DNA of 62,880 nucleotides, counting the filler, from Atractiella rhizophila (lineage: Eukaryota), in assembly GCA_021432655.1 (NCBI GenBank). It is 5 parts of 5 records of this genome, joined end to end, with 100 filler letters (N's around TTAATTAATTAA, not from the genome) between each part and the next. Parts side by side here need not be neighbours in the genome. Positions count along the whole stretch, not along the records: positions 25,309 to 55,899 come from MU271327.1; 4 more parts are not named here. The stretch is one strand, 5' to 3'. This document shows positions 1 through 62,880 of the stretch, one piece after another (within the stretch, counting starts at the first letter, position 1; each line of letters begins with the position of its first letter). Made by a program: the position numbers and the translations under genes. The notes below the pieces were generated by a model. It did no database searches, was not told the origin of the DNA, and saw only the letters and a program-made list of their open reading frames with translations.

Positions 1-227
1 TGTCTCTCTATACTTCTCTAATGTGCTCATTATTGACCACCAACCACTCCTAGCTTTAGATCCTTACACTAACAAGAAGCCGACAGATGCAGCTTCTTCC
101 TCTGTATTGCCTCTAGTGTGCTCTCCTCCAGATTCTTCTGTGGTCTTCGTCAACCTCCCAGGTGGACCACCTCCTACAGTTCCAAATATTTTCTAGCAGA
201 GAACTGGACAATATGCAGGCTCTCAAG

Positions 228-420
228 TGTTAGTTGTAGTGTGTTGTGTTGGTCATCTGCCTCTTATGACTCATATGAGTCATCACTATGTAGTTTAGTT
301 TTGCCTTGGTGTGTTGATGCTCATTATTGACCACCAACTACTCCTAGGTATGTCTCTCTATACTTCATCAATGCCTTATTATTAACCACCAACTACTCCT
401 AGCCTTAGATCCTTATATCA
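228..420 (+). mobile_element. Solo-LTR-like repeat, family A (partial copy 1-73, second copy 2849-2997)
   Basis: TGTTAGTT...ATCA termini. Shared core ...ccaccaactactcctagccttagatc... at 1-73, 350-420 and 2930-2997. No TSD recognised. Confidence 0.6.
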
Positions 421-1004
421 AGTAGGAGACAATCAGAAGAGTGCCAAGAGTGGAACAGATCTTGCTACCCATTATTCTGCCACTTATACAGACTTCTTTG
501 GCTTGCCCAGCAGAGTCCCTGGGTCTACCTGGTCTAAGCAAGATAAGGACGATGCAATGCAGTACATTCATGAGGTGTGACCTATCTACAGATATCCCAT
601 TCGCCACTGTTGGTCTGAGATTAGGGGAAATTTATAAGCTGCTTGACACTCTCGAAGTGATGCAGACATTGATTGATCCCATCACTTTTGCCAACAATAG
701 GGAGAAGACTCCATTTTTGCTCGCTCTTCATGTGGATCGGCATAGAGCTCAATAGTCTCTCTCTCAAGGACACCGTGTCGGCCATCCATGCCGTCAAAAG
801 CACCCTTAGCCCACGTGGCTTCCCGAGATTGAAGTTGCCTTTCACGAGTCTACGGTAACCTACTCTTCTTGTCTCCTGTTAAGGCGGACACTATGTATTG
901 TTGCCACTGGGCAATGCACCTGTATTGGAGATGAACCTACACTACTCTCTGATCTATATACAAGTGGAATAACACTGCCACAACATGTAGAGAAGAGTAG
1001 ACAA

Positions 1005-1200
1005 AACATGTAAGAGGACCAAAAAGGAAAAGCAACAGTGGGATTATGTGGGTTTGATAAGAGGAGAACAGATAGAATTGGGCTAAGTGGTGATGGAAGC
1101 ACAAATAGGTGAACGGGTGACCGGGCACTGGAGACACAGAGTAGCGACAGGAGATACAGACACGGATGATTAGGCGCCGATTTGCATAAGATGACATCTA
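1005..1200 (+). repeat. Dispersed repeat family C (second copy ~5226-5460)
   Basis: Shared catgtaagag...gtgggattatgYggRkttgataagaggaga...gcacaaatRggtg blocks. Confidence 0.55.
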
Positions 1201-2474
1201 CTTCTGAGCTTCACAAGTCATTTAGACCTACCCTTTCTCTCAGTATTCCCGATGCAACACACCTGAATATAAAGGGAGTAGTGCTCTCTATTACCAACTC
1301 TCCAATGATGGTGATCAAGTCGTCCTTCTAACAGCTGCCCATGTTGCTCACCCTTCTTAAATTTTTCCCAATACGGGTGTGACAGCAGGTCAGCTGATAT
1401 AGAAGATTGTTGCACTTGGGAATGAAGGATATTAACTGGCATCCAGCTCCATTGAACAAACCATTTACATTACAGAAAAACTCTCTTCCAGAGTGGCACT
1501 GAAGGGTTGCCCTTTATAATGGGTGAAGATCCCAACATTACCAACGAGTGTCAAAGCAATCAGGCTGTGTTGGTAAGGGCACTACTCACCATAAATGTAC
1601 TGGAAACGCTTCATCCAAATGTTGAATCCAAGGCAGCCCCTTGATAAACAGATCACTGGTTCTATCATCCACACGGATCCCATCATTGTCTCTGATGGAC
1701 TGGAACAGTATACGTGTGACTAGGGTCTCATTGAGATTTATGTTGGATTAGGAGTGATACTTCATGGTGTTGTGTTTGTGTGGCTGTCAGCTTCCTTTAC
1801 TGTGTTTAGCCACTTTATAGCTTTACCCCCTTGGGGTGGTTTAGGCAGTCATCATCTTTGACCACCAACTCCTGTTCCCTAGCTCTATCCAGCATCCATT
1901 TCTCTCAATTTACAAGGAGTGAATTGACTGGGATGGATTTTAAGGGGAACAAGATCTTTGTTGGTACGTTCTCCGATTCTATCTGGTATCACTTTTTATA
2001 GTCATTCTGTCACAGGTGACAACTTTGCTAACCTCATGTTTCCACATCCAGCCCATCAAGCAGACCAACATCAACCAGCAGACAGACTCCTGCAAGGTAG
2101 TGGTGTTGTGACACTGGACAAGTAACCTCAAAGTCAATGGCAGGGAGATGCTCTTTGTAGTGAAGAACGGTGATACATTTGGTTGTGCCAGTAGTATCTC
2201 CTCTTTCCCTCATCATTGCAAGGAGTACAGGATCAAGGAGCTGTCCATGGAGATTGGTATCCTGTCTTATAACAGTTCTAGTCCATTCTCCATGCAAGGA
2301 GATTCCGGCTCGATTATACTTGATGGGAGTGGTCGCATTGTCAGCTTGCTCACTGGCCATAATGACCAACAAACAAACATGACAGATGTGGTGTATGCGA
2401 CCCTATACTGGTGGCTTGAGCAGCATATCAAGAGGGTCTATCCCGATTGTTACCTCTACAATACTGCTGAATAG
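1200..2474 (+). pseudogene. Fragmented fungal trypsin-like serine protease-family gene
   Basis: Pieces translate as SELHKSFRPTLSLSI, TPEYKGSSALYYQLS...VVLLTAAHV (His motif), GNKIFVG, NGREMLFVVKNG and FSMQGDSGSIILDGSGRIVSLLTG...YATLYWWL (GDSGS motif). Frameshifts, stops and an inserted segment are present. Confidence 0.65.
1741..1914 (+). mobile_element. Solo-LTR-like repeat, family B (second copy ~5029-5220; degraded inverted pieces ~3060-3540)
   Basis: Both copies start TGTTGGAT, share ttcatggtgttgtgtttgtgt and agtcatcatctttgac...ccctagctctatccagcatc, and end in CA. Confidence 0.55.
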
Positions 2475-5400
2475 GTTAGAGCCTGCACTTCATTTCCTAT
2501 GCCCACTCTGAAGTAATCAGCATCTCACTTCTCATGGGTACCGAATCTGTGAAAGCCCTGACTTCACTCTTCGCTTGCGACTTTGAGCCTTTAAAATTTG
2601 ATCCGTTCCTTTGTCGTTAAGGTAACCTTTGCCTGCCCTCTCCCTTCCTACCTTTGTAAATAGCCCTTACAATGCCCCTCATACAACCAGCACTCCTGGC
2701 TCTATCCTCTTTAAGCATAACAAGACAAGTACTATAACTTTATGCATTTTAGATCTTCTCATAATGCCATTTATTAGCTGGCTTTTTCTGGGGCAATAAA
2801 AGCATACATGGATGCTTCTTATGAAGGAACGTGCTGTCATCAACATATTGTTAGTTATAGTGTGCTCTATTGGTTATCTGCCTCATGTGACTCTTATGAG
2901 TCATTACTATGTGCATCATTTAGTTTATGACTCTCTATACTAGCCTAATGTCTTATCATTGTCCACCAATTACTCCTAGCCTTAGATCATTACATCAAGT
3001 GGATGGCAAAATTGAAATTTGAATTCTAACTGATCTGTGAATCCCTAGCCACTGCTCTTGTTACCATAAGAGAATATGATGCCGGATAGAGCTAGGTGAT
3101 GGGAGCTGGTGGCCAAAGATGCTTGGATTGAGAACAAAACATATACCTGGGGGATGGTTAGTGGTTAAAAAATTGATGATCACCAAGACAGCCCCCCTAG
3201 GGAGTAAAACTAGGAAGTGAGTAGACAGAACGCACAAAGATGGCTGACCACACAACAATACACAGGGATATAGCACCTATTCCAACAAGAAGGTCTATGC
3301 TCGAGATGTTGCCAGATATTATGAGAGAGAGATGCTCTGCAAGGTTAGGAAGGAGGGGATAATGTTTGAAGAGCCACAAGATCTGCTTGATCAGTGGAAG
3401 GAGTGGCAGGAGCTAAGAGAATGTGATACAGGATGGCACTAGGGGACAGAAGTTGCAGTCAAAGTTGATAAGATTGACAAGAAAAGCATACCTAGAGGAC
3501 AGGAGTTGGTGGTCAAAGTCAAAGATAATGACTATTAAGAGTGATGTCAGACAGTGCAACACTCCTTAGGATAATTCTAGACCAGGAGCTTTGCTGGAAC
3601 ATCAGCTCTCTTTCAATAGAAGAAGAAGGATGTAAGCACTCATAGCAATAGCATCACTGGCAAAGACGACTGGAGGCATCAAACTGGCCAAATTTTATCA
3701 CCTGTACATATCTATTCTCTGTGCTGCCTTCGTGTGGCACCAACCATACATCTGATCAGCTATCATCACCACTTAGCCCAATATATCATGCTACGCACTA
3801 TCAAATTGACCCCATCCTGCCCTTGATTTTGATACTAACCTTCCTGACCCAATTATCCACTTAGACAGAATTATTCTTTATGCCACAATGTATCTCCTCA
3901 TTGTACTCTAGCCATACCTATAGGCTGGCTTTTGTTACTAAATTCCCTTACCTTTTATACCAAAATTTTCACTATTCTGCCCTTTCCTTTCCCTTAGATC
4001 AGGAATTGATCCATCCTCTCCTTCTTTCTACCAGCTTCTTGCCCTCCTTCTCCTCCAAATACCCAAGTCTAAAGAGCTAGGGGTGGACAATTACAATGCA
4101 ATTGCTGACAACAAGACTGGAGCACAGAGGATAAGGTAGGGTTAGTAGTAATTGACCTGGTATTAAAGTGGTCTTTTGAGATCAGAATTGGTGATGCCAG
4201 CTAGAATTCAATCTTTGAGGCTGAGTTGATGGAAATTGGGCTAGCTCTGGGACGTCTAGCTCACTTGAAAGAAGGTCCACTAAATGTAGTGATCATTTCT
4301 CACAGCCAGAGCATTATTATGAGACCCGTGCAATATATTGCACTAAACATATACTCAATGCTAAATCTCCTCACTAAGCTACTCCCATAAGCATCAATCT
4401 GTCTGCAATGGGTTCCAAGTCATCCGAAGGTTAAGAGAAACAAGGCAGCAGATTCTCTGGCATGCAAAGCGACAAAGAGAAAGGATGTTGCTCCACCTTC
4501 TCCAATCATTTTTTGCCCATCCTCTTTTCTGCAGACCATCCGTGTCTATTCATTCCTTAATTCTAACCCCCCGCTAGTGTTGGAAAACATCATACCAAAG
4601 CAGAATGAAAGCTACCTTCAGCCAAATTGTACAGTATGCCTGCTCAACTCCCTAAAATGATGCCTTCAATTGTGGGTCAACTCAGATCAGGCTGTGTGGG
4701 ACTCAGGGACTACCTGCACCTTCTTGTAGTGTGTGAGTCCCCCCTTTGTGAGTTCTGTTGTTCTCATGATCAAACACTATTTGCAGTCATGCAAGAGGTA
4801 CAGGTACCATCAGGAAATGGTTAGGAAGAGGCTACCTAAAGTCAGAATCTGTCTCACAAGCAATACATCCATTCTCTCCAATACTGACACGTTACCACAT
4901 CTCTAGAAGTTCATCAGAGCCACTAGCTAGTAGATTTACTCGTCACACATAAGCAACTGAAAGGATTTCCCACTATAAGAAGAATCACAAGGCGGTTCAA
5001 CAACACGACACCTTATTTTCTCTCCCTTTGTTGGATGAGGTGCAATATTTCATGGTGTTGTGTTTGTGTAGTCAGCCACCTACCTTGTATTTACTTACTC
5101 TATAGTTCTTCTCCCTAGAAGGTGGATTTGATAGTCATCATCTTTGACAGCCAACTCTCTATCCCCTAGCTCTATCCAGCATCAGATTCTCTTACATTTT
5201 ACCCTCACAATTTGACTACATTATCATGAAGCATGTAAGAGACCTAAAAGGGGAAGCAATGGTGGGATTATGCGGAGTTGATAAGAGGAGAGCAAACACA
5301 AATGCCAGTGGTGACAGGAGGCACAAATGGGTGCCGATACGCACAGAACATAACAGTGACGGGAGACACAAACAGGCCGTTTGCACAAGACATAAACCTG

Positions 5401-5792
5401 ACACAGACATGTCATTGGCTCTCCCATATTCACTACACACCGACATATCACTTAGGAAAGTCATCCACCTATCACGTTACATTTCACTCTTTTCTCCTTC
5501 CCTCGCGTTGTTAAATCAGCCTTGCCTTTTACAGTTATAATGGCGCCAACATGGATATTGTAATTGTGTGCTTGATTCCTGAAGCGGTTGGCATGGGTGA
5601 TGAAGTAGGTATTTGAAAGTTCATGCATGCAATCTGTTCAGGATCCACTTTATATATAATGATAAGGACAAGGATTCAGGGTTGGACACAATACCTTTGA
5701 TCATCACATAAGCGATGTCAATACTGTGCTGATTAAGCTTATGAAATCTCTGCGTGACCTGCGACACATGACCAATTTACCACCCCATGGTA

Positions 5793-7343
5793 TTACTCCA
5801 ATATTATCCTCCTTGGTGGTTCCTCCATCAATCTTCCCTCACCACATTCATATATCATCTTCCTCCGTAGATACGGCATATTTCGCTGCCCATAATCAAA
5901 GACACCACCAACACGTGACAGGCATTCCATCACCATGCTCGTGAACAGTCCGCAATCGTAGCCGTTATTTTGTTGCGGCGTATTCTGAACGAGCCCTTTC
6001 AGTGAGTTATGGCATATATCAAAACCTGCGCACAGGATCATAAAAATCCTCCCATTCGGAAAGATCTATTGGTGCTCCCTTCTTATCCATATGTTCATTC
6101 TCGAAGTAGCATCTAAGGTTCTGGAACTACGTCAACGAAGCGTTGGATGCAGAATAGGAGACACACTTCGAGCACCCTAGGATCCTGTCGGGCCATGGAG
6201 TCGTAATACTCAAAGCGTTTCAAGCGAATGTTGATAGCTGCAATAACCCAGTGTGTATTGCAAACATTGATCGGGATCCATAGGATATCTTTAGAAAAAA
6301 CATCGACCTGTCAGTATAATTAGTGATAAGTGGTTTGGAAATTGGACTCGGACTACCTTCTTTGTCCACCGACGGACGCCGTCATATCCAGCCTTACTGG
6401 TCAACTTGGAATAGAAGAAACTTGAATACACATGGACGTCGTAGTAGTCCTTCTCTGCCCCACTCTTGTTGATGGATCCTCTGCTCCTAGACATGACAAG
6501 ACTCCCGTAAAAGTTCACCACTTCATCATTAAGCCATTGACCTGGCAACAATTTGCGAAGGTCGGAGTCACTGACTTGTGCGCCAGGAATCTCTTTCACT
6601 ACCCCGCGAAGCTTCAGTAGCTGCTGTACTCGGGCCTCCTCGTCATCGCTTAGTTTCTCCCTGAAAGCTCGCCGTTTCTCCTTTAATGCCCGATCATGCG
6701 CTTTGGATCGTAAACTCAGCCGTTGGAACTCGGGGAGAATGGGTTGTTTCGGAGGTGGAGCATCGCGAGCTCGACGAGCGATTTGAAGCTTTTCAGCAAG
6801 TGAATCCTACACTGACGTTATTGACCAAGGTATCGTCCAGGAGCAACACACGGATGAAGAGGTCCATGGCATGTCCTGGTAAATGGAGTCTAGTCTCTTC
6901 TTAAAAGGCTCGAAGCTCGGCTCCAAAGGCAACTCTAGATAGTCTCTTCGCATTCGTCCGAGGTCGACATTGAAGGCTGCGATGACAGCTGCTGGGGAGG
7001 GCGTCGCGGTGGTGGTCTTGGACCCCATCACTTCATGATATCGACCTAACACTTCTTTTTGCAGCTGTCTTTGATGCTTGGACGCGCCAGTGATTAAGTA
7101 GTCTCGCCTGTGGGCAATTTGACTCACCCAGACGCTAAACAACGGTTTTCTACTGCCTCTCACGAGGGAGACAGCGGAATAAGAGTCCGTAGACGGGAGT
7201 GTTGCCACAGACGAGCTCGAAGACGACGCAGTAGGTGACCGCAAAAACCCAACGATTTTGCTTAGCACAGACTTACGCTTTCTTGCGTGTTCACAGTCGT
7301 AAAAATCGTCTGGATGGCTCCTTTTGAGGGAAGTAACGCTCAT
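5793..7343 (-). CDS. ULP1: Ulp1/SENP-type SUMO protease (peptidase C48), multi-exon
   Basis: WLNDEVVNFYG, IPINVCNTHW (His), FEYYDSM (Asp), PQQNNGYDCG (Gln/Cys); short GT-AG introns. Confidence 0.88.
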
Positions 7344-7449
7344 GGTCGCAGAGTGGCTGATGAAGATTGATGAATCTGATGCATGTTGATGTAGCCGGCG
7401 TAAAGATATTTTTCCCAGCCAGCAAGCAACACAGAACTTATCTCCAAGA

Positions 7450-9562
7450 ATGGATGGGGATCAGCAGCTGAACCATTATCTCGAAAAGCGTCAGAGAATA
7501 CTGAAAAGGAAAACTAGAGAGGATGACATACCTCCAGCAGCTGACCTTGGGAAGTACCTGAAGGCGGATAACAGCTCCATTGACAATTCGACATCCGTGT
7601 GTGTACCTTTTTTTGCTTGACAAAGTCTAAACTCTTTTATGAAAGAAAGGTGGAAAGCCTCTTAAAAACCACCTAGCTCATACTTCTCATTCTCGTCTCC
7701 AAAACGCTGTCTCTTCGCTCTCACACGATGCGTTACTTTTGCCAACCGCTTCGTCCTCAAGCGGTCTCATAGAGACGTCAACACCCTTAGAGCGTACCTG
7801 GAAAGCCACTCAAGAGGATATAGCAACCGCAGAAGGTGTCGGTGCTGGAGTAGTGGAGCGAAATTCGCTGGATCTCTCTCTGAATTTCGGCCCATATGAC
7901 TTTGACTGGAGTAGAAATGGAAGGTGGTTACTACTTGGCGGGAGAAGAGGTCACCTGGCTACTCTTGACGCTGTTACTAAGAACATCGGATGCGAAATTC
8001 ATGTCAAAGAAACTACAAAAGCAGTCCGGTATTGGCGTCCCTGCATCCTGTATCTCGACTGACAAGGCTACAGGTGGCTGCACAACCAGACATTTTTTGC
8101 AGCCGCTCAGAAAAAATACGTTTATATCTACGACCACCAAGGCGTAGAGGTCCATCAGCTTCGAAATCATGTCGACGTTAACAACATGGAATTTCTTCCC
8201 TACCACTTTCTTCTCGCTACAATTGTGGGTTACCGGCCTGTGCTGCTCTTGCCCAATTCCTGATAAGACCATGCAGGGAAATTCTGGTTATCTTAAATAT
8301 CAAGATACTTCGACAGGCGATGTTGTTGCTGAGCATCGTACAAAGCTCGGAAAGTGCCACACGATGACGCAGAATCGACACAACGCTTTTATTCACCTGG
8401 GACACACTAATGGTGCGTTCGGTTAGGCTGTCGCTTCAAATATCTGAGTATCAGCCAGGCACCGTAACATTGTGGTCTCCTTCCGTATCTCGTCCCCAAG
8501 TGAAACTGTTGGCACACCTTGGTCCAGTGAGCTCCATTGCCATTGATTCTTCCACAGAGGGACATTATATGGCGACTGGTGGTCTGGACGGCAGTGTCAA
8601 AGTGTGGGACATGCGGAAATGGGACTCTCTCACGGAGTGGAAAGTTCCAAAGTCTGTGCAGAGCATGGCATTCAGTGGCAAGGGTCTCCTTGCCATCGCC
8701 TGGGGCAAGACCACTCATGTGGGTCGTTACTTTCTCCATTCCTTTCACCGACAAATCCAAAGGTTTACAACGACACAACAAAAACAAGTTTATCACACCC
8801 GCCCCTGTACATGTCTGAATTATTTCCATCTACCCCGTTAACAACCGTCAGCTTTCGGCCTTTCGAAGATGTCCTGGGTGTCGGTCACAGCAGCGGTTTC
8901 AAATCCCTCGTCATCCCCGGAAGTGCAGAATTTAATCTCGACTCTGGTGAAGCGGATCCCTACGAAACCAGGGAGAAACGGAGAGAACGGGAAGTGAAAG
9001 CTGTTTTGGAAAAACTGCAACCAGACATGATTACACTGGATGCTCATTTGAGTGCGTCACACCGAGTCTGTATCTGCGGTATGATGTACTAATAGTATTC
9101 TTTAGTGGGTAAACTTGATCCGACTGCGAGGACAGTCACTGGACCCCATCAATCAAAGTTGTCATTTGCAAGAAAAACTCGGTTCGACCGAATGGCAGAA
9201 GAGGACGACAGGGCCAACTTTGATGGAACTGACGATGAAGGGATAAATGTGGGGGCGACCACTCGAATCAAAAAGGTGCTCAAACAGAGCAACGTCGGAG
9301 ACAAGGGACGAAAGAAAAGCTTGAAGCGATATTTGAAGCGGAGGAAGGCAGATGTAATCACGAAAGAAACGGTGCGTATTCTTTATCAGTCATAGAAATG
9401 TTGATGACACCACATTGTTAGGAGGCTATCAAAGCAAAGATCAAAGAGAGAAAAGCACTGGCAGAAGAACGCAGAACAAAAGCACTTGCAGCGTCCGAGT
9501 TAGTAGATCGTACATCGATGGAACGTTCTGGAGCAGCCCTTGCGCGTTTCCAGAGGCGGTGA
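7450..9562 (+). CDS. UTP7: SSU processome WD40 protein Utp7 (BING4-CT family), multi-exon
   Basis: [88 protein letters not shown]-terminal ALARF. Confidence 0.92.
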
Positions 9563-9914
9563 ACGACTTTTGAATCCAGTGATGTCATCACACCTGCTTT
9601 CTCAGTTAAGACTCGGCACTGTAAAGGCAAAAGTGATGTAAAAACCTTGTAGTCCTAGCACATTGCAAGTGGAATTTAATTCACTCAAATGGGACGGTTA
9701 TTGTTATTGTTGCTTTTAGTTTCATAAGTCCTTGGAAGCAAACATTGTACACAGATACTGTTGAGTGAGTGACTAGGTATTGAATTGACAACTGCATGCG
9801 CTAACAAAACCGATGACTGCACTTGAAGAATCACTGCGATGAAATTGAAACGGCATCGATGAATGTACTGAAGCTACAACAGAGCGCTACATGCCAATAA
9901 TCTGCCAACGCACA

Positions 9915-12375
9915 TTAAACCGAATGTCCTGGTACTGCCGAAGTCGCTGGCCGACCGCCCGGCTGTTGAGACGCTGAAGACGTCGAAGAAGTTGTGTTCG
10001 TTCGCAGGACCTTTGATTGACAACCTCCTTGATGAGATGCAGTTCGTTTATTGGTGCTGTTAAGCTTTGATTTGACGTTGAAATATCTGTCAAGAAAGGT
10101 CGGTCGCAAGTGTTTCATATCTTGTAATCTGGCGACATGCTGTTCCTGGAGGAGAACCGCCTGAATTACCGCAATTAAACATTCAAAAGCTTCTTCTTCT
10201 TCAAACCTAGGTACTACTTTTCCGCCGCCAGAGATCGTCGAGAGTTCCTCTTGCGTCTCCTCTTCGGTTGGGTGTTGGAGAAATGACGTCAGCACTCGAG
10301 CTTCATTGCGGTTGGCAAGGTTGAGAGCATTACAACACTGATGCGCGATAACGGCTCGACGCATCTTCGTTTTCGGATCACTCACGTAGCGAGGAGACAG
10401 GAAAAGGCGAAAAAGAACTATGATGGGGCCAAAAATAGGGATCTCAAGCACCACGTCGTCTTCGAAACCGTCAGCCTGTCCTGTAATATCTGCCTTTTTC
10501 GATTCTGCCGAAGTTCTGCTAAGATAACCTTCGATCTTGGATCCAAGTTCAGGTATTTCATACTCGTTGATGTGTGCAAAAGTGAAGACAGAAAGGACGT
10601 GGTAGATGGACTCGAAATCATCCAACAATTGGTGATGGCCCTTTCCCACAATTCTCTGAGCCGCAATATATATCCATGTCCCCTGACACAACCTGAGCAA
10701 TTTGTCCAAGCGAAAGTGCTCGCACGTACTGTTCTCTCCCGACTACTAACTCCGCCCATTTTCTTTTTGATAGCGAAGTCGAAGTCTTGAACCAATGACT
10801 GCATTCCTTCGTTCTTGGACGGAAAGGTGAAGACCAGGTTTCCATCACTGATGTCTCGATGAAGCATCCCTAATTTTGATAATGCTAGCACACCTGAAAG
10901 ACAGGGGTCGGTAGAATACAAGACGCAATGTAACTTGACCAACCTCGGAGTGCACCTAAGATCCCGTGAAGAAGTTCGAACCCATTTTTAAAAGTTGACA
11001 AAGGGCGAACAAATGGCAGCGCCATAAGGTGAAACTGTTGATCTAGGAAAGACCGCCCATCTGTTGTCATTTGACCATTCAGATGTTCGTTAGTTGACAG
11101 TTCACCGCAATTCCAGTTGCTCGTGGAATATTCGGGACCAACAGCACAACCTCCATACAGCATCCTCTGAACATTTCCCACCTTTTTCTTCTCCAACTCT
11201 TCATAAATCGCAGATTCCATAAGACGACCTTCGCCGGTATATGACCAGCTTGCCTCGACAAAAATGAGCTCGCTGGGCTTTTGGCGGTCCCACGCCGCAA
11301 AATATTTCGCATTTCTGCCACAGAGAGAACCACGATATTTGCCCAATCGGACGGCTATGACCTTTCGTGTTAATAGGCCAGGGCGGAGGCTAGGAGGCGA
11401 TGTCGAATTCTCAGGCCCATCTTCAGATACAGACAGAGGGATCGCGATTTCCCAATACGGTTCTCCGCTTATGATTGGATTGTCAAAACCGGCCGCTTCA
11501 ATTTTTCTCATATGTGCTTTGAAAACTGCTTCGGCGAGAATGATGTCCGCTTGCGGCGCTGGACTAAAAAGTTGGTTGGCGCCTCTTTGTGTTGGAGTCG
11601 AAGCAGCAAAGGCTTTGACGAACTGTATGAATTGCTTCTGGTCGTCTTTCTCCCGGAAGTCGAACGTATCGGTGTAAACGATACGTTGGGGGTCCCACCG
11701 AAGCAGCCTGGCCGAGCGTTTGAATATGAAAATGAGAATGGCACTCGTTCGATGTTGGATCTGGGAGATGTCGAAAAGATAGTGAAGCAGCTGTTTGAGC
11801 GCATCTTCACGCTTGCGGCTCAGCTCTAGCTTCGTTTCGAACGGATCATCCATCCCCAACTTGATATCGCCGACAACTTCTGCGTGTAACCAGCAGACAT
11901 TAGTTACTGGCTTTGCTCCCATGCTAATGTCACAGCAGGGTGTGCCCGCCACTCTGAGCGGATCGACAGCGAAGAAATCAGGATTGTTAAGGGTGACTTT
12001 CTGGTCGCGGCTTGTGTGAACGTTGACGAATGTTAGTTTGCTAGGCTCGCTCTTGCAGGCGTCGTTGAGGAGTTTTATCTATGCATATATGTCAACGTTG
12101 GATATAGAGATGAGCAGCCAGCATTGTTGAGAACTTACTATGGGATCGTACACATCTGTCTCGGCGGAGTACTTCCCTTCGAAAGTCGACTTCCAGTTCC
12201 CATGTTCTGTATCGGATACATCCCAATCCTTGTATCCTCCAAAAAACACGTCCAGAAATTCTGTCTTTTTTGCTTGAAAGTATCGTCCGTGGGTTTCTAA
12301 CACAATCCCTTGCCTCTGCAAAGCGGCGCTGTCACTGACAGCTCCTAAAGTCGCGTGACGCGTCGTATGTTTCAT
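9915..12375 (-). CDS. Fungal-type protein kinase (FunK1/Pkinase_fungal), multi-exon; start approximate
   Basis: ARLLRWD, GRNAKYF, LHRDISDGNL, DFDFA, RT-GTWIYIA, HQLLDDFESIYHVL. Confidence 0.8.
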
Positions 12376-12589
12376 GGGAGAGGCGCAAGTGCTTTGTTGA
12401 ACGACGCCATGTAAGTTTACTCTAAAGTGGTCTAAAAGCTGGAGGTATTTGAGCGCTCTACAAGGGATATCTGCTGCCGTAGCGGTTAATTGTAATTTTA
12501 CGTAAATCTAAGTGGACACCCAGATGTCGATGTTGTGGCCAACACCATTTACAAATTCTATGTATTGCGCGTACTCTACCAGGACTACA

Positions 12590-14531
12590 CTACGCTCGCA
12601 GCCTCCCCTTCAGCCAATCCACGAGACTACTCAAAGGAACTGGCTCGCCGCGCTCCTCCTCTTCCCTCTTTTCTGCATCAGTTACCTGCTCCTTCACCAA
12701 TACCTCTCCATTTTTCCATTCCTCGGGGCCAATGATGATCGCGTACTTGACGCGGTCTCTCGCCACCTCGTCAAACTGTGGACGTGTTTTCGGCTTTGTC
12801 TTGTACATAAACTCCGCCTGGAACCATATCATCACTGCAGTCGCAGGAGAAGATGAACATACTCGAATACCACCGTCCCATAGACGGGCCATCACCTTCA
12901 TTCTCTCCTCGAGCATTGATCCTCCCACGGCTAGGACATAAGCATCCACCTCCTTCCCCTTTCCTTCTAGCAACTCCTTCCCCCAACGTTTTGAGACAAT
13001 GCTGAAAATCCTCTCCACTCCAAAAGAGATTCCAACACACGGGACCTTTCCTTTACTGCCTTTCTCACTGAACATTCCAACGAGCTCATCGTAACGCCCT
13101 CCCCCCGCTATCGATCCAACTCCGACGTGGGCGTCCTCTTCTTCAGTTTGATTAGGAACGCTGGTCGCGACCAGGGAAGCGGCTGGCGGGGCTGAAGAGG
13201 AAGAAACAGCTTCAAAGATGACACCAGTATAGTAGTCAAGTCCACGAGCGAGGGAAAGGTCGAAAGTGAATTCTTTGACACTGAAAGCGGAGAGGTAGGT
13301 AAATAGCTTGGCCATATCTTCTAGACCTTCAAGCGCCGACTTATTCGACGTCAGGACAGCATCTGATTTCAACTTTTCGAGGAGATCGTTGCCACCTTTT
13401 AGCTTCACGTATTCGCCGATCTTGTCTGCTGCTGCGTCGTCGAGTCCTTTATCAATGACCATTTCTTTTTTCACGTCCGCCCATGATAGCTGTCTAGGGA
13501 GTTAGATTGTTAACCAGGAGAAGAAAGAAACGATGCACCTTGTCGAGCTTGTCAACGGCAGAAGAGATGGTGTTCATTTTCTCCTTAGGCACACCACATA
13601 CCTCCAACATGCCGTTGAGAATTTTCCGATGGTTGAGCTGACAACGTTATGAGCTAGGTTGTGGACCAGAGGATACATGAAGAGTCGAACCTTGATAGTG
13701 AATTCCCCTACATCCAGTGCTTTGAGCACTTTCTCGGTAATGAGGATTATCTCTGCATCAGGGATCATCGGGTCATATACCCCTGCGATGTCGAAATCCT
13801 GCAATGTATTACTACTTCAATGGACATGGAGAGATTATGTACGCATTGGTAAAACTCCCGTAAGCGCCCCTTTGTCATAGCAGGCTGATCGCGCCTATAA
13901 ACCTTGGCGATATGGTACCTCTTCATTTTTTCTGTCCCTGTCATGGCCAAATATCGTGCGAAAGGTACTGTAAGATCGTAACGCAACGAGCACAGCTCGC
14001 CACCTTGGTCCGCGAGCGAATAAATGAGCTTCGAATCTTCCCCATACTTGTTGGATAGAATCTCGTTCAGCTATCCCAAGGACAAAGATCACTTTCACGC
14101 TGCATGCAGAGCGAAAGGCTCACCTCGAACACAGGTGTATCAATTGTCACGCCTCCATGCAAAGTAAAGATGTTGGTGATGGTGGAAAAGATACGTTGAC
14201 GAAGGTGCATTTCGTTCGGTTGGTGATCCTTCGTGCCTTTGGGTGTCTTCAGCGCGAGAGGTTCTTTCTCCTTCTTCTTTCCCTTCCCTTTTGCATTTTC
14301 CTTTGACTCCTTTCCACCCTTCTTCCCAGCTTCTCCATGAGCTGGTTTAAAAGCCTGAAGTTTCTCGATCTCAGTTTTGGGATCGGCCTCTGCTGCTCCG
14401 CGGATGGTGGCACCTTGAGCCGCGATTAGATCGGCCATTTGGGGATAACAGGTGTGAAAATATCTTGTGTTAGTATATCGAGGACGACAGTTTCTTCTTG
14501 AGAACAATCTCGATATTGTTGGTCGTGTCAT
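12590..14531 (-). CDS. HTS1: Histidyl-tRNA synthetase, probably dual cytosolic/mitochondrial (in-frame ATGs at 14531 and 14438)
   Basis: [66 protein letters not shown]. Confidence 0.95.
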
Positions 14532-14611
14532 AAGCACTCAAACCAGTTTTGCGGACAAAGTTTCGCAAAGTTCACAGTACAGAAGAAACACAACAAAAAC
14601 CACCAAAGTCA

Positions 14612-15805
14612 ATGATGCAACGTGTTGTGTTCAGCGGTATTCAGCCAACAGGGATCCCTCACGTAAGCATCCATTTGGCGGAGACTGCCAGCTAAGTCAG
14701 AGGTGCAGCTGGGCAACTACCTCGGCGCGCTCTCTAACTGGATTCGCATCCAAAACACGTCCCCTCCCTCTACGCGCATATACTACTCCGTTGTCGGGCT
14801 GCACGCTCTCACAGTCCCACAAGATCCTACCGAACTTCGACGCGAAAAGAAGGACATGCTAGCCTCTCTGCTTGCACTTGGTATCGATCCACAGCGGGTG
14901 ACACTCTTCCAGCAAGACCAGGTTCGCTGCCTTTGACTCCAGAGAGATTGAGGTCATAGAAAGAGAAGGAATAGGTGCCTCAGCATTCGGAGCTTGCTTG
15001 GATCTTCAACTGCCTTACTCCGGTAGGCTGGCTAAACCGAATGACCAGTTGGAAGGCCAAGCTTGCACAGCTACGCCAGTCCAATTCTGAGGAAGAGGTT
15101 AACGACTCGTTGCTTGGAATGGGTCTCTTGGGATATCCTGTCCTTCAAGCGGCGGATATCCTTCTGTATGGGTGCGCATTTACTCTCCCTACAAGTTGTC
15201 AAATTCACACTAACTGCACTCACTACAGCGCTACAGAAGTTCCAGTAGGAGAAGACCAGAAGCAGCACTTAGAGCTGACGCGCGACCTCGCCCAACTCTT
15301 CAATCGAACATACAAAACGAAAACGTTCTTTCCACCGAAGATGCTTCCCACAAACTTCCCCAAAGTACTCTCCCTTCGCGACCCATCTCAAAAAATGTCC
15401 AAATCTGCTCCGCAAGCGACTTCTCGCATATCCCTCTTGGATGATCCCTCAACGATTCAATCCAAGTTTCGTACAGCCGTGACAGACTCTCTTGGCACCG
15501 TAACATACGATCCTGCCTCCCGACCCGGCGTCAGCAATCTCATTTCAATTTACGCATCCTTCCTCCGTCGTACTCCAGAAGACGTCGGACAAGAGCTCTC
15601 TGCGCAGGGAGCGGATGCGCCTAAACTGAAGTCTCTAGTAACAGAAGCCGTCAGCGAGGGTTTGGCTGACTTCAGAAGGGAGTATCAACGAATACGAGCG
15701 GATGCAGCTTACCTGTCGGAGGTAGAAGAGACAGGGAAAAAGGAGGCGAGTCATGTAGCGAGGGAACGGATGGAGGTCGTAAAACGTGTGGTTGGGCTCG
15801 AATAG
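14612..15805 (+). CDS. MSW1: Mitochondrial (bacterial-type) tryptophanyl-tRNA synthetase, multi-exon
   Basis: VFSGIQPTGIPH|LGNYLGA (HIGH-like), YPVLQAADILLY, VPVGEDQKQHLEL, KMSKS, RPGVSNL. Confidence 0.93.
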
Positions 15806-16159
15806 ACCGTTCAAGAACATATCGTATAGAATGTTGACTGGTTAAAGAGCTTCCTGAGAAATTGGGCGTCGCTCCGAGTTGCAACCTTCTACTCTCTCTT
15901 TCAGAGAGTGCTTCCTGCTGCTTTAATCCGTTTTAATCCGTTGCAAGCAACTGTCTGCACTCTGCGGCCCTGCGACTGTGTAAGTTGAAAAGAGAAAACT
16001 GCTATCGCTGCAATGTGGATTAATGTCACATCATCGCATTAGTGCATTGAGGGGTATCAACAAAAAGGACAAGATATATGACAATAGATAAACTATTTAC
16101 TCTAACGTTTCCAGGCATCAAGCCCGCTTCCCGCAAGTTCTGACAAATTGTACCTTTCC

Positions 16160-18153
16160 TTACCTACTCCGTCTTTCCTTGTACGCCTTCAACTCCCTCA
16201 ACGCTTCTTCTTCTTCCTCCTCTTCCTCCTTCCTTCTGTCTGCTTCCTGCTTTCTCTCTTTCTCTTCCACCTTCTCATTCATCTCCTTCGTCATCCCTGG
16301 AAGTTCCGCCTTCATAACACCCACCTTGTTCAACCGATCAATCGAATCCATAAGCTTCTCAAGCTCCCTCTCTTTCTCCTCCTCTGTCATGTCCTCTAAT
16401 CCAGGCTTCCCCTCTGCCTTCCTCCTCTCGACCTGACTATCAACGTAAGATCCAGTCGTACTGTCGACCTCTTTCCCGTGGATCGTCAGCCAATTGTCGG
16501 GCGGAGGGCAGAGTGCTTGTATATTGGCTAAGAATCCAGAAGCTATGCCGTAGCCAATTTGCTCAGAGAGGAGTAGAGGGGAACGATCGCAGAGGGTCAG
16601 AAGTAGCTCTCCAACGCCTAGTGCGCATCCCGGGCAGGTGGAAGATTTCATGATTACCAGGAGGCGACCTATGAAAGTGGGAGTTTGGTCGAGAGGGAGC
16701 GATCGATCTATTTCGTCCGGCAGCAAGAGTTTCTTCAGCCAGGCTCTCGACGACTCGTTCTCTCGCGCAATCTTTCGCAGGGTCCAAATGAAGGCGACCA
16801 AGCTCTCCTCCACCGCTTGGCCTGTGACTATCTGAACGCCATCAAGAGGATCTTCGTCTTTGAGGACGTCTGCTGCTGTAACGTCTAGGAGCGTCACGTA
16901 AGATGTTAAAAAGGGGCTAGGAGAGGTGGGAAGAGAATTCGCGGGGAAGAACATAAGCGCGTTGACAGAGTGTCTCGTTATTGGGGGTAGAGGGACGGTC
17001 GTCTCGCTCACTTCGATGATGTGCACTAAAGGGTTCACAAGACTAATCCGTCGAGCGTTTTAGCGCACACTTTCGTATTCCTAGTAGACACGAACCGTTC
17101 AAAATAAGCAATCCACTCGCCTTCTAAATCTTCTGTCTCCTTTGCAGCCTTCTCATCAGCCCCCTTCTCTTTCCTCGCGCTACTCCTCCTCTTCCAAAAC
17201 CTCTTTGATTTCTTTTCCTTCTCCTTTTTGCTCGGCGTCCGCCTTCCGCTCTCAAGAGAATCCCTGTCCGAACTCCCAGACGAAGACGGAGATATGCGGC
17301 CTGATCCAGGCGCTAATCTAGCGTAAAAGGATGTTAGACGATAACTGAGTTTGAGCGCTTCAATGAGGCATGGCTCCTTCTCCTTGGCAGGAGAAGCAGC
17401 ATAGGATTCTGCGAGATCTGAGATGTAAGAGGCGATGGATTCTCGCTCTACCGCTTGACGGACAAAAGTGTCGTTGTCCGTTGTTATGAAGAGAAGTAGT
17501 CGTAGGAGGAGAAAGGCGGCATCTTCGTCCTTCTCTGTCGCGTTGAGGAGGCGCGAGACTGAAGATATGATAGTAGGGAATGAGGCCATGTTCATTCGAG
17601 CCGAAGAGTGCAGAAAGAGGGTGTTGCAAACGGTGCGTAGTGCATCCTTCGAATGAGGTGGAAGGACTGCAGGAAGAGAGCCGCTGGGAGGCGGGAGAAC
17701 GTAGGAATGCTCTAGGAGGACGCGCAGGCTCTTTTCTCTCGCCAGCGGCTCAGTGCCGATCGCTGAGCGACCAAGTACTTTCAACACCTCGAAGACAGTG
17801 TCCAATGCTGGAACTCACTCGTCAACTCACTCGCTTGCGGAAGAAGGGTGAGCTTACAAGATTGCGAACGCCAGGAAGACGACGGCGCATTGGGGTTTTG
17901 TAAGTCCAAATCGTCAATTAAAGTGGTGATGAGCTTTCTCTTTGTTTCTGGGGGCAGGTCCTGAGCTGGTTCGTTGGAGACACTTCAGTGCAGCCCACTG
18001 CTGGTTGACAGAACACATACAGTTTTGCTGACTGAAGACCCTCGTTATCTCCCCAGACAAACGCTTCTGGATGGGCGAAAGCGACAAGTAGGACACTGAG
18101 CTGGTCGTGCTGCCAGACTGGCTGAAGCTGGAGACCATTGGTGTTGCGCTCAT
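16160..18153 (-). CDS. RIC8: Ric8/synembryn-like G-alpha chaperone/GEF, multi-exon; start approximate
   Basis: LKVLGRSAIGTEP, ALRTVCNTLFL, IGYGIASGFLA, DSTTG, MTEEEKERELEKLMDSIDRL. Confidence 0.82.
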
Positions 18154-18375
18154 CGTGCTGGCGTTAAGTAGACGTGTATGGAGTAGAGCTGGATAATCGA
18201 AAAGTGATTAAAAGGGAGGTCACGCTGAAATGAAGAAATTATGAAAGGAAAGATGGTGGATGAAATGTTGTTCAGACAAAGGACAGGCGGCGGACGACCC
18301 CAGATCGTTTCGATCGGATAAGCTTTGATCGTGAACTCACAATTTTTTCTGGTGCTCAGCACAACAACAGTTCCA

Positions 18376-21344
18376 ATGCCTCCTCGTCGCGCTGCCACGG
18401 CGAGCTCCCACACAGCCCAGAGAAAGCGCCAACAAAAACGGCTGAGACCACATTCTTCCTCCGCCAAACGCCATGTCAAAGCGATGTCAGAAGAATCAGA
18501 AGGAGGATGGGACAAGTCGGAAAGTGGTGGGGAGGAGAGGCGGGACAGTGTAAGGTTGGGAGAGGTGGGCAGTGAGGATGAGGACATCGATAGCGATGAA
18601 GCTGGAGAGGAGTCCATGTCGGAAGATGCAGCATCGAAATCCAAAGCAAAAGAGCATAAACCTAAAGTACGTGTTTTCTTACTCTTTGACAAATGGTTAC
18701 AAGCTTTGATTCTCTCGTGTAGACTAAAGATCCTGAATCTGAAGCAAACGACGAAAGAATGGGAGAGTTTTTAGATGTCGCAGACATGCTAGATTTGAAC
18801 ATGTATCCTGACACCTCTAATTCGGATTCGGACAGTGCAGAAGAAGTAGAGTCTGAATTTTCTGCTCCTTCCGAAGATGAGGAGCTAGGTTTGCCCAAAC
18901 TACAATCCTTCATTGACCGCCTCCCCAATCCTACAAAACGCAGCGCCGAAGGCGATTTAGAAGAAGTTGATAGCAGGAAGAAGAAGAGGCGTCGCATTTT
19001 GGAGGAAAAAGGGAAGCGTGGGATGAAGCTGAGGGAGAGTGGATTGCCGTTGGACTACAAAGTTTGTTCCTCCTATGCGCATCAGACAGCTCATGTGATA
19101 CATATGGGATAGGTAATAAGCTCACTCTGGACGACATGCTCTCCACTCTTCCTGAATCCCAAAACAGCAAATCCCTTCGGAACTCTCTCAAATCTCTCTC
19201 AGCATCCAAGAAGCACCCTTCTACGTCTACATCTCTCAAACCAAACCCTTTCACTGCTCCTGGTCCCCTCTCCGTGCCTCTCCCCGCCTCGCATCAAAAC
19301 AAGCACGAGCGGGCTGCCGCTTTCGAGCTTACCTCTCGCGAAGTGACAAAATGGGATGCGATCAGTAAAGTGATGCGCGGTCACGGTGAAGTCAAGGGCC
19401 TCTCTAATCGGGTGGTACTCCCTCTGCCAGCGAGCGATGGGCAAAACAAAGAGGGAAAGACTGCGGGCGATCTAGCAAGCAAATTTGTCCCAAAACGGGG
19501 AGGGATGGAGGATGAAATCTCTGCTCTTCTCCAATCTGGAGAGATGAGTAGTAGTCAGCTGGTTGCTCGGGAAGGGAAAGGAAAAGAAAGAGAGGAGAAA
19601 GAGGATCAGGCCGCTCGAGTTGGAGCACTTCGGCTGGAAAGAGACCTGCTGTTTCGGGCGGAGAGGAAAGCGAAGCGAGTCGCGAAGATCAAATCCAAAG
19701 CTTTTCGTAAGATCAAACGCAAAGCTCTCGCTGCATCTAAGGAGGGAAAGGGAGACCTTGAAACGCTGCAACAGCTCGACGCCTTGGATGGCGGAACTAG
19801 AGCAGCTGAAGAGTTAGAAAAACTTGAGCGCTTGCGAGCAAAGGAACGGGTGACACTACGACATGGAGGTGGTGGGAAATGGGCAACTAAAGTTGGAGGG
19901 CTGGAATTAGAAGGACTCGAGAGGGATGAGAGGGATGCAGCAGTGAGAGAGAAGGAAGAGTTGGCTCGCAAACTTCGGCAGAGGATAGCAGGGCCGGATT
20001 CCGAATCCGATGAAGAAGACGACGGAAAAGGAGATGGTTCAGATGAAGCTGAATTGGAAAGGTATGCTGCCGAGCTGGAACGTCTGAAGGCGGAGGAGAA
20101 TGACGGGAAGCTGAAAGGTCCTTATGCCATGAAGTTTATGATCCAGGCGCAGGCGCGTAAAGAGCAGGAGAGAGAGAGAGAGTTGGAACGGGTGCGAAAG
20201 GAGTTGAATGGGGAGCAAAGCGAGGATGAGCGACTAGAAGAGGAGTATCTGTTTAGAGAGAAAGTCGATGGAAATTTGGGGCGCCTTTTGTTTGGGAAAC
20301 AAGCTGTTAGTCTTTCCTTCCACGTTTATAAGGTAGCAGAACTAAGGGACAACAGGATCTTACACCGAAAGAAGGGCTGATCAAAACACCTCCAGAGGAG
20401 GCTCGCCAGCTTGTCTCGGACTCTCCCCCGCCAAGAATCGACATTCTGCCCGATGTTCCGTCCTTCCAAGCTCGTTCAGGGGAAGGGAATCCCTGGTTGT
20501 CCGCTTTTAACAAAGAACAACCGCTTCTCAAGCCGAAGAAAGTGCACGCAAACGGTCCACAGGACAAAATTGAGAAAAGGAAGGGGAAGACGGCATCTGC
20601 CCTCTTGAAGGACGCAACAGATGCAACGGTCGAGATCGATGTCAAGTCCTTTGTTGAGCCCGCCGCCCGAGCTAGCAAAAGAGAGAAAGGATCAAAGAGT
20701 GCTAAAGCTGACGGAGCGGCGCACAGTATTAACAAAGGAAGGAAGGAAGAATCTGAGTCGGAAGAAGACGGCGAGCAAGTGAAGTTTACGCAAAGAGAGT
20801 TAGTAGCTGAAGCTTTTGAGGGTGATGATGTAGTTGCAGTATGCTTTCGCTCCCTAGATGTTAGTGCGGTGATTTTCATAACTGGTGCGCAGGCTTTCGA
20901 AGCTGAGAAGAGGATGGAGGTTGAACGTGATGCACCACGGACGGAGGACGTAACGTTACCGGGCTGGGTAAATTCTTTGTCTCCTTGAGAATATAGCTGA
21001 CCAGTGTACAGGGTTCATGGACAGGCAAAGGCGTGAAGAAGCAGAAAACGGATAAGAAGTACATCAAAAACATTCCCGGCATCGACCGTAATGAACGAAC
21101 TGATGCAAAATTGGGACACGTTATCATCTCGGAGAAGAAGGACAAACGCGCAACAAAATATCTCGTTAAGGACCTTCCCTGGCCGTATACCTCTGAGGCA
21201 CAATTTAGGAAAACGATGGCGAGGAACATTGGGAAAGAATGGAATACTGCACAATCGCTGAGGGACATGACGAGAGATGGAGGGGAAGGAGGAGTAACTG
21301 TGAAGAGAGGTGCGACAGTGCGGCCATTGGAGGCTACAATTTGA
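18376..21344 (+). CDS. UTP14: SSU processome protein Utp14, multi-exon
   Basis: KAKRVAKIKSKAFRKI, RAKERVTLRH, QRELVAEAFEGDDV, LPGW|GSWTG, VIISEK...LPWPYTSEAQF...IGKEWNT. Confidence 0.92.
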
Positions 21345-21460
21345 GGGATTCGCAATGTATTCCTGCTTCTCATCCCTTCACGTCCTATATGCAACAGGCA
21401 AACGTTCCCAAGAGAAATATCCGACACAGGATGGTCCCGATCTCATAACCTGAATGTTAC

Positions 21461-24310
21461 TCACTCCTCCATCTTGATGTCGACTTCGGTGTCTTCAAAA
21501 CCCTCGATCCCAAAAACGACGTAATTCCACAGAGCATCCAGGTCCCAGCAATCAACCTTTCTACCTCCTCCGCTCAGTGTACACCCTACATTTCTTGCTC
21601 TTTCGCTGTTGAGAGCCATTGCGTCGGGGGCAAAGGGTGTGTCCAAGCGATACAACCTAGAATTACCCCCAGCACATTTATCAGATCCGTATGCGAACAA
21701 CACTGGATGTCAATAAATCAGTTCTGTCACCGACAAGACGTTGAACATTGGACTGACGCTGATTGCCGTCGTGGTAGAGGAGCATAACCCTTACCCACTT
21801 GTGAAACCATCCCCAATCGACGGGTTGATGTTCTTGTAGAAGAAGATCTTCGGTGGGAAACTCCAAAGGAACGCGACCAGTCGGAAAACTCAGTTCAGAT
21901 TTCCCAGCCCAGAATACCCCTCCGAAGCCCTCCTTAAATTTTTCATCATCGACATAATCAAGAACCATTTCATCTAGCTGCTTTCTCCCATTACCAACCT
22001 TTTCAAGTTCTGCGTTGATCATGTTGACACATGACGTTATGACTGACCACAAACAGTCGAGGATCCCAAACTCCACCACGATTTGATCCGACAGCACCGC
22101 ATCGCAGGGATCGTAAACTTCCTGCTCCTTCAGCTCCGTCCATTTTTCTAGCTTTTCGATCACATCATTTAAGTCATTATCTGTTTCGTCCCAGAATTTA
22201 TCGAACTCTTTGCGTTTCTGCTCATCAAATCCACCAGCTTGCCGCAGATATTTGAGCAGAGAATTGTTGTCGCTTGAATCGAACATTTCATCGAGGTAAG
22301 AACGTATTCGGCTGACAGCAAAGTCTGGACGGATTGTGGTCGGGGCTATATATTCATTGGGGTTGTCAGCCCTGGCGAAAGAGTATCTGAAAAAGGCGAT
22401 TGAGTCCCGATGAAGCTCCATTTCGCGCTTTGCTGCCTTCTCGAGACGTGAAGAGAGAAGAATGAGGAGTTTGCACGTCTGAATACTGGATTCCAGCTTT
22501 TCCAGGTCAAATCTGAATAGTTCGGATTGCTCCAGATCCATCGCAAGGGGAGATTGGAACCTGCCGAAATTTTTACAACAGGACATGGACCATAAGAAAC
22601 GCACCATGTCTGCTCATGTAGAAGTTCTTCGAGAATAATTATCGTCCGTTCCATGGCGGGCGAAAGACACCGGTAACAGAAGGTTATCAATTGCTCTAAT
22701 GTAGTCTGCTTACTAGCCCACCATTGATTGACAGACTGATACCAGAGTCAGATCCAGAAATCCAAAGGGAAAGGAAAACGTGCCCTCTCAGTTGCCTTCG
22801 AAGACATGAAATCTTGAAGAGGGAATGTAAATTTTCCCGTCATAAGTAATTTCATGAATTGTCCCTTGGGAGACAAACTTTCTATCCTTTGATATATTTA
22901 GTTCTTCCCCTTCAAGGGATAAATGAGCGGACCGTCATGACTCCCTGAGACCTTGTGTAATTTTGAGACCCATGCTTCCTTCAATTTCTCTCCATGGGTT
23001 AGACCGTCGATGAGCACACCAAGATTGTCTAAGCATGATTTGAATATCATCGCCAAACTGTCGCACGTCAAGGCCGTCCTTCTCAAACTAAACGGTATGT
23101 CGATTTCCCACTTCGTAATTTTGTTCCTTTTGCCACCTTCTCCCGCAAACTCTGAAAGCAGCGAAATTTCGACGCGTTCTTCGTCTGCTCGTAGTAGGGA
23201 AACTAGCTTGTTTCTCCCTGCACTCTGATCGCTAATGCCTGACACCGCCAACGAACCAACGTGCAAAGCGCCAGCGTAGAGAAGGTGTACGTATTTTGTA
23301 GTTACGACCAGAAGTAAGGTGGAGGGCATAGTGTGGGAAGGAAGNNNNNNNNNNNNNNNNNNNNNNNNNNNNNNNNNNNNNNNNNNNNTTAATTAATTAA
23401 NNNNNNNNNNNNNNNNNNNNNNNNNNNNNNNNNNNNNNNNNNNNACCAAACGTCGTCCGGCCGGATCACTACCTTGTGATGGTAGTTGTATGCTAGGACA
23501 AGCGTATCCTACCATGATTGAGCATCATCAGACACGAGGAGGATACTGATTACCACAAATCCGTTGCTCTGAGGTAGTATTGCTCCGTCTCTATAATCAG
23601 TAGGCGAGACGGAGCACTGAAAGATCTCTGGGACTATCTGATCTGCATTGTCAATGTCTCCGAACTGTGTCTGCTGCAAATGCTGCAGTGGGTTGGAGAC
23701 AGAATCAGCATTAACAGGTTCGGCTAGTTTAGAACAAGGGTGGAAGGTGACAGGCATGACACGCAGAAGTGTTCGGCCCTGGTGATTATTTCAGGAAGCT
23801 TGAGGAGGGTGGCAGTCACCAACGAACGGCCAGAGCCACAGACTATAACGGTGATACAATTGTTGCAATCACTGACCTGACCTCCCAAACACGGGCCTGT
23901 GGATCCTTCTGCAGGGTGCCTGAAATCGGATTCAGGAAGTCAATAACATTCCAACATCTGGACTGATAAGGAAAGGTCTGACGTGCGGTTCACTGTCCTC
24001 ACGACCCTTTGCAAGACAGCAAAGTCCAAACAAATCTCCCTTGTCCAGAAATTGATTTCTAAGCTGTGTGAGATTAGACACACAGGCTTGCCCTCTTTCA
24101 CTTCGCCTTTCGTTTGCTTCGTTTCTAGCATCGCAGGTAATGGTTGAGCTCTATTTTAACTTCGACAGATCATCTATTGCTCACAAGCTCAAAAGCTGCT
24201 AGGGAAAGGCACTCTGGCAAGATCATGCAAACGAAACAACAGTACGTTACTTTTCTGTAAGGTATACATGAGTACGGCAAGCAACGGCATGGAGATCAAG
24301 CTACTTCCGA
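21461..24310 (-). CDS. Anaphase-promoting complex subunit 4-like protein, interrupted by an assembly gap; ends approximate
   Basis: N-terminal SMPLLAVL...VLLFRL, central FMKLLMTG and LSPAMERTIIILEEL resemble the APC4 WD40 and long domains; recalled similarity only. Confidence 0.5.
23345..23444. other. Artificial 100-nt scaffold spacer N44-TTAATTAATTAA-N44 (also 25209-25308, 55900-55999, 61309-61408)
   Basis: The same six-frame-stop linker is centred in four N runs. Confidence 0.95.
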
Positions 24311-24513
24311 AAGATTCGGCGACGCTGACGGCAATACGCAGCCGCAGTTTGCCTTTTCCCTACAGATTTCAATTCCTATTGATGACAATATCTGTAAAGA
24401 ACCAGCAAGGTCCCCAGGTCGGGTTTTGATACAAATGCACACCCTCTTTCCTTTCTGCGCCCTTTTCCCTCATCTACTCCCTTTCCAACCCTTATCAACA
24501 AACCGCACAGACA

Positions 24514-25208
24514 ATGGCACACTGGTTGACAGATGAATGGCTGGAAACGGAAGCGAAAGGTTCCATTAAAGATTCTGAGCTGCTCAAGGTCTGTTTTATT
24601 TCATTCCTTGCTTACAGCAGCCACTTCTAATCTTTGAATTTTCAGATTCTCAAATCCCTTCCGATGGAAGAGAGGGAAAAGATCATGCAAGTCTGGCTTG
24701 CATCTCTCCCTCTTTCACAGACTGAGGACGACACTTCTCTTGCACCCCTTTCCCCAAGTTCTGCCCACCATCTCCTATCTTCTCAACTCCAGCCTATGTC
24801 AAGTCCCGGACTCAACAATGTTGATATTAAACCGAAGATTGTTTATGATCTAGATACCGACGATGAGAAGGAAGAGGAAGAACGGTCTTTCGCTCGTATG
24901 TGTGTGGAGGAGGAATGCGGGTACAGCGGTTGTGATGGAGAGCCCGTGGTAAAGCTGTTTGGACCAGTGAGTGATACTTTATATGCACGTTATTGGGGTA
25001 AGAGGTTGCCACAGGGGAAACCAAGTCGACGAAGCCCCATTTACAACAATACCCAGTTTGTGGGTTGTCGCGGCTTCAATGACAGCCATGGACAATATGT
25101 CCACAAGTTCAAACGCATCACAGCTCGTCACGGACCTCATCGCCTTAGCCATCATTTGCAAGACCTGTGGAGTAAGTCCATCTCTTATTTGGGACTGTGT
25201 TGTTCAAA
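24514..25208 (+). CDS. Hypothetical protein, truncated by gap
   Basis: ATG exon, GT-AG intron, then a ~190-codon open frame running to the gap. Confidence 0.45.
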
Positions 25209-26433
25209 NNNNNNNNNNNNNNNNNNNNNNNNNNNNNNNNNNNNNNNNNNNNTTAATTAATTAANNNNNNNNNNNNNNNNNNNNNNNNNNNNNNNNNNNN
25301 NNNNNNNNCTTGACATCGTCTCGTAGAGCTCGGACGTCAGAGCGAAGGAAGGAGACATCGCCTTCGATACCTACGAGTCGCAGTGAGGCTTCTTCTTCTT
25401 CCCTTGCATCGCCATTCGAAGTGACGTTGTGCGAGTCGTTTCCCATGCTTCCTACCCTATCTTCTTGTTCTTGTTCTTGTAGCCAAGTAATTCTTTCCAG
25501 TGGTTATCCTAACCTGTATAGCTATCCCACTTCGCTCCTAGCTCCTCTGATGTGGCTCTGGTGTATAGCGTATTGCAGTGATAATCAGCGAGAATAAGGA
25601 AAGCGAGAACAGGCAGGAGAAGGAGAGACGGAAAGCAAAGTCAGAAAGTAATAAAGTCGGGGACGTGCCGCCAGACTCGGAGGTGTGCGCGAGTAACGCA
25701 GGATTTAAGACGCCGAGCGAGGTGGAGACAGCGCCTTTCGTTGTCCCTACAATGGCCATTCTATTACACCACAGCTATCGCGCGTTATCTGCTTAGCTTC
25801 CTTTATCTCGCCTGGTTTGTTGTTGCGGTCCCAAGCCTGAGGGGAACTTTAGATTCGCCGCTTTCTGCCAGCATGAGATAATCATGGCGGCGTTGTGTAT
25901 GGACTCACTGCCGGTGTTGTCGCAGATAAATCAATAATCAATAATCCATTCTTGTGAGGGGCAAGGTAGAAAAGAGGCAAAACACGAATACTGAGCTGGA
26001 ATCATGATATCTCCAACTCCTGATTATGTCCAAATCAAAACCGTGAGCAAATTTACGCTCTCCACACTGGAGTAGTCGCCATCGCCAACACGATACGCAG
26101 GCGGTATCTCCCAACCTACTGCTCCCTCCCCAAAATAACAATCCAACTTCCCCTCCGAATAGCACCCAGACGCCTAGACGCTACCCGCTTTGTTTTATGT
26201 CCATTCAAATTGTATTTATGTCCAGCGACTACCTCACGTCCCTCTGAGTATACCGGGTAAGCGGGATCCGGTCTGTATCCATCGGTCTTCACTTTCGTGG
26301 CTGGTATTGAGAGGACGTTCGAAACACGAACAAGTTTGCTTCCACTTGTCGATTGAATTTGGAATAGATTCCAAGGGAGAGAAGACGAAAGCAGGAAGAG
26401 TGGCAGTGGTGGATCTCTCATCAAAGCCCAAAG

Positions 26434-27861
26434 CTAGAGCCTAGCCTTCTCCCTCTCCTGTTCCTTCCTCTCCTTCTCCCGCCTCCTCCTCTCTTCATTC
26501 CATTTCACCGGATCCACCGCTCCAGGTGGCAACGGGACAGTAGTAGCGACCTGCGATCCAGTGGCCACGAGCACGCTCCTCTTCCTCCACGTCTCCGCTC
26601 CACCATCTTCCTCTCCATCCGTTCCCGCAAACGGATCGCTCCACACTTCCAGCACCTGGTCGTGCACCCCAGCTCGCACCGTCCGGCCGTAGCTGTACAC
26701 GCCAACGCGGGAGGAGGCGGGTAAGGCGCGAAGGGGATAGGTGAATGAGATGCTGAGGAGGAGTGTCGCGAACCAGGAGGGTTGGAGGTTTCGAACTATT
26801 TTTGATGGTGTCTGAGTTGGGACACATGGTGTGTCAGTGCCTGACATCCGCAAAAGGAAGGAAAGGAAGAGAGAAGAAACGCACGTTGTGTGTTAAGTCG
26901 CAAATTACGCTATTGTAGCCCTTAGTCAGCCCATACCTCAAAGAGAGAGAGAGATGTACTTACGGCACGACATGTTCAGTCACCTTCTCCCCTTCCTCCA
27001 GCACGACCCAAGCACCAAACTCCGTCCCCTTCGTCAAACTGTCCTGCACATTCACTTCCTCCTGTACCACCTTCTCACCCGGTGGATTATTCTCATCGAG
27101 CTCATAAAAGGTCAGTCGACGCTTGAAATTGTACATGGGATGCGTGATGGTTTTCGTCACTTGCGAGGGATGGATTTTGAGCGGCATTGGGGGAGAATAG
27201 GTGGGGAAAGGAGGCGTCGGAGGGCCGTATGGTGGAGAGGGGGACGGGAGGAGGGTGAAAAGGAGGGTGGAGGGGAGTAACATGATTCCCTGTTGGTAGT
27301 ACAGGTCAACTCATGCTCATTCACGGTATGAAAAGAAACAGGGATGGGGATGAAATAAAGAAGAAAGCAGCGAAAGAAAGATGCTTACTTCCTGCCACAT
27401 CCCTCCTTCCAACCAACACATCTTTCCCGTCTTCCTCACCACCTTCAACCGTACCTCTACCTTGCTCTCCACGCCCTTTTTGATTTTCCCAGGCTTCAGA
27501 AAAGTGCCTGTCAAATGCAATGGATCGGGAGTAGACGTTGAAGCCATGAAGGAGAGTGCGGCTGAAAGGATGAGCGAGAGGAGGTAGCCTCCAGACGGAT
27601 TACTGTTCCATCAACCTCCTCAGTCAATACATTCAATTCAAGTTGTGGATAGATTCAAGAAATGGTTGGGTGAGCAAGGGGAGAAGGGACCAACATAGCC
27701 ACTGTCCATTCAGGATCCAAGACCGCATCATAAACCACCTCATCCCCTTCCTTCCTCTCTTCACCTTTCCCTCCAAAATTTGTAGATGTAGAACTCTCGG
27801 AATGCACATTTGGAGTGTTGCAGGAGAGCGAAACGCGCAAGGCGGATGAGAGTGGTGCCAT
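26434..27861 (-). CDS. Thioesterase-like (double hotdog fold) protein, multi-exon
   Basis: YDAVLDPEWTVA, PSGGYLLSLIL, TPDPLHLTGTFLKPG, WFATLLLSISF, VGVYSYG...EVWS, LVATGSQVA. Confidence 0.75.
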
Positions 27862-28496
27862 CCTTCACATTCGACTCTTCACCGTTTCTTGCAAAGTTGC
27901 GTTGCAACTGAACAGTGCTGGAAGAGGCAGCTTGAGAAGAGGCAGCTTGAGGAGAGGAGAGTCAGGAGGAGATGGTGGTTTAAGCAGGACTCTATTCCCG
28001 GCAACCTCACGGGTACATTCTCACTAAGGAAGCGGCATTTTGCTTGAATATAATAAATAAACAGCTTCGCGCCAATCGTGCCCTGATCTTCTTCAGCTAG
28101 CTCACTGCACCCTGTGGTTGTCGTTGTCGAATTCAGCAGTCTCACGCCATCCTCGGATAGACTCCGGCTACGTACAGCCGGAGAGAAGAGGTCAACGTGG
28201 GCATGGTGGTTGGCGTACGACATCGAAGGTGCCTTCCATCATCAGACTGGAGGGAGAAAGCTGGAATGGTATGTCATCGACATGTGCTTTGACGACCGGC
28301 TTGAAAAACCGGAGGAGTTATGTTATGGAGAGGACTCAAAGGGAAGGAGGCAACAAGACAGAGGGGCATTTTCGAAAGACATGGATTTTGGTGGGCGTAG
28401 AAGGCATAACATACTCTCTGCACAATGTCAACACAACCATCAAACGTGTAACCGACGTCGAAACGTAAGTAGGTAGTATCCGATCGAGGAAAGGAA

Positions 28497-29280
28497 CTAC
28501 AGCCTTCGTCCTCTTCGTCCACCCTATCCAGCCAAGCAACTCATCAGCCAACATGTCCATCTCCATCCCCTTCACTTGCACTTCCAGGAAAAGTTCAGGG
28601 ACAGGAGAAAGAGAAAGAACGAACCTTCCTCCTCGTGCTATCCGTCGGGATAGGCGTGACATCCTCAATCCTCCCAATCTTCATTCCCGCCCTCGCCAAA
28701 GCCCTGAGAGCGCTCTGTGCTCCAGGTCCTGGCGTCTTCGTACCCGTTCCTCCCGTCGCTCGGATCTTAATGTGTAGTGCGGTTACGCCGAGTTCCTTGC
28801 ACCGAGCAGCTACATCTTGAGAAGCCAACATGGCGGCGTAGGGAGACCTGTTCCATTTGGAGGACACCAGTCAGAGGCGAGAAGTTGCGAGAGAGAGGTT
28901 GAGGTGTGGTGAGAGGAGAGATGGGAGAAAGGGAGAAGGCATACGATTCGTCCCTGTCCGCCTTTACTTTCATTCCGCCTATCCCACACAAGAACCATCA
29001 ATACCAGTCCACTCCACATATCCACCCCCAATGTTTCGTATTTCTGAGTGGAAGACGCACCGGTAACCCTGGAGATAGTTTCCTTCCCGCTCAAATCGGT
29101 GACATGCACAAAGGTATCATTGAAGCTCGCAAAGATGTGAGCGACGCCGAACACCAGCTCGCCCTCTTTGACTTGAGGACCGAGAGAGACGACCTCTTCG
29201 GGCTTTGCGACTCGCTTTCCTTTAGGGGGCTACTTGCACTGTCAGGAGGACTCTGCTGAGCAGAATGGGAGACTGACCAT
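28497..29280 (-). CDS. RPS14: 40S ribosomal protein S14 (uS11), copy 1
   Basis: [68 protein letters not shown]; 4 introns, first coding exon is ATG only. Confidence 0.96.
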
Positions 29281-30951
29281 GATGAAGGGTGGGATGGAGA
29301 AGTCGATCGGATGGACACGGGAAACAAATAACAAAAGCCTCGAGTTGAGAGGAAGGCTGAACCGTAGTCCATAGTCCTGTTTGTAATCTCGCCTCGTGTC
29401 ATAATGAGGTCTCGTGACGTCAATCCGAATTGACCTTTCTCTCCACAAATTGACCTTAGAATTTCCTCAACCACAGCCTTTTCCACGTTTCCGCCTACAA
29501 AGCTATACTCTGAGGTCGCTCGCTATTCGCCAGCTACAAGAACAGCGTTCTCAGATCACACCTGCACTTGGCACTGGAATTGGGAACAGCAGAAATGGCA
29601 TCGGCAGCCTTACCACCACCGTCACCAATGATTTTGCCGTCCGTGGTCGACGCTGGGAGCGCTGGAGGCAATGGAGAGAATGTAGAGTACGGACAGGGGA
29701 AGAAAGAAGGTAAGCGATCTCCTAATGCCTTGTTTGGAGAAATGTCGGCTCGCGAACTTTGCAGATTCGGGGTTGCTTTGAGCTTGTTCTTGTTTGAGAG
29801 AGCATTGGAATAAAGAAGACTGGCGTCCTGAGCTTAGACTCGACATTTCAGCTTGATATTGTGCTTGGTGTATGCAGGAGCTATGTTCAGATGCAACATG
29901 TCGTCATGCGTCACCAGCAAATCCATATCTACAACGTGGTGTCCGCATCCTGTATAACAAGAGGACGTCAAGTCAGAGAACATTTCTGTCTTTGCAATAT
30001 ATGGTACCTAGTTGTGTGCCTTTACAAACTCAAGTTGATCGCCATTGGACTATGTTCCACCTTTCATTCCTTATGAAGGATGTTTGTTAGAGATAGCGAA
30101 AGTTCAAGACTTTGTCTCTTTACCAGGCAGTACTTTTTGCGCCGGCTAAGTGACAAGTTGACATTATCGTCATGCACTTGCTTCCCGAGATTGTCGTGGA
30201 GAGATTTTGTACCAACTTGTGTGGGCTTATGAAGAAGCATATGGAGTCAGAGTCTTCTCTTTACCAGGTCGTGCGCTTTTGGAAAGCTTTACTGAAGAAG
30301 CGAAGGGAGTGTACGAAGGTCTCGCTTCCAGAATTTTTGACGTCGGTAATGTCATTGAGCTGATGACGACTCCCTCTCCGCAAAAGATATTATTGGATTT
30401 CTTCGTTGGTCACTGACTTTCCTCCATGAATGCAGGGATCCGCGCCCGTCGTCACCGCAAACGCACCTCTGAGCTCGCCTCTTCCACTCCTTCTACTTCC
30501 ACCTCCGCGCAACCCACAACACCTCAAACACTCCTCAACATGGCCTACGCCCTCCATCTCAGCATCCAGGGTTGTCGTTGTCGAATTCAGCAGTCTCACG
30601 CCATCCTCGGATAGACTCCGGCTAGGTTGCAGCCGGAGAGAAGAGGTCAACGTGGGCATGGTGGTTGGCGTACGACATCGAAGGTGCCTTCCATCATCAG
30701 ACTGGAGGGAGAAAGCTGGAATGGTATGTCATCGACATGTGCTTTGACGACCGGCTTGAAAAACCGGAGGAGTTATGTTATGGAGAGGACTCAAAGGGAA
30801 GGAGGCAACAAGACAGAGGGGCATTTTCGAAAGACATGGATTTTGGTGGGCGTAGAAGGCATAACATACTCTCTGCACAATGTCAACACAACCATCAAAC
30901 GTGTAACCGACGTCGAAACGTAAGTAGGTAGTATCCGATCGAGGAAAGGAA

Positions 30952-31735
30952 CTACAGCCTTCGTCCTCTTCGTCCACCCTATCCAGCCAAGCAACTCATC
31001 AGCCAACATGTCCATCTCCATCCCCTTCACTTGCACTTCCAGGAAAAGTTCAGGGACAGGAGAAAGAGAAAGAACGAACCTTCCTCCTCGTGCTATCCGT
31101 CGGGATAGGCGTGACATCCTCAATCCTCCCAATCTTCATTCCCGCCCTCGCCAAAGCCCTGAGAGCGCTCTGTGCTCCAGGTCCTGGCGTCTTCGTACCC
31201 GTTCCTCCCGTCGCTCGGATCTTAATGTGTAGTGCGGTTACGCCGAGTTCCTTGCACCGAGCAGCTACATCTTGAGAAGCCAACATGGCTGCGTAGGGAG
31301 ACCTGTTCCATTTGGAGAACACAAGTCAGAGGCGAGAAGTTGCGAGAGAGAGGCTGAGATGTCGTAACAGGAGAGATGGGAGAAAGGGAGAAGGCATACG
31401 ATTCGTCCCTGTCCGCCTTTACTTTCATTCCGCCTATCCCACACAAGAACCATCAATACCAGTCCACTCCACATATCCACCCCCAATGTTTCGTATTTCT
31501 GAGTGGAAGACGCACCGGTAACCCTGGAGATAGTTTCCTTCCCGCTCAAATCGGTGACATGCACAAAGGTATCATTGAAGCTCGCAAAGATGTGAGCGAC
31601 GCCGAACACCAGCTCGCCCTCTTTGACTTGAGGACCGAGAGAGACGACCTCTTCGGGCTTTGCGACTCGCTTTCCTTTAGGGGGCTACTTGCACTGTCAG
31701 GAGGACTCTGCTGAGCAGAATGGGAGACTGACCAT
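30952..31735 (-). CDS. RPS14: 40S ribosomal protein S14 (uS11), copy 2
   Basis: Same exon structure and protein as copy 1; differences in intron 3 and one synonymous Ala codon. Confidence 0.95.
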
Positions 31736-32889
31736 GATGAAGGGTGGGATGGAGAAGTCGATCGGATGGACACGGGAAACAAATAACAAAAGCCTCGAGT
31801 TGAGAGGAAGGCTGAACCGTAGTCCATAGTCCTGTTTGTAATCTCGCCTCGTGTCATAATGAGGTCTCGTGACGTCAATCCGAATTGACCTTTCTCTCCA
31901 CAAATTGACCTTAGAATTTCCTCAACCACAGCCTTTTCCAGGTTTCCGCCTACAAAGCTACACTCTGAGGTCGCTCGCTATTCGCCAGCTACAAGAACAG
32001 CCTTCTTAGATCAGACCTGCACTTGGCACTGGAATTGGGAACGGCAGAAATGGCATCGGCAGCGTTACCACCACCGTCACCAATGATTTTGCCGTCCGTA
32101 GTCGACGCTGGGAGCGCTGGAAGCAATGGAGAGAATGTAGAGTACAGACAGGGGAAGAAAGAAGGTAAGCGATCTCCTAATGCCTTGTTGGGAGAAATGT
32201 CGGCTTGCGAACTTTGCACATTCGGGGTTGCTTTGAGCTTGTTCTTGTTTGAGAGAGCATTGGAATAAAGAAGACTGGCGTCTTGAGCTTAGACTGGACA
32301 TTTCAGCTCGATATTGTGCTTGGTGTATGCAGGAGCTACTTTCAGATGTAACATGTCGTCATGCGTCACCAGCATATCCATATCTAAGGCGTCGTGTCCG
32401 CATCCTGTATAACAAGAGGTGACTTCAAGTCAGAGAATATTTTTGTTTCTACAATATATGGGTACCTAGTTGTGTGCTTTTACAAACTCAAGGTGATTGC
32501 CATTGGACTATGTTCCACCTCTTCGTTTCTCACGAAGGATGTTTGTTGGAGACAGTGAAAGTTCAAGACTTTGTCTCTTTACCAAGTAGTACTTTTTGCA
32601 CCGTATGGATTACAAGCTGCCAGTGCTCCATCGTCATGCGCTCGCTTCCCGAGATTGTCAGGGAGAGATGTTCTACCAACCATGCGCATGCTTCTGAGCC
32701 ATGTGGAGTCAGAGTCATCTGTTAGCAGGAGGTGCGACCCTTTCGAAAGCTTTGCCAAAGAAGCGAACGGAGCGTACGAAGGTCTCGCTTCCAGAAATTT
32801 TTGACGTCGGCGATGTCATTGAGCTGATGACGACTCCCTCTCCGCAAAAGATATTATTGGATTTCTTCGTTGGTCACTGACTTTCCTCC

Positions 32890-34401
32890 ATGAATGCAGG
32901 GATCCGCGCCCGTCGTCACCGCAAACGCACCTCTGAGCTCGCCTCTTCCACTCCTTCTACTTCCACCTCCGCGCAACCCACAACACCTCAAACACTCCTC
33001 AACATGGCCTACGCCCTCCATCTCAGCATCCGTCCCCGCCGTCTATCATCCCGGCGTCCAAGCAACGCATCCTCTTCTATGTTGGGATGGGAAGCCGGAG
33101 AGAGGGCGTTAGATGCCATTGGAAGCAGAATGAGAGGAAGAGGGAGAACGGTCGGCGAGGTCTTAGGATTGAAGGATACGAATGGGAAACATGTAAAAAA
33201 GGAAAAGAAGGAGAAAGCGAGACCGAGCGGAGTGGAGGTTAGGAGGGAGAGTGAGAATACTGAAGCGGCTAGTGAGATTGCAACGCCGAGTGATGTCGGA
33301 GATGCGGGAGCTGTTGTGGTCATTGATGAGGATGACGAGGTCGTGGCTTTGGACGATTGGGGAATGGGACTGGGATTTGGCGTCGGTGTGGCGACTAGTT
33401 CGATGAGGCTTCCTGGGGATGGTTTAGGGATGGGTTTAAAGATGGGAGAAGGGGAGGAGATATGTTTGCCAGCTGCCCCTCGTCTAGGACCAGTAGCAAG
33501 TCCGCAATTACAGCCTTCTCCTTTCATGGCGGCGATGTCTCTTGGCGCGGACTATTTTACCACCTCTTTTTCTTCCGCCTCCATATCCACTGAAACACCG
33601 CTCACCATCCCTCCTTCCACATTCTCCCCTCTCTTGTCCCCCGTCCCCTTCCTTCCAATCACTCCTCAACTCATCCCCCTCGGCAGCACAGGCATGATCG
33701 ACCCCTCACCTATGCCCCTGTCCCCGACGACGAAGACGGGAGATTACTTTGGACTGGCGAGGATAGCGAGCTTGAATAGGCATAAAAAGAAGCGAGCGGA
33801 GAGGGAAGGGAGGTTTGAAGACTCTGCGGCCGCGACACCGTTGCTACCCATCACCCCTCAACTGGGACCCACGAGCTTACTGACAGACCCTTCTCCTTTC
33901 CCTCTTTCGCCAGTGGGAACCCCCGAGTATTTTGGGATAGGTGGAGGACTGGGAAGAGCGGGAAGTCTGAAATCAAAAGCGGGGGCAATGGTGAAACAAC
34001 CTCCGACCATCCGCGAACGAAGCTTCGAAGGAGAAGAAGGGCTTTCTCAACGTCACGACGACCGGGATGAATCGGCACACGAGGTTCCATCTGGACCATC
34101 CACTTCAACCTCGCATCCACCGCTACCCCATCGTTCTTCGTCCCAGCGTCCAGACTGGGTCCCATACCTCCTTGTTGGCGAATACGGATATCGAGATTCG
34201 GTCACAGCTTGGGGAGGAATGGGAGGCCTCTTGGGACTGCTCTTTCACACTTTTGGATTAATCTTCTTCATCCTCTTCCATGTCGCAGACCTTCTGGCCG
34301 CAATCATAACTCCTTTGCTGGCGGCATTGGGAATTTATGTCTATGAGCCGCTAGGGATTGAGGAGGCGGAGAAGAAGGTGCGACGTCTGTCTGGTGGCTG
34401 A
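32890..34401 (+). CDS. Hypothetical Ser/Pro-rich protein with C-terminal hydrophobic segment
   Basis: 503-codon ORF; internal repeat P(F/L)LPITPQL...DPSP(M/F)PLSP...YFG occurs twice. Confidence 0.7.
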   Translation: MNAGIRARRHRKRTSELASSTPSTSTSAQPTTPQTLLNMAYALHLSIRPRRLSSRRPSNASSSMLGWEAGERALDAIGSRMRGRGRTVGEVLGLKDTNGKHVKKEKKEKARPSGVEVRRESENTEAASEIATPSDVGDAGAVVVIDEDDEVVALDDWGMGLGFGVGVATSSMRLPGDGLGMGLKMGEGEEICLPAAPRLGPVASPQLQPSPFMAAMSLGADYFTTSFSSASISTETPLTIPPSTFSPLLSPVPFLPITPQLIPLGSTGMIDPSPMPLSPTTKTGDYFGLARIASLNRHKKKRAEREGRFEDSAAATPLLPITPQLGPTSLLTDPSPFPLSPVGTPEYFGIGGGLGRAGSLKSKAGAMVKQPPTIRERSFEGEEGLSQRHDDRDESAHEVPSGPSTSTSHPPLPHRSSSQRPDWVPYLLVGEYGYRDSVTAWGGMGGLLGLLFHTFGLIFFILFHVADLLAAIITPLLAALGIYVYEPLGIEEAEKKVRRLSGG

Positions 34402-34737
34402 ACTCTGACCGATGCTCATGATTGATGTTTAGGACGCTGAACAAAATGAGGAACTTTGATTGTGATGCGTCACATTCTCACCCACTATTTCGATTTTCAC
34501 ACCATCCACGACTCTGTCCCTTTCGTTTGCTTGGATTTTTAGTGCTCTTTTGTAATTAATGGACTTTTCACTTTACTTGATGAGGATCTCACGATACCCT
34601 CAATGTTACCCAACGCCAAAAGATTAAAACTTCCCATTACTGCACCTGAAGTAAGCTGGAGCATGAAGGTACTGCACATGTAATAAGTCAGGACGGATAC
34701 ATCATACTGTATTGGCATCCAATGACGCCTTTTTTGC

Positions 34738-36439
34738 TCAACCACTCTTCGCTTTCTCAGCCGCCTCTGCCGCCTCACGCTCACGGTGCCACTACAAATT
34801 GATTAGCGAATCAAATATGGGAGAATAAGGTGAGCACTGACGGCCATGGTAATCTTGACCGCTTCCTCCATCGTTACCAATGGTTCATAACCAAGGAACA
34901 ACCTCGCCTGCACATCATCATTAGCCTAGCAAGAGGAAAGGAATAGGAGAAAGAAGCGCACCTTCTCAATGTTGAAATACCGATCGACAGTCATATAAGT
35001 GGCCGTCGCTCTTGTCAACGGCGCAGGCTGTCCCTTCAACCAACTCGCAACCTCTCCTCCCGCTCCAATAAACCAACTCAGGAATGCGGGAACGGCCGTG
35101 ATTTTCTTTGGGGAGAAACCATTGTAGGCCTTCCACAAGCTCCTAGCGAAATCCCAAAAGTAGATTGGCTCTCCATTGGTGATGAAGTAGACTTGACCAG
35201 CGATGGGAATTGGAGCATCGGGTTCGGGATAGTAAAGGTCAAGGGAGGCTGGGTGGAATTGATCGAACCTGTTCCGCGAGGAGGGCAGCGGGGGATCGAT
35301 GGGGAAAGAGGATGAGAGGGCTTGAGATACAGTGTAGGAAGGCGGTGGAAGTGTTTGAGAATTCTCGTTCACAAGCGTAAAATCGTGGCTTTCGCTATCG
35401 GAGGATTGATCAACGCCTTCCACCGTCCTTGAGTTGGGCATAGGACGTCTTTCCCATCCGATGTCAATGTCTTTTGAGCGCTCATCGAAGATGGACCAGT
35501 CCGTGATATACTTGTCCAGCTTCTCCATGGCGAGTAGATGGCCATGGACGAGGTTGTCAACGAAGGTAAAATCTTGAAGATTATCATTGGAGCCGATCTG
35601 GAAGCCGGTTTGCCCATTGTGGAGCGCCTGAAGTATGCGATAGGACACTTGACGGTCTCCAGGTCTAATACCTCATGAGCTACGAGAACTGGACAGATGC
35701 TGAGACATACCCAAAAATGCCGGACGGACGAATAGCGCAAGTCAACAAGCCATCTTTTCCGTTTGCAGCGATGACGGCTTGCTCGGCCAAAGCCTTGAAA
35801 TGGACGTCAGTGAGAACACAGGGGATTACGACAATGTTCGAATTTTGAACAAAAGGCGGAAATGTACACGATCTAGAGAAGATAATCTAAGGATTACCCT
35901 CGAATCTGTTCAACACGTACGTGGCTGACCAATTCGCAATCGTGGATCTGAAAGGAGATTTGGGAGAAATTCTGCTCTCAAATCTTTCAAAGCGTATAAC
36001 CCCCAAGAGAACTTGTAAGAGGAAATGTGGCACAACTTTAGTTCTGAGCTGGAATACAACGATACGCCTTCAGATAAAAGCTTTGAAAGACATTATTTGA
36101 ATGATTCCGAACATCCAACCAAACGTAGTCACACGAAGTTGGAAGAGAGAGGCATCTCAAGCATTCTGCAGCTTGTTTTATTGTGTGATTGAACAATCTC
36201 GCTCAACCTTCGATCTAGAGAAGGCAAGTTGATTGCAAATCAATACAATATCTTGAGTTGTCCATAACTTCTCAGGTACCTTCGCGAAGTATTCGGTACC
36301 ACAGTGTAGGATGGCACTTGAGCCCCGTTCACAGGTCAACGGCCCGCCTGCACATACGATGTACAATAAAGATCAAGCGGTCACCAACTGTAAACTTTTT
36401 GGGTAGAGCAAGACAATTCTACAAGATGGTAAGTGTAAA

Positions 36440-36480
<41 letters not shown>

Positions 36481-37943
36481 ATCCAACCAAACGTGACTAC
36501 ACGAAGTTAGAAGAGAGAGGCATCTCAAGCATTCTGCAGCCTGTTTTATTGTGTGATTGAACAATCTCGCTCAACCTTCGATCTAGAGAAGGCGAGATGA
36601 TTGCAAATCAATACAATATCTTGAGTAGTCCATAACTTCTCAGCTACTTTCCCAAAGTAATCGGCACCACAGCGTACGATGGCACTTGAGCAACGTTCAC
36701 CAGCTCAAAGGCGCGCCTGCACGTATGAGGTACAATAAAGATCAAGTGCCGACCAACTGTCAACTAGTTAGGACAGAGCAAGCCAACTCTGCAAAATGGG
36801 AAGTGTAAACGACTCTCAGCCCAGAGCTGAACATTAGACCACGGCGGGCGAGATCCATGCTCCTTGAGTTCTTGAGGTCAAACACAAGCTCATGTTCATC
36901 TGAATCAAGGGACCAAACTTGAACTGTTCAAGTGTTGCAGTCAACGATGACTTTTGGATGAACATTGTGCTTTTCTGAAGATTGAAAGCTGTGTTATCAG
37001 CTTTAGATCCAAGGCAATATGCGCCGAAGCTACAGTCATGTACTAAATAATGATGATGCCAACACTCCATGACAACTCAGTCAACAATTGTCAAATTGCT
37101 TCTGCTCAAACTCAAGAACCCAACATGAAATCACTAAGGACACAACTCTGGTCTCGCGTTCTTTCCAGTATTGCACTCATAAGGGAGAAAGAGAAAGGAG
37201 CTCAGTTTCCTCCACAATTTCATTTGAAATATTCAATCCTCAATGACACCTAAAATTGATCACATGCAGGACTCCTCACGTTGAAGGTTACGGTGGCCAA
37301 AAATGGCTGTCAGACAACATTATTTGTGCCTGTCCAAGTAAATAATGCGTGCAAAGGTACGCCATTTTGAACGTACTATGGACGGGGACGAAAAGTAAGA
37401 AAAGATTCTGAACTTCACACATCTCTCTCTCTCTTTCTCTCGCCTTCAGATACTAGACACTAGACGTACCTTTGTCCTGTTATAATCATCCGGCCAAGCA
37501 TCCGGATAGGGAACCCTCTCGTCCACATTCCTCAACCCCACCCCAGAATCCAACACCTCATTCCCCAACACGACCCCACTCGAGCTCGTATACACAAACT
37601 TCCTAGCCCCACGCTTCACACACCAAGCGATAGTATGTTCCGTCCCCTTCACATTCACAGCGTCGCAAATCTCCTTTCCGCTAGCCAGGTGCGGAGAAGC
37701 GGTATGGAACACGACGTTGGGGTGCGGATCGAGTTTGAGGTCTTCGAAGGGCTGGGTCAGGTCCAGTTTGTGGTATGTGCACCGAGGAGGAAGCGGACTC
37801 GTCGCTGGCGCGGGGAAGAGGTCGAGGGAGTAGATGGTCGCTGTGCGGTAGCGGGAGGAGAGCGCCTTGAGCAGGTTTCCGCCGAGGAACCCGCTGCCGC
37901 CGATGACGGCGTAGACTTCGGGTGGAGAGGGGTTGTAGGGCAT
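34738..37943 (-). CDS. ERG26: C-3 sterol dehydrogenase/decarboxylase (3-beta-HSD family) with a 1676-nt intron at 35794-37469
   Basis: VIGGSGFLG, VFHTASP, VNVKGT, VYTSSSGVV, YNRTK|ALAEQ, AIRPSGIFGPGD, DFTFVDNLVHGHLLA, YFITNGEP. Confidence 0.9.
36110..36810 (+). repeat. Two ~330-bp direct repeats (36110-36440, ~36478-36810) separated by A39
   Basis: Both units start aacatccaaccaaacgt and end aagtgtaaac; the A tract spans 36441-36479. Confidence 0.9.
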
Positions 37944-39028
37944 CGTCCTGAGTGGAAGAGGGCGACTTGGAGTGGCTCAAATACTGGCTCAAATACGTGG
38001 CTGGCGGAGCGAAGCAACAATCCTCAGGATGCTGGATGCATCAACCAGCTTCAACTAAGCTTCGAATGAGAAGGTCTGTTGATCTTGTTAATTCGTGTAG
38101 CAAGTTCCTGAGCAAGGTCGGGCAACGTAGCTGGTGTAGAACAGGTTGAAATAAGACCATTAATGCAATGGAGGCATTTATAAAGGTGTTTCGAAAGAAA
38201 GAACATGCTTGTGCCCAATTCACTCGGTTGCGACAAGGGGTACCCCAGTTCAGTATAAACACGTTGGTAGTATCAAAGATATGGAATGCTGTTCTCTAAC
38301 TCTATGGTTAGTTTACATGATAATGTTGACGGAAAAGCATAATACTGCTCTAAAACGAGTTATCACGTGTTTTGTAGCAACATCTCATCTCCCACACTAC
38401 GAATGGAGGAGAAGGCGTCTAAAGCTGAGAGGAAGGAGCTTACCATATAAGGGGAGAGAGGCAGCTACGTTTATCTACAAAGTTAGGCAACTGATGCGAC
38501 AGAGCTTTCCAAGACCATTATCTAAACCCATTGTAAATCACTGCCTAAAAGAACAAATGATTCTTTTAACTCTCTCCGTTATTGTTCCATCAGTGAAGAA
38601 CAATACACGAGACAAAGCCGACCTTGTCACAGAATATATTTGCAGTCCGCTTTGGTACGCTATTTCATGGCCCTTGGATCACTCCAACTTGGAGGTATCG
38701 ACACTTACGATTTGAGGACAGATGCTAGATTCTGTCGCGCTATAAAGTGTGTCTACTGTCTGCCTTTAATCAACAGCGCCTAAGCACGCCCGGAAAGCGA
38801 GGTGCTCAAACTCTGCTAATGCCTGTTTGACAACATGCGAATAATATTTGCTAAAGTACAATTTCTCGAACAATGGGCTTTAGGGCTCTGCTAGGATTTA
38901 TGCCAATATTTAAACCCGAATACCGAATGCCTCAGTATGGTCAACATGTTAACATGTCTTGAATTGCCCTATTATTACGGTTTGTCATAATTGCACCCAG
39001 AACAAATCAAAGTGCTTACCTCCGCCTT

Positions 39029-39930
39029 TCAATGTTTCCCTCCAGTTTTACCTCCCCTCACCGCCCTCGGCCTCCCCCCTTTCTCTCCGCTCCTTCTCGT
39101 GCCCATCCCATGAATAGATCCTCGTCCTATAGAACCGTTAGAGCCGCTTCCCCTCCTCGGATTCGATCCAGGAATCGTGGACAAGATGTCGTTGCTCTCC
39201 CCTCGGAGACGACGAGCCAGGAGGATATCTTTTGGCATTACTGTGACGCGTTTCGCATGGACGGCACATAACTGTACCGCATGATGATGGGTCACCATGT
39301 GCGAGAGTGTCACGGCGACTGCCTCAATAGGGAGAACTCACATTCGCGTCACTGAACAAGTCGACCAAATATTGTTCAGCCGATACCTTCCTCACACCAA
39401 AGGAACAGGGTGGTCTTCATACAAGCTCTATTCAGGGAGGAAGAAGATGGAGACAGACCTGCAATGCGTCCATTGCAGACACTTGGAAACGGATGTCGGG
39501 CTTGAATTCGGTCGCTATCTCTCTAACGAGTCTTTGGAACTACATCCGCCCACCAAAAGGTGTTGAGCCCATCAAAACCTCCACTCTAGTTAGCAGAGAG
39601 AAGGGATGAGGAGGACGCACGGGAAGTTTCCTGATCAGGAAATCTGTGCTTCCCTGGTATTTCCTGATCTCCCTCAACGCTACAGTTCCGGGTCTATAAC
39701 GGCGATGCTTCGAACCAGCCTCTGTTCCATCGAATTTCTTCAGCAACATGTATCCCTTCACTGGTAGAAGGGAGCAAGCAAAGGATACGGCGCACCCTTT
39801 TTGTTTGTTTGACTCAGTTTCTTGTCCGTTTTGATTGGGATATATTTTCTTGCTTGTTGCTGGCAGCAGAATGTCGGACCTTTTCGACGTTGGGAAAAAT
39901 GAGAGAACACAGTACTTTGGTGCGTGCCAT
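39029..39930 (-). CDS. Divergent histone H3 variant with RG-rich C-terminal extension, 6 exons
   Basis: Spliced product [127 protein letters not shown] plus extension. Confidence 0.88.
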
Positions 39931-39999
39931 GCTGGAACTTCTAAACCTGGCGAATCAGGTTCATGTATTGAGACTTGAAGATATAACTGGAAGAGGATG

Positions 40000-42055
40000 T
40001 AACCAGGAGGTGAAGGCAGCGAGAGGGGAAGGCTAACAGACGGAAAGCTCAGGAATTGCTTCTCAGGAGTTTGTAGTGAAAGTAGTTCACGAGCTNNNNN
40101 NNNNNNNNNNNNNNNNNNNNCTCAGGACTACTTATGTTAGCATGTTAGCATGTGAGTCTACTTCCTGGCGGACAAGCGTAACATGAAGTAAGGCGAGTGA
40201 GCAACGCGTAAGTTCGCTTGTTCGCGAACATGCAGAGGTAGGAACGGGCGAACGTTCCGGCGTTCTTCGCTGGTACCTTTGTCCGCTAATCTTTCCTCTT
40301 CACGTTAGGTTGCACGAGACTCCAAGTAACGATGGCATATAGCTAGCTCTAGGAAGGAAGGGAATTCACGCTGATAGCTTGAAGTGCGGCGACGTAGGTT
40401 CCCGGGAACGAGGCAAAATGTTCAGTTTTGTTTATAAATTCTGAACCCCTCCGAACGTAGTGCTTGGGACGAAAGGCGTATAGGGCAAGCAGTCATACTA
40501 ACGACAAAGGGGAACGCTCAGAACGGCGAGACGCGTTCACTTCACATACGCGCGATTAGTTCGATGAAGGACACTTGCTACACGGTTGTTGCCGAACCTG
40601 ACGCTTCAACAGATAGTGGACAGCTGGAAGGGTTTTAACTCGCGCCGAAGGAAAGTATGTTTTGGCTTCGTGGAGGTGTTTTCCACCCAACAGTCTAAGG
40701 TAGAGGAAGACCTTCGCTAGCACAGGACTGGCAACTGGAAGGGGCGACACGGGAGCACAACGTCTACCTTTGACCGTGTTGAAGGAGTCTACTTAATATG
40801 TAGCAGCGCAGTTGAACCTCGGCTGCACCCCTCTGACTTCTTGTTCGCTGCAGCGCTAGGGCTTCTTCTAAAGAGGAGAGGGCAGCGGGGAGCTATTTTG
40901 TAACGTTAGGTTCAACAGCTTATGGCGAGCTAACATGGAGCGGTAGCAAAACGACCTCGCAAACGAAGCTTTACTTCGTGGCAAGAGCATGCTGCTATTG
41001 GACAGCTCGAGTCTCGTCTTCGACTTCAAACTCTTTGTAGATGACGTTCCAAGCAGAAGAATATGTGCCCAGTCTAAGGACTTGATTACGCTGTTTGTCT
41101 GCAGCGCGGTGAACGTAAGCTTGTTATAATGAGCTTGCTCTATTTCTGTCACCCTATGCGCGAAGTTTGCCTTTTACCTCCACTCGGATTTCGAACAATG
41201 GGAGTATTCTACGCATCCTGAATGCTTCCGCATCTAGACCGAATAAATGTGGTATAGACAACCTTAGACCAAACGAGGTTTGAGACACCCGGGATTTAAT
41301 GTAGGACTACTTTTCCGGTAACAACTGGCTGAGACGTCCTATAACACGCTAGTTATGGAACCGCCCAAAACGGACGGTTGCGAAATAGGAGTGCCCTTCC
41401 TGTTCCCTCTGCTCTTAGAAGTAATGAATTTGATAATCTCAGTACGGAGAGGAGCAGGAGCAGGTGAGGCCTTCCGTTGAAAGCTGTTGAATAGGTAGTA
41501 GGAAGTCGAGTGTGTACGTAAATAACTAGTTAACGGAGCCGGCCTGCAAACCTTTCGCTACGAGCTTGACCGAGACCTTGTAAAACCACGCGAAACCGCC
41601 TCTTCACATTGGCTCGCTCTCACCGACTCTTTCGCTGTTGAACGGGTAAACTAACATTCAGAGTAAGGACAGGAACCGTTTGTCCGAGTACGATTAACAC
41701 CGGGTTCGCTGCTGACAGATTGAGAATGTGGACAGCTAAACCACCGAGGGAGACGACATGCAGGTGTAAGAGTTTGTCCGGGGTAATAGGATTTGCCTAC
41801 AAATCAAGCCTCTTTGTAATGTTTGCTAAGGAGGGTGTTCTCCCGTCGTACCTAACAGCAGAGAAGTGTCTATAGTGTAAAATAAGATGTAATTAATGCC
41901 TCCGCCGGCTTCTAGAGTGTCGGTAGCTGCCTGTGGAGGTCACGTGCTCTGTGGTCGATACCCGGCTTAGATGGAAAACTGCGCAACTTTTCTTTCAGCT
42001 GCGCACTGCATAAAACTCATAAAACGGACAATATGAAAAGCTGAACTTTTACTGA
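40000..42055. other. Mirror-oriented (reversed, not complemented) segment flanking a 25-N gap; left edge approximate
   Basis: Gene-like only when complemented without reversal; 40064-40095 is the exact reverse of 42056-42087. Confidence 0.88.
40496..41860. CDS. Zn(II)2Cys6 transcription factor readable only in the left-to-right complement; 3' end approximate
   Basis: Complement from 40496 reads MIAVSP-CESC-RSAQVK-C-MRANQATS-CERC-ANNGLD-C (CX2CX6CX8CX2CX6C), followed by GT...CTRAY...AG introns. Confidence 0.8.
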
Positions 42056-43202
42056 TCGAGCACTTGATGAAAGTGATGTTTGAGGACCTGACCGAACAAG
42101 CCAAGAAAGAACTGCTTGATTGTGTTGAAGTCACACCGATTTACACCTCCTCCTTGTCTCACTATGCAATAGCTGTCAACCAGCCGCAATTTAAATAAAG
42201 CATCAACTTCTAATGAACTTCACCCGCCAAACCGACGCCGCCGTTCCGTTGCCACTTCCTAGAATGGCAGGCGGCATTTCGGGAAGTAGAGTGGCGACGT
42301 AAGCAGCCTCTGAAATCCCATCGCTCGAACCAATTCAAACCAGAGTCTCTGAGCGGTCATATTTTGAACGGCATCGAGAAAAAGCGGGCAAGGAAAAGGT
42401 TCCGAAAGTTTGCATTGGTGCAACGCCGTTCCAACAGCACACACCTGAGGCTGATAATGAGTTGTAAATGCGAAGGTATCTGCGATGGATGCTGTCACCT
42501 TGGTACCTCGGATCATAATCCATGCAGTTGTGTAGTATACAGGTAGTACGCGTAGTAAAGATACATAACCCCGAAAACGCTGAAGAATCAGTCTGTCTGC
42601 TATCATGTTATCTTCGAGTTCAGCGCGCAAGTTGCAACAGCTGGAAATGCGGAAGCATCCCATTGTAGAACCGATATCACATCAAATCTTACATATTGTG
42701 GATGGAGAGAGCGCTTTGCAGAAATGCTCCTCACGTCGCCTTCAGGGAGAAGAGCACTATAGAGCGCTAAGGACTGCGTGTTGACATGATACTCACCTGA
42801 GTTTCCAGTGGACCTGCATCGAACCTGCTAAACTTGAAGTTTTGACATTTGGCCGAATCTCCAAATAAAATGCTGCGAACATGGCCCAGGTCTTCGTGTC
42901 TTCGTTGACATGCCTGTACTGTACGAGTCCAATCTTCACGCTCATAGAGGCAACTCAAGGGGGCGAGTAATCCCACCTGAGGGGACATTCTCCACCGTGC
43001 TCCGTTTCCGAATTCTGAGCCACAGCTCCACTATGTAACTAACTACTCAGATTTCCACACCGCGATCCCCACCACGCAAGAGGAGGTGGAGGGGCTGCCA
43101 ATTTGGGCATATAAAAGGTGGCACTTCATCAAATCAATCGCCTACTGTCCCTTTCTTCATCTCAAGCAAACTATTGACACCAAGTACATCATTGCACTCA
43201 AA

Positions 43203-44914
43203 ATGGCAAGTGATAAGAAGAAGATGCCTTATGGTTCGAGATATTTCCTGTATGATGTACTTGTGCTAAGGATGATCCACAGTGAGATTGGGGAATTCTG
43301 GATTGAAGGTTTCAAAAGTATGTGGACTCTCGTCTGAAACCTAAGAGCGTCGTTGACGATAGATGTGCTTAGATCATCTTAGGTTGCATGAGCTATGGTA
43401 TGCTCTCCTCCCCTTCTCTGAAAAGGGTTATAACTCCCTTTCCAGGTAGTCCCGAGTGGCAGGACTGGGTGTTGGGAGAGGAAGAGGGGATCAAGCACAT
43501 CAAGGCTGCTTATGAGCTGGGGATCAACACGTTCGAGTGAGTTCATTTCTGGTTGTCCCTCTCTATGATGGAACATGACTTCGCTTTCTAGTACCGCCAA
43601 CGGTTCGTTCCCGATTTTTAATTGGGGATCGCTGCTGAAAGCACCTGGGGTTAGTCTATTCTTCCGGTCTCTCGGAAGTCGTTCTGGGAAACGCGATCGA
43701 GCAGTTGAAGTTACCGAGAGAGAAGATCGTGGTCATGACGAAGGTTCTTCTCACTCTTCCGTTTACGAAACCGTTTCTGATCGAGTAACAGGTATACTCT
43801 ACAGTTCATGACGAACCAGGGAAGAATGTTATGGCAACTTGTCCTGGAAACCCCGACGATTGGGGCTATGTCAAGTACGCGTCCTTCCGTTCCCTTGCTT
43901 TCTCCATTTCATGAACCAATTTGGGTATAGTCAACACGGTTTGAGCCGAAAGCATATTTTTGCCAGTGTGCAAGCATCCTTGAAGCGTTTGAAGCTGGAC
44001 TACATCGACTTGCTGCAATGTCCGTCTGTGCTTCACGCCATCTTCGAACAGCTAAAGACTTTTTGTGGTAAAAGGCCATAGGTTCGACTATGAAACGCCA
44101 ATCGAAGAAACGATGCAAGCTTGCATGATGTGGTCCAGAAAGGATGGGTGCGATACATTGGGATGGTGCGCTTTATCACTTTAACCCCCCGCGTTTCACA
44201 ATCTAACTATCTGAGTATGAATCTACCAGTCCTCCTGCCATGCCTATCAGTTCCATGCCATGCAGAACTATGCCATTTCGAAAAACCTTACTCCTTTCAT
44301 CAGCATGCAGAACCATTATTCGGCTATCTATCGTGAGGAAGAAAGGGAGATGATGCCCACTCTGAAGATGTATGGTGTTGGCTGTATTCCCTGGAGTCCA
44401 CTGGGTACGTTCGTCACACCCTCGCTTCCGTCCCGCTGAAGCTCGCGATAACATGACGCTCTGGGACGTAGGTCGAGGTCTCCTCACGCGACCTTGGGCC
44501 CAAAACAAAACCACGGAAAGAGGAAAGTCGGATAAGTTCCTCAGCCTCATGGTGAAAGATGCTACCGGAGAAAGCGACGAGAAGATCGTGAGTGCGGTAG
44601 AACAGGTGGCAAAGAAGAAAGGCGTGTCCATGGCGCAGGTATGGTTTCCTTGCCATCATCAACCCAGATGGAATTTGGCTGACAGAAAGGTAGATTGCAA
44701 TCGCCTACTTGTTGCACAAGCCTGGAGTTACAGCTCCAATCTTTGGGACGACAAAGCTTGAGAGCGTGTACGAGCTCGCCGCAGCTGTCAACATTACCTT
44801 GGATGAGGCTGACATTAAAGCGTAAGCTGTTTCTCATCTTTCAGATAACTTCGTTAATTCTCGGATAGAATCGATGAGCCATATACTCCAAGAGATGTCT
44901 TTGGGCACACTTGA
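43203..44914 (+). CDS. Aldo-keto reductase (aryl-alcohol dehydrogenase-like), many introns
   Basis: RLGNSGLKVS, LGCMSYG, GINTFDTANVYS, GLSRKHIFASV..SLKRL.LDYIDLLQ, RYIGMSS, MQNHYS, PWSPLGRG. Confidence 0.92.
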
Positions 44915-45006
44915 GAGCTGTTTATGGTTTGCACGGTTTGTTCTGGCAGAGAAATGCGATAAGCGAAAGGGCGAATATGTACAAATACTCAATGGCGAAG
45001 TAGCAC

Positions 45007-47680
45007 TTATTGAACGCCGTAGCTTTCCTCCCCAGTCATGAGCTGGCTTTTAGATGACCTTTGCTCCGCCCCTACATACCCCTGCCATGTCATCCCAGAA
45101 TTCCTCACTGAGGCGAGGGCTGCTTGAGCTTTGAAGCCATTAGCCAAAGCTTCTTCGAGGCCGTCAGCCCAAGTCTCGCCATAAAACCCCAATGTGCGAG
45201 TTGCTTCTATAATCGCGCCAACGTCGTTCAACTTTGCGAGTCAATCGAAGCCGCTCGTATCGTCATTCAAATACTTCCAAAGATAGGCCATTCCTCCTGG
45301 CAATCGACGAAGAGCGGCAACAGGCCATGATCTTGTCGCTAGTCCAGGGGAGACGGCGACTCCGATTGCTAATCTCTCTTTTAATTTCGGTCTGAAGATA
45401 ATAAGGATCACTCGCCTTTAAATGAGCTTTAAGATAACCCTCAAGGCAATGAATTATTTGATTACCTTCTTGTTTTGCCCTGCCCAAGAAGAGTCAAGGC
45501 CAAGGAAGAATGTTGACTTTGAGCTCCCTCCACGTAAGCGAAATAATCAGACAGAATCTTCGCATTCATCATGATATTAAATATTGGCTTGTCGCTGGCG
45601 TACGCGGTGAGAGCAGAGCAGGAAAGAGACGCAATAACAGACGAGATCCAGACGGTCTCTCTCCGCACTTTGAATCTACTTGGAAAGCCAACCAATTTCG
45701 ATCGTAGTCGATTGTGCATATCGTTCCAGTCTCTGAAAAGTGTTCTTCATTCACCGAACTCAGCAAATGAGGACTCTGAGTTTGCGGCACTGCAATTTTG
45801 CATCTTTTTATCTGTGGGAGACGTTACAGAGATAGGTGAACAAGGGATTTGACGCACAACTTAGATTGGATTCCTTTTCTAGGGCAAATTGGACGACATG
45901 GAGGAATTTCTCTTCATTCATCGATGGTTCTAATTGATTGATGGAAGTGGAGGACAAATAAGTCCCCAAAGGCCATGAAGTACCGGACAGCATTGACAGG
46001 AGATCGGACTCAGTTCTGGGTGACAATTAGCTTCAGTACAATCCGAAGCAAGTGACACACATGAGTAGTGTCTCGCCAGATCGCCCATAGCGTTGACAGC
46101 CACGTAGGCTGACAATATCCATCATGAACATAACGTGCACACAGTATTTGTCAATGAAGGCTCCAAGTCGTTGTCAATCATTTGTCTAAAAAGCTATTGC
46201 CATCGTAAATTGGCTTTCTGGCAGGACGAGAAAGTCACGCTACGGGCAAATGAAACTGCAATAACGACGAGTGCAACCCTTCCTGGAAATGATTTCCCTC
46301 TGAACACTTGTCGTTGTTCCTATCCCAGATCATGAACAGTGACTCGAACTACGATGCCATGTAGCAGCTTACCTTTTTTCATCTTCCGACGATCCCGAAT
46401 CCGAGCAAACTTTCCATATTTATTGCTCGTGCATTATTCGGCATACATTTGGAGGGAGATTTTGTCGTCAACTATTGCAAGCAGGGTCTGAATTGACTCG
46501 CTGGGTGGGACTAGCACATTGTAGACCAGTGGTACAGCTGCCGTTGTGTCCCACAAGGAGGACAGGAGACACCCCGATCTCTGACATAGAGAGTGCATAG
46601 CGGCTTTCATACCAGTTGACCTCTCCTTTTCACCGAACTTGCAACACAGAGTCGTATGGCAGGTACGAAACGGTGCTTCTGTGTTGTCGCTTAGAGAAAC
46701 AAGCAGTCACCTCAATGCCATGATGGAGATGTTGAAAGTCACTCACCACATTCGCAGAGAAAGAACGTGGAAGGTTCCTTCGCTGGCATATTCAAAATTC
46801 CAGATCTTGCGAGCTTGCGAACCGTGCCAGTGGACTTGAACTTGCCCTTCTCCTTCAGTTAATTTAGGCCACCTTCGCCTACTTCCTCGAACTCTTCTCT
46901 TCGTTCCTTGTTCTTTCTGGAAATCAAACCAATAGAGCTCCGAACAAAGAGCAATTGCACAATTAACACGTGACACCAGAGATTATTCTACCTTGATTTG
47001 CGTTCGTTGCTGTTTGTCTCTTTCTGAAAAGAAAGCAAAAGTTGATATGCATTTGCATTCGTACCTTACCCATTTATCAACCATTGGATCCCTGAACTTG
47101 CCTGAGCTTCTAGACTGTGGTGACAGCTCAACGCCAGATACGAAAATCACCAACCATAACGCATGCAGGTATCACATTGCCATTCTTGAATTCATCAATT
47201 CATGAATTTCAATACCTTTTCGACTGGCTATAAATAGATCTTGAAAGTTCCAATGTTACTTCCGGATGTAGTGAGCTAGGTCCGTTTCGCTAAACCTTCC
47301 ACCATCACCCTTCCTCCAGCTGCTCTGTGCCCCGCTTGACTCTCAAGCTCCCTTGTGGCTACTGCTTTGTTTTGCCTTGCCCGTAGCTAAGGATTCGGCA
47401 CCGGTTGTCTGAGTTTCCTCGGTGAGTGGTCGTGTGCACTTTGAAGCCTTTCAACATCGACTTCAGACAACGCAAACTGGCTTGTCACGGTGTCATAGAA
47501 TTTCGATAATTGAAACCCGTGAGGTCTGTGAAAAGGCTTGAGTCTCGTTGTTTCCTCTTCAAATTTACCAGCAGCTTCCATTCTTGAAACAAAAGCTGGT
47601 TGCTGACTGTCCTGCGATGAGTCTTTCGAGCCTTGCAAATCTGGTACTTTCAGTTGCCAGTTCATATCAAGTCGAATCAT
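45007..47680 (-). CDS. Hypothetical multi-exon protein (structure not resolved)
   Basis: Series of short minus-strand ORFs with intron-like boundaries; no family recognised. Confidence 0.35.
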
Positions 47681-47764
47681 GGTGCAGGGCGGTGAACGTT
47701 GAGCGCTGAGCGCTGAGCTTTGACCAGTGGCTAATAAATCTGTTCAAACATCGCAGTGCGAAAC

Positions 47765-50023
47765 ATGTCTTATCGACCAGTTGCCATCACATCAGACGAC
47801 GACGCCTCAGACAACGAGTCTGTAGCTTCCAGCAGCAGTAGCAATAGCTCCATCAAAACTTCTTCCACGACCTCTTCAATAACCTTCCGTCTCCCGTTAC
47901 CCGTCACCTCTAATGCCACATTTCCACCATTGATTTCTTCCGCCTTCAAATCCTCGGACAACGAATCCTTCGGAGAACGGATACGGAACATCTTTCAATC
48001 TTCTATTCTTTCTTTTAGCATAATTATTTCGGTGGGATTCATAGCTCTCCTCATATGGTTATTGCCTTATCTCAACCTCCCTCCCTTGCCGTGGGCTGGA
48101 CTCCTACCTTTAGGGAGGTACCATAATATTCCAGACGACTTTTCAATCCCTTCTTGCGCTCAACCGCCTCCTCTAGTTCCTGACGCCAGGTACCGCATTT
48201 CCCCAGACAGAGATAGAACGTCGAAGCTGCTATCCGATGCGATAAAGATACCCACGGAGAGCTGGGACGACGAAGGTGAGGTGGGAGAGGATCCGAGGTG
48301 GGAAGTCTTCCTGCCTTTTCACGAGTGGTTGGAAGGCGCGTTTCCGAACGTCTATAAGAGTGAAAAGGTGGAGAAGGAGAAGGTCAACGAGTACGGACTG
48401 CTTTATGTCTGGAAAGGAAGCAACGAGTCTCTCAAACCCTTGTTGCTCATGGCTCACCAGGGTTTGCGTCCCTTTGCCGTTTGGATCGTGCCCTAAGTCC
48501 TGACATGTACATTCGCGGATAGATACCGTTCCAGTCGATCCCTCAACTTCCTCTCTGTGGACGCATCCTCCCTTCTCTGGTGACATCGACTCCGCCTGGA
48601 TCTGGGGTCGCGGTGCCGTTGACTGCAAGTCCCAACTAGTATCTGTACTTGAGACTGTGGAATCATTGCTCATTGCCGGCTTCAAACCGAAGCGGACGGT
48701 GATCGTTTCCTTCGGTTTTGATGAAGAGACTACGGGGTATAAAGGCGCCGGGAAGCTGCATGATCGAATAGTTGAGAAGTTTGGGAAGGATTCAGTGGTC
48801 GCGATCGTTGATGAAGGTGGATTGGTGGAGGAGCAGTGGGGTAGGACATTCGCCTATCCTCACATTGGCGAGAAAGGATACATGGACTTGTACGCGTCTT
48901 TCTTCTGACCTACTTCTCACCTTCACTTGTTCTGCAGAGAAATAACCGTCGAGACTCCTGGAGGTCACTCGTCCACACCACCACGGCACACTTCGATAGG
49001 TCTGCTCCTCTTCATTCCACTACTTTGAGAACCTTCTATTTGATGAACATTGTTTTTAGGCATCATGTCCTCGCTCATCACTGCTCTTGAGGCTTCCCCA
49101 TTCTTTCCTGATCTTCAACCTACGAATCCATTCGTCAACGAACTCATTTGCACTGCAGAATATGGTCTGACACTGCCATTGGATGGAAAGCGTGCCATTG
49201 AGAACATGCGAGACGGAGACTTTGATACTGTTCTTGAGTGGCTTGATGTTGAAGAGGGAGAATGGGCGGAAGAAAGGAGGTGGCTCGCCGCAACCTCTCA
49301 AGGTATGTGCTCGTTTTCCGCCTCAAATCTTACCTGAGCGATGTGTCTTGATAGCGGTGGACATTATTCAAGGAGGCGTCAAAGTACGTTCCTTGGCTTC
49401 TGCAGGAAGGAAAAGCGAAACTAATTTGATCCAAGGTAAACTCTCTCCCCGAACGCGTCACTGCAACGGTAAACTACCGCCTGAATCCCTCGCACACCCT
49501 CTCACAAGTGAAACAACGCATTACGACCGTCCTCTATCCCGCCGTCGCATATCACGGTCTGGCCTTCCATCCTTTCGTCAATGATAACACCACATCGTTC
49601 GATTATCATTTCCAGATGCCCCACATAAGGAAACCAAGAGGCACCGTGACACTGAGAGGGATCGGTGAACTGGAAAGCGCACCAGTGTCTCCGACTGAAG
49701 GGAAAGTATGGGAGACTTTTAGCGCGACTATCAGGGGATGGAAGGACGATATCGTGGTTGCACCTTCTGCACCATCTGGGAACACGGATACGCATTTTAT
49801 GGTCTGCCCCTCTTGCATTATTAACTGTGTTGCATTGTATTGACAATCCTTCTTGCGATAGTGGGATCTTACCCCGAATATTTATCGTTTCAGCCCTGTG
49901 GACAAGGACGGAGCGAGAGGCTTGCATACCGTTGATGAGAGGATCAATAGAGACGAGCTCGTAGGGATGGTGAAGTTTTTCGGAAACCTGATCCTGAACT
50001 TTGACGCTTTGGACAATAACTAG
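47765..50023 (+). CDS. CPS1: Gly-Xaa carboxypeptidase S (peptidase M20), multi-exon, with N-terminal TM anchor
   Basis: LLMAHQ|DTVP, WGRGAVDCK, GFDEET, DEGG, EKGYMD, GGHSSTPP, GNTDTH, HTVDER. Confidence 0.9.
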
Positions 50024-50799
50024 ACACTCTCTGCTTTCCTACTTCCATATTGATGTATAATAGCATTGAACGGACTCAGTATAATTTGTACGATAAGATG
50101 CAGCACGATGGCAGACTCAGACGGCGACATCGCCAGGCGATGAATTCGAAGATGCCAACAGATGGGGTCAGTGAGAGTTTCACATGAATATATATTTATT
50201 GTCAAGGAAAAAGAAACGATGATTTGATTAACAGAACCAAGACAATGTTGAACGCCTCTTTAATTAAGGACCTTGATATACTCTACTTGTCACAATTCCA
50301 ATTAAATGAATGAGAACTTCAGAACAAATCATCTAGTACACAAGCCAACTGTGACAAGGAGAGCGAATTTGAGGCATCGGGAAGAGGTATCCAGTCGAAG
50401 TTCGACTCTAAAATATATATAGTTTTGAAAGGTTGGGGGATCTCTCCAGGAAAGCACCAAACTATGTGGGAGGGTGAAGGGGAACAGAGAAAGTTAACGA
50501 GTACTGTTCTGTTTTTGAGACATAACAGAGTTTGTGGGAAGGCATGTGTGGGCATGTTAAGCTGCTAAAACGATGTGGTAAAGGGGAAATAAATAAGGAG
50601 CAAAAGGACGCAATTTAGAAAAGCGAAATGAAACCAAAGTTCTGAAAGACTGGGAACATGAGGTGACACGATGTTTCGCACTAGCACCAAGAGCGGAGGA
50701 AACATTGACAGTCAAACAACGACAACTCACTCAGAGTCCGCACTGAAAGGTATGTATGAACTCCGAAAGATTAACAGGATTAGATGATTGGTTCAAGGC

Positions 50800-53580
50800 T
50801 CAACGGAGCCTTCTATCTGAAAGTGATACCTTCTTCGTCTCCAGACTCCATAGAGCATCTTCGAATAAGTCCTCTTTCTGCTTTCTCTCCCTCCTCGCTC
50901 TCACGGCCTGGATGCCACCCGATGGAGTCGTCGCGCTATCTGCAGTCGACGGTCGACTCTTCGCACGTGCCGTCCGAGGAGGTTCATAGTCAAATGGCAT
51001 TTGACTCGCTGGACTCCTGGGGCTCTTTGGTATCAACGAGAAAGCGCTATATGTTGGACTTTGCAAGTTTGACATAGGACTATGAGGAAGCTCGGGATCT
51101 GAAGAGGCAGCTGAACCTGGTAGGCTGCGACCAACATTTGAACCAACAAGCGATCTGGGACTGAGGGGTGGTTGCGGCTCGAGAGGCGGGGGGATTGGTT
51201 TCGTTTTCCGATATGAGTCCGTGTCGGAATACAGGCTCGCAGAATATAAGCTAGTCATCGCAGTGCTTCTCCCCGTGGAAGCGGACGAGGTAGTCCCACC
51301 TGTTGAAGGACGTGGTCGATTTCGTGGACGAGGAGGGGCGGGGAGCGCAGTCCGGAAGTCCCGTTCGTGGCGCGAAGAGGAGGAAACACGAGGTGCCATC
51401 ATTGGTGAGTAAGGCGGGAACTCTTCCATTCGCCTCATTATCCTGCCTCCAATGTCAGCTTCGGAGAGCAAAAAGGCCCTCAAACTCACTCTTCGTTTCT
51501 CACGATGGGCTTGTTAATCCCAGCGTCCTCTTTCTCCACTGTCCAGCTCTTTCCAGGGCCCAAAGCCAGAAAATTAGTTTGCGCAGGTGCAACTCTCGCC
51601 TCTGTCGCACTCCTTTCCCTTCCCCTCCCTCCTCTGTCTCTCTCCCGCTCCCTCCTCCCACTGGCATAGGTCTCCACATCGCTCCTCCTCCCTCCTCCAT
51701 ACCCCGATGACTCTGCCCTTCTTCTCGGTGGTTTCCGCGCATCCCTCCCAGGTTCGCTCCTGAAGCTAATGTTACTGTCGTACTCCCTATCCATATCCTT
51801 TCCATAATTAGGAAAAGCCTCTCTCAGCGGATCTGGAACTCCTTTATCACGGAACGAGACTTCAAGATTGATACCAAACATCCCAAAGACTCCTCCCTTC
51901 GTGCTGAGCTTCTCTGGCCGCTCGCTGCGCATCGGAGTTGAAGGGACTGGCGGGACAGGAGGAGCGGGAACGGATGGTAAGTCCTGTGGCTGAGCTTGAG
52001 GAGTCGAGAGAGTTGCCGATGACTTTTTGCGCGTGAGAACATTCGCAAGTCTCGAGAAAGGGCTAGTGGACTTGGAGCTGGTGGAACTGTCGGCGATGTC
52101 CATGGGGGAAGATTGGATGGGAGACACCTGTGGGGGATAGTGTGCTTGGGAGATTGTGAGTTGAGAAGAGGAAGCAGGAAGCATGGGAGTCGGTGAGGCG
52201 TTGGCGGAGGTGTTCGCTCTTCTCCGTGAGAAGTAGGTGGAGGATTGCTTCCGCAACTTCCCTCCTGGGCTGGAACCGTCCAATGCTGAATTAGGGCTGG
52301 ATCCGGGCACCCATTCTTCCCTCGCTCTGTCCCTCTCCGCATCCGTGAGCATTGAGTTCGTACGACTGTTCAGAGTCGCCCTTCTAGACCGTGCGATGTC
52401 GAAATCGTCACCTGACGAAAAATCGTCTCCTCCAACCAAACCGCTAGGAGTAGGCATAGCTTCCTCCCTCCCAAAAGGGAGTCCAAGTCCCACCACCCTC
52501 TTGAAGTGACCACTAGCCTTTTTCCCTAAGGTCTTGACGACACCTGAACCAGCACCGGTGACAGCAAAATCCGAGGGGTTGAAATTAGGACTAGACTGGA
52601 TGAGAGGCGATACTATCGGGGTACTCTCCGAGCGGCTGAGGAGGTGAACGTGATGATGTGGGTGGAGTTGCTGTGCATAGATTCCTGATGGTGGGGACCC
52701 GATTGGATCCTCATACGCCGCCCGCGAGTCGCGCGATGACGATCGTTCTACCCGCTTCACTTTCTCCGGTGCTGTGCTTGGTCGCCGCTCGTCCCTCTCC
52801 CTATCTTCCTGCCCCAATCCGTGCGGGAGGTCGGCGTTTGTGCCATCTTCGTCTCGATAGAAACTTGTGCGAGTGCCTTCCACTGAAGCGCGTGACGAAT
52901 GCGCAGGCTTAGATATAAGCCGCTTGTATGCAATAGGCGAAGCGGTGGGAGGTAGACTGGACTTCCGCGTCGAGGATAGGGACAAAGAAGAGGATGGAGG
53001 GGATGGTGGGGCGAACTCAACCACATTCTTCGGTGAAGAGGGAGAAGAAAATGAACGTCGGATCGGCGGTGGAGAGAGGACATAGGGTTTGAGTTGGTTG
53101 GAAGTGGAGGGTATGGGATCAACGGGAAAAGCGTGGCTAACTGGACTCGATGACAGTGAGCTTGTTGACGATGTTGACTCCCCTAAGATGCTCTCAGATT
53201 CCCTTCAATGACCCGGAATGTTAAGACAGCGCACCATGTGTATGCCTCCTCATGGGATGGTTCCCACCGACAGCTCCGAGACTAGCGGAGCTCCCGAGAC
53301 CCCTCTTCATCTCCCCATTCCCTCCTCCAGCTCCTCGTTCCATCCTCGAAGTGATGTCATCATGAAGGATCAAAGGCGGTGGTATCCGTTTGATGCTTCC
53401 GGACTTCGAGAAGGTTATTGAGCTGGTAGTCGGCGCCGGCGAAGGTTCTGGGTCGCTCTCTGCGTCGTTATCAGAGAAGAATACCTGACCCTGTCTCCTT
53501 CGTCGGACGGTGTCGTCGTCCATAGAATAACCGCGGGGAAAGATTGAAGGTGTTGTCGCAGTTGGCGGATGTCGAGACAT
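50800..53580 (-). CDS. Hypothetical Ser/Pro/Arg-rich protein, about 3 exons
   Basis: ORFs 53221-53580, 51486-53024 and 50800-51489 can be joined by short GT-AG introns. Confidence 0.7.
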
Positions 53581-55999
53581 GGTTCCCTTGTTAAGAAGGT
53601 AAGAGACATGTCAGTAACCTACTAATAATCCATGTAATATTGGAAAAGGTGCCTACCGCATCACTCATGAGCGGTTGGGGAGAAAATTGGGGCGAGTACA
53701 AGAAAAGATGTTGGTGGTTCTGAGGTCGTGAGAGGTTGATGACTTTTAACGATGATGACAAGGTCGGGCTTTGCATCTCCCAACTTTCCTCTAACCTGGG
53801 ATTATACTCTCTGCCCATATTCGTGTGTCTTCTTCCTGCGGTTCTCTTCCCTTTTCTTGCAAACTTGTTCGTGAAGCAATCCCTGGGATTTTACCTCGCT
53901 AGTTGTCGACTTTTCACAGGATTTGGGCTAATTTCTGGGGCAAAAGAGATAAATGCAATCCAAGGTCGGCCTAAATCATTCACTTATCGAAGCAAGCTTT
54001 CGCAGTCGCAGGGCAACGATCTGATATCTCGCAAGTTGAAATTCGGAACGCGGTTGAGCGAGAGGCAAAGATTGTCTCTAACCGTCTCCTCGCCTTGTCA
54101 TCACAAATAGGGCACGCGTTCTCTCCCACGCTGCCTTCCTGCCGCTTCAATCTCTTTCCAACCCAATTTCCTCCGCCCACGTCCGTCACACAGGAATTCT
54201 TCTTCATTAATCCGATTGATCCCCACCGAATTAAGTCAGGCCCGTACGGATCAGACAGGTGTGGGTCTCGCACGTTCCTCGCTCAGTGCCGTTGGCACAT
54301 TGAGGACTTAGAAACCATCCCGACAGAAGGTATTGACCTCCGCATGGGCACAAAGTGGATACAGTTGGGACCTCGCGTTCTCTCGGAGAAGCGGCGGGAC
54401 GAGAGCATTGCAACTTGAGAGGGTCGGCGACGAGCGGGATGATGAACGGCTCGGTAGGGTTGAAGATTCTACCGGATTTGTTGTTGCTGTCAATTGGAGG
54501 CTTGCCGCAGTAGGATATGATAATANNNNNNNNNNNNNNNNNNNNNNNNNNNNNNNNNNNNNNNNNNNNNNNNNNNNNNNNNNNNNNNNNNNNNNNNNNN
54601 NNNNNNNNNNNNNNNNNNNNNNNNNNNNNNNNNNNNNNNNNNNNNNNNNNNNNNNNNNNNNNNNNNNNNNNNNNNNNNNNNNNNNNNNNNNNNNNNNNNN
54701 NNNNNNNNNNNNNNNNNNNNNNNNNNNNNNNNNNNNNNNNNNNNNNNNNNNNNNNNNNNNNNNNNNNNNNNNNNNNNNNNNNNNNNNNNNNNNNNNNNNN
54801 NNNNNNNNNNNNNNNNNNNNNNNNNNNNNNNNNNNNNNNNNNNNNNNNNNNNNNNNNNNNNNNNNNNNNNNNNNNNNNNNNNNNNNNNNNNNNNNNNNNN
54901 NNNNNNNNNNNNNNNNNNNNNNNNNNNNNNNNNNNNNNNNNNNNNNNNNNNNNNNNNNNNNNNNNNNNNNNNNNNNNNNNNNNNNNNNNNNNNNNNNNNN
55001 NNNNNNNNNNNNNNNNNNNNNNNNNNNNNNNNNNNNNNNNNNNNNNNNNNNNNNNNNNNNNNNNNNNNNNNNNNNNNNNNGATCAACAGACAACACACAG
55101 TGAAGGAACACTTTGACAACTGGCTTCCAAGGTTGCAGCGGCCAGATTGAACAATCAATAGATCATTTGAACGCGGTTAACAGCGCAAAGTTATGACAAG
55201 AATGTTCTGGACTTGTTGAGGGCATGTTGCTCCATGCAATCCTAACAGTATTGATGACGGAGTTCCGCCTACGGTTTGAGGGAAACGTCAAAGAAACAAC
55301 GGACGGGACTTTTCATGACTTTTAAAGTCAACGCCCGCATTCATTTGCTGTACCTTCCTTACATGCACTTCCTCCATGTTAGCGCTTCTGGCTCTGCCAT
55401 GAAAAACGTGTTGACCGGCTTCCCGCTCCTGAAGTCGTGCTGCAAAAGAAGAGAAGTATGCATGCACAGTGATGCATGCAAAAACTGGCATGGACACGAA
55501 CGCGACGACATTATTCAAAATACTGTTTACGCGGCTCCGATTCCCGTCCGCTCTGCTGCGGGAAAACAGCGCAGGAAACAGCATATGTGATCCAATGATT
55601 AGATATCAATATTAGTTCATCAATATTAGTTCAATATTGATCAATTTCCACGGCTGAATGTTAGGTGGTAAATATTGCACCAACCTCAAATCTTCTCGAT
55701 AGATAATATGGCCATATTTTGGCGCGGCGTTATAATCGAGCGCACAACAAGGAGAACGTTTCAAAACTCAGGTATACTGCACACGGTACCCTTCGTGACC
55801 TTGAATTTCTTGCGTTCTGGATTGGTTTTGAGCGAATTCGTCGATCCAGCGAAAGACTTCATGATGCCACTGTAAGGAGTTCTTCGGGTTGAGGACCTGN
55901 NNNNNNNNNNNNNNNNNNNNNNNNNNNNNNNNNNNNNNNNNNNTTAATTAATTAANNNNNNNNNNNNNNNNNNNNNNNNNNNNNNNNNNNNNNNNNNNN

Positions 56000-58900
56000 G
56001 AAGTCTACTCACCAAAGTTCCCCAGAGCACGGACGCAGTGAAAAATGTGTTTGCGCCAGGGCAAGTGAAACGGTCCTTTTGAAGAGGATCACACACGTTT
56101 TCAATACTCGTCATTTGCCAGTTACTGCAGACATCGGCGTGTTATTCCTGCGTTACATGGTTTGGAGAAATTCCTCACATAATAGAGATAGTGACAAAAG
56201 CTAAATATTCCATTAGCGGCTAAAGACAAAGATTAGATAGAAAGTCTCACTAGAGGCGAGAGTTGCAATCATTTGACACCAAAATGTAATCCTCGGAGGG
56301 ATGTGCTATACAACGTTTTGAGTTTTCATTTCTTTGCACATTGAGTGGCTTACGGAGTAATGTGCCAGTTTAAGATCTTGGGCGAAGGCGAGGGTATGGG
56401 CGGTCGTAACATATCCTGAATTCAAATGGTCTTCAGTAAACATTTTGACGCTGCAATGTTTGCCCACCATAGGTCTTGAAGAAGTTCATGGACAGCGCGT
56501 CACCTAACAACTGGTCAGAAGTTACCTTCGTGGAGGGTCAAATTATAAGTACCCGGGAACCACAATCCTCCACTAGTTGATGATTCAGGTCAAGGTAAAT
56601 GAGAAAGAATGAGTGACGAACAAGAATTCGGCCAACACCTTTGTCTGAATTCAGTTTTGATCATAAAGAAACTAATAACACGCACATTGAGTGTAACTTC
56701 AACATTGGTGATGGATTTGATGATGCCAATCGGTACGCAGAAGATGAGCGCTAGAATATGTATCAAAACGCCTTCTCCGTCAAGTAGGTTCACAACGAAC
56801 CGAGCGCAAGACCATAGAGGACAACGGCCGGCTATATAATGCTTCAATGACCCTCCAGGAACTGATGAACAAAGTACTTGAGCATGGGTGGGGTATGCAG
56901 CGATTCCGGCGGCACCAATGCCAATGGAAACGCAGAGAACAATGAAATACCACCTTACCCAGACTCGTCAACTCACAATCACTTGACAGATTAGAAACAC
57001 CTACCATTCAGGTGTTTCTTTGTATTTGGACATCAACTTCATGTGGCTATACAATCGTAAGCGATCCGAAGCCACAAGTGGATTTTTACTCACATGTCGT
57101 CAGCATCTGCGAAAGCGCTTCGGCGCCTCAACAAGTTCCTGAGACCGTAGACGATCTCATGGCGATGATAAAGGATACTGTGAGTTATGGTGCTGGTGTA
57201 GGCGGCAAAGAAGAAGCCTGGAGACATTAATGTCAAGCTCTCGCCTCCTCTGGTCGGATCCCATCTCACCATAGACCTACGGCGGGTCAGTTTTTGATTG
57301 GAGTCATGGGAGTATGCTCACCAACGACTGGGAGGCAGCCAGGTAAGCGGGGGAGTACTGCTTATAGGCTTCTAGGTCGAAATGACCAGCATCATTTACA
57401 ATCCTGGATACGTTGTACCTCTTGCCGGTATTATCGTATACTCCGTTGGAATTTAGGGGGAGATACGACGTATAGAAGGTGTTGGTGAAGTAGACAGCTA
57501 GGATAACCTGAACCATATCGTCAGAGAAGGTCATTTGTCGAACTGACTGCTAACCGGGAAGGCGATCAGTTTTCCAGCGAAGTTGTTGACAGTTGCGTAG
57601 AAAGGATTGACCAACTACAGTGAGGGATCAGAGTTTACATATTAGTATATCAAAGAGCGCACAGGATCCACAGCCTGAAAATTCCAATCCCAGGAGGGAA
57701 AAGGATTCAATCCGAGGCCGGTGTTGAGGCCAGTGATCCAAGCGAGTTTCTTATTCTGTCGTGGCAATTTAGTGTCACTGAGACTCAAAAGAAAGGCAAA
57801 AAGGCGAACATTGGGGGCAATCCAAGTCGTCCAGTTGAAGTAGGTCAAAGATTCGCAGATGAAGTTAGGGAACCAGAAGTAGACAAACATCCCTTGCACC
57901 TCAATGAGGAGTCCATTCCAGCGAGTCAAGCTGGCCGCTCACCTCCGAAGCAGTAGGTAAAGTACCTCATTCTGCTGACGCGCCAACCACCTGGTGGAAT
58001 CAGTGTAAATGGTTCGTACTATTCACATTGACTCGAAACTCACCTTCTACAGCTGTAGAGCTGTCACGTTCATGGAAGGCCCTATTGAGCGCAATCGTCG
58101 CCAGATTATGCGGCCAGATACTACCACGGCCATTAACATCAACAGAAAGACCAAATAAAAGTCGAATACAACACACCTGATGACTGGGTAGACTAAGAAG
58201 CGCCGCGTAAGACCAGCAAGACCGTAACCAATGAAATTGGTCGATAAAGCCGTCGTGATTTGATATCCATAGTCTAGAGCCCACTTCTGTCCAAAGAATC
58301 GATCGGGGTACTGGACCCAGAGAATGTACGCAGTGTAAGGCGTGTTGAATCCCACGTTAGCCATGATGGTGATAACCATGTGCTAGATTTTGAAATGATC
58401 AGAATATCACATTATGATGATTGGAAAGGAATACCTCTTTCTTGCTGAAAGGACCAGGATTTAGGCTCCACTCATAACCAAAAGTGTTGAAAACAGTCGA
58501 AGGGAGAACCCGAGCCAAGAAAGCACCAGCAGGGTAAGCCAGGATCTGAGCCACATTGGAGTTGACGTAGATGGAGGGGAATCGAATGCTAAGAGCTTCG
58601 GTCAGAATGTGAACAACTTTGAGCTGGAGTGAACATACCTAAAGAATTGGTTGATGAAGGCACCTGAAGGGAAGCATGAGAAAGGATTTATTAATGAAGA
58701 ATGGATCCTACCAGCTGCAACGTAGACGATGCCAATAAGCCAAGTCCTTGCTGTGATACAGGGTTCATTCGGATCGTCATGGTTGTCCACCACTGCCCTG
58801 ACCTCCATGTAAGGAGAATCTGTCCGACGAATCCCTTGAGCACGTGACAAGAAAGCAACCCAAAAACCGACTGATGGTGATCAGAGCCATTTCAACCTTC

Positions 58901-59362
58901 AACTCGCTCCAGGCCAAAGGATCGGTCGCCCTTAAGTCTTCATTCAGCGACCGGATGATGAGATCCATGGCTTTTGGAGGGAAGTTTGGATCCTTTCCAT
59001 GCATCTCATGAATGAAGCGTGCCTTCTCCCTGCAGACAAATATGGTGAGCGTGATCACCTGCAATAAAACAAGCTACGGACAGAACCTCCTCATCTGACA
59101 TCGTCTTCGCAAATTCTGCGGCCTCAGCGACATCAGATGGGATTGCCTGTTGACCTGTCAATGCTGGTGTTACAAACGAGAGAGCGAGGCAATACCCCAA
59201 TATCGCGAGCTGCGACCTCTTGGACGTCCTATTCAACAGCGTATACCTCAAAACTAGCCAATGAAACGGGAGAAAAACGGAACATACAGCGACTCCATCG
59301 GCTGCTTTCTCGTCCAAAGACTTATCGTCTTCGTAAACGTTCTTCTCAAGTCTGGAATCCAT
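56000..59362 (-). CDS. OPT-family oligopeptide transporter, 3' end lost in gap
   Basis: SPYMEVRAVV..DDP, NPGPFSKKEH, IGYGLAGLTRRFLVYP, YFWFP, GLGLNP..WDWN, YDNTGKRYNVS, PEWWY, FTCPG...ASVLWG. Confidence 0.93.
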
Positions 59363-61408
59363 CTTTACCTATACCTTCTGGCACTTTCTCTGACAAACGC
59401 CGGTTGGGAGGGGAAGGAGAGCCTGAGACGCAACTTGAAAGAGGATGGGGAGGACATTATAAGACATTTCTGTGATTCTCAAGCACCGGTGGAGTGGCTG
59501 TCGAGCAGCGTGTGCCAATTGACTGAAAGGTCTTGACTCTGGAGATTGCTTCTCTTCCAATCAATCGAATCCCATCCTCCGACGCGGGTATCTTATCTCA
59601 TGCGCTGGCAATATCGCGCCGTCTCGCGTTTATCGTGTGCCTTCTTCAGTTGGAGTACTTAGGTTTCAACAGCCAAGAGATGTCGAAAGCAAGGTTTCGT
59701 CCTTTTGTCACCTTTTGTAAACGCGTAACTTGTCTCAATTGAAAGCCAAGGACGATAAGAATCTGGTGGGAACGGCAAATCGCGCAGTCGCGGAGCGGGG
59801 GAAGGCAAACTGTAGTCTCGCAATTAAACATTTGCACGTGGTGTGGCACATCCCGTGACTCTATAATAGAAATGTTGCACAAAACTGGGTAGAGCAGAGA
59901 CATAGCAGAGCGTTGGGATGTGCATTGTGAGACTGATGAGCCCTCATAACGTTGTTCTGAGTGCTGGTTACTACCTTGAATTGTCAACCGGCGTGCTCAG
60001 CAGCCAACCCGAGGTTTGAATACGAGGACAGGATTTAACCGCATTGCTCCCCGAGAGGAGGCTCTCCCACCGAGGATATGTCCATTCATGTCAAAAAATA
60101 TCTACTTCGTCTGCGATAGAAACGCGGGTGATTTTCACCATATCGTAAACCCGCTGATAACGGGATCCCTCTCTCCTCCTCTTCACTCGCAAAATGAAAT
60201 GAAAAGACGAAGTAGGGCTTGTTCCCCTTCTCTCCACTACATTTGTAAGTGGGTTCATTTGAGTTGGGATCGCTCTCGCTATCACCTCACTCTTAGGAGC
60301 TTTCATCGCTCCTTCCAATTCCACTCCAAGCTTTTCTTCTTTCCTGTCACAAGACGACTTGATAAGCTTAATCTCCTAGTTCACCCCGCTGCATTGCAGT
60401 ATTCCAAAGTGTTCACACGGAACGAGGGACCGTTCAGGTGTTCGTGATGTATTACTTCTCTCCGCCTCCTTCAAACACTTTGGGAGGCATCCAAGGAGCT
60501 TGGAAGTGGATATAAAGAGAGCAAAGGAAAGAAGACGTATTCATGACAGCGAGCCTCAGCGTCTAGTGATGACCATCCTGATGAACCAGAACAACGGCAG
60601 AACAGTAACGTTGTAGTAGTGCACCTGGAAGACAAAGATACTGGGTCTTTGATACTCTGTCCTTCACTCTGGGTAAAGCAGTCGTTCCTCAATCAATACG
60701 AAGCCAAGTTTTCCTCTCGTCGATAGGAAGAAGTCAACGGAAAATTAGAAAATGGTAGATGAGACTTCCATCCTTTTATGCCGAGGACGAATACTTTCAC
60801 TGCATATTGGTTGCACAATCTAGAATGGATGGTGGCAAATACAGACTTCTAAGTCAATCAATAATGAGGAGAACAACTTTGCTCTGTCTCCTGCTTCGTT
60901 TTGTCTACAATGGCTTACTGGAACAGAAAAAGCAATGCACTGAGACAGAAAATTGTTTTAGATTCATTGTTTTCGCATATTGCAAGTGCACAAACTATTA
61001 TCTGATCCGCAATCCACGTCTATTGCGACAACCAAAACACATTTCAATTCCTGTCTGATGATTTAGTCTTGAAAATTGGAGTTTAACCCTTCTGTGCGCC
61101 TCTCTCAGGCGAGTTGACTGCTTACAAATTCTAACATACTTCTCAGAAGCTGGGTGGATAGATGATTGAAATCCCTGAACACATGTTTTATATATGTTGG
61201 ACAGTCATATCCCTGACGCGTAATTTAGACATTTGCTCGGGACGTACCACATCAACTAACTCAGCAACTCTCCTATACTTCAGTCCACACTTTCATTGCA
61301 CTTCCCTCNNNNNNNNNNNNNNNNNNNNNNNNNNNNNNNNNNNNNNNNNNNNTTAATTAATTAANNNNNNNNNNNNNNNNNNNNNNNNNNNNNNNNNNNN
61401 NNNNNNNN

Positions 61409-62880
61409 ATGGGGAGACAAATGGAAGAAGCGCTGCAAAAGGCGACGAGGACAAAGCAGAACCTCAGGAGATTATCGAGGTTAACGTCAGCGGTAAAAAG
61501 GTCAAGCTGAATGAGCAAATCCAACTCTACGCTACAAACGAACAAGTACGCCCTTTGTTCGAGGCTAAGGATGTGTCGCTGAGTTTGCTGATCAGCTTTC
61601 GAATCCCTTCGTCTCTCCAGTCTTCCAACCATCTCTAGGAGGACTCCCTCCTATGCTTGTCGTATGATGCCCTTTGTTTCTTATAGGGGCAATGCTGACT
61701 TTATTTATTATCAGATCGCTGGGAACAACGAAGTTCTGCGAGACGAAATCGTATACTTAGCCCACCGAGCTGCGAACCCCGCAGGATATCCACTTCGTGA
61801 GGCATTAAGACAATCATCTTCACAGCATGGAGAGCTACCCCCCACGAAAGTCCACCTCCAAGTCTATGGTTAGTCATTTGCGGCCCTGCGCTTGAACATT
61901 GACCAAATTGAATCAGACGACGCCCCACATGTCCTGCCCCTTTTCAGTTTCACAACACCGGTGCGTTCCGCCTTTCCCTTCGCGCGACTCTTTGATATTC
62001 TGTGCCAGGCCAAATATTGTTATCGATCAATAGCCAGTTTTTGCGTTTGGGGTTCGCCTGTTCTTCCTTCTCTCCTTGAGCGAACTTCTGAAAACATGTT
62101 TAAGCGACATCGCAGCATACGTTCAACGAAGAGGCAACCACAAATGAAAGGATTTCAAAAAGCTCCACAGCCGAGTGGAAAGACGAACCAACCATGTCTA
62201 CAGCTACTAATAGCTCAACTTCCAAAGCAGTCACACTCGAAAAGTCACGATCGACCAGCAGAAAGGAACGATTCTCTGCTGTGCTTGACCTCCATCGCCA
62301 TTCCCACATGTTCTCCAAAGAACTTGCATCATCACCTTCGCAACTTTCTGCCCGAACAGAAGAAACAGAAGGCAGCAACTATGTTCAACACCCTCAGTCT
62401 AAACCAGAAAGTAATCCATTTAGGAAGCTGCCAAGCGACCTCGAGCAAACCATCTACTCGGCTCAGCTACCGATGAATCGTCCAGACTTCAAGGACAACA
62501 TGATACGAGAACGCGTCTCTATTAAAGGGGTAATCCGACCTCTCGAAAATACATCACAAATTCGATGTCTCAATTTGGATCCCGAGGATATTGGAATCAT
62601 CAAAGAAGGCCCAGTGAGGAGGTACTTGGACGGGAAGAAGGACTGGGATCAGAAATATCGGCGTGTCTACCTCAGGATTCAGAGGAAGCGAGAACACAAT
62701 GTCAAACGGGCAACAAGAGAAGAATTGGAGCGAATCAAAGCAAGACTGAAAAATCTACGCCATGGAAGTTTTTCGAGCTCAAATCAGGATCAGGGGCAAA
62801 ACATGGAGTCTGAGGACTTCGAAATCGAGTTTGGTGGCGCAACTGCGCGGGAAGCCCCGCCTCCTTCTTCAATTGCCGCT
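61409..62880 (+). CDS. C-terminal part of a fungal alpha/beta-hydrolase-3 (lipase/esterase); 5' end in gap, runs off the window
   Basis: QIQLYATNEQ, GLPPMLV|IAGNNEVLRDEIVYLAHRAANP, PPTKVHLQVY|DDAPHVLPLFSFT, AKYCYRSIASF, MIRERVS, PPPSSIAA. Confidence 0.8.

Follow-up and report, generated by a model that had tools for sequence, protein, structure and literature searches.

The window, which is the whole 62.9-kb stretch of DNA that we analyzed, comes from Atractiella rhizophila, a basidiomycete of the Pucciniomycotina, and holds a single H3-like gene. This gene occupies 39930..39029 on the minus strand. As modeled, its six exons, separated by five GT...AG introns, total 549 nt, enough for 182 codons and a stop, and the predicted protein has a mass of 20.3 kDa. 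Its parts and the annotated surroundings are given below in the order of transcription. H3 residue numbers follow the conventional scheme, anchored on a reference H3 and on the solved-structure alignment.

39916..39930, minus strand: exon 1, five codons from the ATG that read MARTK, with the donor GTACTG directly after it
39860..39915, minus strand: intron 1 of the splice model, 56 nt, GT..AG, phase 0, between K4 and Q5
39796..39859, minus strand: exon 2, 64 nt, opening with QQARK and coding the rewritten Lys-rich tail
39722..39795, minus strand: intron 2, 74 nt, GT..AG, phase 1, holding the ATG (about 39749-39747) at which the deposited 165-aa model starts
39621..39721, minus strand: exon 3, the tail end, alpha-N with YQGST (G at K56) and the start of alpha-1 to P66
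39540..39620, minus strand: intron 3, 81 nt, GT..AG, phase 0, between P66 and F67, in agreement with the deposited model
39459..39539, minus strand: exon 4, alpha-1 with Q68 kept, then loop 1 (canonical length), F84 and the beginning of alpha-2
39387..39458, minus strand: intron 4, 72 nt, GT..AG, phase 0, after Q93
39342..39386, minus strand: exon 5, the middle of alpha-2, 15 codons
39272..39341, minus strand: intron 5, 70 nt, GTGAGT..AG, phase 0, after N108
39197..39271, minus strand: exon 6, histone-fold part, from the end of alpha-2 through loop 2 and alpha-3 to RRLRGE
39032..39196, minus strand: exon 6, C-terminal extension, 55 codons
39029..39031, minus strand: stop codon TGA, ending the joined frame
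40096..40120, no strand: assembly gap of 25 N located 166 bp before the ATG
34.9-38.0 kb, minus strand: 3-beta-HSD-type dehydrogenase, the downstream neighbor of the H3 variant gene
8547-20377: a cluster of BING4 (BING4CT domain), His-tRNA synthetase, class Ib (Trp/Tyr) tRNA synthetase, Ric8/synembryn and Utp14, in a part of the window other than MU271327.1

An earlier note on this DNA had described an intact six-exon open reading frame with a complete histone fold. Joining the six segments reproduced the same protein, its fold was ungapped, and we found no internal stop, frameshift or broken splice site across the 182 codons and five introns. Given the 25-N gap upstream, the promoter region of the gene may be incomplete in the assembly. 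GenBank holds a model of the gene as KAH8923262.1 ('histone-fold-containing protein [Atractiella rhizophila]', 165 residues), to which the product of exon 6 is 100% identical. The deposited model starts at the ATG within the modeled intron 2, reads through into exon 3 without an ARTK tail, and agrees with the six-exon model from exon 3 to the stop.

The gene sits in normal gene-dense DNA, among ordinary housekeeping genes; the cluster at 8547-20377 lies outside the MU271327.1 part (25,309-55,899), and parts of the window need not adjoin in the genome. There is no H4 gene beside the H3 variant gene in the window. We considered a repeat or transposon context for the gene and rejected it: the sole repeat was an unrelated tandem duplication at 36.1-36.8 kb. 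This duplication has a unit of about 295 nt (36110-36403 and 36478-36772, 81-91% identical, spaced by 368-369 nt) and falls between two ORF blocks that match the 3-beta-HSD family, so that it probably lies inside an intron of that gene. Two further stop-free frames may be lineage-specific genes: 32881-34398 on the plus strand (506 aa) has no match in Pfam at E <= 0.01, nor has 51489-53204 on the minus strand (572 aa) at E <= 0.001. A gap of 555 N at 54526-55080 accounts for the low GC content (0.327) at 54-56 kb and for false long ORFs in all frames. The runs of 44 N, 12 bases and 44 N at 23345-23444, 25209-25308, 55900-55999 and 61309-61408 are the filler joints between parts of the window.

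Histone fold, C-terminal extension and second copy

Several comparisons place the protein in the H3 family. KAH8923262.1 scored 130.8 bits against Pfam PF00125 (Histone), for which the cut-off is 26.4 bits, and a second copy of the gene, KAH8913764.1, scored 125.4 bits. When solved H3 chains were searched with phmmer, query residues 9-110 aligned without gaps to H3 residues 33-134. In a MAFFT alignment of 17 sequences, alpha-N, alpha-1, L1, alpha-2, L2 and alpha-3 were collinear with H3, again with no gaps. An AlphaFold monomer built from this alignment had helices that match alpha-N, alpha-1, alpha-2 and alpha-3, at low confidence (mean pLDDT 58.5). We conclude that the predicted product is an H3-type histone-fold protein.

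We then compared its core with those of other H3 proteins. The comparison set was made from 298 proteins by removing three self or paralogue entries and all proteins whose ungapped identity to the reference 94-residue core fell below 50%, which left 95 distinct ungapped H3 cores. The change of K56 to G in YQGST, reported in the earlier note, falls in exon 3, and both deposited protein models carry it; position 56 is K in 88 of the 95 cores. The residues said to be retained are indeed kept: the solved-structure alignment and the 17-sequence alignment agree on Q68, F84 and the length of loop 1. Among the 95 cores, Q68 is found in 94, F84 in all 95, and Q85 and Y99 in 93 each, and the window copy keeps all four.

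Positions 86-90, the patch that chaperones use to tell H3.1 from H3.3, read VSAMD in the variant. The signature of H3.3 is S31 together with AAIG at 87-90. The variant does not match this signature of an H3.3-type replacement variant, with VSAMD at 86-90 and no equivalent of position 31 in the modeled tail.

The C-terminal end of the protein was absent from the earlier description. The frame continues for 55 residues past RRLRGE, about 53 beyond the normal end of H3, and this extension consists of 27% Gly, 15% Arg and 15% Ser, with a pI of 12. In the AlphaFold model it begins with a short helix and goes on as low-confidence coil, and it is otherwise predicted to be disordered. Searches of protein collections and metagenome contigs found no relatives of the extension outside A. 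rhizophila. A literature search for H3 variants with C-terminal extensions returned only CENP-A, H2A and general papers and no precedent. The basic C-terminal extension is arguably the most unusual feature of the variant.

The 90% identity cluster of KAH8923262.1 contains two other entries. One is an 81-aa ORF call on a 9,188-bp contig, identical to exon 6. The other is the second A. rhizophila copy, GenBank KAH8913764.1, a protein of 176 aa on a 4,844-bp contig that is 95% identical to KAH8923262.1. Over about 151 codons the two copies differ by five substitutions and one 3-residue deletion: Q85H and Y99H fall in the core, and three substitutions together with the in-frame deletion fall in the extension. 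The second copy is open through both core and extension, so that the extension is kept in frame there as well. Q85H and Y99H suggest that constraint has loosened, at least in the second copy.

The N-terminal regions of the two deposited models do not correspond. KAH8913764.1 starts with MARTK, continues with 27 residues unlike the modeled tail, and then joins the shared AGSKHRRY. Part of this 27-residue stretch matches intron 2 of the window read in two different frames. Hence, a frame-shifting indel appears to separate the copies within the stretch modeled as intron 2, as judged from the two protein models set against the reading frames of the window.

Relatives, constraint and the possibility of decay

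We searched protein collections and metagenome contigs for relatives of the variant. The product of exon 6 gave 21 matches among 71 candidate proteins of 44-140 aa, all at 31-33% coverage, and 10 matches among 133 candidates of 141-2000 aa, where coverage exceeded 36% for the self protein alone. When KAH8923262.1 was compared with proteins of 90-289 aa, none of the best 120 of 7983 matches (8000 scored) was more than 78% identical, and the top scorers among the matches listed were fused double-H3 models. A HMMER search of 1.84 billion representative sequences returned 18,126 matches and no orthologue; KAH8923262.1 was its own representative. Four of these matches ran past residue 125, and each of them proved to be canonical H3 to which an unrelated tail had been added by read-through or fusion.

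Metagenome contigs were scanned with six peptide patterns, five of them variant-specific. The 169 pattern matches yielded 68 confirmed loci, with full-core identity of at most 74% and none extending past query residue 123 of 165. A locus that is 86% identical along a short segment was set aside, since it is an unrelated H3-like gene, split by introns, that has CenH3-type changes. Intron positions in twelve split metagenome H3 loci were viewed and left unused, most of these loci not being H3-canonical. The gene had been called a lineage-specific variant, and with no orthologue in four large searches it does look lineage-restricted, by which we mean that it was not seen outside the species in the collections searched, where the Atractiellomycetes are barely sampled.

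The searches also brought up a feature of public annotation. Many models named 'histone H3-like centromeric protein CSE4' or the like, of 270-565 aa, appear to be fused tandem H3 genes (or H3 plus H4) rather than CenH3. They top the similarity rankings for any H3 query, and one that we inspected reads H3+H4+H3.

Against the consensus of the 95 cores, the variant is equal at 74 of 94 positions and changed at 20 (about 21%). The changed positions lie in more variable columns (mean entropy 0.763 versus 0.491, p = 0.008 with 100,000 permutations), in a set of proteins chosen by their likeness to the query, a bias that may raise the variability of some changed columns such as 125 and 130. Changes that favor variable columns are the pattern expected under purifying selection, and the core of the variant fits such a history. 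Seven of the 20 changes are to residues found in none of the 95 cores: K56G, L60F, Q76T, L82I, S86V, E94V and A98Q.

Is this a real species- or lineage-restricted H3-type variant gene of A. rhizophila, kept by selection? Arguing for it are the intact 182-codon frame with GT-AG introns, the Pfam score, the ungapped fold with its helices, the preference of changes for variable columns, and the retention of Q68, F84, Q85 and Y99. The second copy, in frame through core and extension, argues for it too, as do the putative indel in intron 2 and the location of the gene among ordinary genes and not repeats. So does base composition: A makes up 56% of exon 2 and T 9%, whereas the five introns are T-rich (24-33% T, 15-23% A). 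It is weakened by the lack of an orthologue in the searches, the conflicting deposited N-termini, Q85H and Y99H, the seven changes unseen in other cores and the absence of an adjoining H4 gene. Weighing these, we regard the real-gene account as the likeliest one, at about even odds.

The main rival sees the locus as a duplicate that is decaying or has no function: one or two unprocessed H3 paralogues that drift with their frames still open, while the product does nothing in chromatin. Most of the observations just listed against a real gene can be read in this way: no orthologue in the searched collections and no relative of the extension there, no H4 partner nearby, core residues unseen elsewhere, and histidines at two near-invariant positions of the second copy. 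The loss of K56 would also be expected of a decaying gene, as would a degenerate, A-rich tail and an annotation that recovered no full H3-like model for either copy; the extension itself could have appeared once the ancestral stop was lost and translation read through. However, a core that has diverged by about 21% contains no stop, frameshift or broken splice site, the extension is in frame in both copies, and the substitutions favor variable columns. By our rough estimate, several indels and stops should have accumulated had the drift to this point been neutral. We therefore consider decay possible but doubtful. Were the gene not expressed, it would be an ordinary decaying duplicate.

The N-terminal tail

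As modeled, the tail begins with ARTK and QQARK, carries Y at position 10 and has lysines at positions 4, 9, 14 and 18. It is 7 residues shorter than the core-tail spacing of the reference H3. These features had all been claimed before, together with the absence of K27 and K36, and the sequence of the modeled exons does read so. They rest, however, on exons 1 and 2, which the deposited models of both copies read differently: neither KAH8923262.1 nor KAH8913764.1 uses the modeled exon 2 as such.

The ARTK N-terminus is encoded by the 15-nt upstream exon and is present in the deposited model of the second copy, while it is missing from KAH8923262.1. We enumerated the open GT-AG models that lead from MARTK to the core and found 99 with at most two introns of 40-250 nt, or 73 if introns are at least 50 nt. 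The junction of K4 with QQARK is kept in three of the 99, and those three differ in the placement of the second intron. Among these open models, the modeled tail is preferred only because of its likeness to ARTKQTARK. A frameshift origin of the tail was rejected, as the other two frames of the exon 2 DNA bear no resemblance to the canonical tail.

Perhaps, then, the gene is real and exons 1 and 2 are not its true 5' end? On this alternative the product would be an almost tail-less H3 beginning from the start in intron 2, or would come from some other splice form. It would account for KAH8923262.1, which begins 17 residues before Y41, and for the different residues that follow MARTK in KAH8913764.1; the many open splice models and the mere 15 nt of exon 1 also speak for it. 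Yet MARTK followed by a GT donor, and then by an in-frame AG acceptor directly before QQARK, reproduces eight of the first nine residues of H3. Across all six frames of the window, MARTK is found a single time, at this gene, and the second copy keeps it. The A-rich, T-poor composition of exon 2, set against that of the introns, also favors the modeled tail. Introns 1 and 2 (56 and 74 nt) are similar in size to the well-supported introns 3-5 shared with the deposited model (70-81 nt). Exons of 15 nt are commonly missed by gene predictors. Hence, a different 5' end seems to us somewhat improbable, and we lean slightly toward the six-exon tail model as correct.

K56G, the fold and the C-terminal extension are independent of the tail model. 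If the modeled tail is right, the contexts of K27, K36 and S10 are missing, and it follows from the missing residues that the marks placed there could not be carried.

Relation to known H3 proteins and a possible mechanism

The least favored alternative takes the variant to be the centromeric histone (CenH3/CENP-A/Cse4) of A. rhizophila. With CenH3s it shares an H3 fold and a diverged tail, here diverging after residue 9, and it carries T107A, a change common in CenH3s. Its C-terminal end, RRLRGE with L125, is common to H3-like proteins with an altered loop 1 or Q68, some of which also have short C-terminal extensions. We found eight such proteins through this shared C-terminal motif; seven have insertions in loop 1 and three have lost Q68. 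The variant, unlike these, has no loop-1 insertion and keeps Q68 and F84. In the 17-sequence alignment KAH8923262.1 is 66-71% identical to six canonical-length H3s but 51-60% identical to the eight altered proteins; a further H3 with a normal loop 1 and a longer tail is 68% identical.

A longer loop 1 is a criterion for CenH3, as given in PMC11633173. Loop 1 of the variant has exactly the length found in the six canonical-length H3s. The alpha-1 residue Q68, whose replacement is another CenH3 criterion, is Q. A phmmer search of all solved structures gave 176 distinct sequences at E <= 1e-5, of which the best 60 were all named H3, H3.1, H3.2, H3.3 or H3t and none CENP-A or Cse4. Two diverged copies would also be unusual for a CenH3. 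These data bear out the earlier view that the gene does not encode a CenH3: the predicted protein is not a typical one, and we judge a centromeric identity very unlikely. A literature search found no paper tying Atractiella to CENP-A and no relevant one tying it to histones, and the kinetochore survey PMC7794384 nowhere mentions 'Atractiella' in its main text or five xlsx supplements.

The canonical and replacement H3s (H3.1, H3.2, H3.3 and the single ascomycete H3) share with the variant an identical fold length, the 74 unchanged core positions and, as modeled, the ARTK start. Unlike them, the variant has K56G among its 20 core substitutions, VSAMD at 86-90, a tail shorter by 7 residues with no K27 or K36 context, an extension of about 53 residues and no pairing with an H4 gene.

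Specialized H3 variants that do without particular marks include Arabidopsis H3.10 and H3.15 and primate H3.Y. The concept is the same, that of a tissue- or stage-specific paralogue without K27 methylation that resets or shields chromatin; the lineages are unrelated. To our knowledge, none of these plant and animal variants joins the loss of K56 to a long basic C-terminal extension.

How might the Atractiella protein work? The variant most likely derives from an H3 gene with introns that was duplicated at the DNA level. The functional steps that follow are inferred from established H3 biology. Through its essentially complete H3 fold, the protein would pair with H4 and enter nucleosomes. K56 is a hallmark site for replication-coupled assembly in fungi. 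With G at this position in the DNA entry/exit helix, the K56-acetyl signal of the Rtt109/Asf1 route could not be written, which would point to a different route or timing of deposition. If exons 1 and 2 are used as modeled, the protein would keep an ARTK..ARK start and have neither K27 and K36 contexts nor S10. The basic, disordered tail of Gly, Arg and Ser, about 53 residues long, would exit on the nucleosome face, where contacts with DNA or with the acidic patch of H2A-H2B would be possible.

A bolder version of this mechanism, which we offer as an improbable speculation, pictures 'mark-blind', self-tethering nucleosomes. These would bypass the Rtt109/Asf1 route and escape Polycomb, Set2 and Aurora, while the Arg/Gly tail anchored the acidic patch or linker DNA, compacting or protecting chromatin in a particular life stage (e.g., spores or the endophytic phase). 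In this speculative picture, the extension would exit near where CENP-C reads the C terminus of CENP-A. If it were true, an H3 with a long, functional tail at its C terminus would represent a novel route for adding function to the nucleosome core.

In ascomycetes a single H3 is the rule (PMC3380720; PMC6703697), and PMC6703697 states that most ascomycetes are without H3 variants and that Basidiomycota have a variant H3. According to the same paper, the closest characterized fungal case, H3V(CTG) of Candida albicans, is expressed and functional and differs from canonical H3 at three positions only (31, 32 and 80). Like the Atractiella variant, it is clade-restricted, non-centromeric and outside H3-H4 gene pairs (PMC6703697). 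The predicted Atractiella protein is by this comparison far more diverged: about 20 core residues and most of the tail are changed, and a long extension is added.

Non-centromeric H3 variants are rare in fungi, and the one well-studied fungal case differs at three residues only. If the Atractiella gene is expressed, it would make nucleosomes unable to carry several standard chromatin marks, and it would offer a testable way into how variants are deposited and into the chromatin states found in an understudied class of basidiomycetes. The variant would be a natural experiment in which H3 residues a nucleosome can spare and in what the H3 C terminus can gain.

Follow-up and report, generated by a model that had tools for sequence, protein, structure and literature searches.

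Does a stretch of about 2 kb beside a cenH3-like histone gene exist in the genome with its letters in the order in which the record gives them? The original prediction took positions 40000 to 42055 of the window (the whole stretch of 62,880 nt analyzed here) to be DNA that reads as fungal sequence only when complemented without reversal, placed around a 25-N gap. Complementing without inversion is equivalent to reversing without complementing, and natural DNA is asymmetric under letter reversal.

Letter order and anatomy of the segment

Letter order was evaluated with a polarity score, in which a strand-symmetric k-mer model compares each 500-nt interval as written and with its letters reversed. 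Its training data came from the remainder of the window, leaving out the suspect region and each 2-kb block. For k = 5, the 239 intervals outside the segment had a mean score of +37.2 (standard deviation of 17.1, minimum of -5.4), and only four of them fell below zero. Inside 40000 to 42100, the mean was -32.1 and the maximum -12.2, with all seven intervals negative; all 239 outside intervals scored above the highest value inside. Every inside interval thereby lay about 4 standard deviations below the window mean. Models with k = 4 and k = 6 gave a picture matching that of k = 5. The cumulative score changed direction at approximately 40064 and 41989, and flipped polarity was found nowhere else in the window, the flanks of the other gaps and the linker blocks included.

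The edges of the reversed stretch coincide with assembly bookkeeping, on the left a 25-N run, on the right 32 nt copied in reverse from the left flank. The features are as follows (X1 and X2 are two public sequencing runs of one sample, described below).

40064 to 40095, plus strand: left anchor, the final 32 bases of normal DNA ahead of the gap; X1 and X2 contigs align up to 40095
40096 to 40120, no strand: 25-N placeholder, the sole 25-N run in the window
40121 to 42055, no strand: 1,935-nt gap fill in reversed letter order; the true plus strand runs from 42055 down to 40121
42056 to 42087, no strand: the left anchor repeated in reverse, identical to 40064 to 40095 at 32 of 32 letters when read backwards
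42088 to 42700, plus strand: right flank, normal DNA with a positive polarity score; its neighbor on the left in the real locus is the base written at 40121
23345 to 23444, 25209 to 25308, 55900 to 55999 and 61309 to 61408: linker blocks of 100 nt each, 44 N + TTAATTAATTAA + 44 N

These data confirm that 40121 to 42087 carries its letters in reversed order, uncomplemented. The exact reversed copy of the anchor at 42056 to 42087 implies that the inserted string is the left anchor plus the fill, written backwards: it started with a copy of 40064 to 40095 (32 nt), continued with the 1,935-nt fill and was inserted, in reverse, after the 25 N and ahead of the right flank. The duplicate at 42056 to 42087 is redundant, and the real locus has no copy at this place. 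It consists of the flank up to 40095, the letters from 42055 down to 40121, and the flank from 42088 onward, so that the corrected locus is gap-free and 57 nt shorter than written. The extent originally proposed was therefore right as to the reversed part but needs shifting at both ends, since 40000 to 40095 is normal DNA covered by contigs and the right end lies 32 nt further, at 42087. Likewise, the 25-N run is indeed the only one of its size, but it borders the reversed stretch on the left and is not within it.

In total, the window has 10 runs of N. Apart from the 25-N run, eight of them belong to the four linker blocks, in pairs of 44 N, and one has 555 N (54526 to 55080), with DNA of normal polarity on either side. 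The linker blocks are all-frame stop linkers of the type used for stitching contigs into a pseudomolecule. The window was therefore stitched from separate contigs, and adjacent pieces may not be neighbors in the genome. The 12-letter linker TTAATTAATTAA itself was absent from the papers listed by a literature search.

Contigs from public runs across the two joins

We searched public sequencing runs using 40121 to 43860 as the query. X1 and X2 contained 0.42 of the 373 words sampled from this interval, of which normal DNA (42088 to 43860) makes up only 47%. No RNA runs were among those found with this query. The contigs of X1 and X2, taken from the Logan assemblies, were compared with positions 39000 to 43000 of the window. 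In both runs, the match stops at 40095 and restarts at 42087, and what the contigs carry beyond these points is the fill in un-reversed order, seen at its two ends only, over 21 to 30 letters each. On the left, the first 21 of the 30 letters behind 40095 are all identical to the segment read leftwards from 42055; over the whole overhang, X2 agrees at 27 of 30 letters and X1 at 22 of 30, with X1 diverging from the fill after 21 letters. On the right, the last 24 of 24 letters before 42087 are identical to the left end of the segment once that is reversed, and 28 of 30 agree when one copy of an 8-nt tandem repeat is omitted. The overhang behind 40095 passes straight into the un-reversed fill with no gap, and the 25-N run at 40096 to 40120 is a spurious "unclosed gap", with nothing in its place in the real locus. 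In the depth table for the locus as written, no X1 or X2 contig covers 40206 to 42081, an observation that we did not count as evidence.

The flank contigs (39000 to 40095 and 42087 to 42600) fall into two classes: some are identical to the window, and the others differ from it by 7 to 10% and have small indels. This suggests two diverged haplotypes, as in a dikaryon or a very heterozygous strain, and the mismatches further into the overhangs would then come from the second haplotype. X1 and X2 may represent the sample from which the assembly itself was made, and their independence is from the finishing pipeline only, not from the organism.

These overhangs bear directly on whether the DNA exists as written, that is, as a mirror or "swinger" copy from a polymerase systematically exchanging A with T and C with G without inversion. 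We know of no templated polymerase that makes reversed, uncomplemented copies. Under the name of swinger DNA, Seligmann has described GenBank stretches that follow the A<->T plus C<->G rule, for instance within the 16S rDNA of the Kamimuria wangi mitogenome, and reads them as products of an unusual polymerase state (PMC4942731, as far as the accessible part of that article goes). The present segment fits this pattern with its sharp switches: judged by their printed description, the swinger entries are likewise sharply bounded within an otherwise regular record and match genes only after complementing without inversion (PMC4942731). What sets the present segment apart from those entries, as described in print, is the reversed anchor, the N placeholder and the contigs, all of which point to software. 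The contig overhangs on both sides carry un-reversed letters, and the segment opens at an N placeholder and closes with a reversed copy of the flank anchor, leaving the swinger reading with a negligible probability. The original prediction had added that the segment would be unprecedented if reads supported its written form. The contigs make this conditional moot, and similar database stretches are, at least by the accessible text, already in print (PMC4942731).

Reading frames and a putative gene in the fill

As had been noted from the sequence, neither strand of the segment gives a recognizable gene as written. The longest stop-free frame on either strand has 101 aa, and a Pfam search with the eight as-written open reading frames (ORFs) of at least 60 aa gave no match at an E value of ≤1 for any of them. 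With its letters reversed, the 1,935-nt stretch contains ORFs of 211, 151, 149 and 120 aa, and the three longest ORFs sum to 511 aa reversed versus 256 aa as written. The reversed three-ORF sum exceeded the written one in two of 29 equally sized control tiles, none of which reached 211 or 511 aa. A codon-usage log-odds score, for which 21 long ORFs of the window served as the training set, failed to distinguish the reversed ORFs from the as-written ones. The longest reversed ORF (211 aa) and the cysteine motif described next are on opposite strands.

As a side observation, the two exceptional control tiles are located in 27091 to 30960 (424 aa reversed versus 383 aa written and 404 versus 360 aa, respectively). 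Their k-mer polarity is normal, and the region is probably gene-poor.

The complement of the segment read from left to right contains, at written positions 40514 to 40603, the motif C-x2-C-x6-C-x8-C-x2-C-x6-C. This was its single match across the 12 frames of the window (six as written and six reversed), and it appeared in none of 100 shuffles of the window and none of 5,000 shuffles of the segment. The Zn(II)2Cys6 family (PF00172) has the spacing C-x2-C-x6-C-x5-12-C-x2-C-x6-8-C, and the motif is probably of this fungal binuclear-cluster type (Gal4 type; Pfam PF00172, Zn_clus). A start codon is found at written 40496 to 40498, with the motif six residues downstream, and this reading continues with more ORF blocks up to approximately 41890 to 41990, together with candidate GT..AG introns. 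The resulting feature is the following.

40496 to 41988, complement read left to right (minus strand of the real locus): putative Zn(II)2Cys6 transcription-factor gene, in ORF blocks

Both intron-like signals originally quoted for this reading were recovered, GTACGT..AACAG at 40229 to 40283 and, with a CTAAT branch, an acceptor whose last base is 41099. Trial gene models with relaxed splice rules predicted proteins of 312 to 327 aa with five to six GT..AG introns, weak donors and a stop at 41894 or 41988, while a model with strict splice sites ended at 107 aa. Neither kind of model is trustworthy, and the exon-intron structure is tentative. Judging from the motif, the ORFs and their context, the fill probably encodes a Zn(II)2Cys6 transcription factor. 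It shares with fungal factors of this family (PF00172) the six-cysteine spacing soon after the start codon and a fungal genome.

Could this instead be genuine gene-poor or foreign DNA of normal polarity, in which the reversed ORFs and the cysteine motif arose by chance? Two of the 29 control tiles also have slightly longer ORFs when reversed, and codon usage fails to tell the reversed ORFs from the written ones, both of which such a reading would accommodate. It would not accommodate a polarity some 4 standard deviations below the window mean in every inside interval, a motif absent from all 5,000 shuffles, a reversed anchor copy matching at 32 of 32 letters or the contig overhangs, and we consider coincidence to be out of the question for practical purposes.

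To the left of the locus lies a gene for a cenH3-like variant of histone H3 (39019 to 39800, minus strand), identified by a Pfam Histone match. In run X3, from a related organism, a spliced contig leaves out 39272 to 39341, 39385 to 39456 and 39540 to 39620, three short introns that are GT..AG on the minus strand. In the corrected locus, the 3' end of the putative gene is just upstream of this cenH3-like gene. Further left are exons of a 3beta-hydroxysteroid dehydrogenase (3beta-HSD). All six matches of the 3beta-HSD exon are named for Agaricomycete fungi, at 35 to 38% identity, and four of the six are ERG26 or C-3 sterol dehydrogenases. These matches and the short GT..AG introns of the cenH3-like gene show that the host is a fungus, one without close sequenced relatives in the database searched. 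To the right of the locus there is an aldo/keto-reductase fragment, a weak match under the curated cutoff.

The 3beta-HSD/ERG26-like gene (34929 to 37976, minus strand) has its two exons 1.8 kb apart, with a long A-run between them at approximately 36400 to 36500, which gives a lysine run in one frame. The space between the exons may be a large intron, an insertion or a misjoin.

Metagenomes were also scanned for relatives of this neighborhood. The 3beta-HSD exon found none among 213 pattern matches, and the cenH3-like exon found two loci among 409 matches. A local tblastx comparison of the corrected segment with these two loci gave a best E value of 0.048, which does not improve on the as-written control (0.078), and the Zn2Cys6 motif was absent from both loci.

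Origin of the reversed string and its consequences

A reversed, uncomplemented copy of a neighboring flank can be produced by nothing other than a string operation on a flank-anchored fill. Together with the abutting 25 N and the contig overhangs, the anchor copy bears out the original attribution to gap-filling software, with the segment reversed as the true locus. We conclude that the reversed stretch is almost certainly a finishing or gap-closing artifact and not a property of the DNA. The four linker blocks, as other script-made joins in the same window, were counted in favor of a software origin.

The following course of events would account for the features. The scaffold would originally have been gapped between 40095 and 42088. 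A gap closer may then have built a string that opened with the 32 left-flank bases next to the gap and went on for 1,935 nt, spanning the gap completely as far as the right flank, and this string would have been written by the wrong operation, reversed without being complemented. An equivalent error, which would leave the same letters, is an opposite-strand extension from the right flank that was complemented without reversing. The backwards string would have been joined to the right flank, and its overlap with the left flank would have been unrecognizable because the string ran backwards, so that the program may have left a minimal placeholder of 25 N.

Gap closers are known to leave placeholder gaps. 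In PBJelly, a gap that is filled in part keeps 25 N, and the placeholder here likewise consists of exactly 25 N beside inserted fill. A PBJelly-type tool may be a candidate. The source on the PBJelly utilities gives 25 N only as the default minimum gap size (PMC6240028).

The reversal might also have arisen after the public record was made, during later handling of the data, and not in the gap closer of the submitters. The stage at which the letters were reversed is not itself observed, which leaves room for such an origin. However, a 32-nt flank anchor with an adjacent 25-N placeholder is what gap closing on scaffold flanks would leave, and not what a file operation on an arbitrary interval would produce, and we regard later handling as very unlikely. 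If the error belongs to the gap-closing step, that step could have reversed the fills of further 25-N gaps as well, in this assembly and in others from the same pipeline. Such a systematic error is a serious possibility, although we lean slightly against it.

Among the matches listed for literature on sequence "reversed but not complemented", none was visibly about assembly errors, judging by the entries as listed. The case described here shows a software route to such stretches. Database miners who look for sequences complemented without inversion could take the segment for biology, and the reversed flank anchor is a clean marker by which errors of this class can be diagnosed. The polarity score, in turn, is a cheap screen that can be applied genome-wide.

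For the organism, there is no mirror DNA at this locus, and its biological interest is low in that respect, but the record is worth correcting, being 57 nt too long as written and containing a false gap. Any annotation of this assembly will lack a gene that lies beside the centromeric histone gene and probably encodes a Zn2Cys6 regulator. If the error is systematic, there would be a set of real genes in public records that are invisible to annotation, and a k-mer polarity scan would find them all.

Follow-up and report, generated by a model that had tools for sequence, protein, structure and literature searches.

A plain-reversed block beside a scaffold gap in an Atractiella rhizophila assembly record, and the predicted Zn2Cys6 transcription-factor gene stored within it

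In natural DNA the k-mer statistics stay the same when a sequence is reverse-complemented, whereas plain reversal alters them. Ordinary misorientation in an assembly places the reverse complement of a segment in the record, and such a segment can still be aligned and translated, whereas the block described here is reversed only, so that as written it matches nothing and translates to nothing. Composition-matched decoy sequences are commonly produced by plain reversal. No polymerase or ribosome is known to read a complementary strand in the parallel direction, and therefore the question raised by an apparently mirrored gene is why the record looks mirrored.

The window, that is, the whole stretch of DNA analysed, comprises 62,880 nt of Atractiella rhizophila (assembly GCA_021432655.1). 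Its plus strand reads tac taa cga caa agg from position 40496, and the base-by-base complement, read left to right from the same position, opens with ATG. The original prediction had placed a Zn2Cys6 gene invisible to six-frame translation at this point, and the peptide that it quoted is the complement-only reading from the ATG at 40496. This reading contains the six-cysteine binuclear zinc-cluster motif, CX2CX6CX8CX2CX6C, at 40514-40603 of the window (regular-expression match in the mirror frames), and the cluster starts at residue 7, six residues beyond the earliest ATG of the frame. A later stretch quoted in the prediction was also found, in a different frame, at about 40886-40975.

A relaxed form of the motif (C-x2-C-x6-C-x5-12-C-x2-C-x6-8-C), searched by regular expression over the 62,880 bases, gave one match in the six mirror frames. 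The same search returned no match in the natural six frames over all 62,880 bases and none in 150 simulated windows generated with a second-order Markov model, and the mirror-frame match is therefore more than chance would give. We also used a stricter, PROSITE-like pattern with a small residue before the first Cys, a basic or polar residue after the second Cys and Arg, Lys, His or Gln three residues on; it matched once in the six mirror frames and not at all in the natural six frames of the 62,880 bases. The window holds no full zinc-cluster motif in natural orientation. Natural-orientation matches to the first half of the motif at 38983 (plus strand) and 47843 (minus strand) lack the second half and were discarded as spurious. 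Invisibility to six-frame translation was borne out by a Pfam search of all 27 ORFs of 40 aa or more that the block surrounding the motif contains as written, none of which had a match at E ≤ 0.001. The match of one of these ORFs to Pox_A32 (E 0.042; 13.7 bits against a cut-off of 22.8) was taken as chance.

The orientation of the sequence was analysed with a direction score, which compares each block as written with the same block reversed under a strand-symmetrised 4th-order Markov model, with every test block excluded from its own training. Over 124 blocks of 1 kb the score had a mean of +19.0 (sd 8.9). It was positive in 120 blocks and negative in four, which are consecutive and span 40001-42500 (-13.3 at 40001-41000, -12.1 at 40501-41500, -15.9 at 41001-42000 and -5.3 at 41501-42500). 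Models of order 3 and order 5 returned four of the 124 blocks and five blocks as negative, respectively. With 400-nt windows, 23 of 625 were negative; an unbroken series at 39901-41901 accounts for 21 of these, and the two found elsewhere were marginal (-4.3 and -1.0). A cumulative score based on 5-mers and 6-mers peaked at 40063-40066 and reached its bottom at 41991-41992. The k-mer statistics of this segment agree with the rest of the record only once it is reversed.

The left contig, which is naturally oriented, ends in 32 nt (40064-40095) that are the exact plain reverse of 42056-42087, and in a search of the window for plain-reverse 14-mers this was the only match outside low-complexity sequence, with all remaining matches lying within 36439-36481. 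A scaffold gap of 25 N (40096-40120) forms the left edge of the block, and the right edge at 42087/42088 has neither a gap nor a linker. The plain-reversed block, reversed and not complemented, occupies 1967 nt at 40121-42087. The mirroring, which had been described for the gene, is not limited to it: by the direction score the entire block runs backwards.

Mirroring of the whole window was considered and rejected. The natural frames contain stop-to-stop ORFs of 572, 506 and 468 aa and 142 ORFs of at least 100 aa, whereas the longest mirror ORF (267 aa) runs through a stretch of N and is no better than those of shuffled sequence, and the mirror frames contain 69 ORFs of at least 100 aa (mononucleotide shuffles; longest ORF 188 aa on average, 44 ORFs of at least 100 aa). 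Natural ORFs of the window have Pfam matches to eukaryotic housekeeping domains, including His-tRNA and Trp/Tyr-tRNA synthetases, Ric8, Utp14, ribosomal S11, 3-beta-HSD and histone.

Several other features were observed in the window. The Ric8 (synembryn) domain at 16163-17814 is split across two overlapping minus-strand ORFs in different frames, which cover profile positions 3-171 and 183-440; the split represents an intron or, alternatively, a further 1-nt frame error of the assembly. At 28175-33031 the sequence is duplicated in tandem almost perfectly, with a period of roughly 2455-2464 nt; identity between the copies is 100% over 300 nt and 99% over 236 nt. The duplicated stretch holds two copies of a gene of the ribosomal S11 family (minus-strand ORFs 28813-29229 and 31268-31684). 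The duplication may be real, or it may reflect a repeat that the assembly collapsed or expanded. The largest contig contains a 555-N gap at 54526-55080, beside which the direction score suggests no mirrored block.

Contigs from X1 and X2, two public runs of one sample that contain 0.67 of the sampled words of 36001-46000, were aligned to positions 38801-43300 of the window as written. To the left of the block, in the nine bins that end at 40150, their depth was 104.7-477.4, and to the right, starting with the bin at 42101, it was 108-482.8. Between these, the 12 bins of 40151-41950 all had zero depth on both strands, and cover was partial in 41951-42100. The contigs fit the window up to 40095 and fit again from 42087, with non-fitting letters beyond both points, and continue beyond 40095 without a gap. 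Behind 40095, all 30 letters of the loose end agree with the window read backwards from 42055 to 42026. The loose ends that precede 42087 correspond to 40151 to 40122 read backwards, with 28 of 30 letters matching in X1 and 29 of 30 in X2. When the loose ends were compared with the whole window as written, on either strand, the best matches reached 18-20 of 30 letters. Read support for the true order comes from these two edges, at 30 letters each, and for the interior the evidence consists of the direction score together with the zinc-cluster motif and the splice signals. The public contigs carry the stretch in the opposite order, which contradicts biological hiding. What stands of the proposed hidden Zn2Cys6 gene is a GAL4-type six-cysteine coding sequence in the complement-only reading; that the gene is hidden in the organism does not.

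In the flanks of the block, fixed SNPs and 1-nt indels separate X1 and X2 from the window, such as an extra G after 38882 in all contigs, and the two runs may therefore derive from another strain or haplotype and not from the source reads. Across 38801-43300 they also show many positions with two variants, each at roughly half the depth. Together with the fixed differences, these positions suggest a heterozygous or dikaryotic organism, or a strain other than that of the assembly. Two further runs, X3 (from a relative) and X5, cover neither the block nor its edges and are uninformative either way.

We consider it highly probable that 40121-42087 is genuine genomic DNA stored in plain reverse after the 25-N gap, and that the cause is a file or assembly error and not hidden biology. 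Differences between strains do exist, as the SNPs and indels of X1 and X2 in the flanks demonstrate, and a block that is real as written would require that the organism, or this strain, carries a genuine inversion or rearrangement of the chromosome compared with the X1/X2 strain. The reverse complement of such a block would align on the minus strand, yet the depth was zero across the block; the loose ends match the plain reverse in 28-30 of 30 letters, against 18 of 30 for the best minus-strand match; and the direction score, which is blind to real inversions, changes sign in the block. In addition, the strand polarity of DNA makes it chemically impossible for breakage and rejoining to reverse a segment plainly in place. 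The flip of the direction score, the zero depth and the plain-reversed loose ends refute an inversion, to which we assign practically no probability. It is also very improbable that the zinc-cluster pattern arose by chance in non-coding DNA with no gene there. The frame breaks in the reading would fit such an origin, as would a codon bias too weak to confirm coding, the nonsensical model obtained from an exon-chain search and a zinc-cluster call made by motif pattern and not by HMM score. Against it stand the absence of the relaxed motif from all simulated windows and of both motif forms from the natural six frames, the position of the cluster directly behind the first ATG, where it is followed by well-formed GT..CTRAY..AG introns joining open frames, and the independent scoring of the whole block as reversed natural DNA.

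The stage at which the reversal occurred is a separate matter. A deliberate or accidental change made after release of the assembly, during preparation of the window (a decoy or control segment), would accord with the right edge at 42087/42088 having no gap, with the 100-nt stop-codon linkers as other marks of post-processing in the window and with the common use of plain reversal for making composition-matched decoys. We regard this as possible but on the unlikely side, and an assembly-stage event fits better with a block whose first base is also the first base of a contig behind a gap, and in which the 32-nt overlap between contigs is contained. The record was clearly assembled by script, since four identical joins of 100 nt, each consisting of 44 N, TTAATTAATTAA and 44 N, occur at 23345-23444, 25209-25308, 55900-55999 and 61309-61408; this was counted in favour of an artefact. 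The linker TTAATTAATTAA provides stops in all six frames, and the window was joined by script from no fewer than five contigs, of which the one at 23445-25208 has only 1764 nt. Stitching of contigs with a linker containing this six-frame stop string is documented in passages of two sources (10.1101/2023.02.08.527609; PMC2394751).

For the origin of the plain-reversed block as an error of the record, we infer the following course. The original scaffold would have consisted of the left contig up to 40095, 25 N and the right contig, which would have opened with a 32-nt repeat of the end of the left contig, as is typical of an unmerged overlap, and whose first 1967 nt would be those that the record now gives in plain reverse. 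A sequence assembled on the opposite strand, perhaps an extension of the right contig leftward into the gap, was presumably complemented without being reversed before it was pasted in, either at gap filling or in later handling. This slip would yield a plain-reversed block adjoining the old contig end without a gap, and would make the overlap with the left contig unrecognisable, so that a token gap would be left; the overlap would have been missed and the gap kept because the block was complemented but not reversed. The gapless right edge at 42087/42088 counts against a simple wrongly oriented contig, for which a gap or linker is expected. The responsible step may lie in the assembler, in the scripts of the submitter or in the later preparation of the window. 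It is conceivable, though we think it improbable, that complementing without reversing is a systematic fault of this assembly, with a plain-reversed block at every gap extended from one side. In that case many genes throughout the genome would escape annotation as well as any six-frame or alignment search of the public record.

The predicted Zn2Cys6 transcription-factor gene occupies 40496-41894 and would lie on the minus strand of the true genome; in the record it is readable only as the complement from left to right. Its frame has the earliest ATG at 40496, and its last open frame covers 41439-41891, followed by a stop at 41892-41894, so that the gene end at 41860 given in the original prediction is wrong. 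The best-formed candidate for the first intron, chosen by splice consensus alone, is an 81-nt segment at 40684-40764 with a GTGGGT donor, a CTGAC branch site and a CAG acceptor. In the model with this intron, an in-frame TAA at 40895-40897 stops the reading after 106 residues, and the frame break anticipated in this region is accordingly genuine, at about 40880-40897. Alternative acceptors for the first intron would end it at 40840 or 40846 (157 or 163 nt) and keep the frame. A 50-nt candidate intron at 41050-41099 (GTTCGT donor, CTAAT branch site, CAG acceptor) would join two open frames, and a further, optional candidate of 53 nt lies at 41655-41707 (GTAAGT donor, CTAAT branch site), its use determining the C-terminal frame. 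A second frame problem, somewhere between 41231 and 41525, requires a 208-nt intron, of which the GTAGAT donor is weak, or else a correction of one base. To read the Zn2Cys6 gene as a whole without interruption, one would have to accept introns of 157-208 nt whose signals are weak, or correct the frame by a single base at two places. Canonical splice signals are confined to the un-mirrored strand of the block. A codon-usage search for exon chains, trained on the Pfam-supported ORFs, proved unreliable and was set aside; it spliced through the zinc cluster, and its frame scores were nearly equal.

Assembly indels are a plausible cause of the frame breaks, because the flanks show 1-nt indel differences from the public contigs. 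The gene could also be a pseudogene, since its reading is not clean, with the stop at 40895-40897 and the frame problem between 41231 and 41525. In the true genome the predicted gene would encode an ordinary Zn2Cys6 factor from the minus strand, and would stand in tandem with an H3-like histone gene to its left. As judged from the motif, the protein would bind DNA through its N-terminal cluster like other zinc-cluster factors.

The neighbouring H3-like gene, with a histone fold and four introns, lies on the minus strand at 38883-39725 and is naturally oriented, as supported by Pfam and by an X3 contig. The Pfam Histone match (E 6.1e-08) falls on the minus-strand ORF 39543-40094. One X3 contig of 564 nt skips segments of 51, 70, 72 and 81 nt with CT..AC ends, which correspond to four minus-strand introns. 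The single open frame of the gene (ORF 39543-40094) extends for about 120 residues ahead of the histone-fold match, and the gene (38883-40095) may encode a centromeric H3 variant. Its promoter is garbled in the record because the region upstream enters the mirrored block.

These results remove a tempting false lead, as a gene "invisible to six-frame translation" is not a biological phenomenon here: the apparent "hidden" gene is of practical use as an error report and is not a biological feature. The error in the record is concrete, and it conceals one predicted transcription-factor gene from gene callers, BLAST and read mapping, together with the sequence upstream of the histone-like gene. An annotator using the record as stored would very probably overlook the Zn2Cys6 gene. 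The direction score placed the fault within about 100 bases and needed no reference, and could be used to screen whole assemblies for errors of the same class.

In its motif, the predicted protein resembles the GAL4-type Zn2Cys6 factors (Zn_clus, PF00172), to which it was matched by motif pattern: the CX2CX6CX8CX2CX6C cluster is situated at the extreme N-terminus, and, as in Zn_clus, an Arg follows the second Cys and a Lys precedes the third. The likeness extends to the setting, with short spliceosomal introns and eukaryotic housekeeping genes nearby. Unlike GAL4-type genes, the predicted gene has a frame broken at least once and cannot be read as written. The block that contains it is comparable to the reversed-sequence decoys used as negative controls, in that length and base composition are kept and every biological signal is destroyed. 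In contrast to decoys, only 1967 of the 62,880 bases are affected, the reversed stretch sets in where one contig gives way to the next and takes in the overlap between them, and the block bears no sign of deliberate reversal. The phrase "reversed but not complemented" leads, among the matches listed, to human and mouse gene regulation and to regulatory elements, not to assemblies. The block further resembles the orientation errors of draft assemblies, such as misoriented contigs and false inversions, in being a discrete wrong-way segment that adjoins a scaffold gap and in that independent contigs disagree with the record exactly at its edges.
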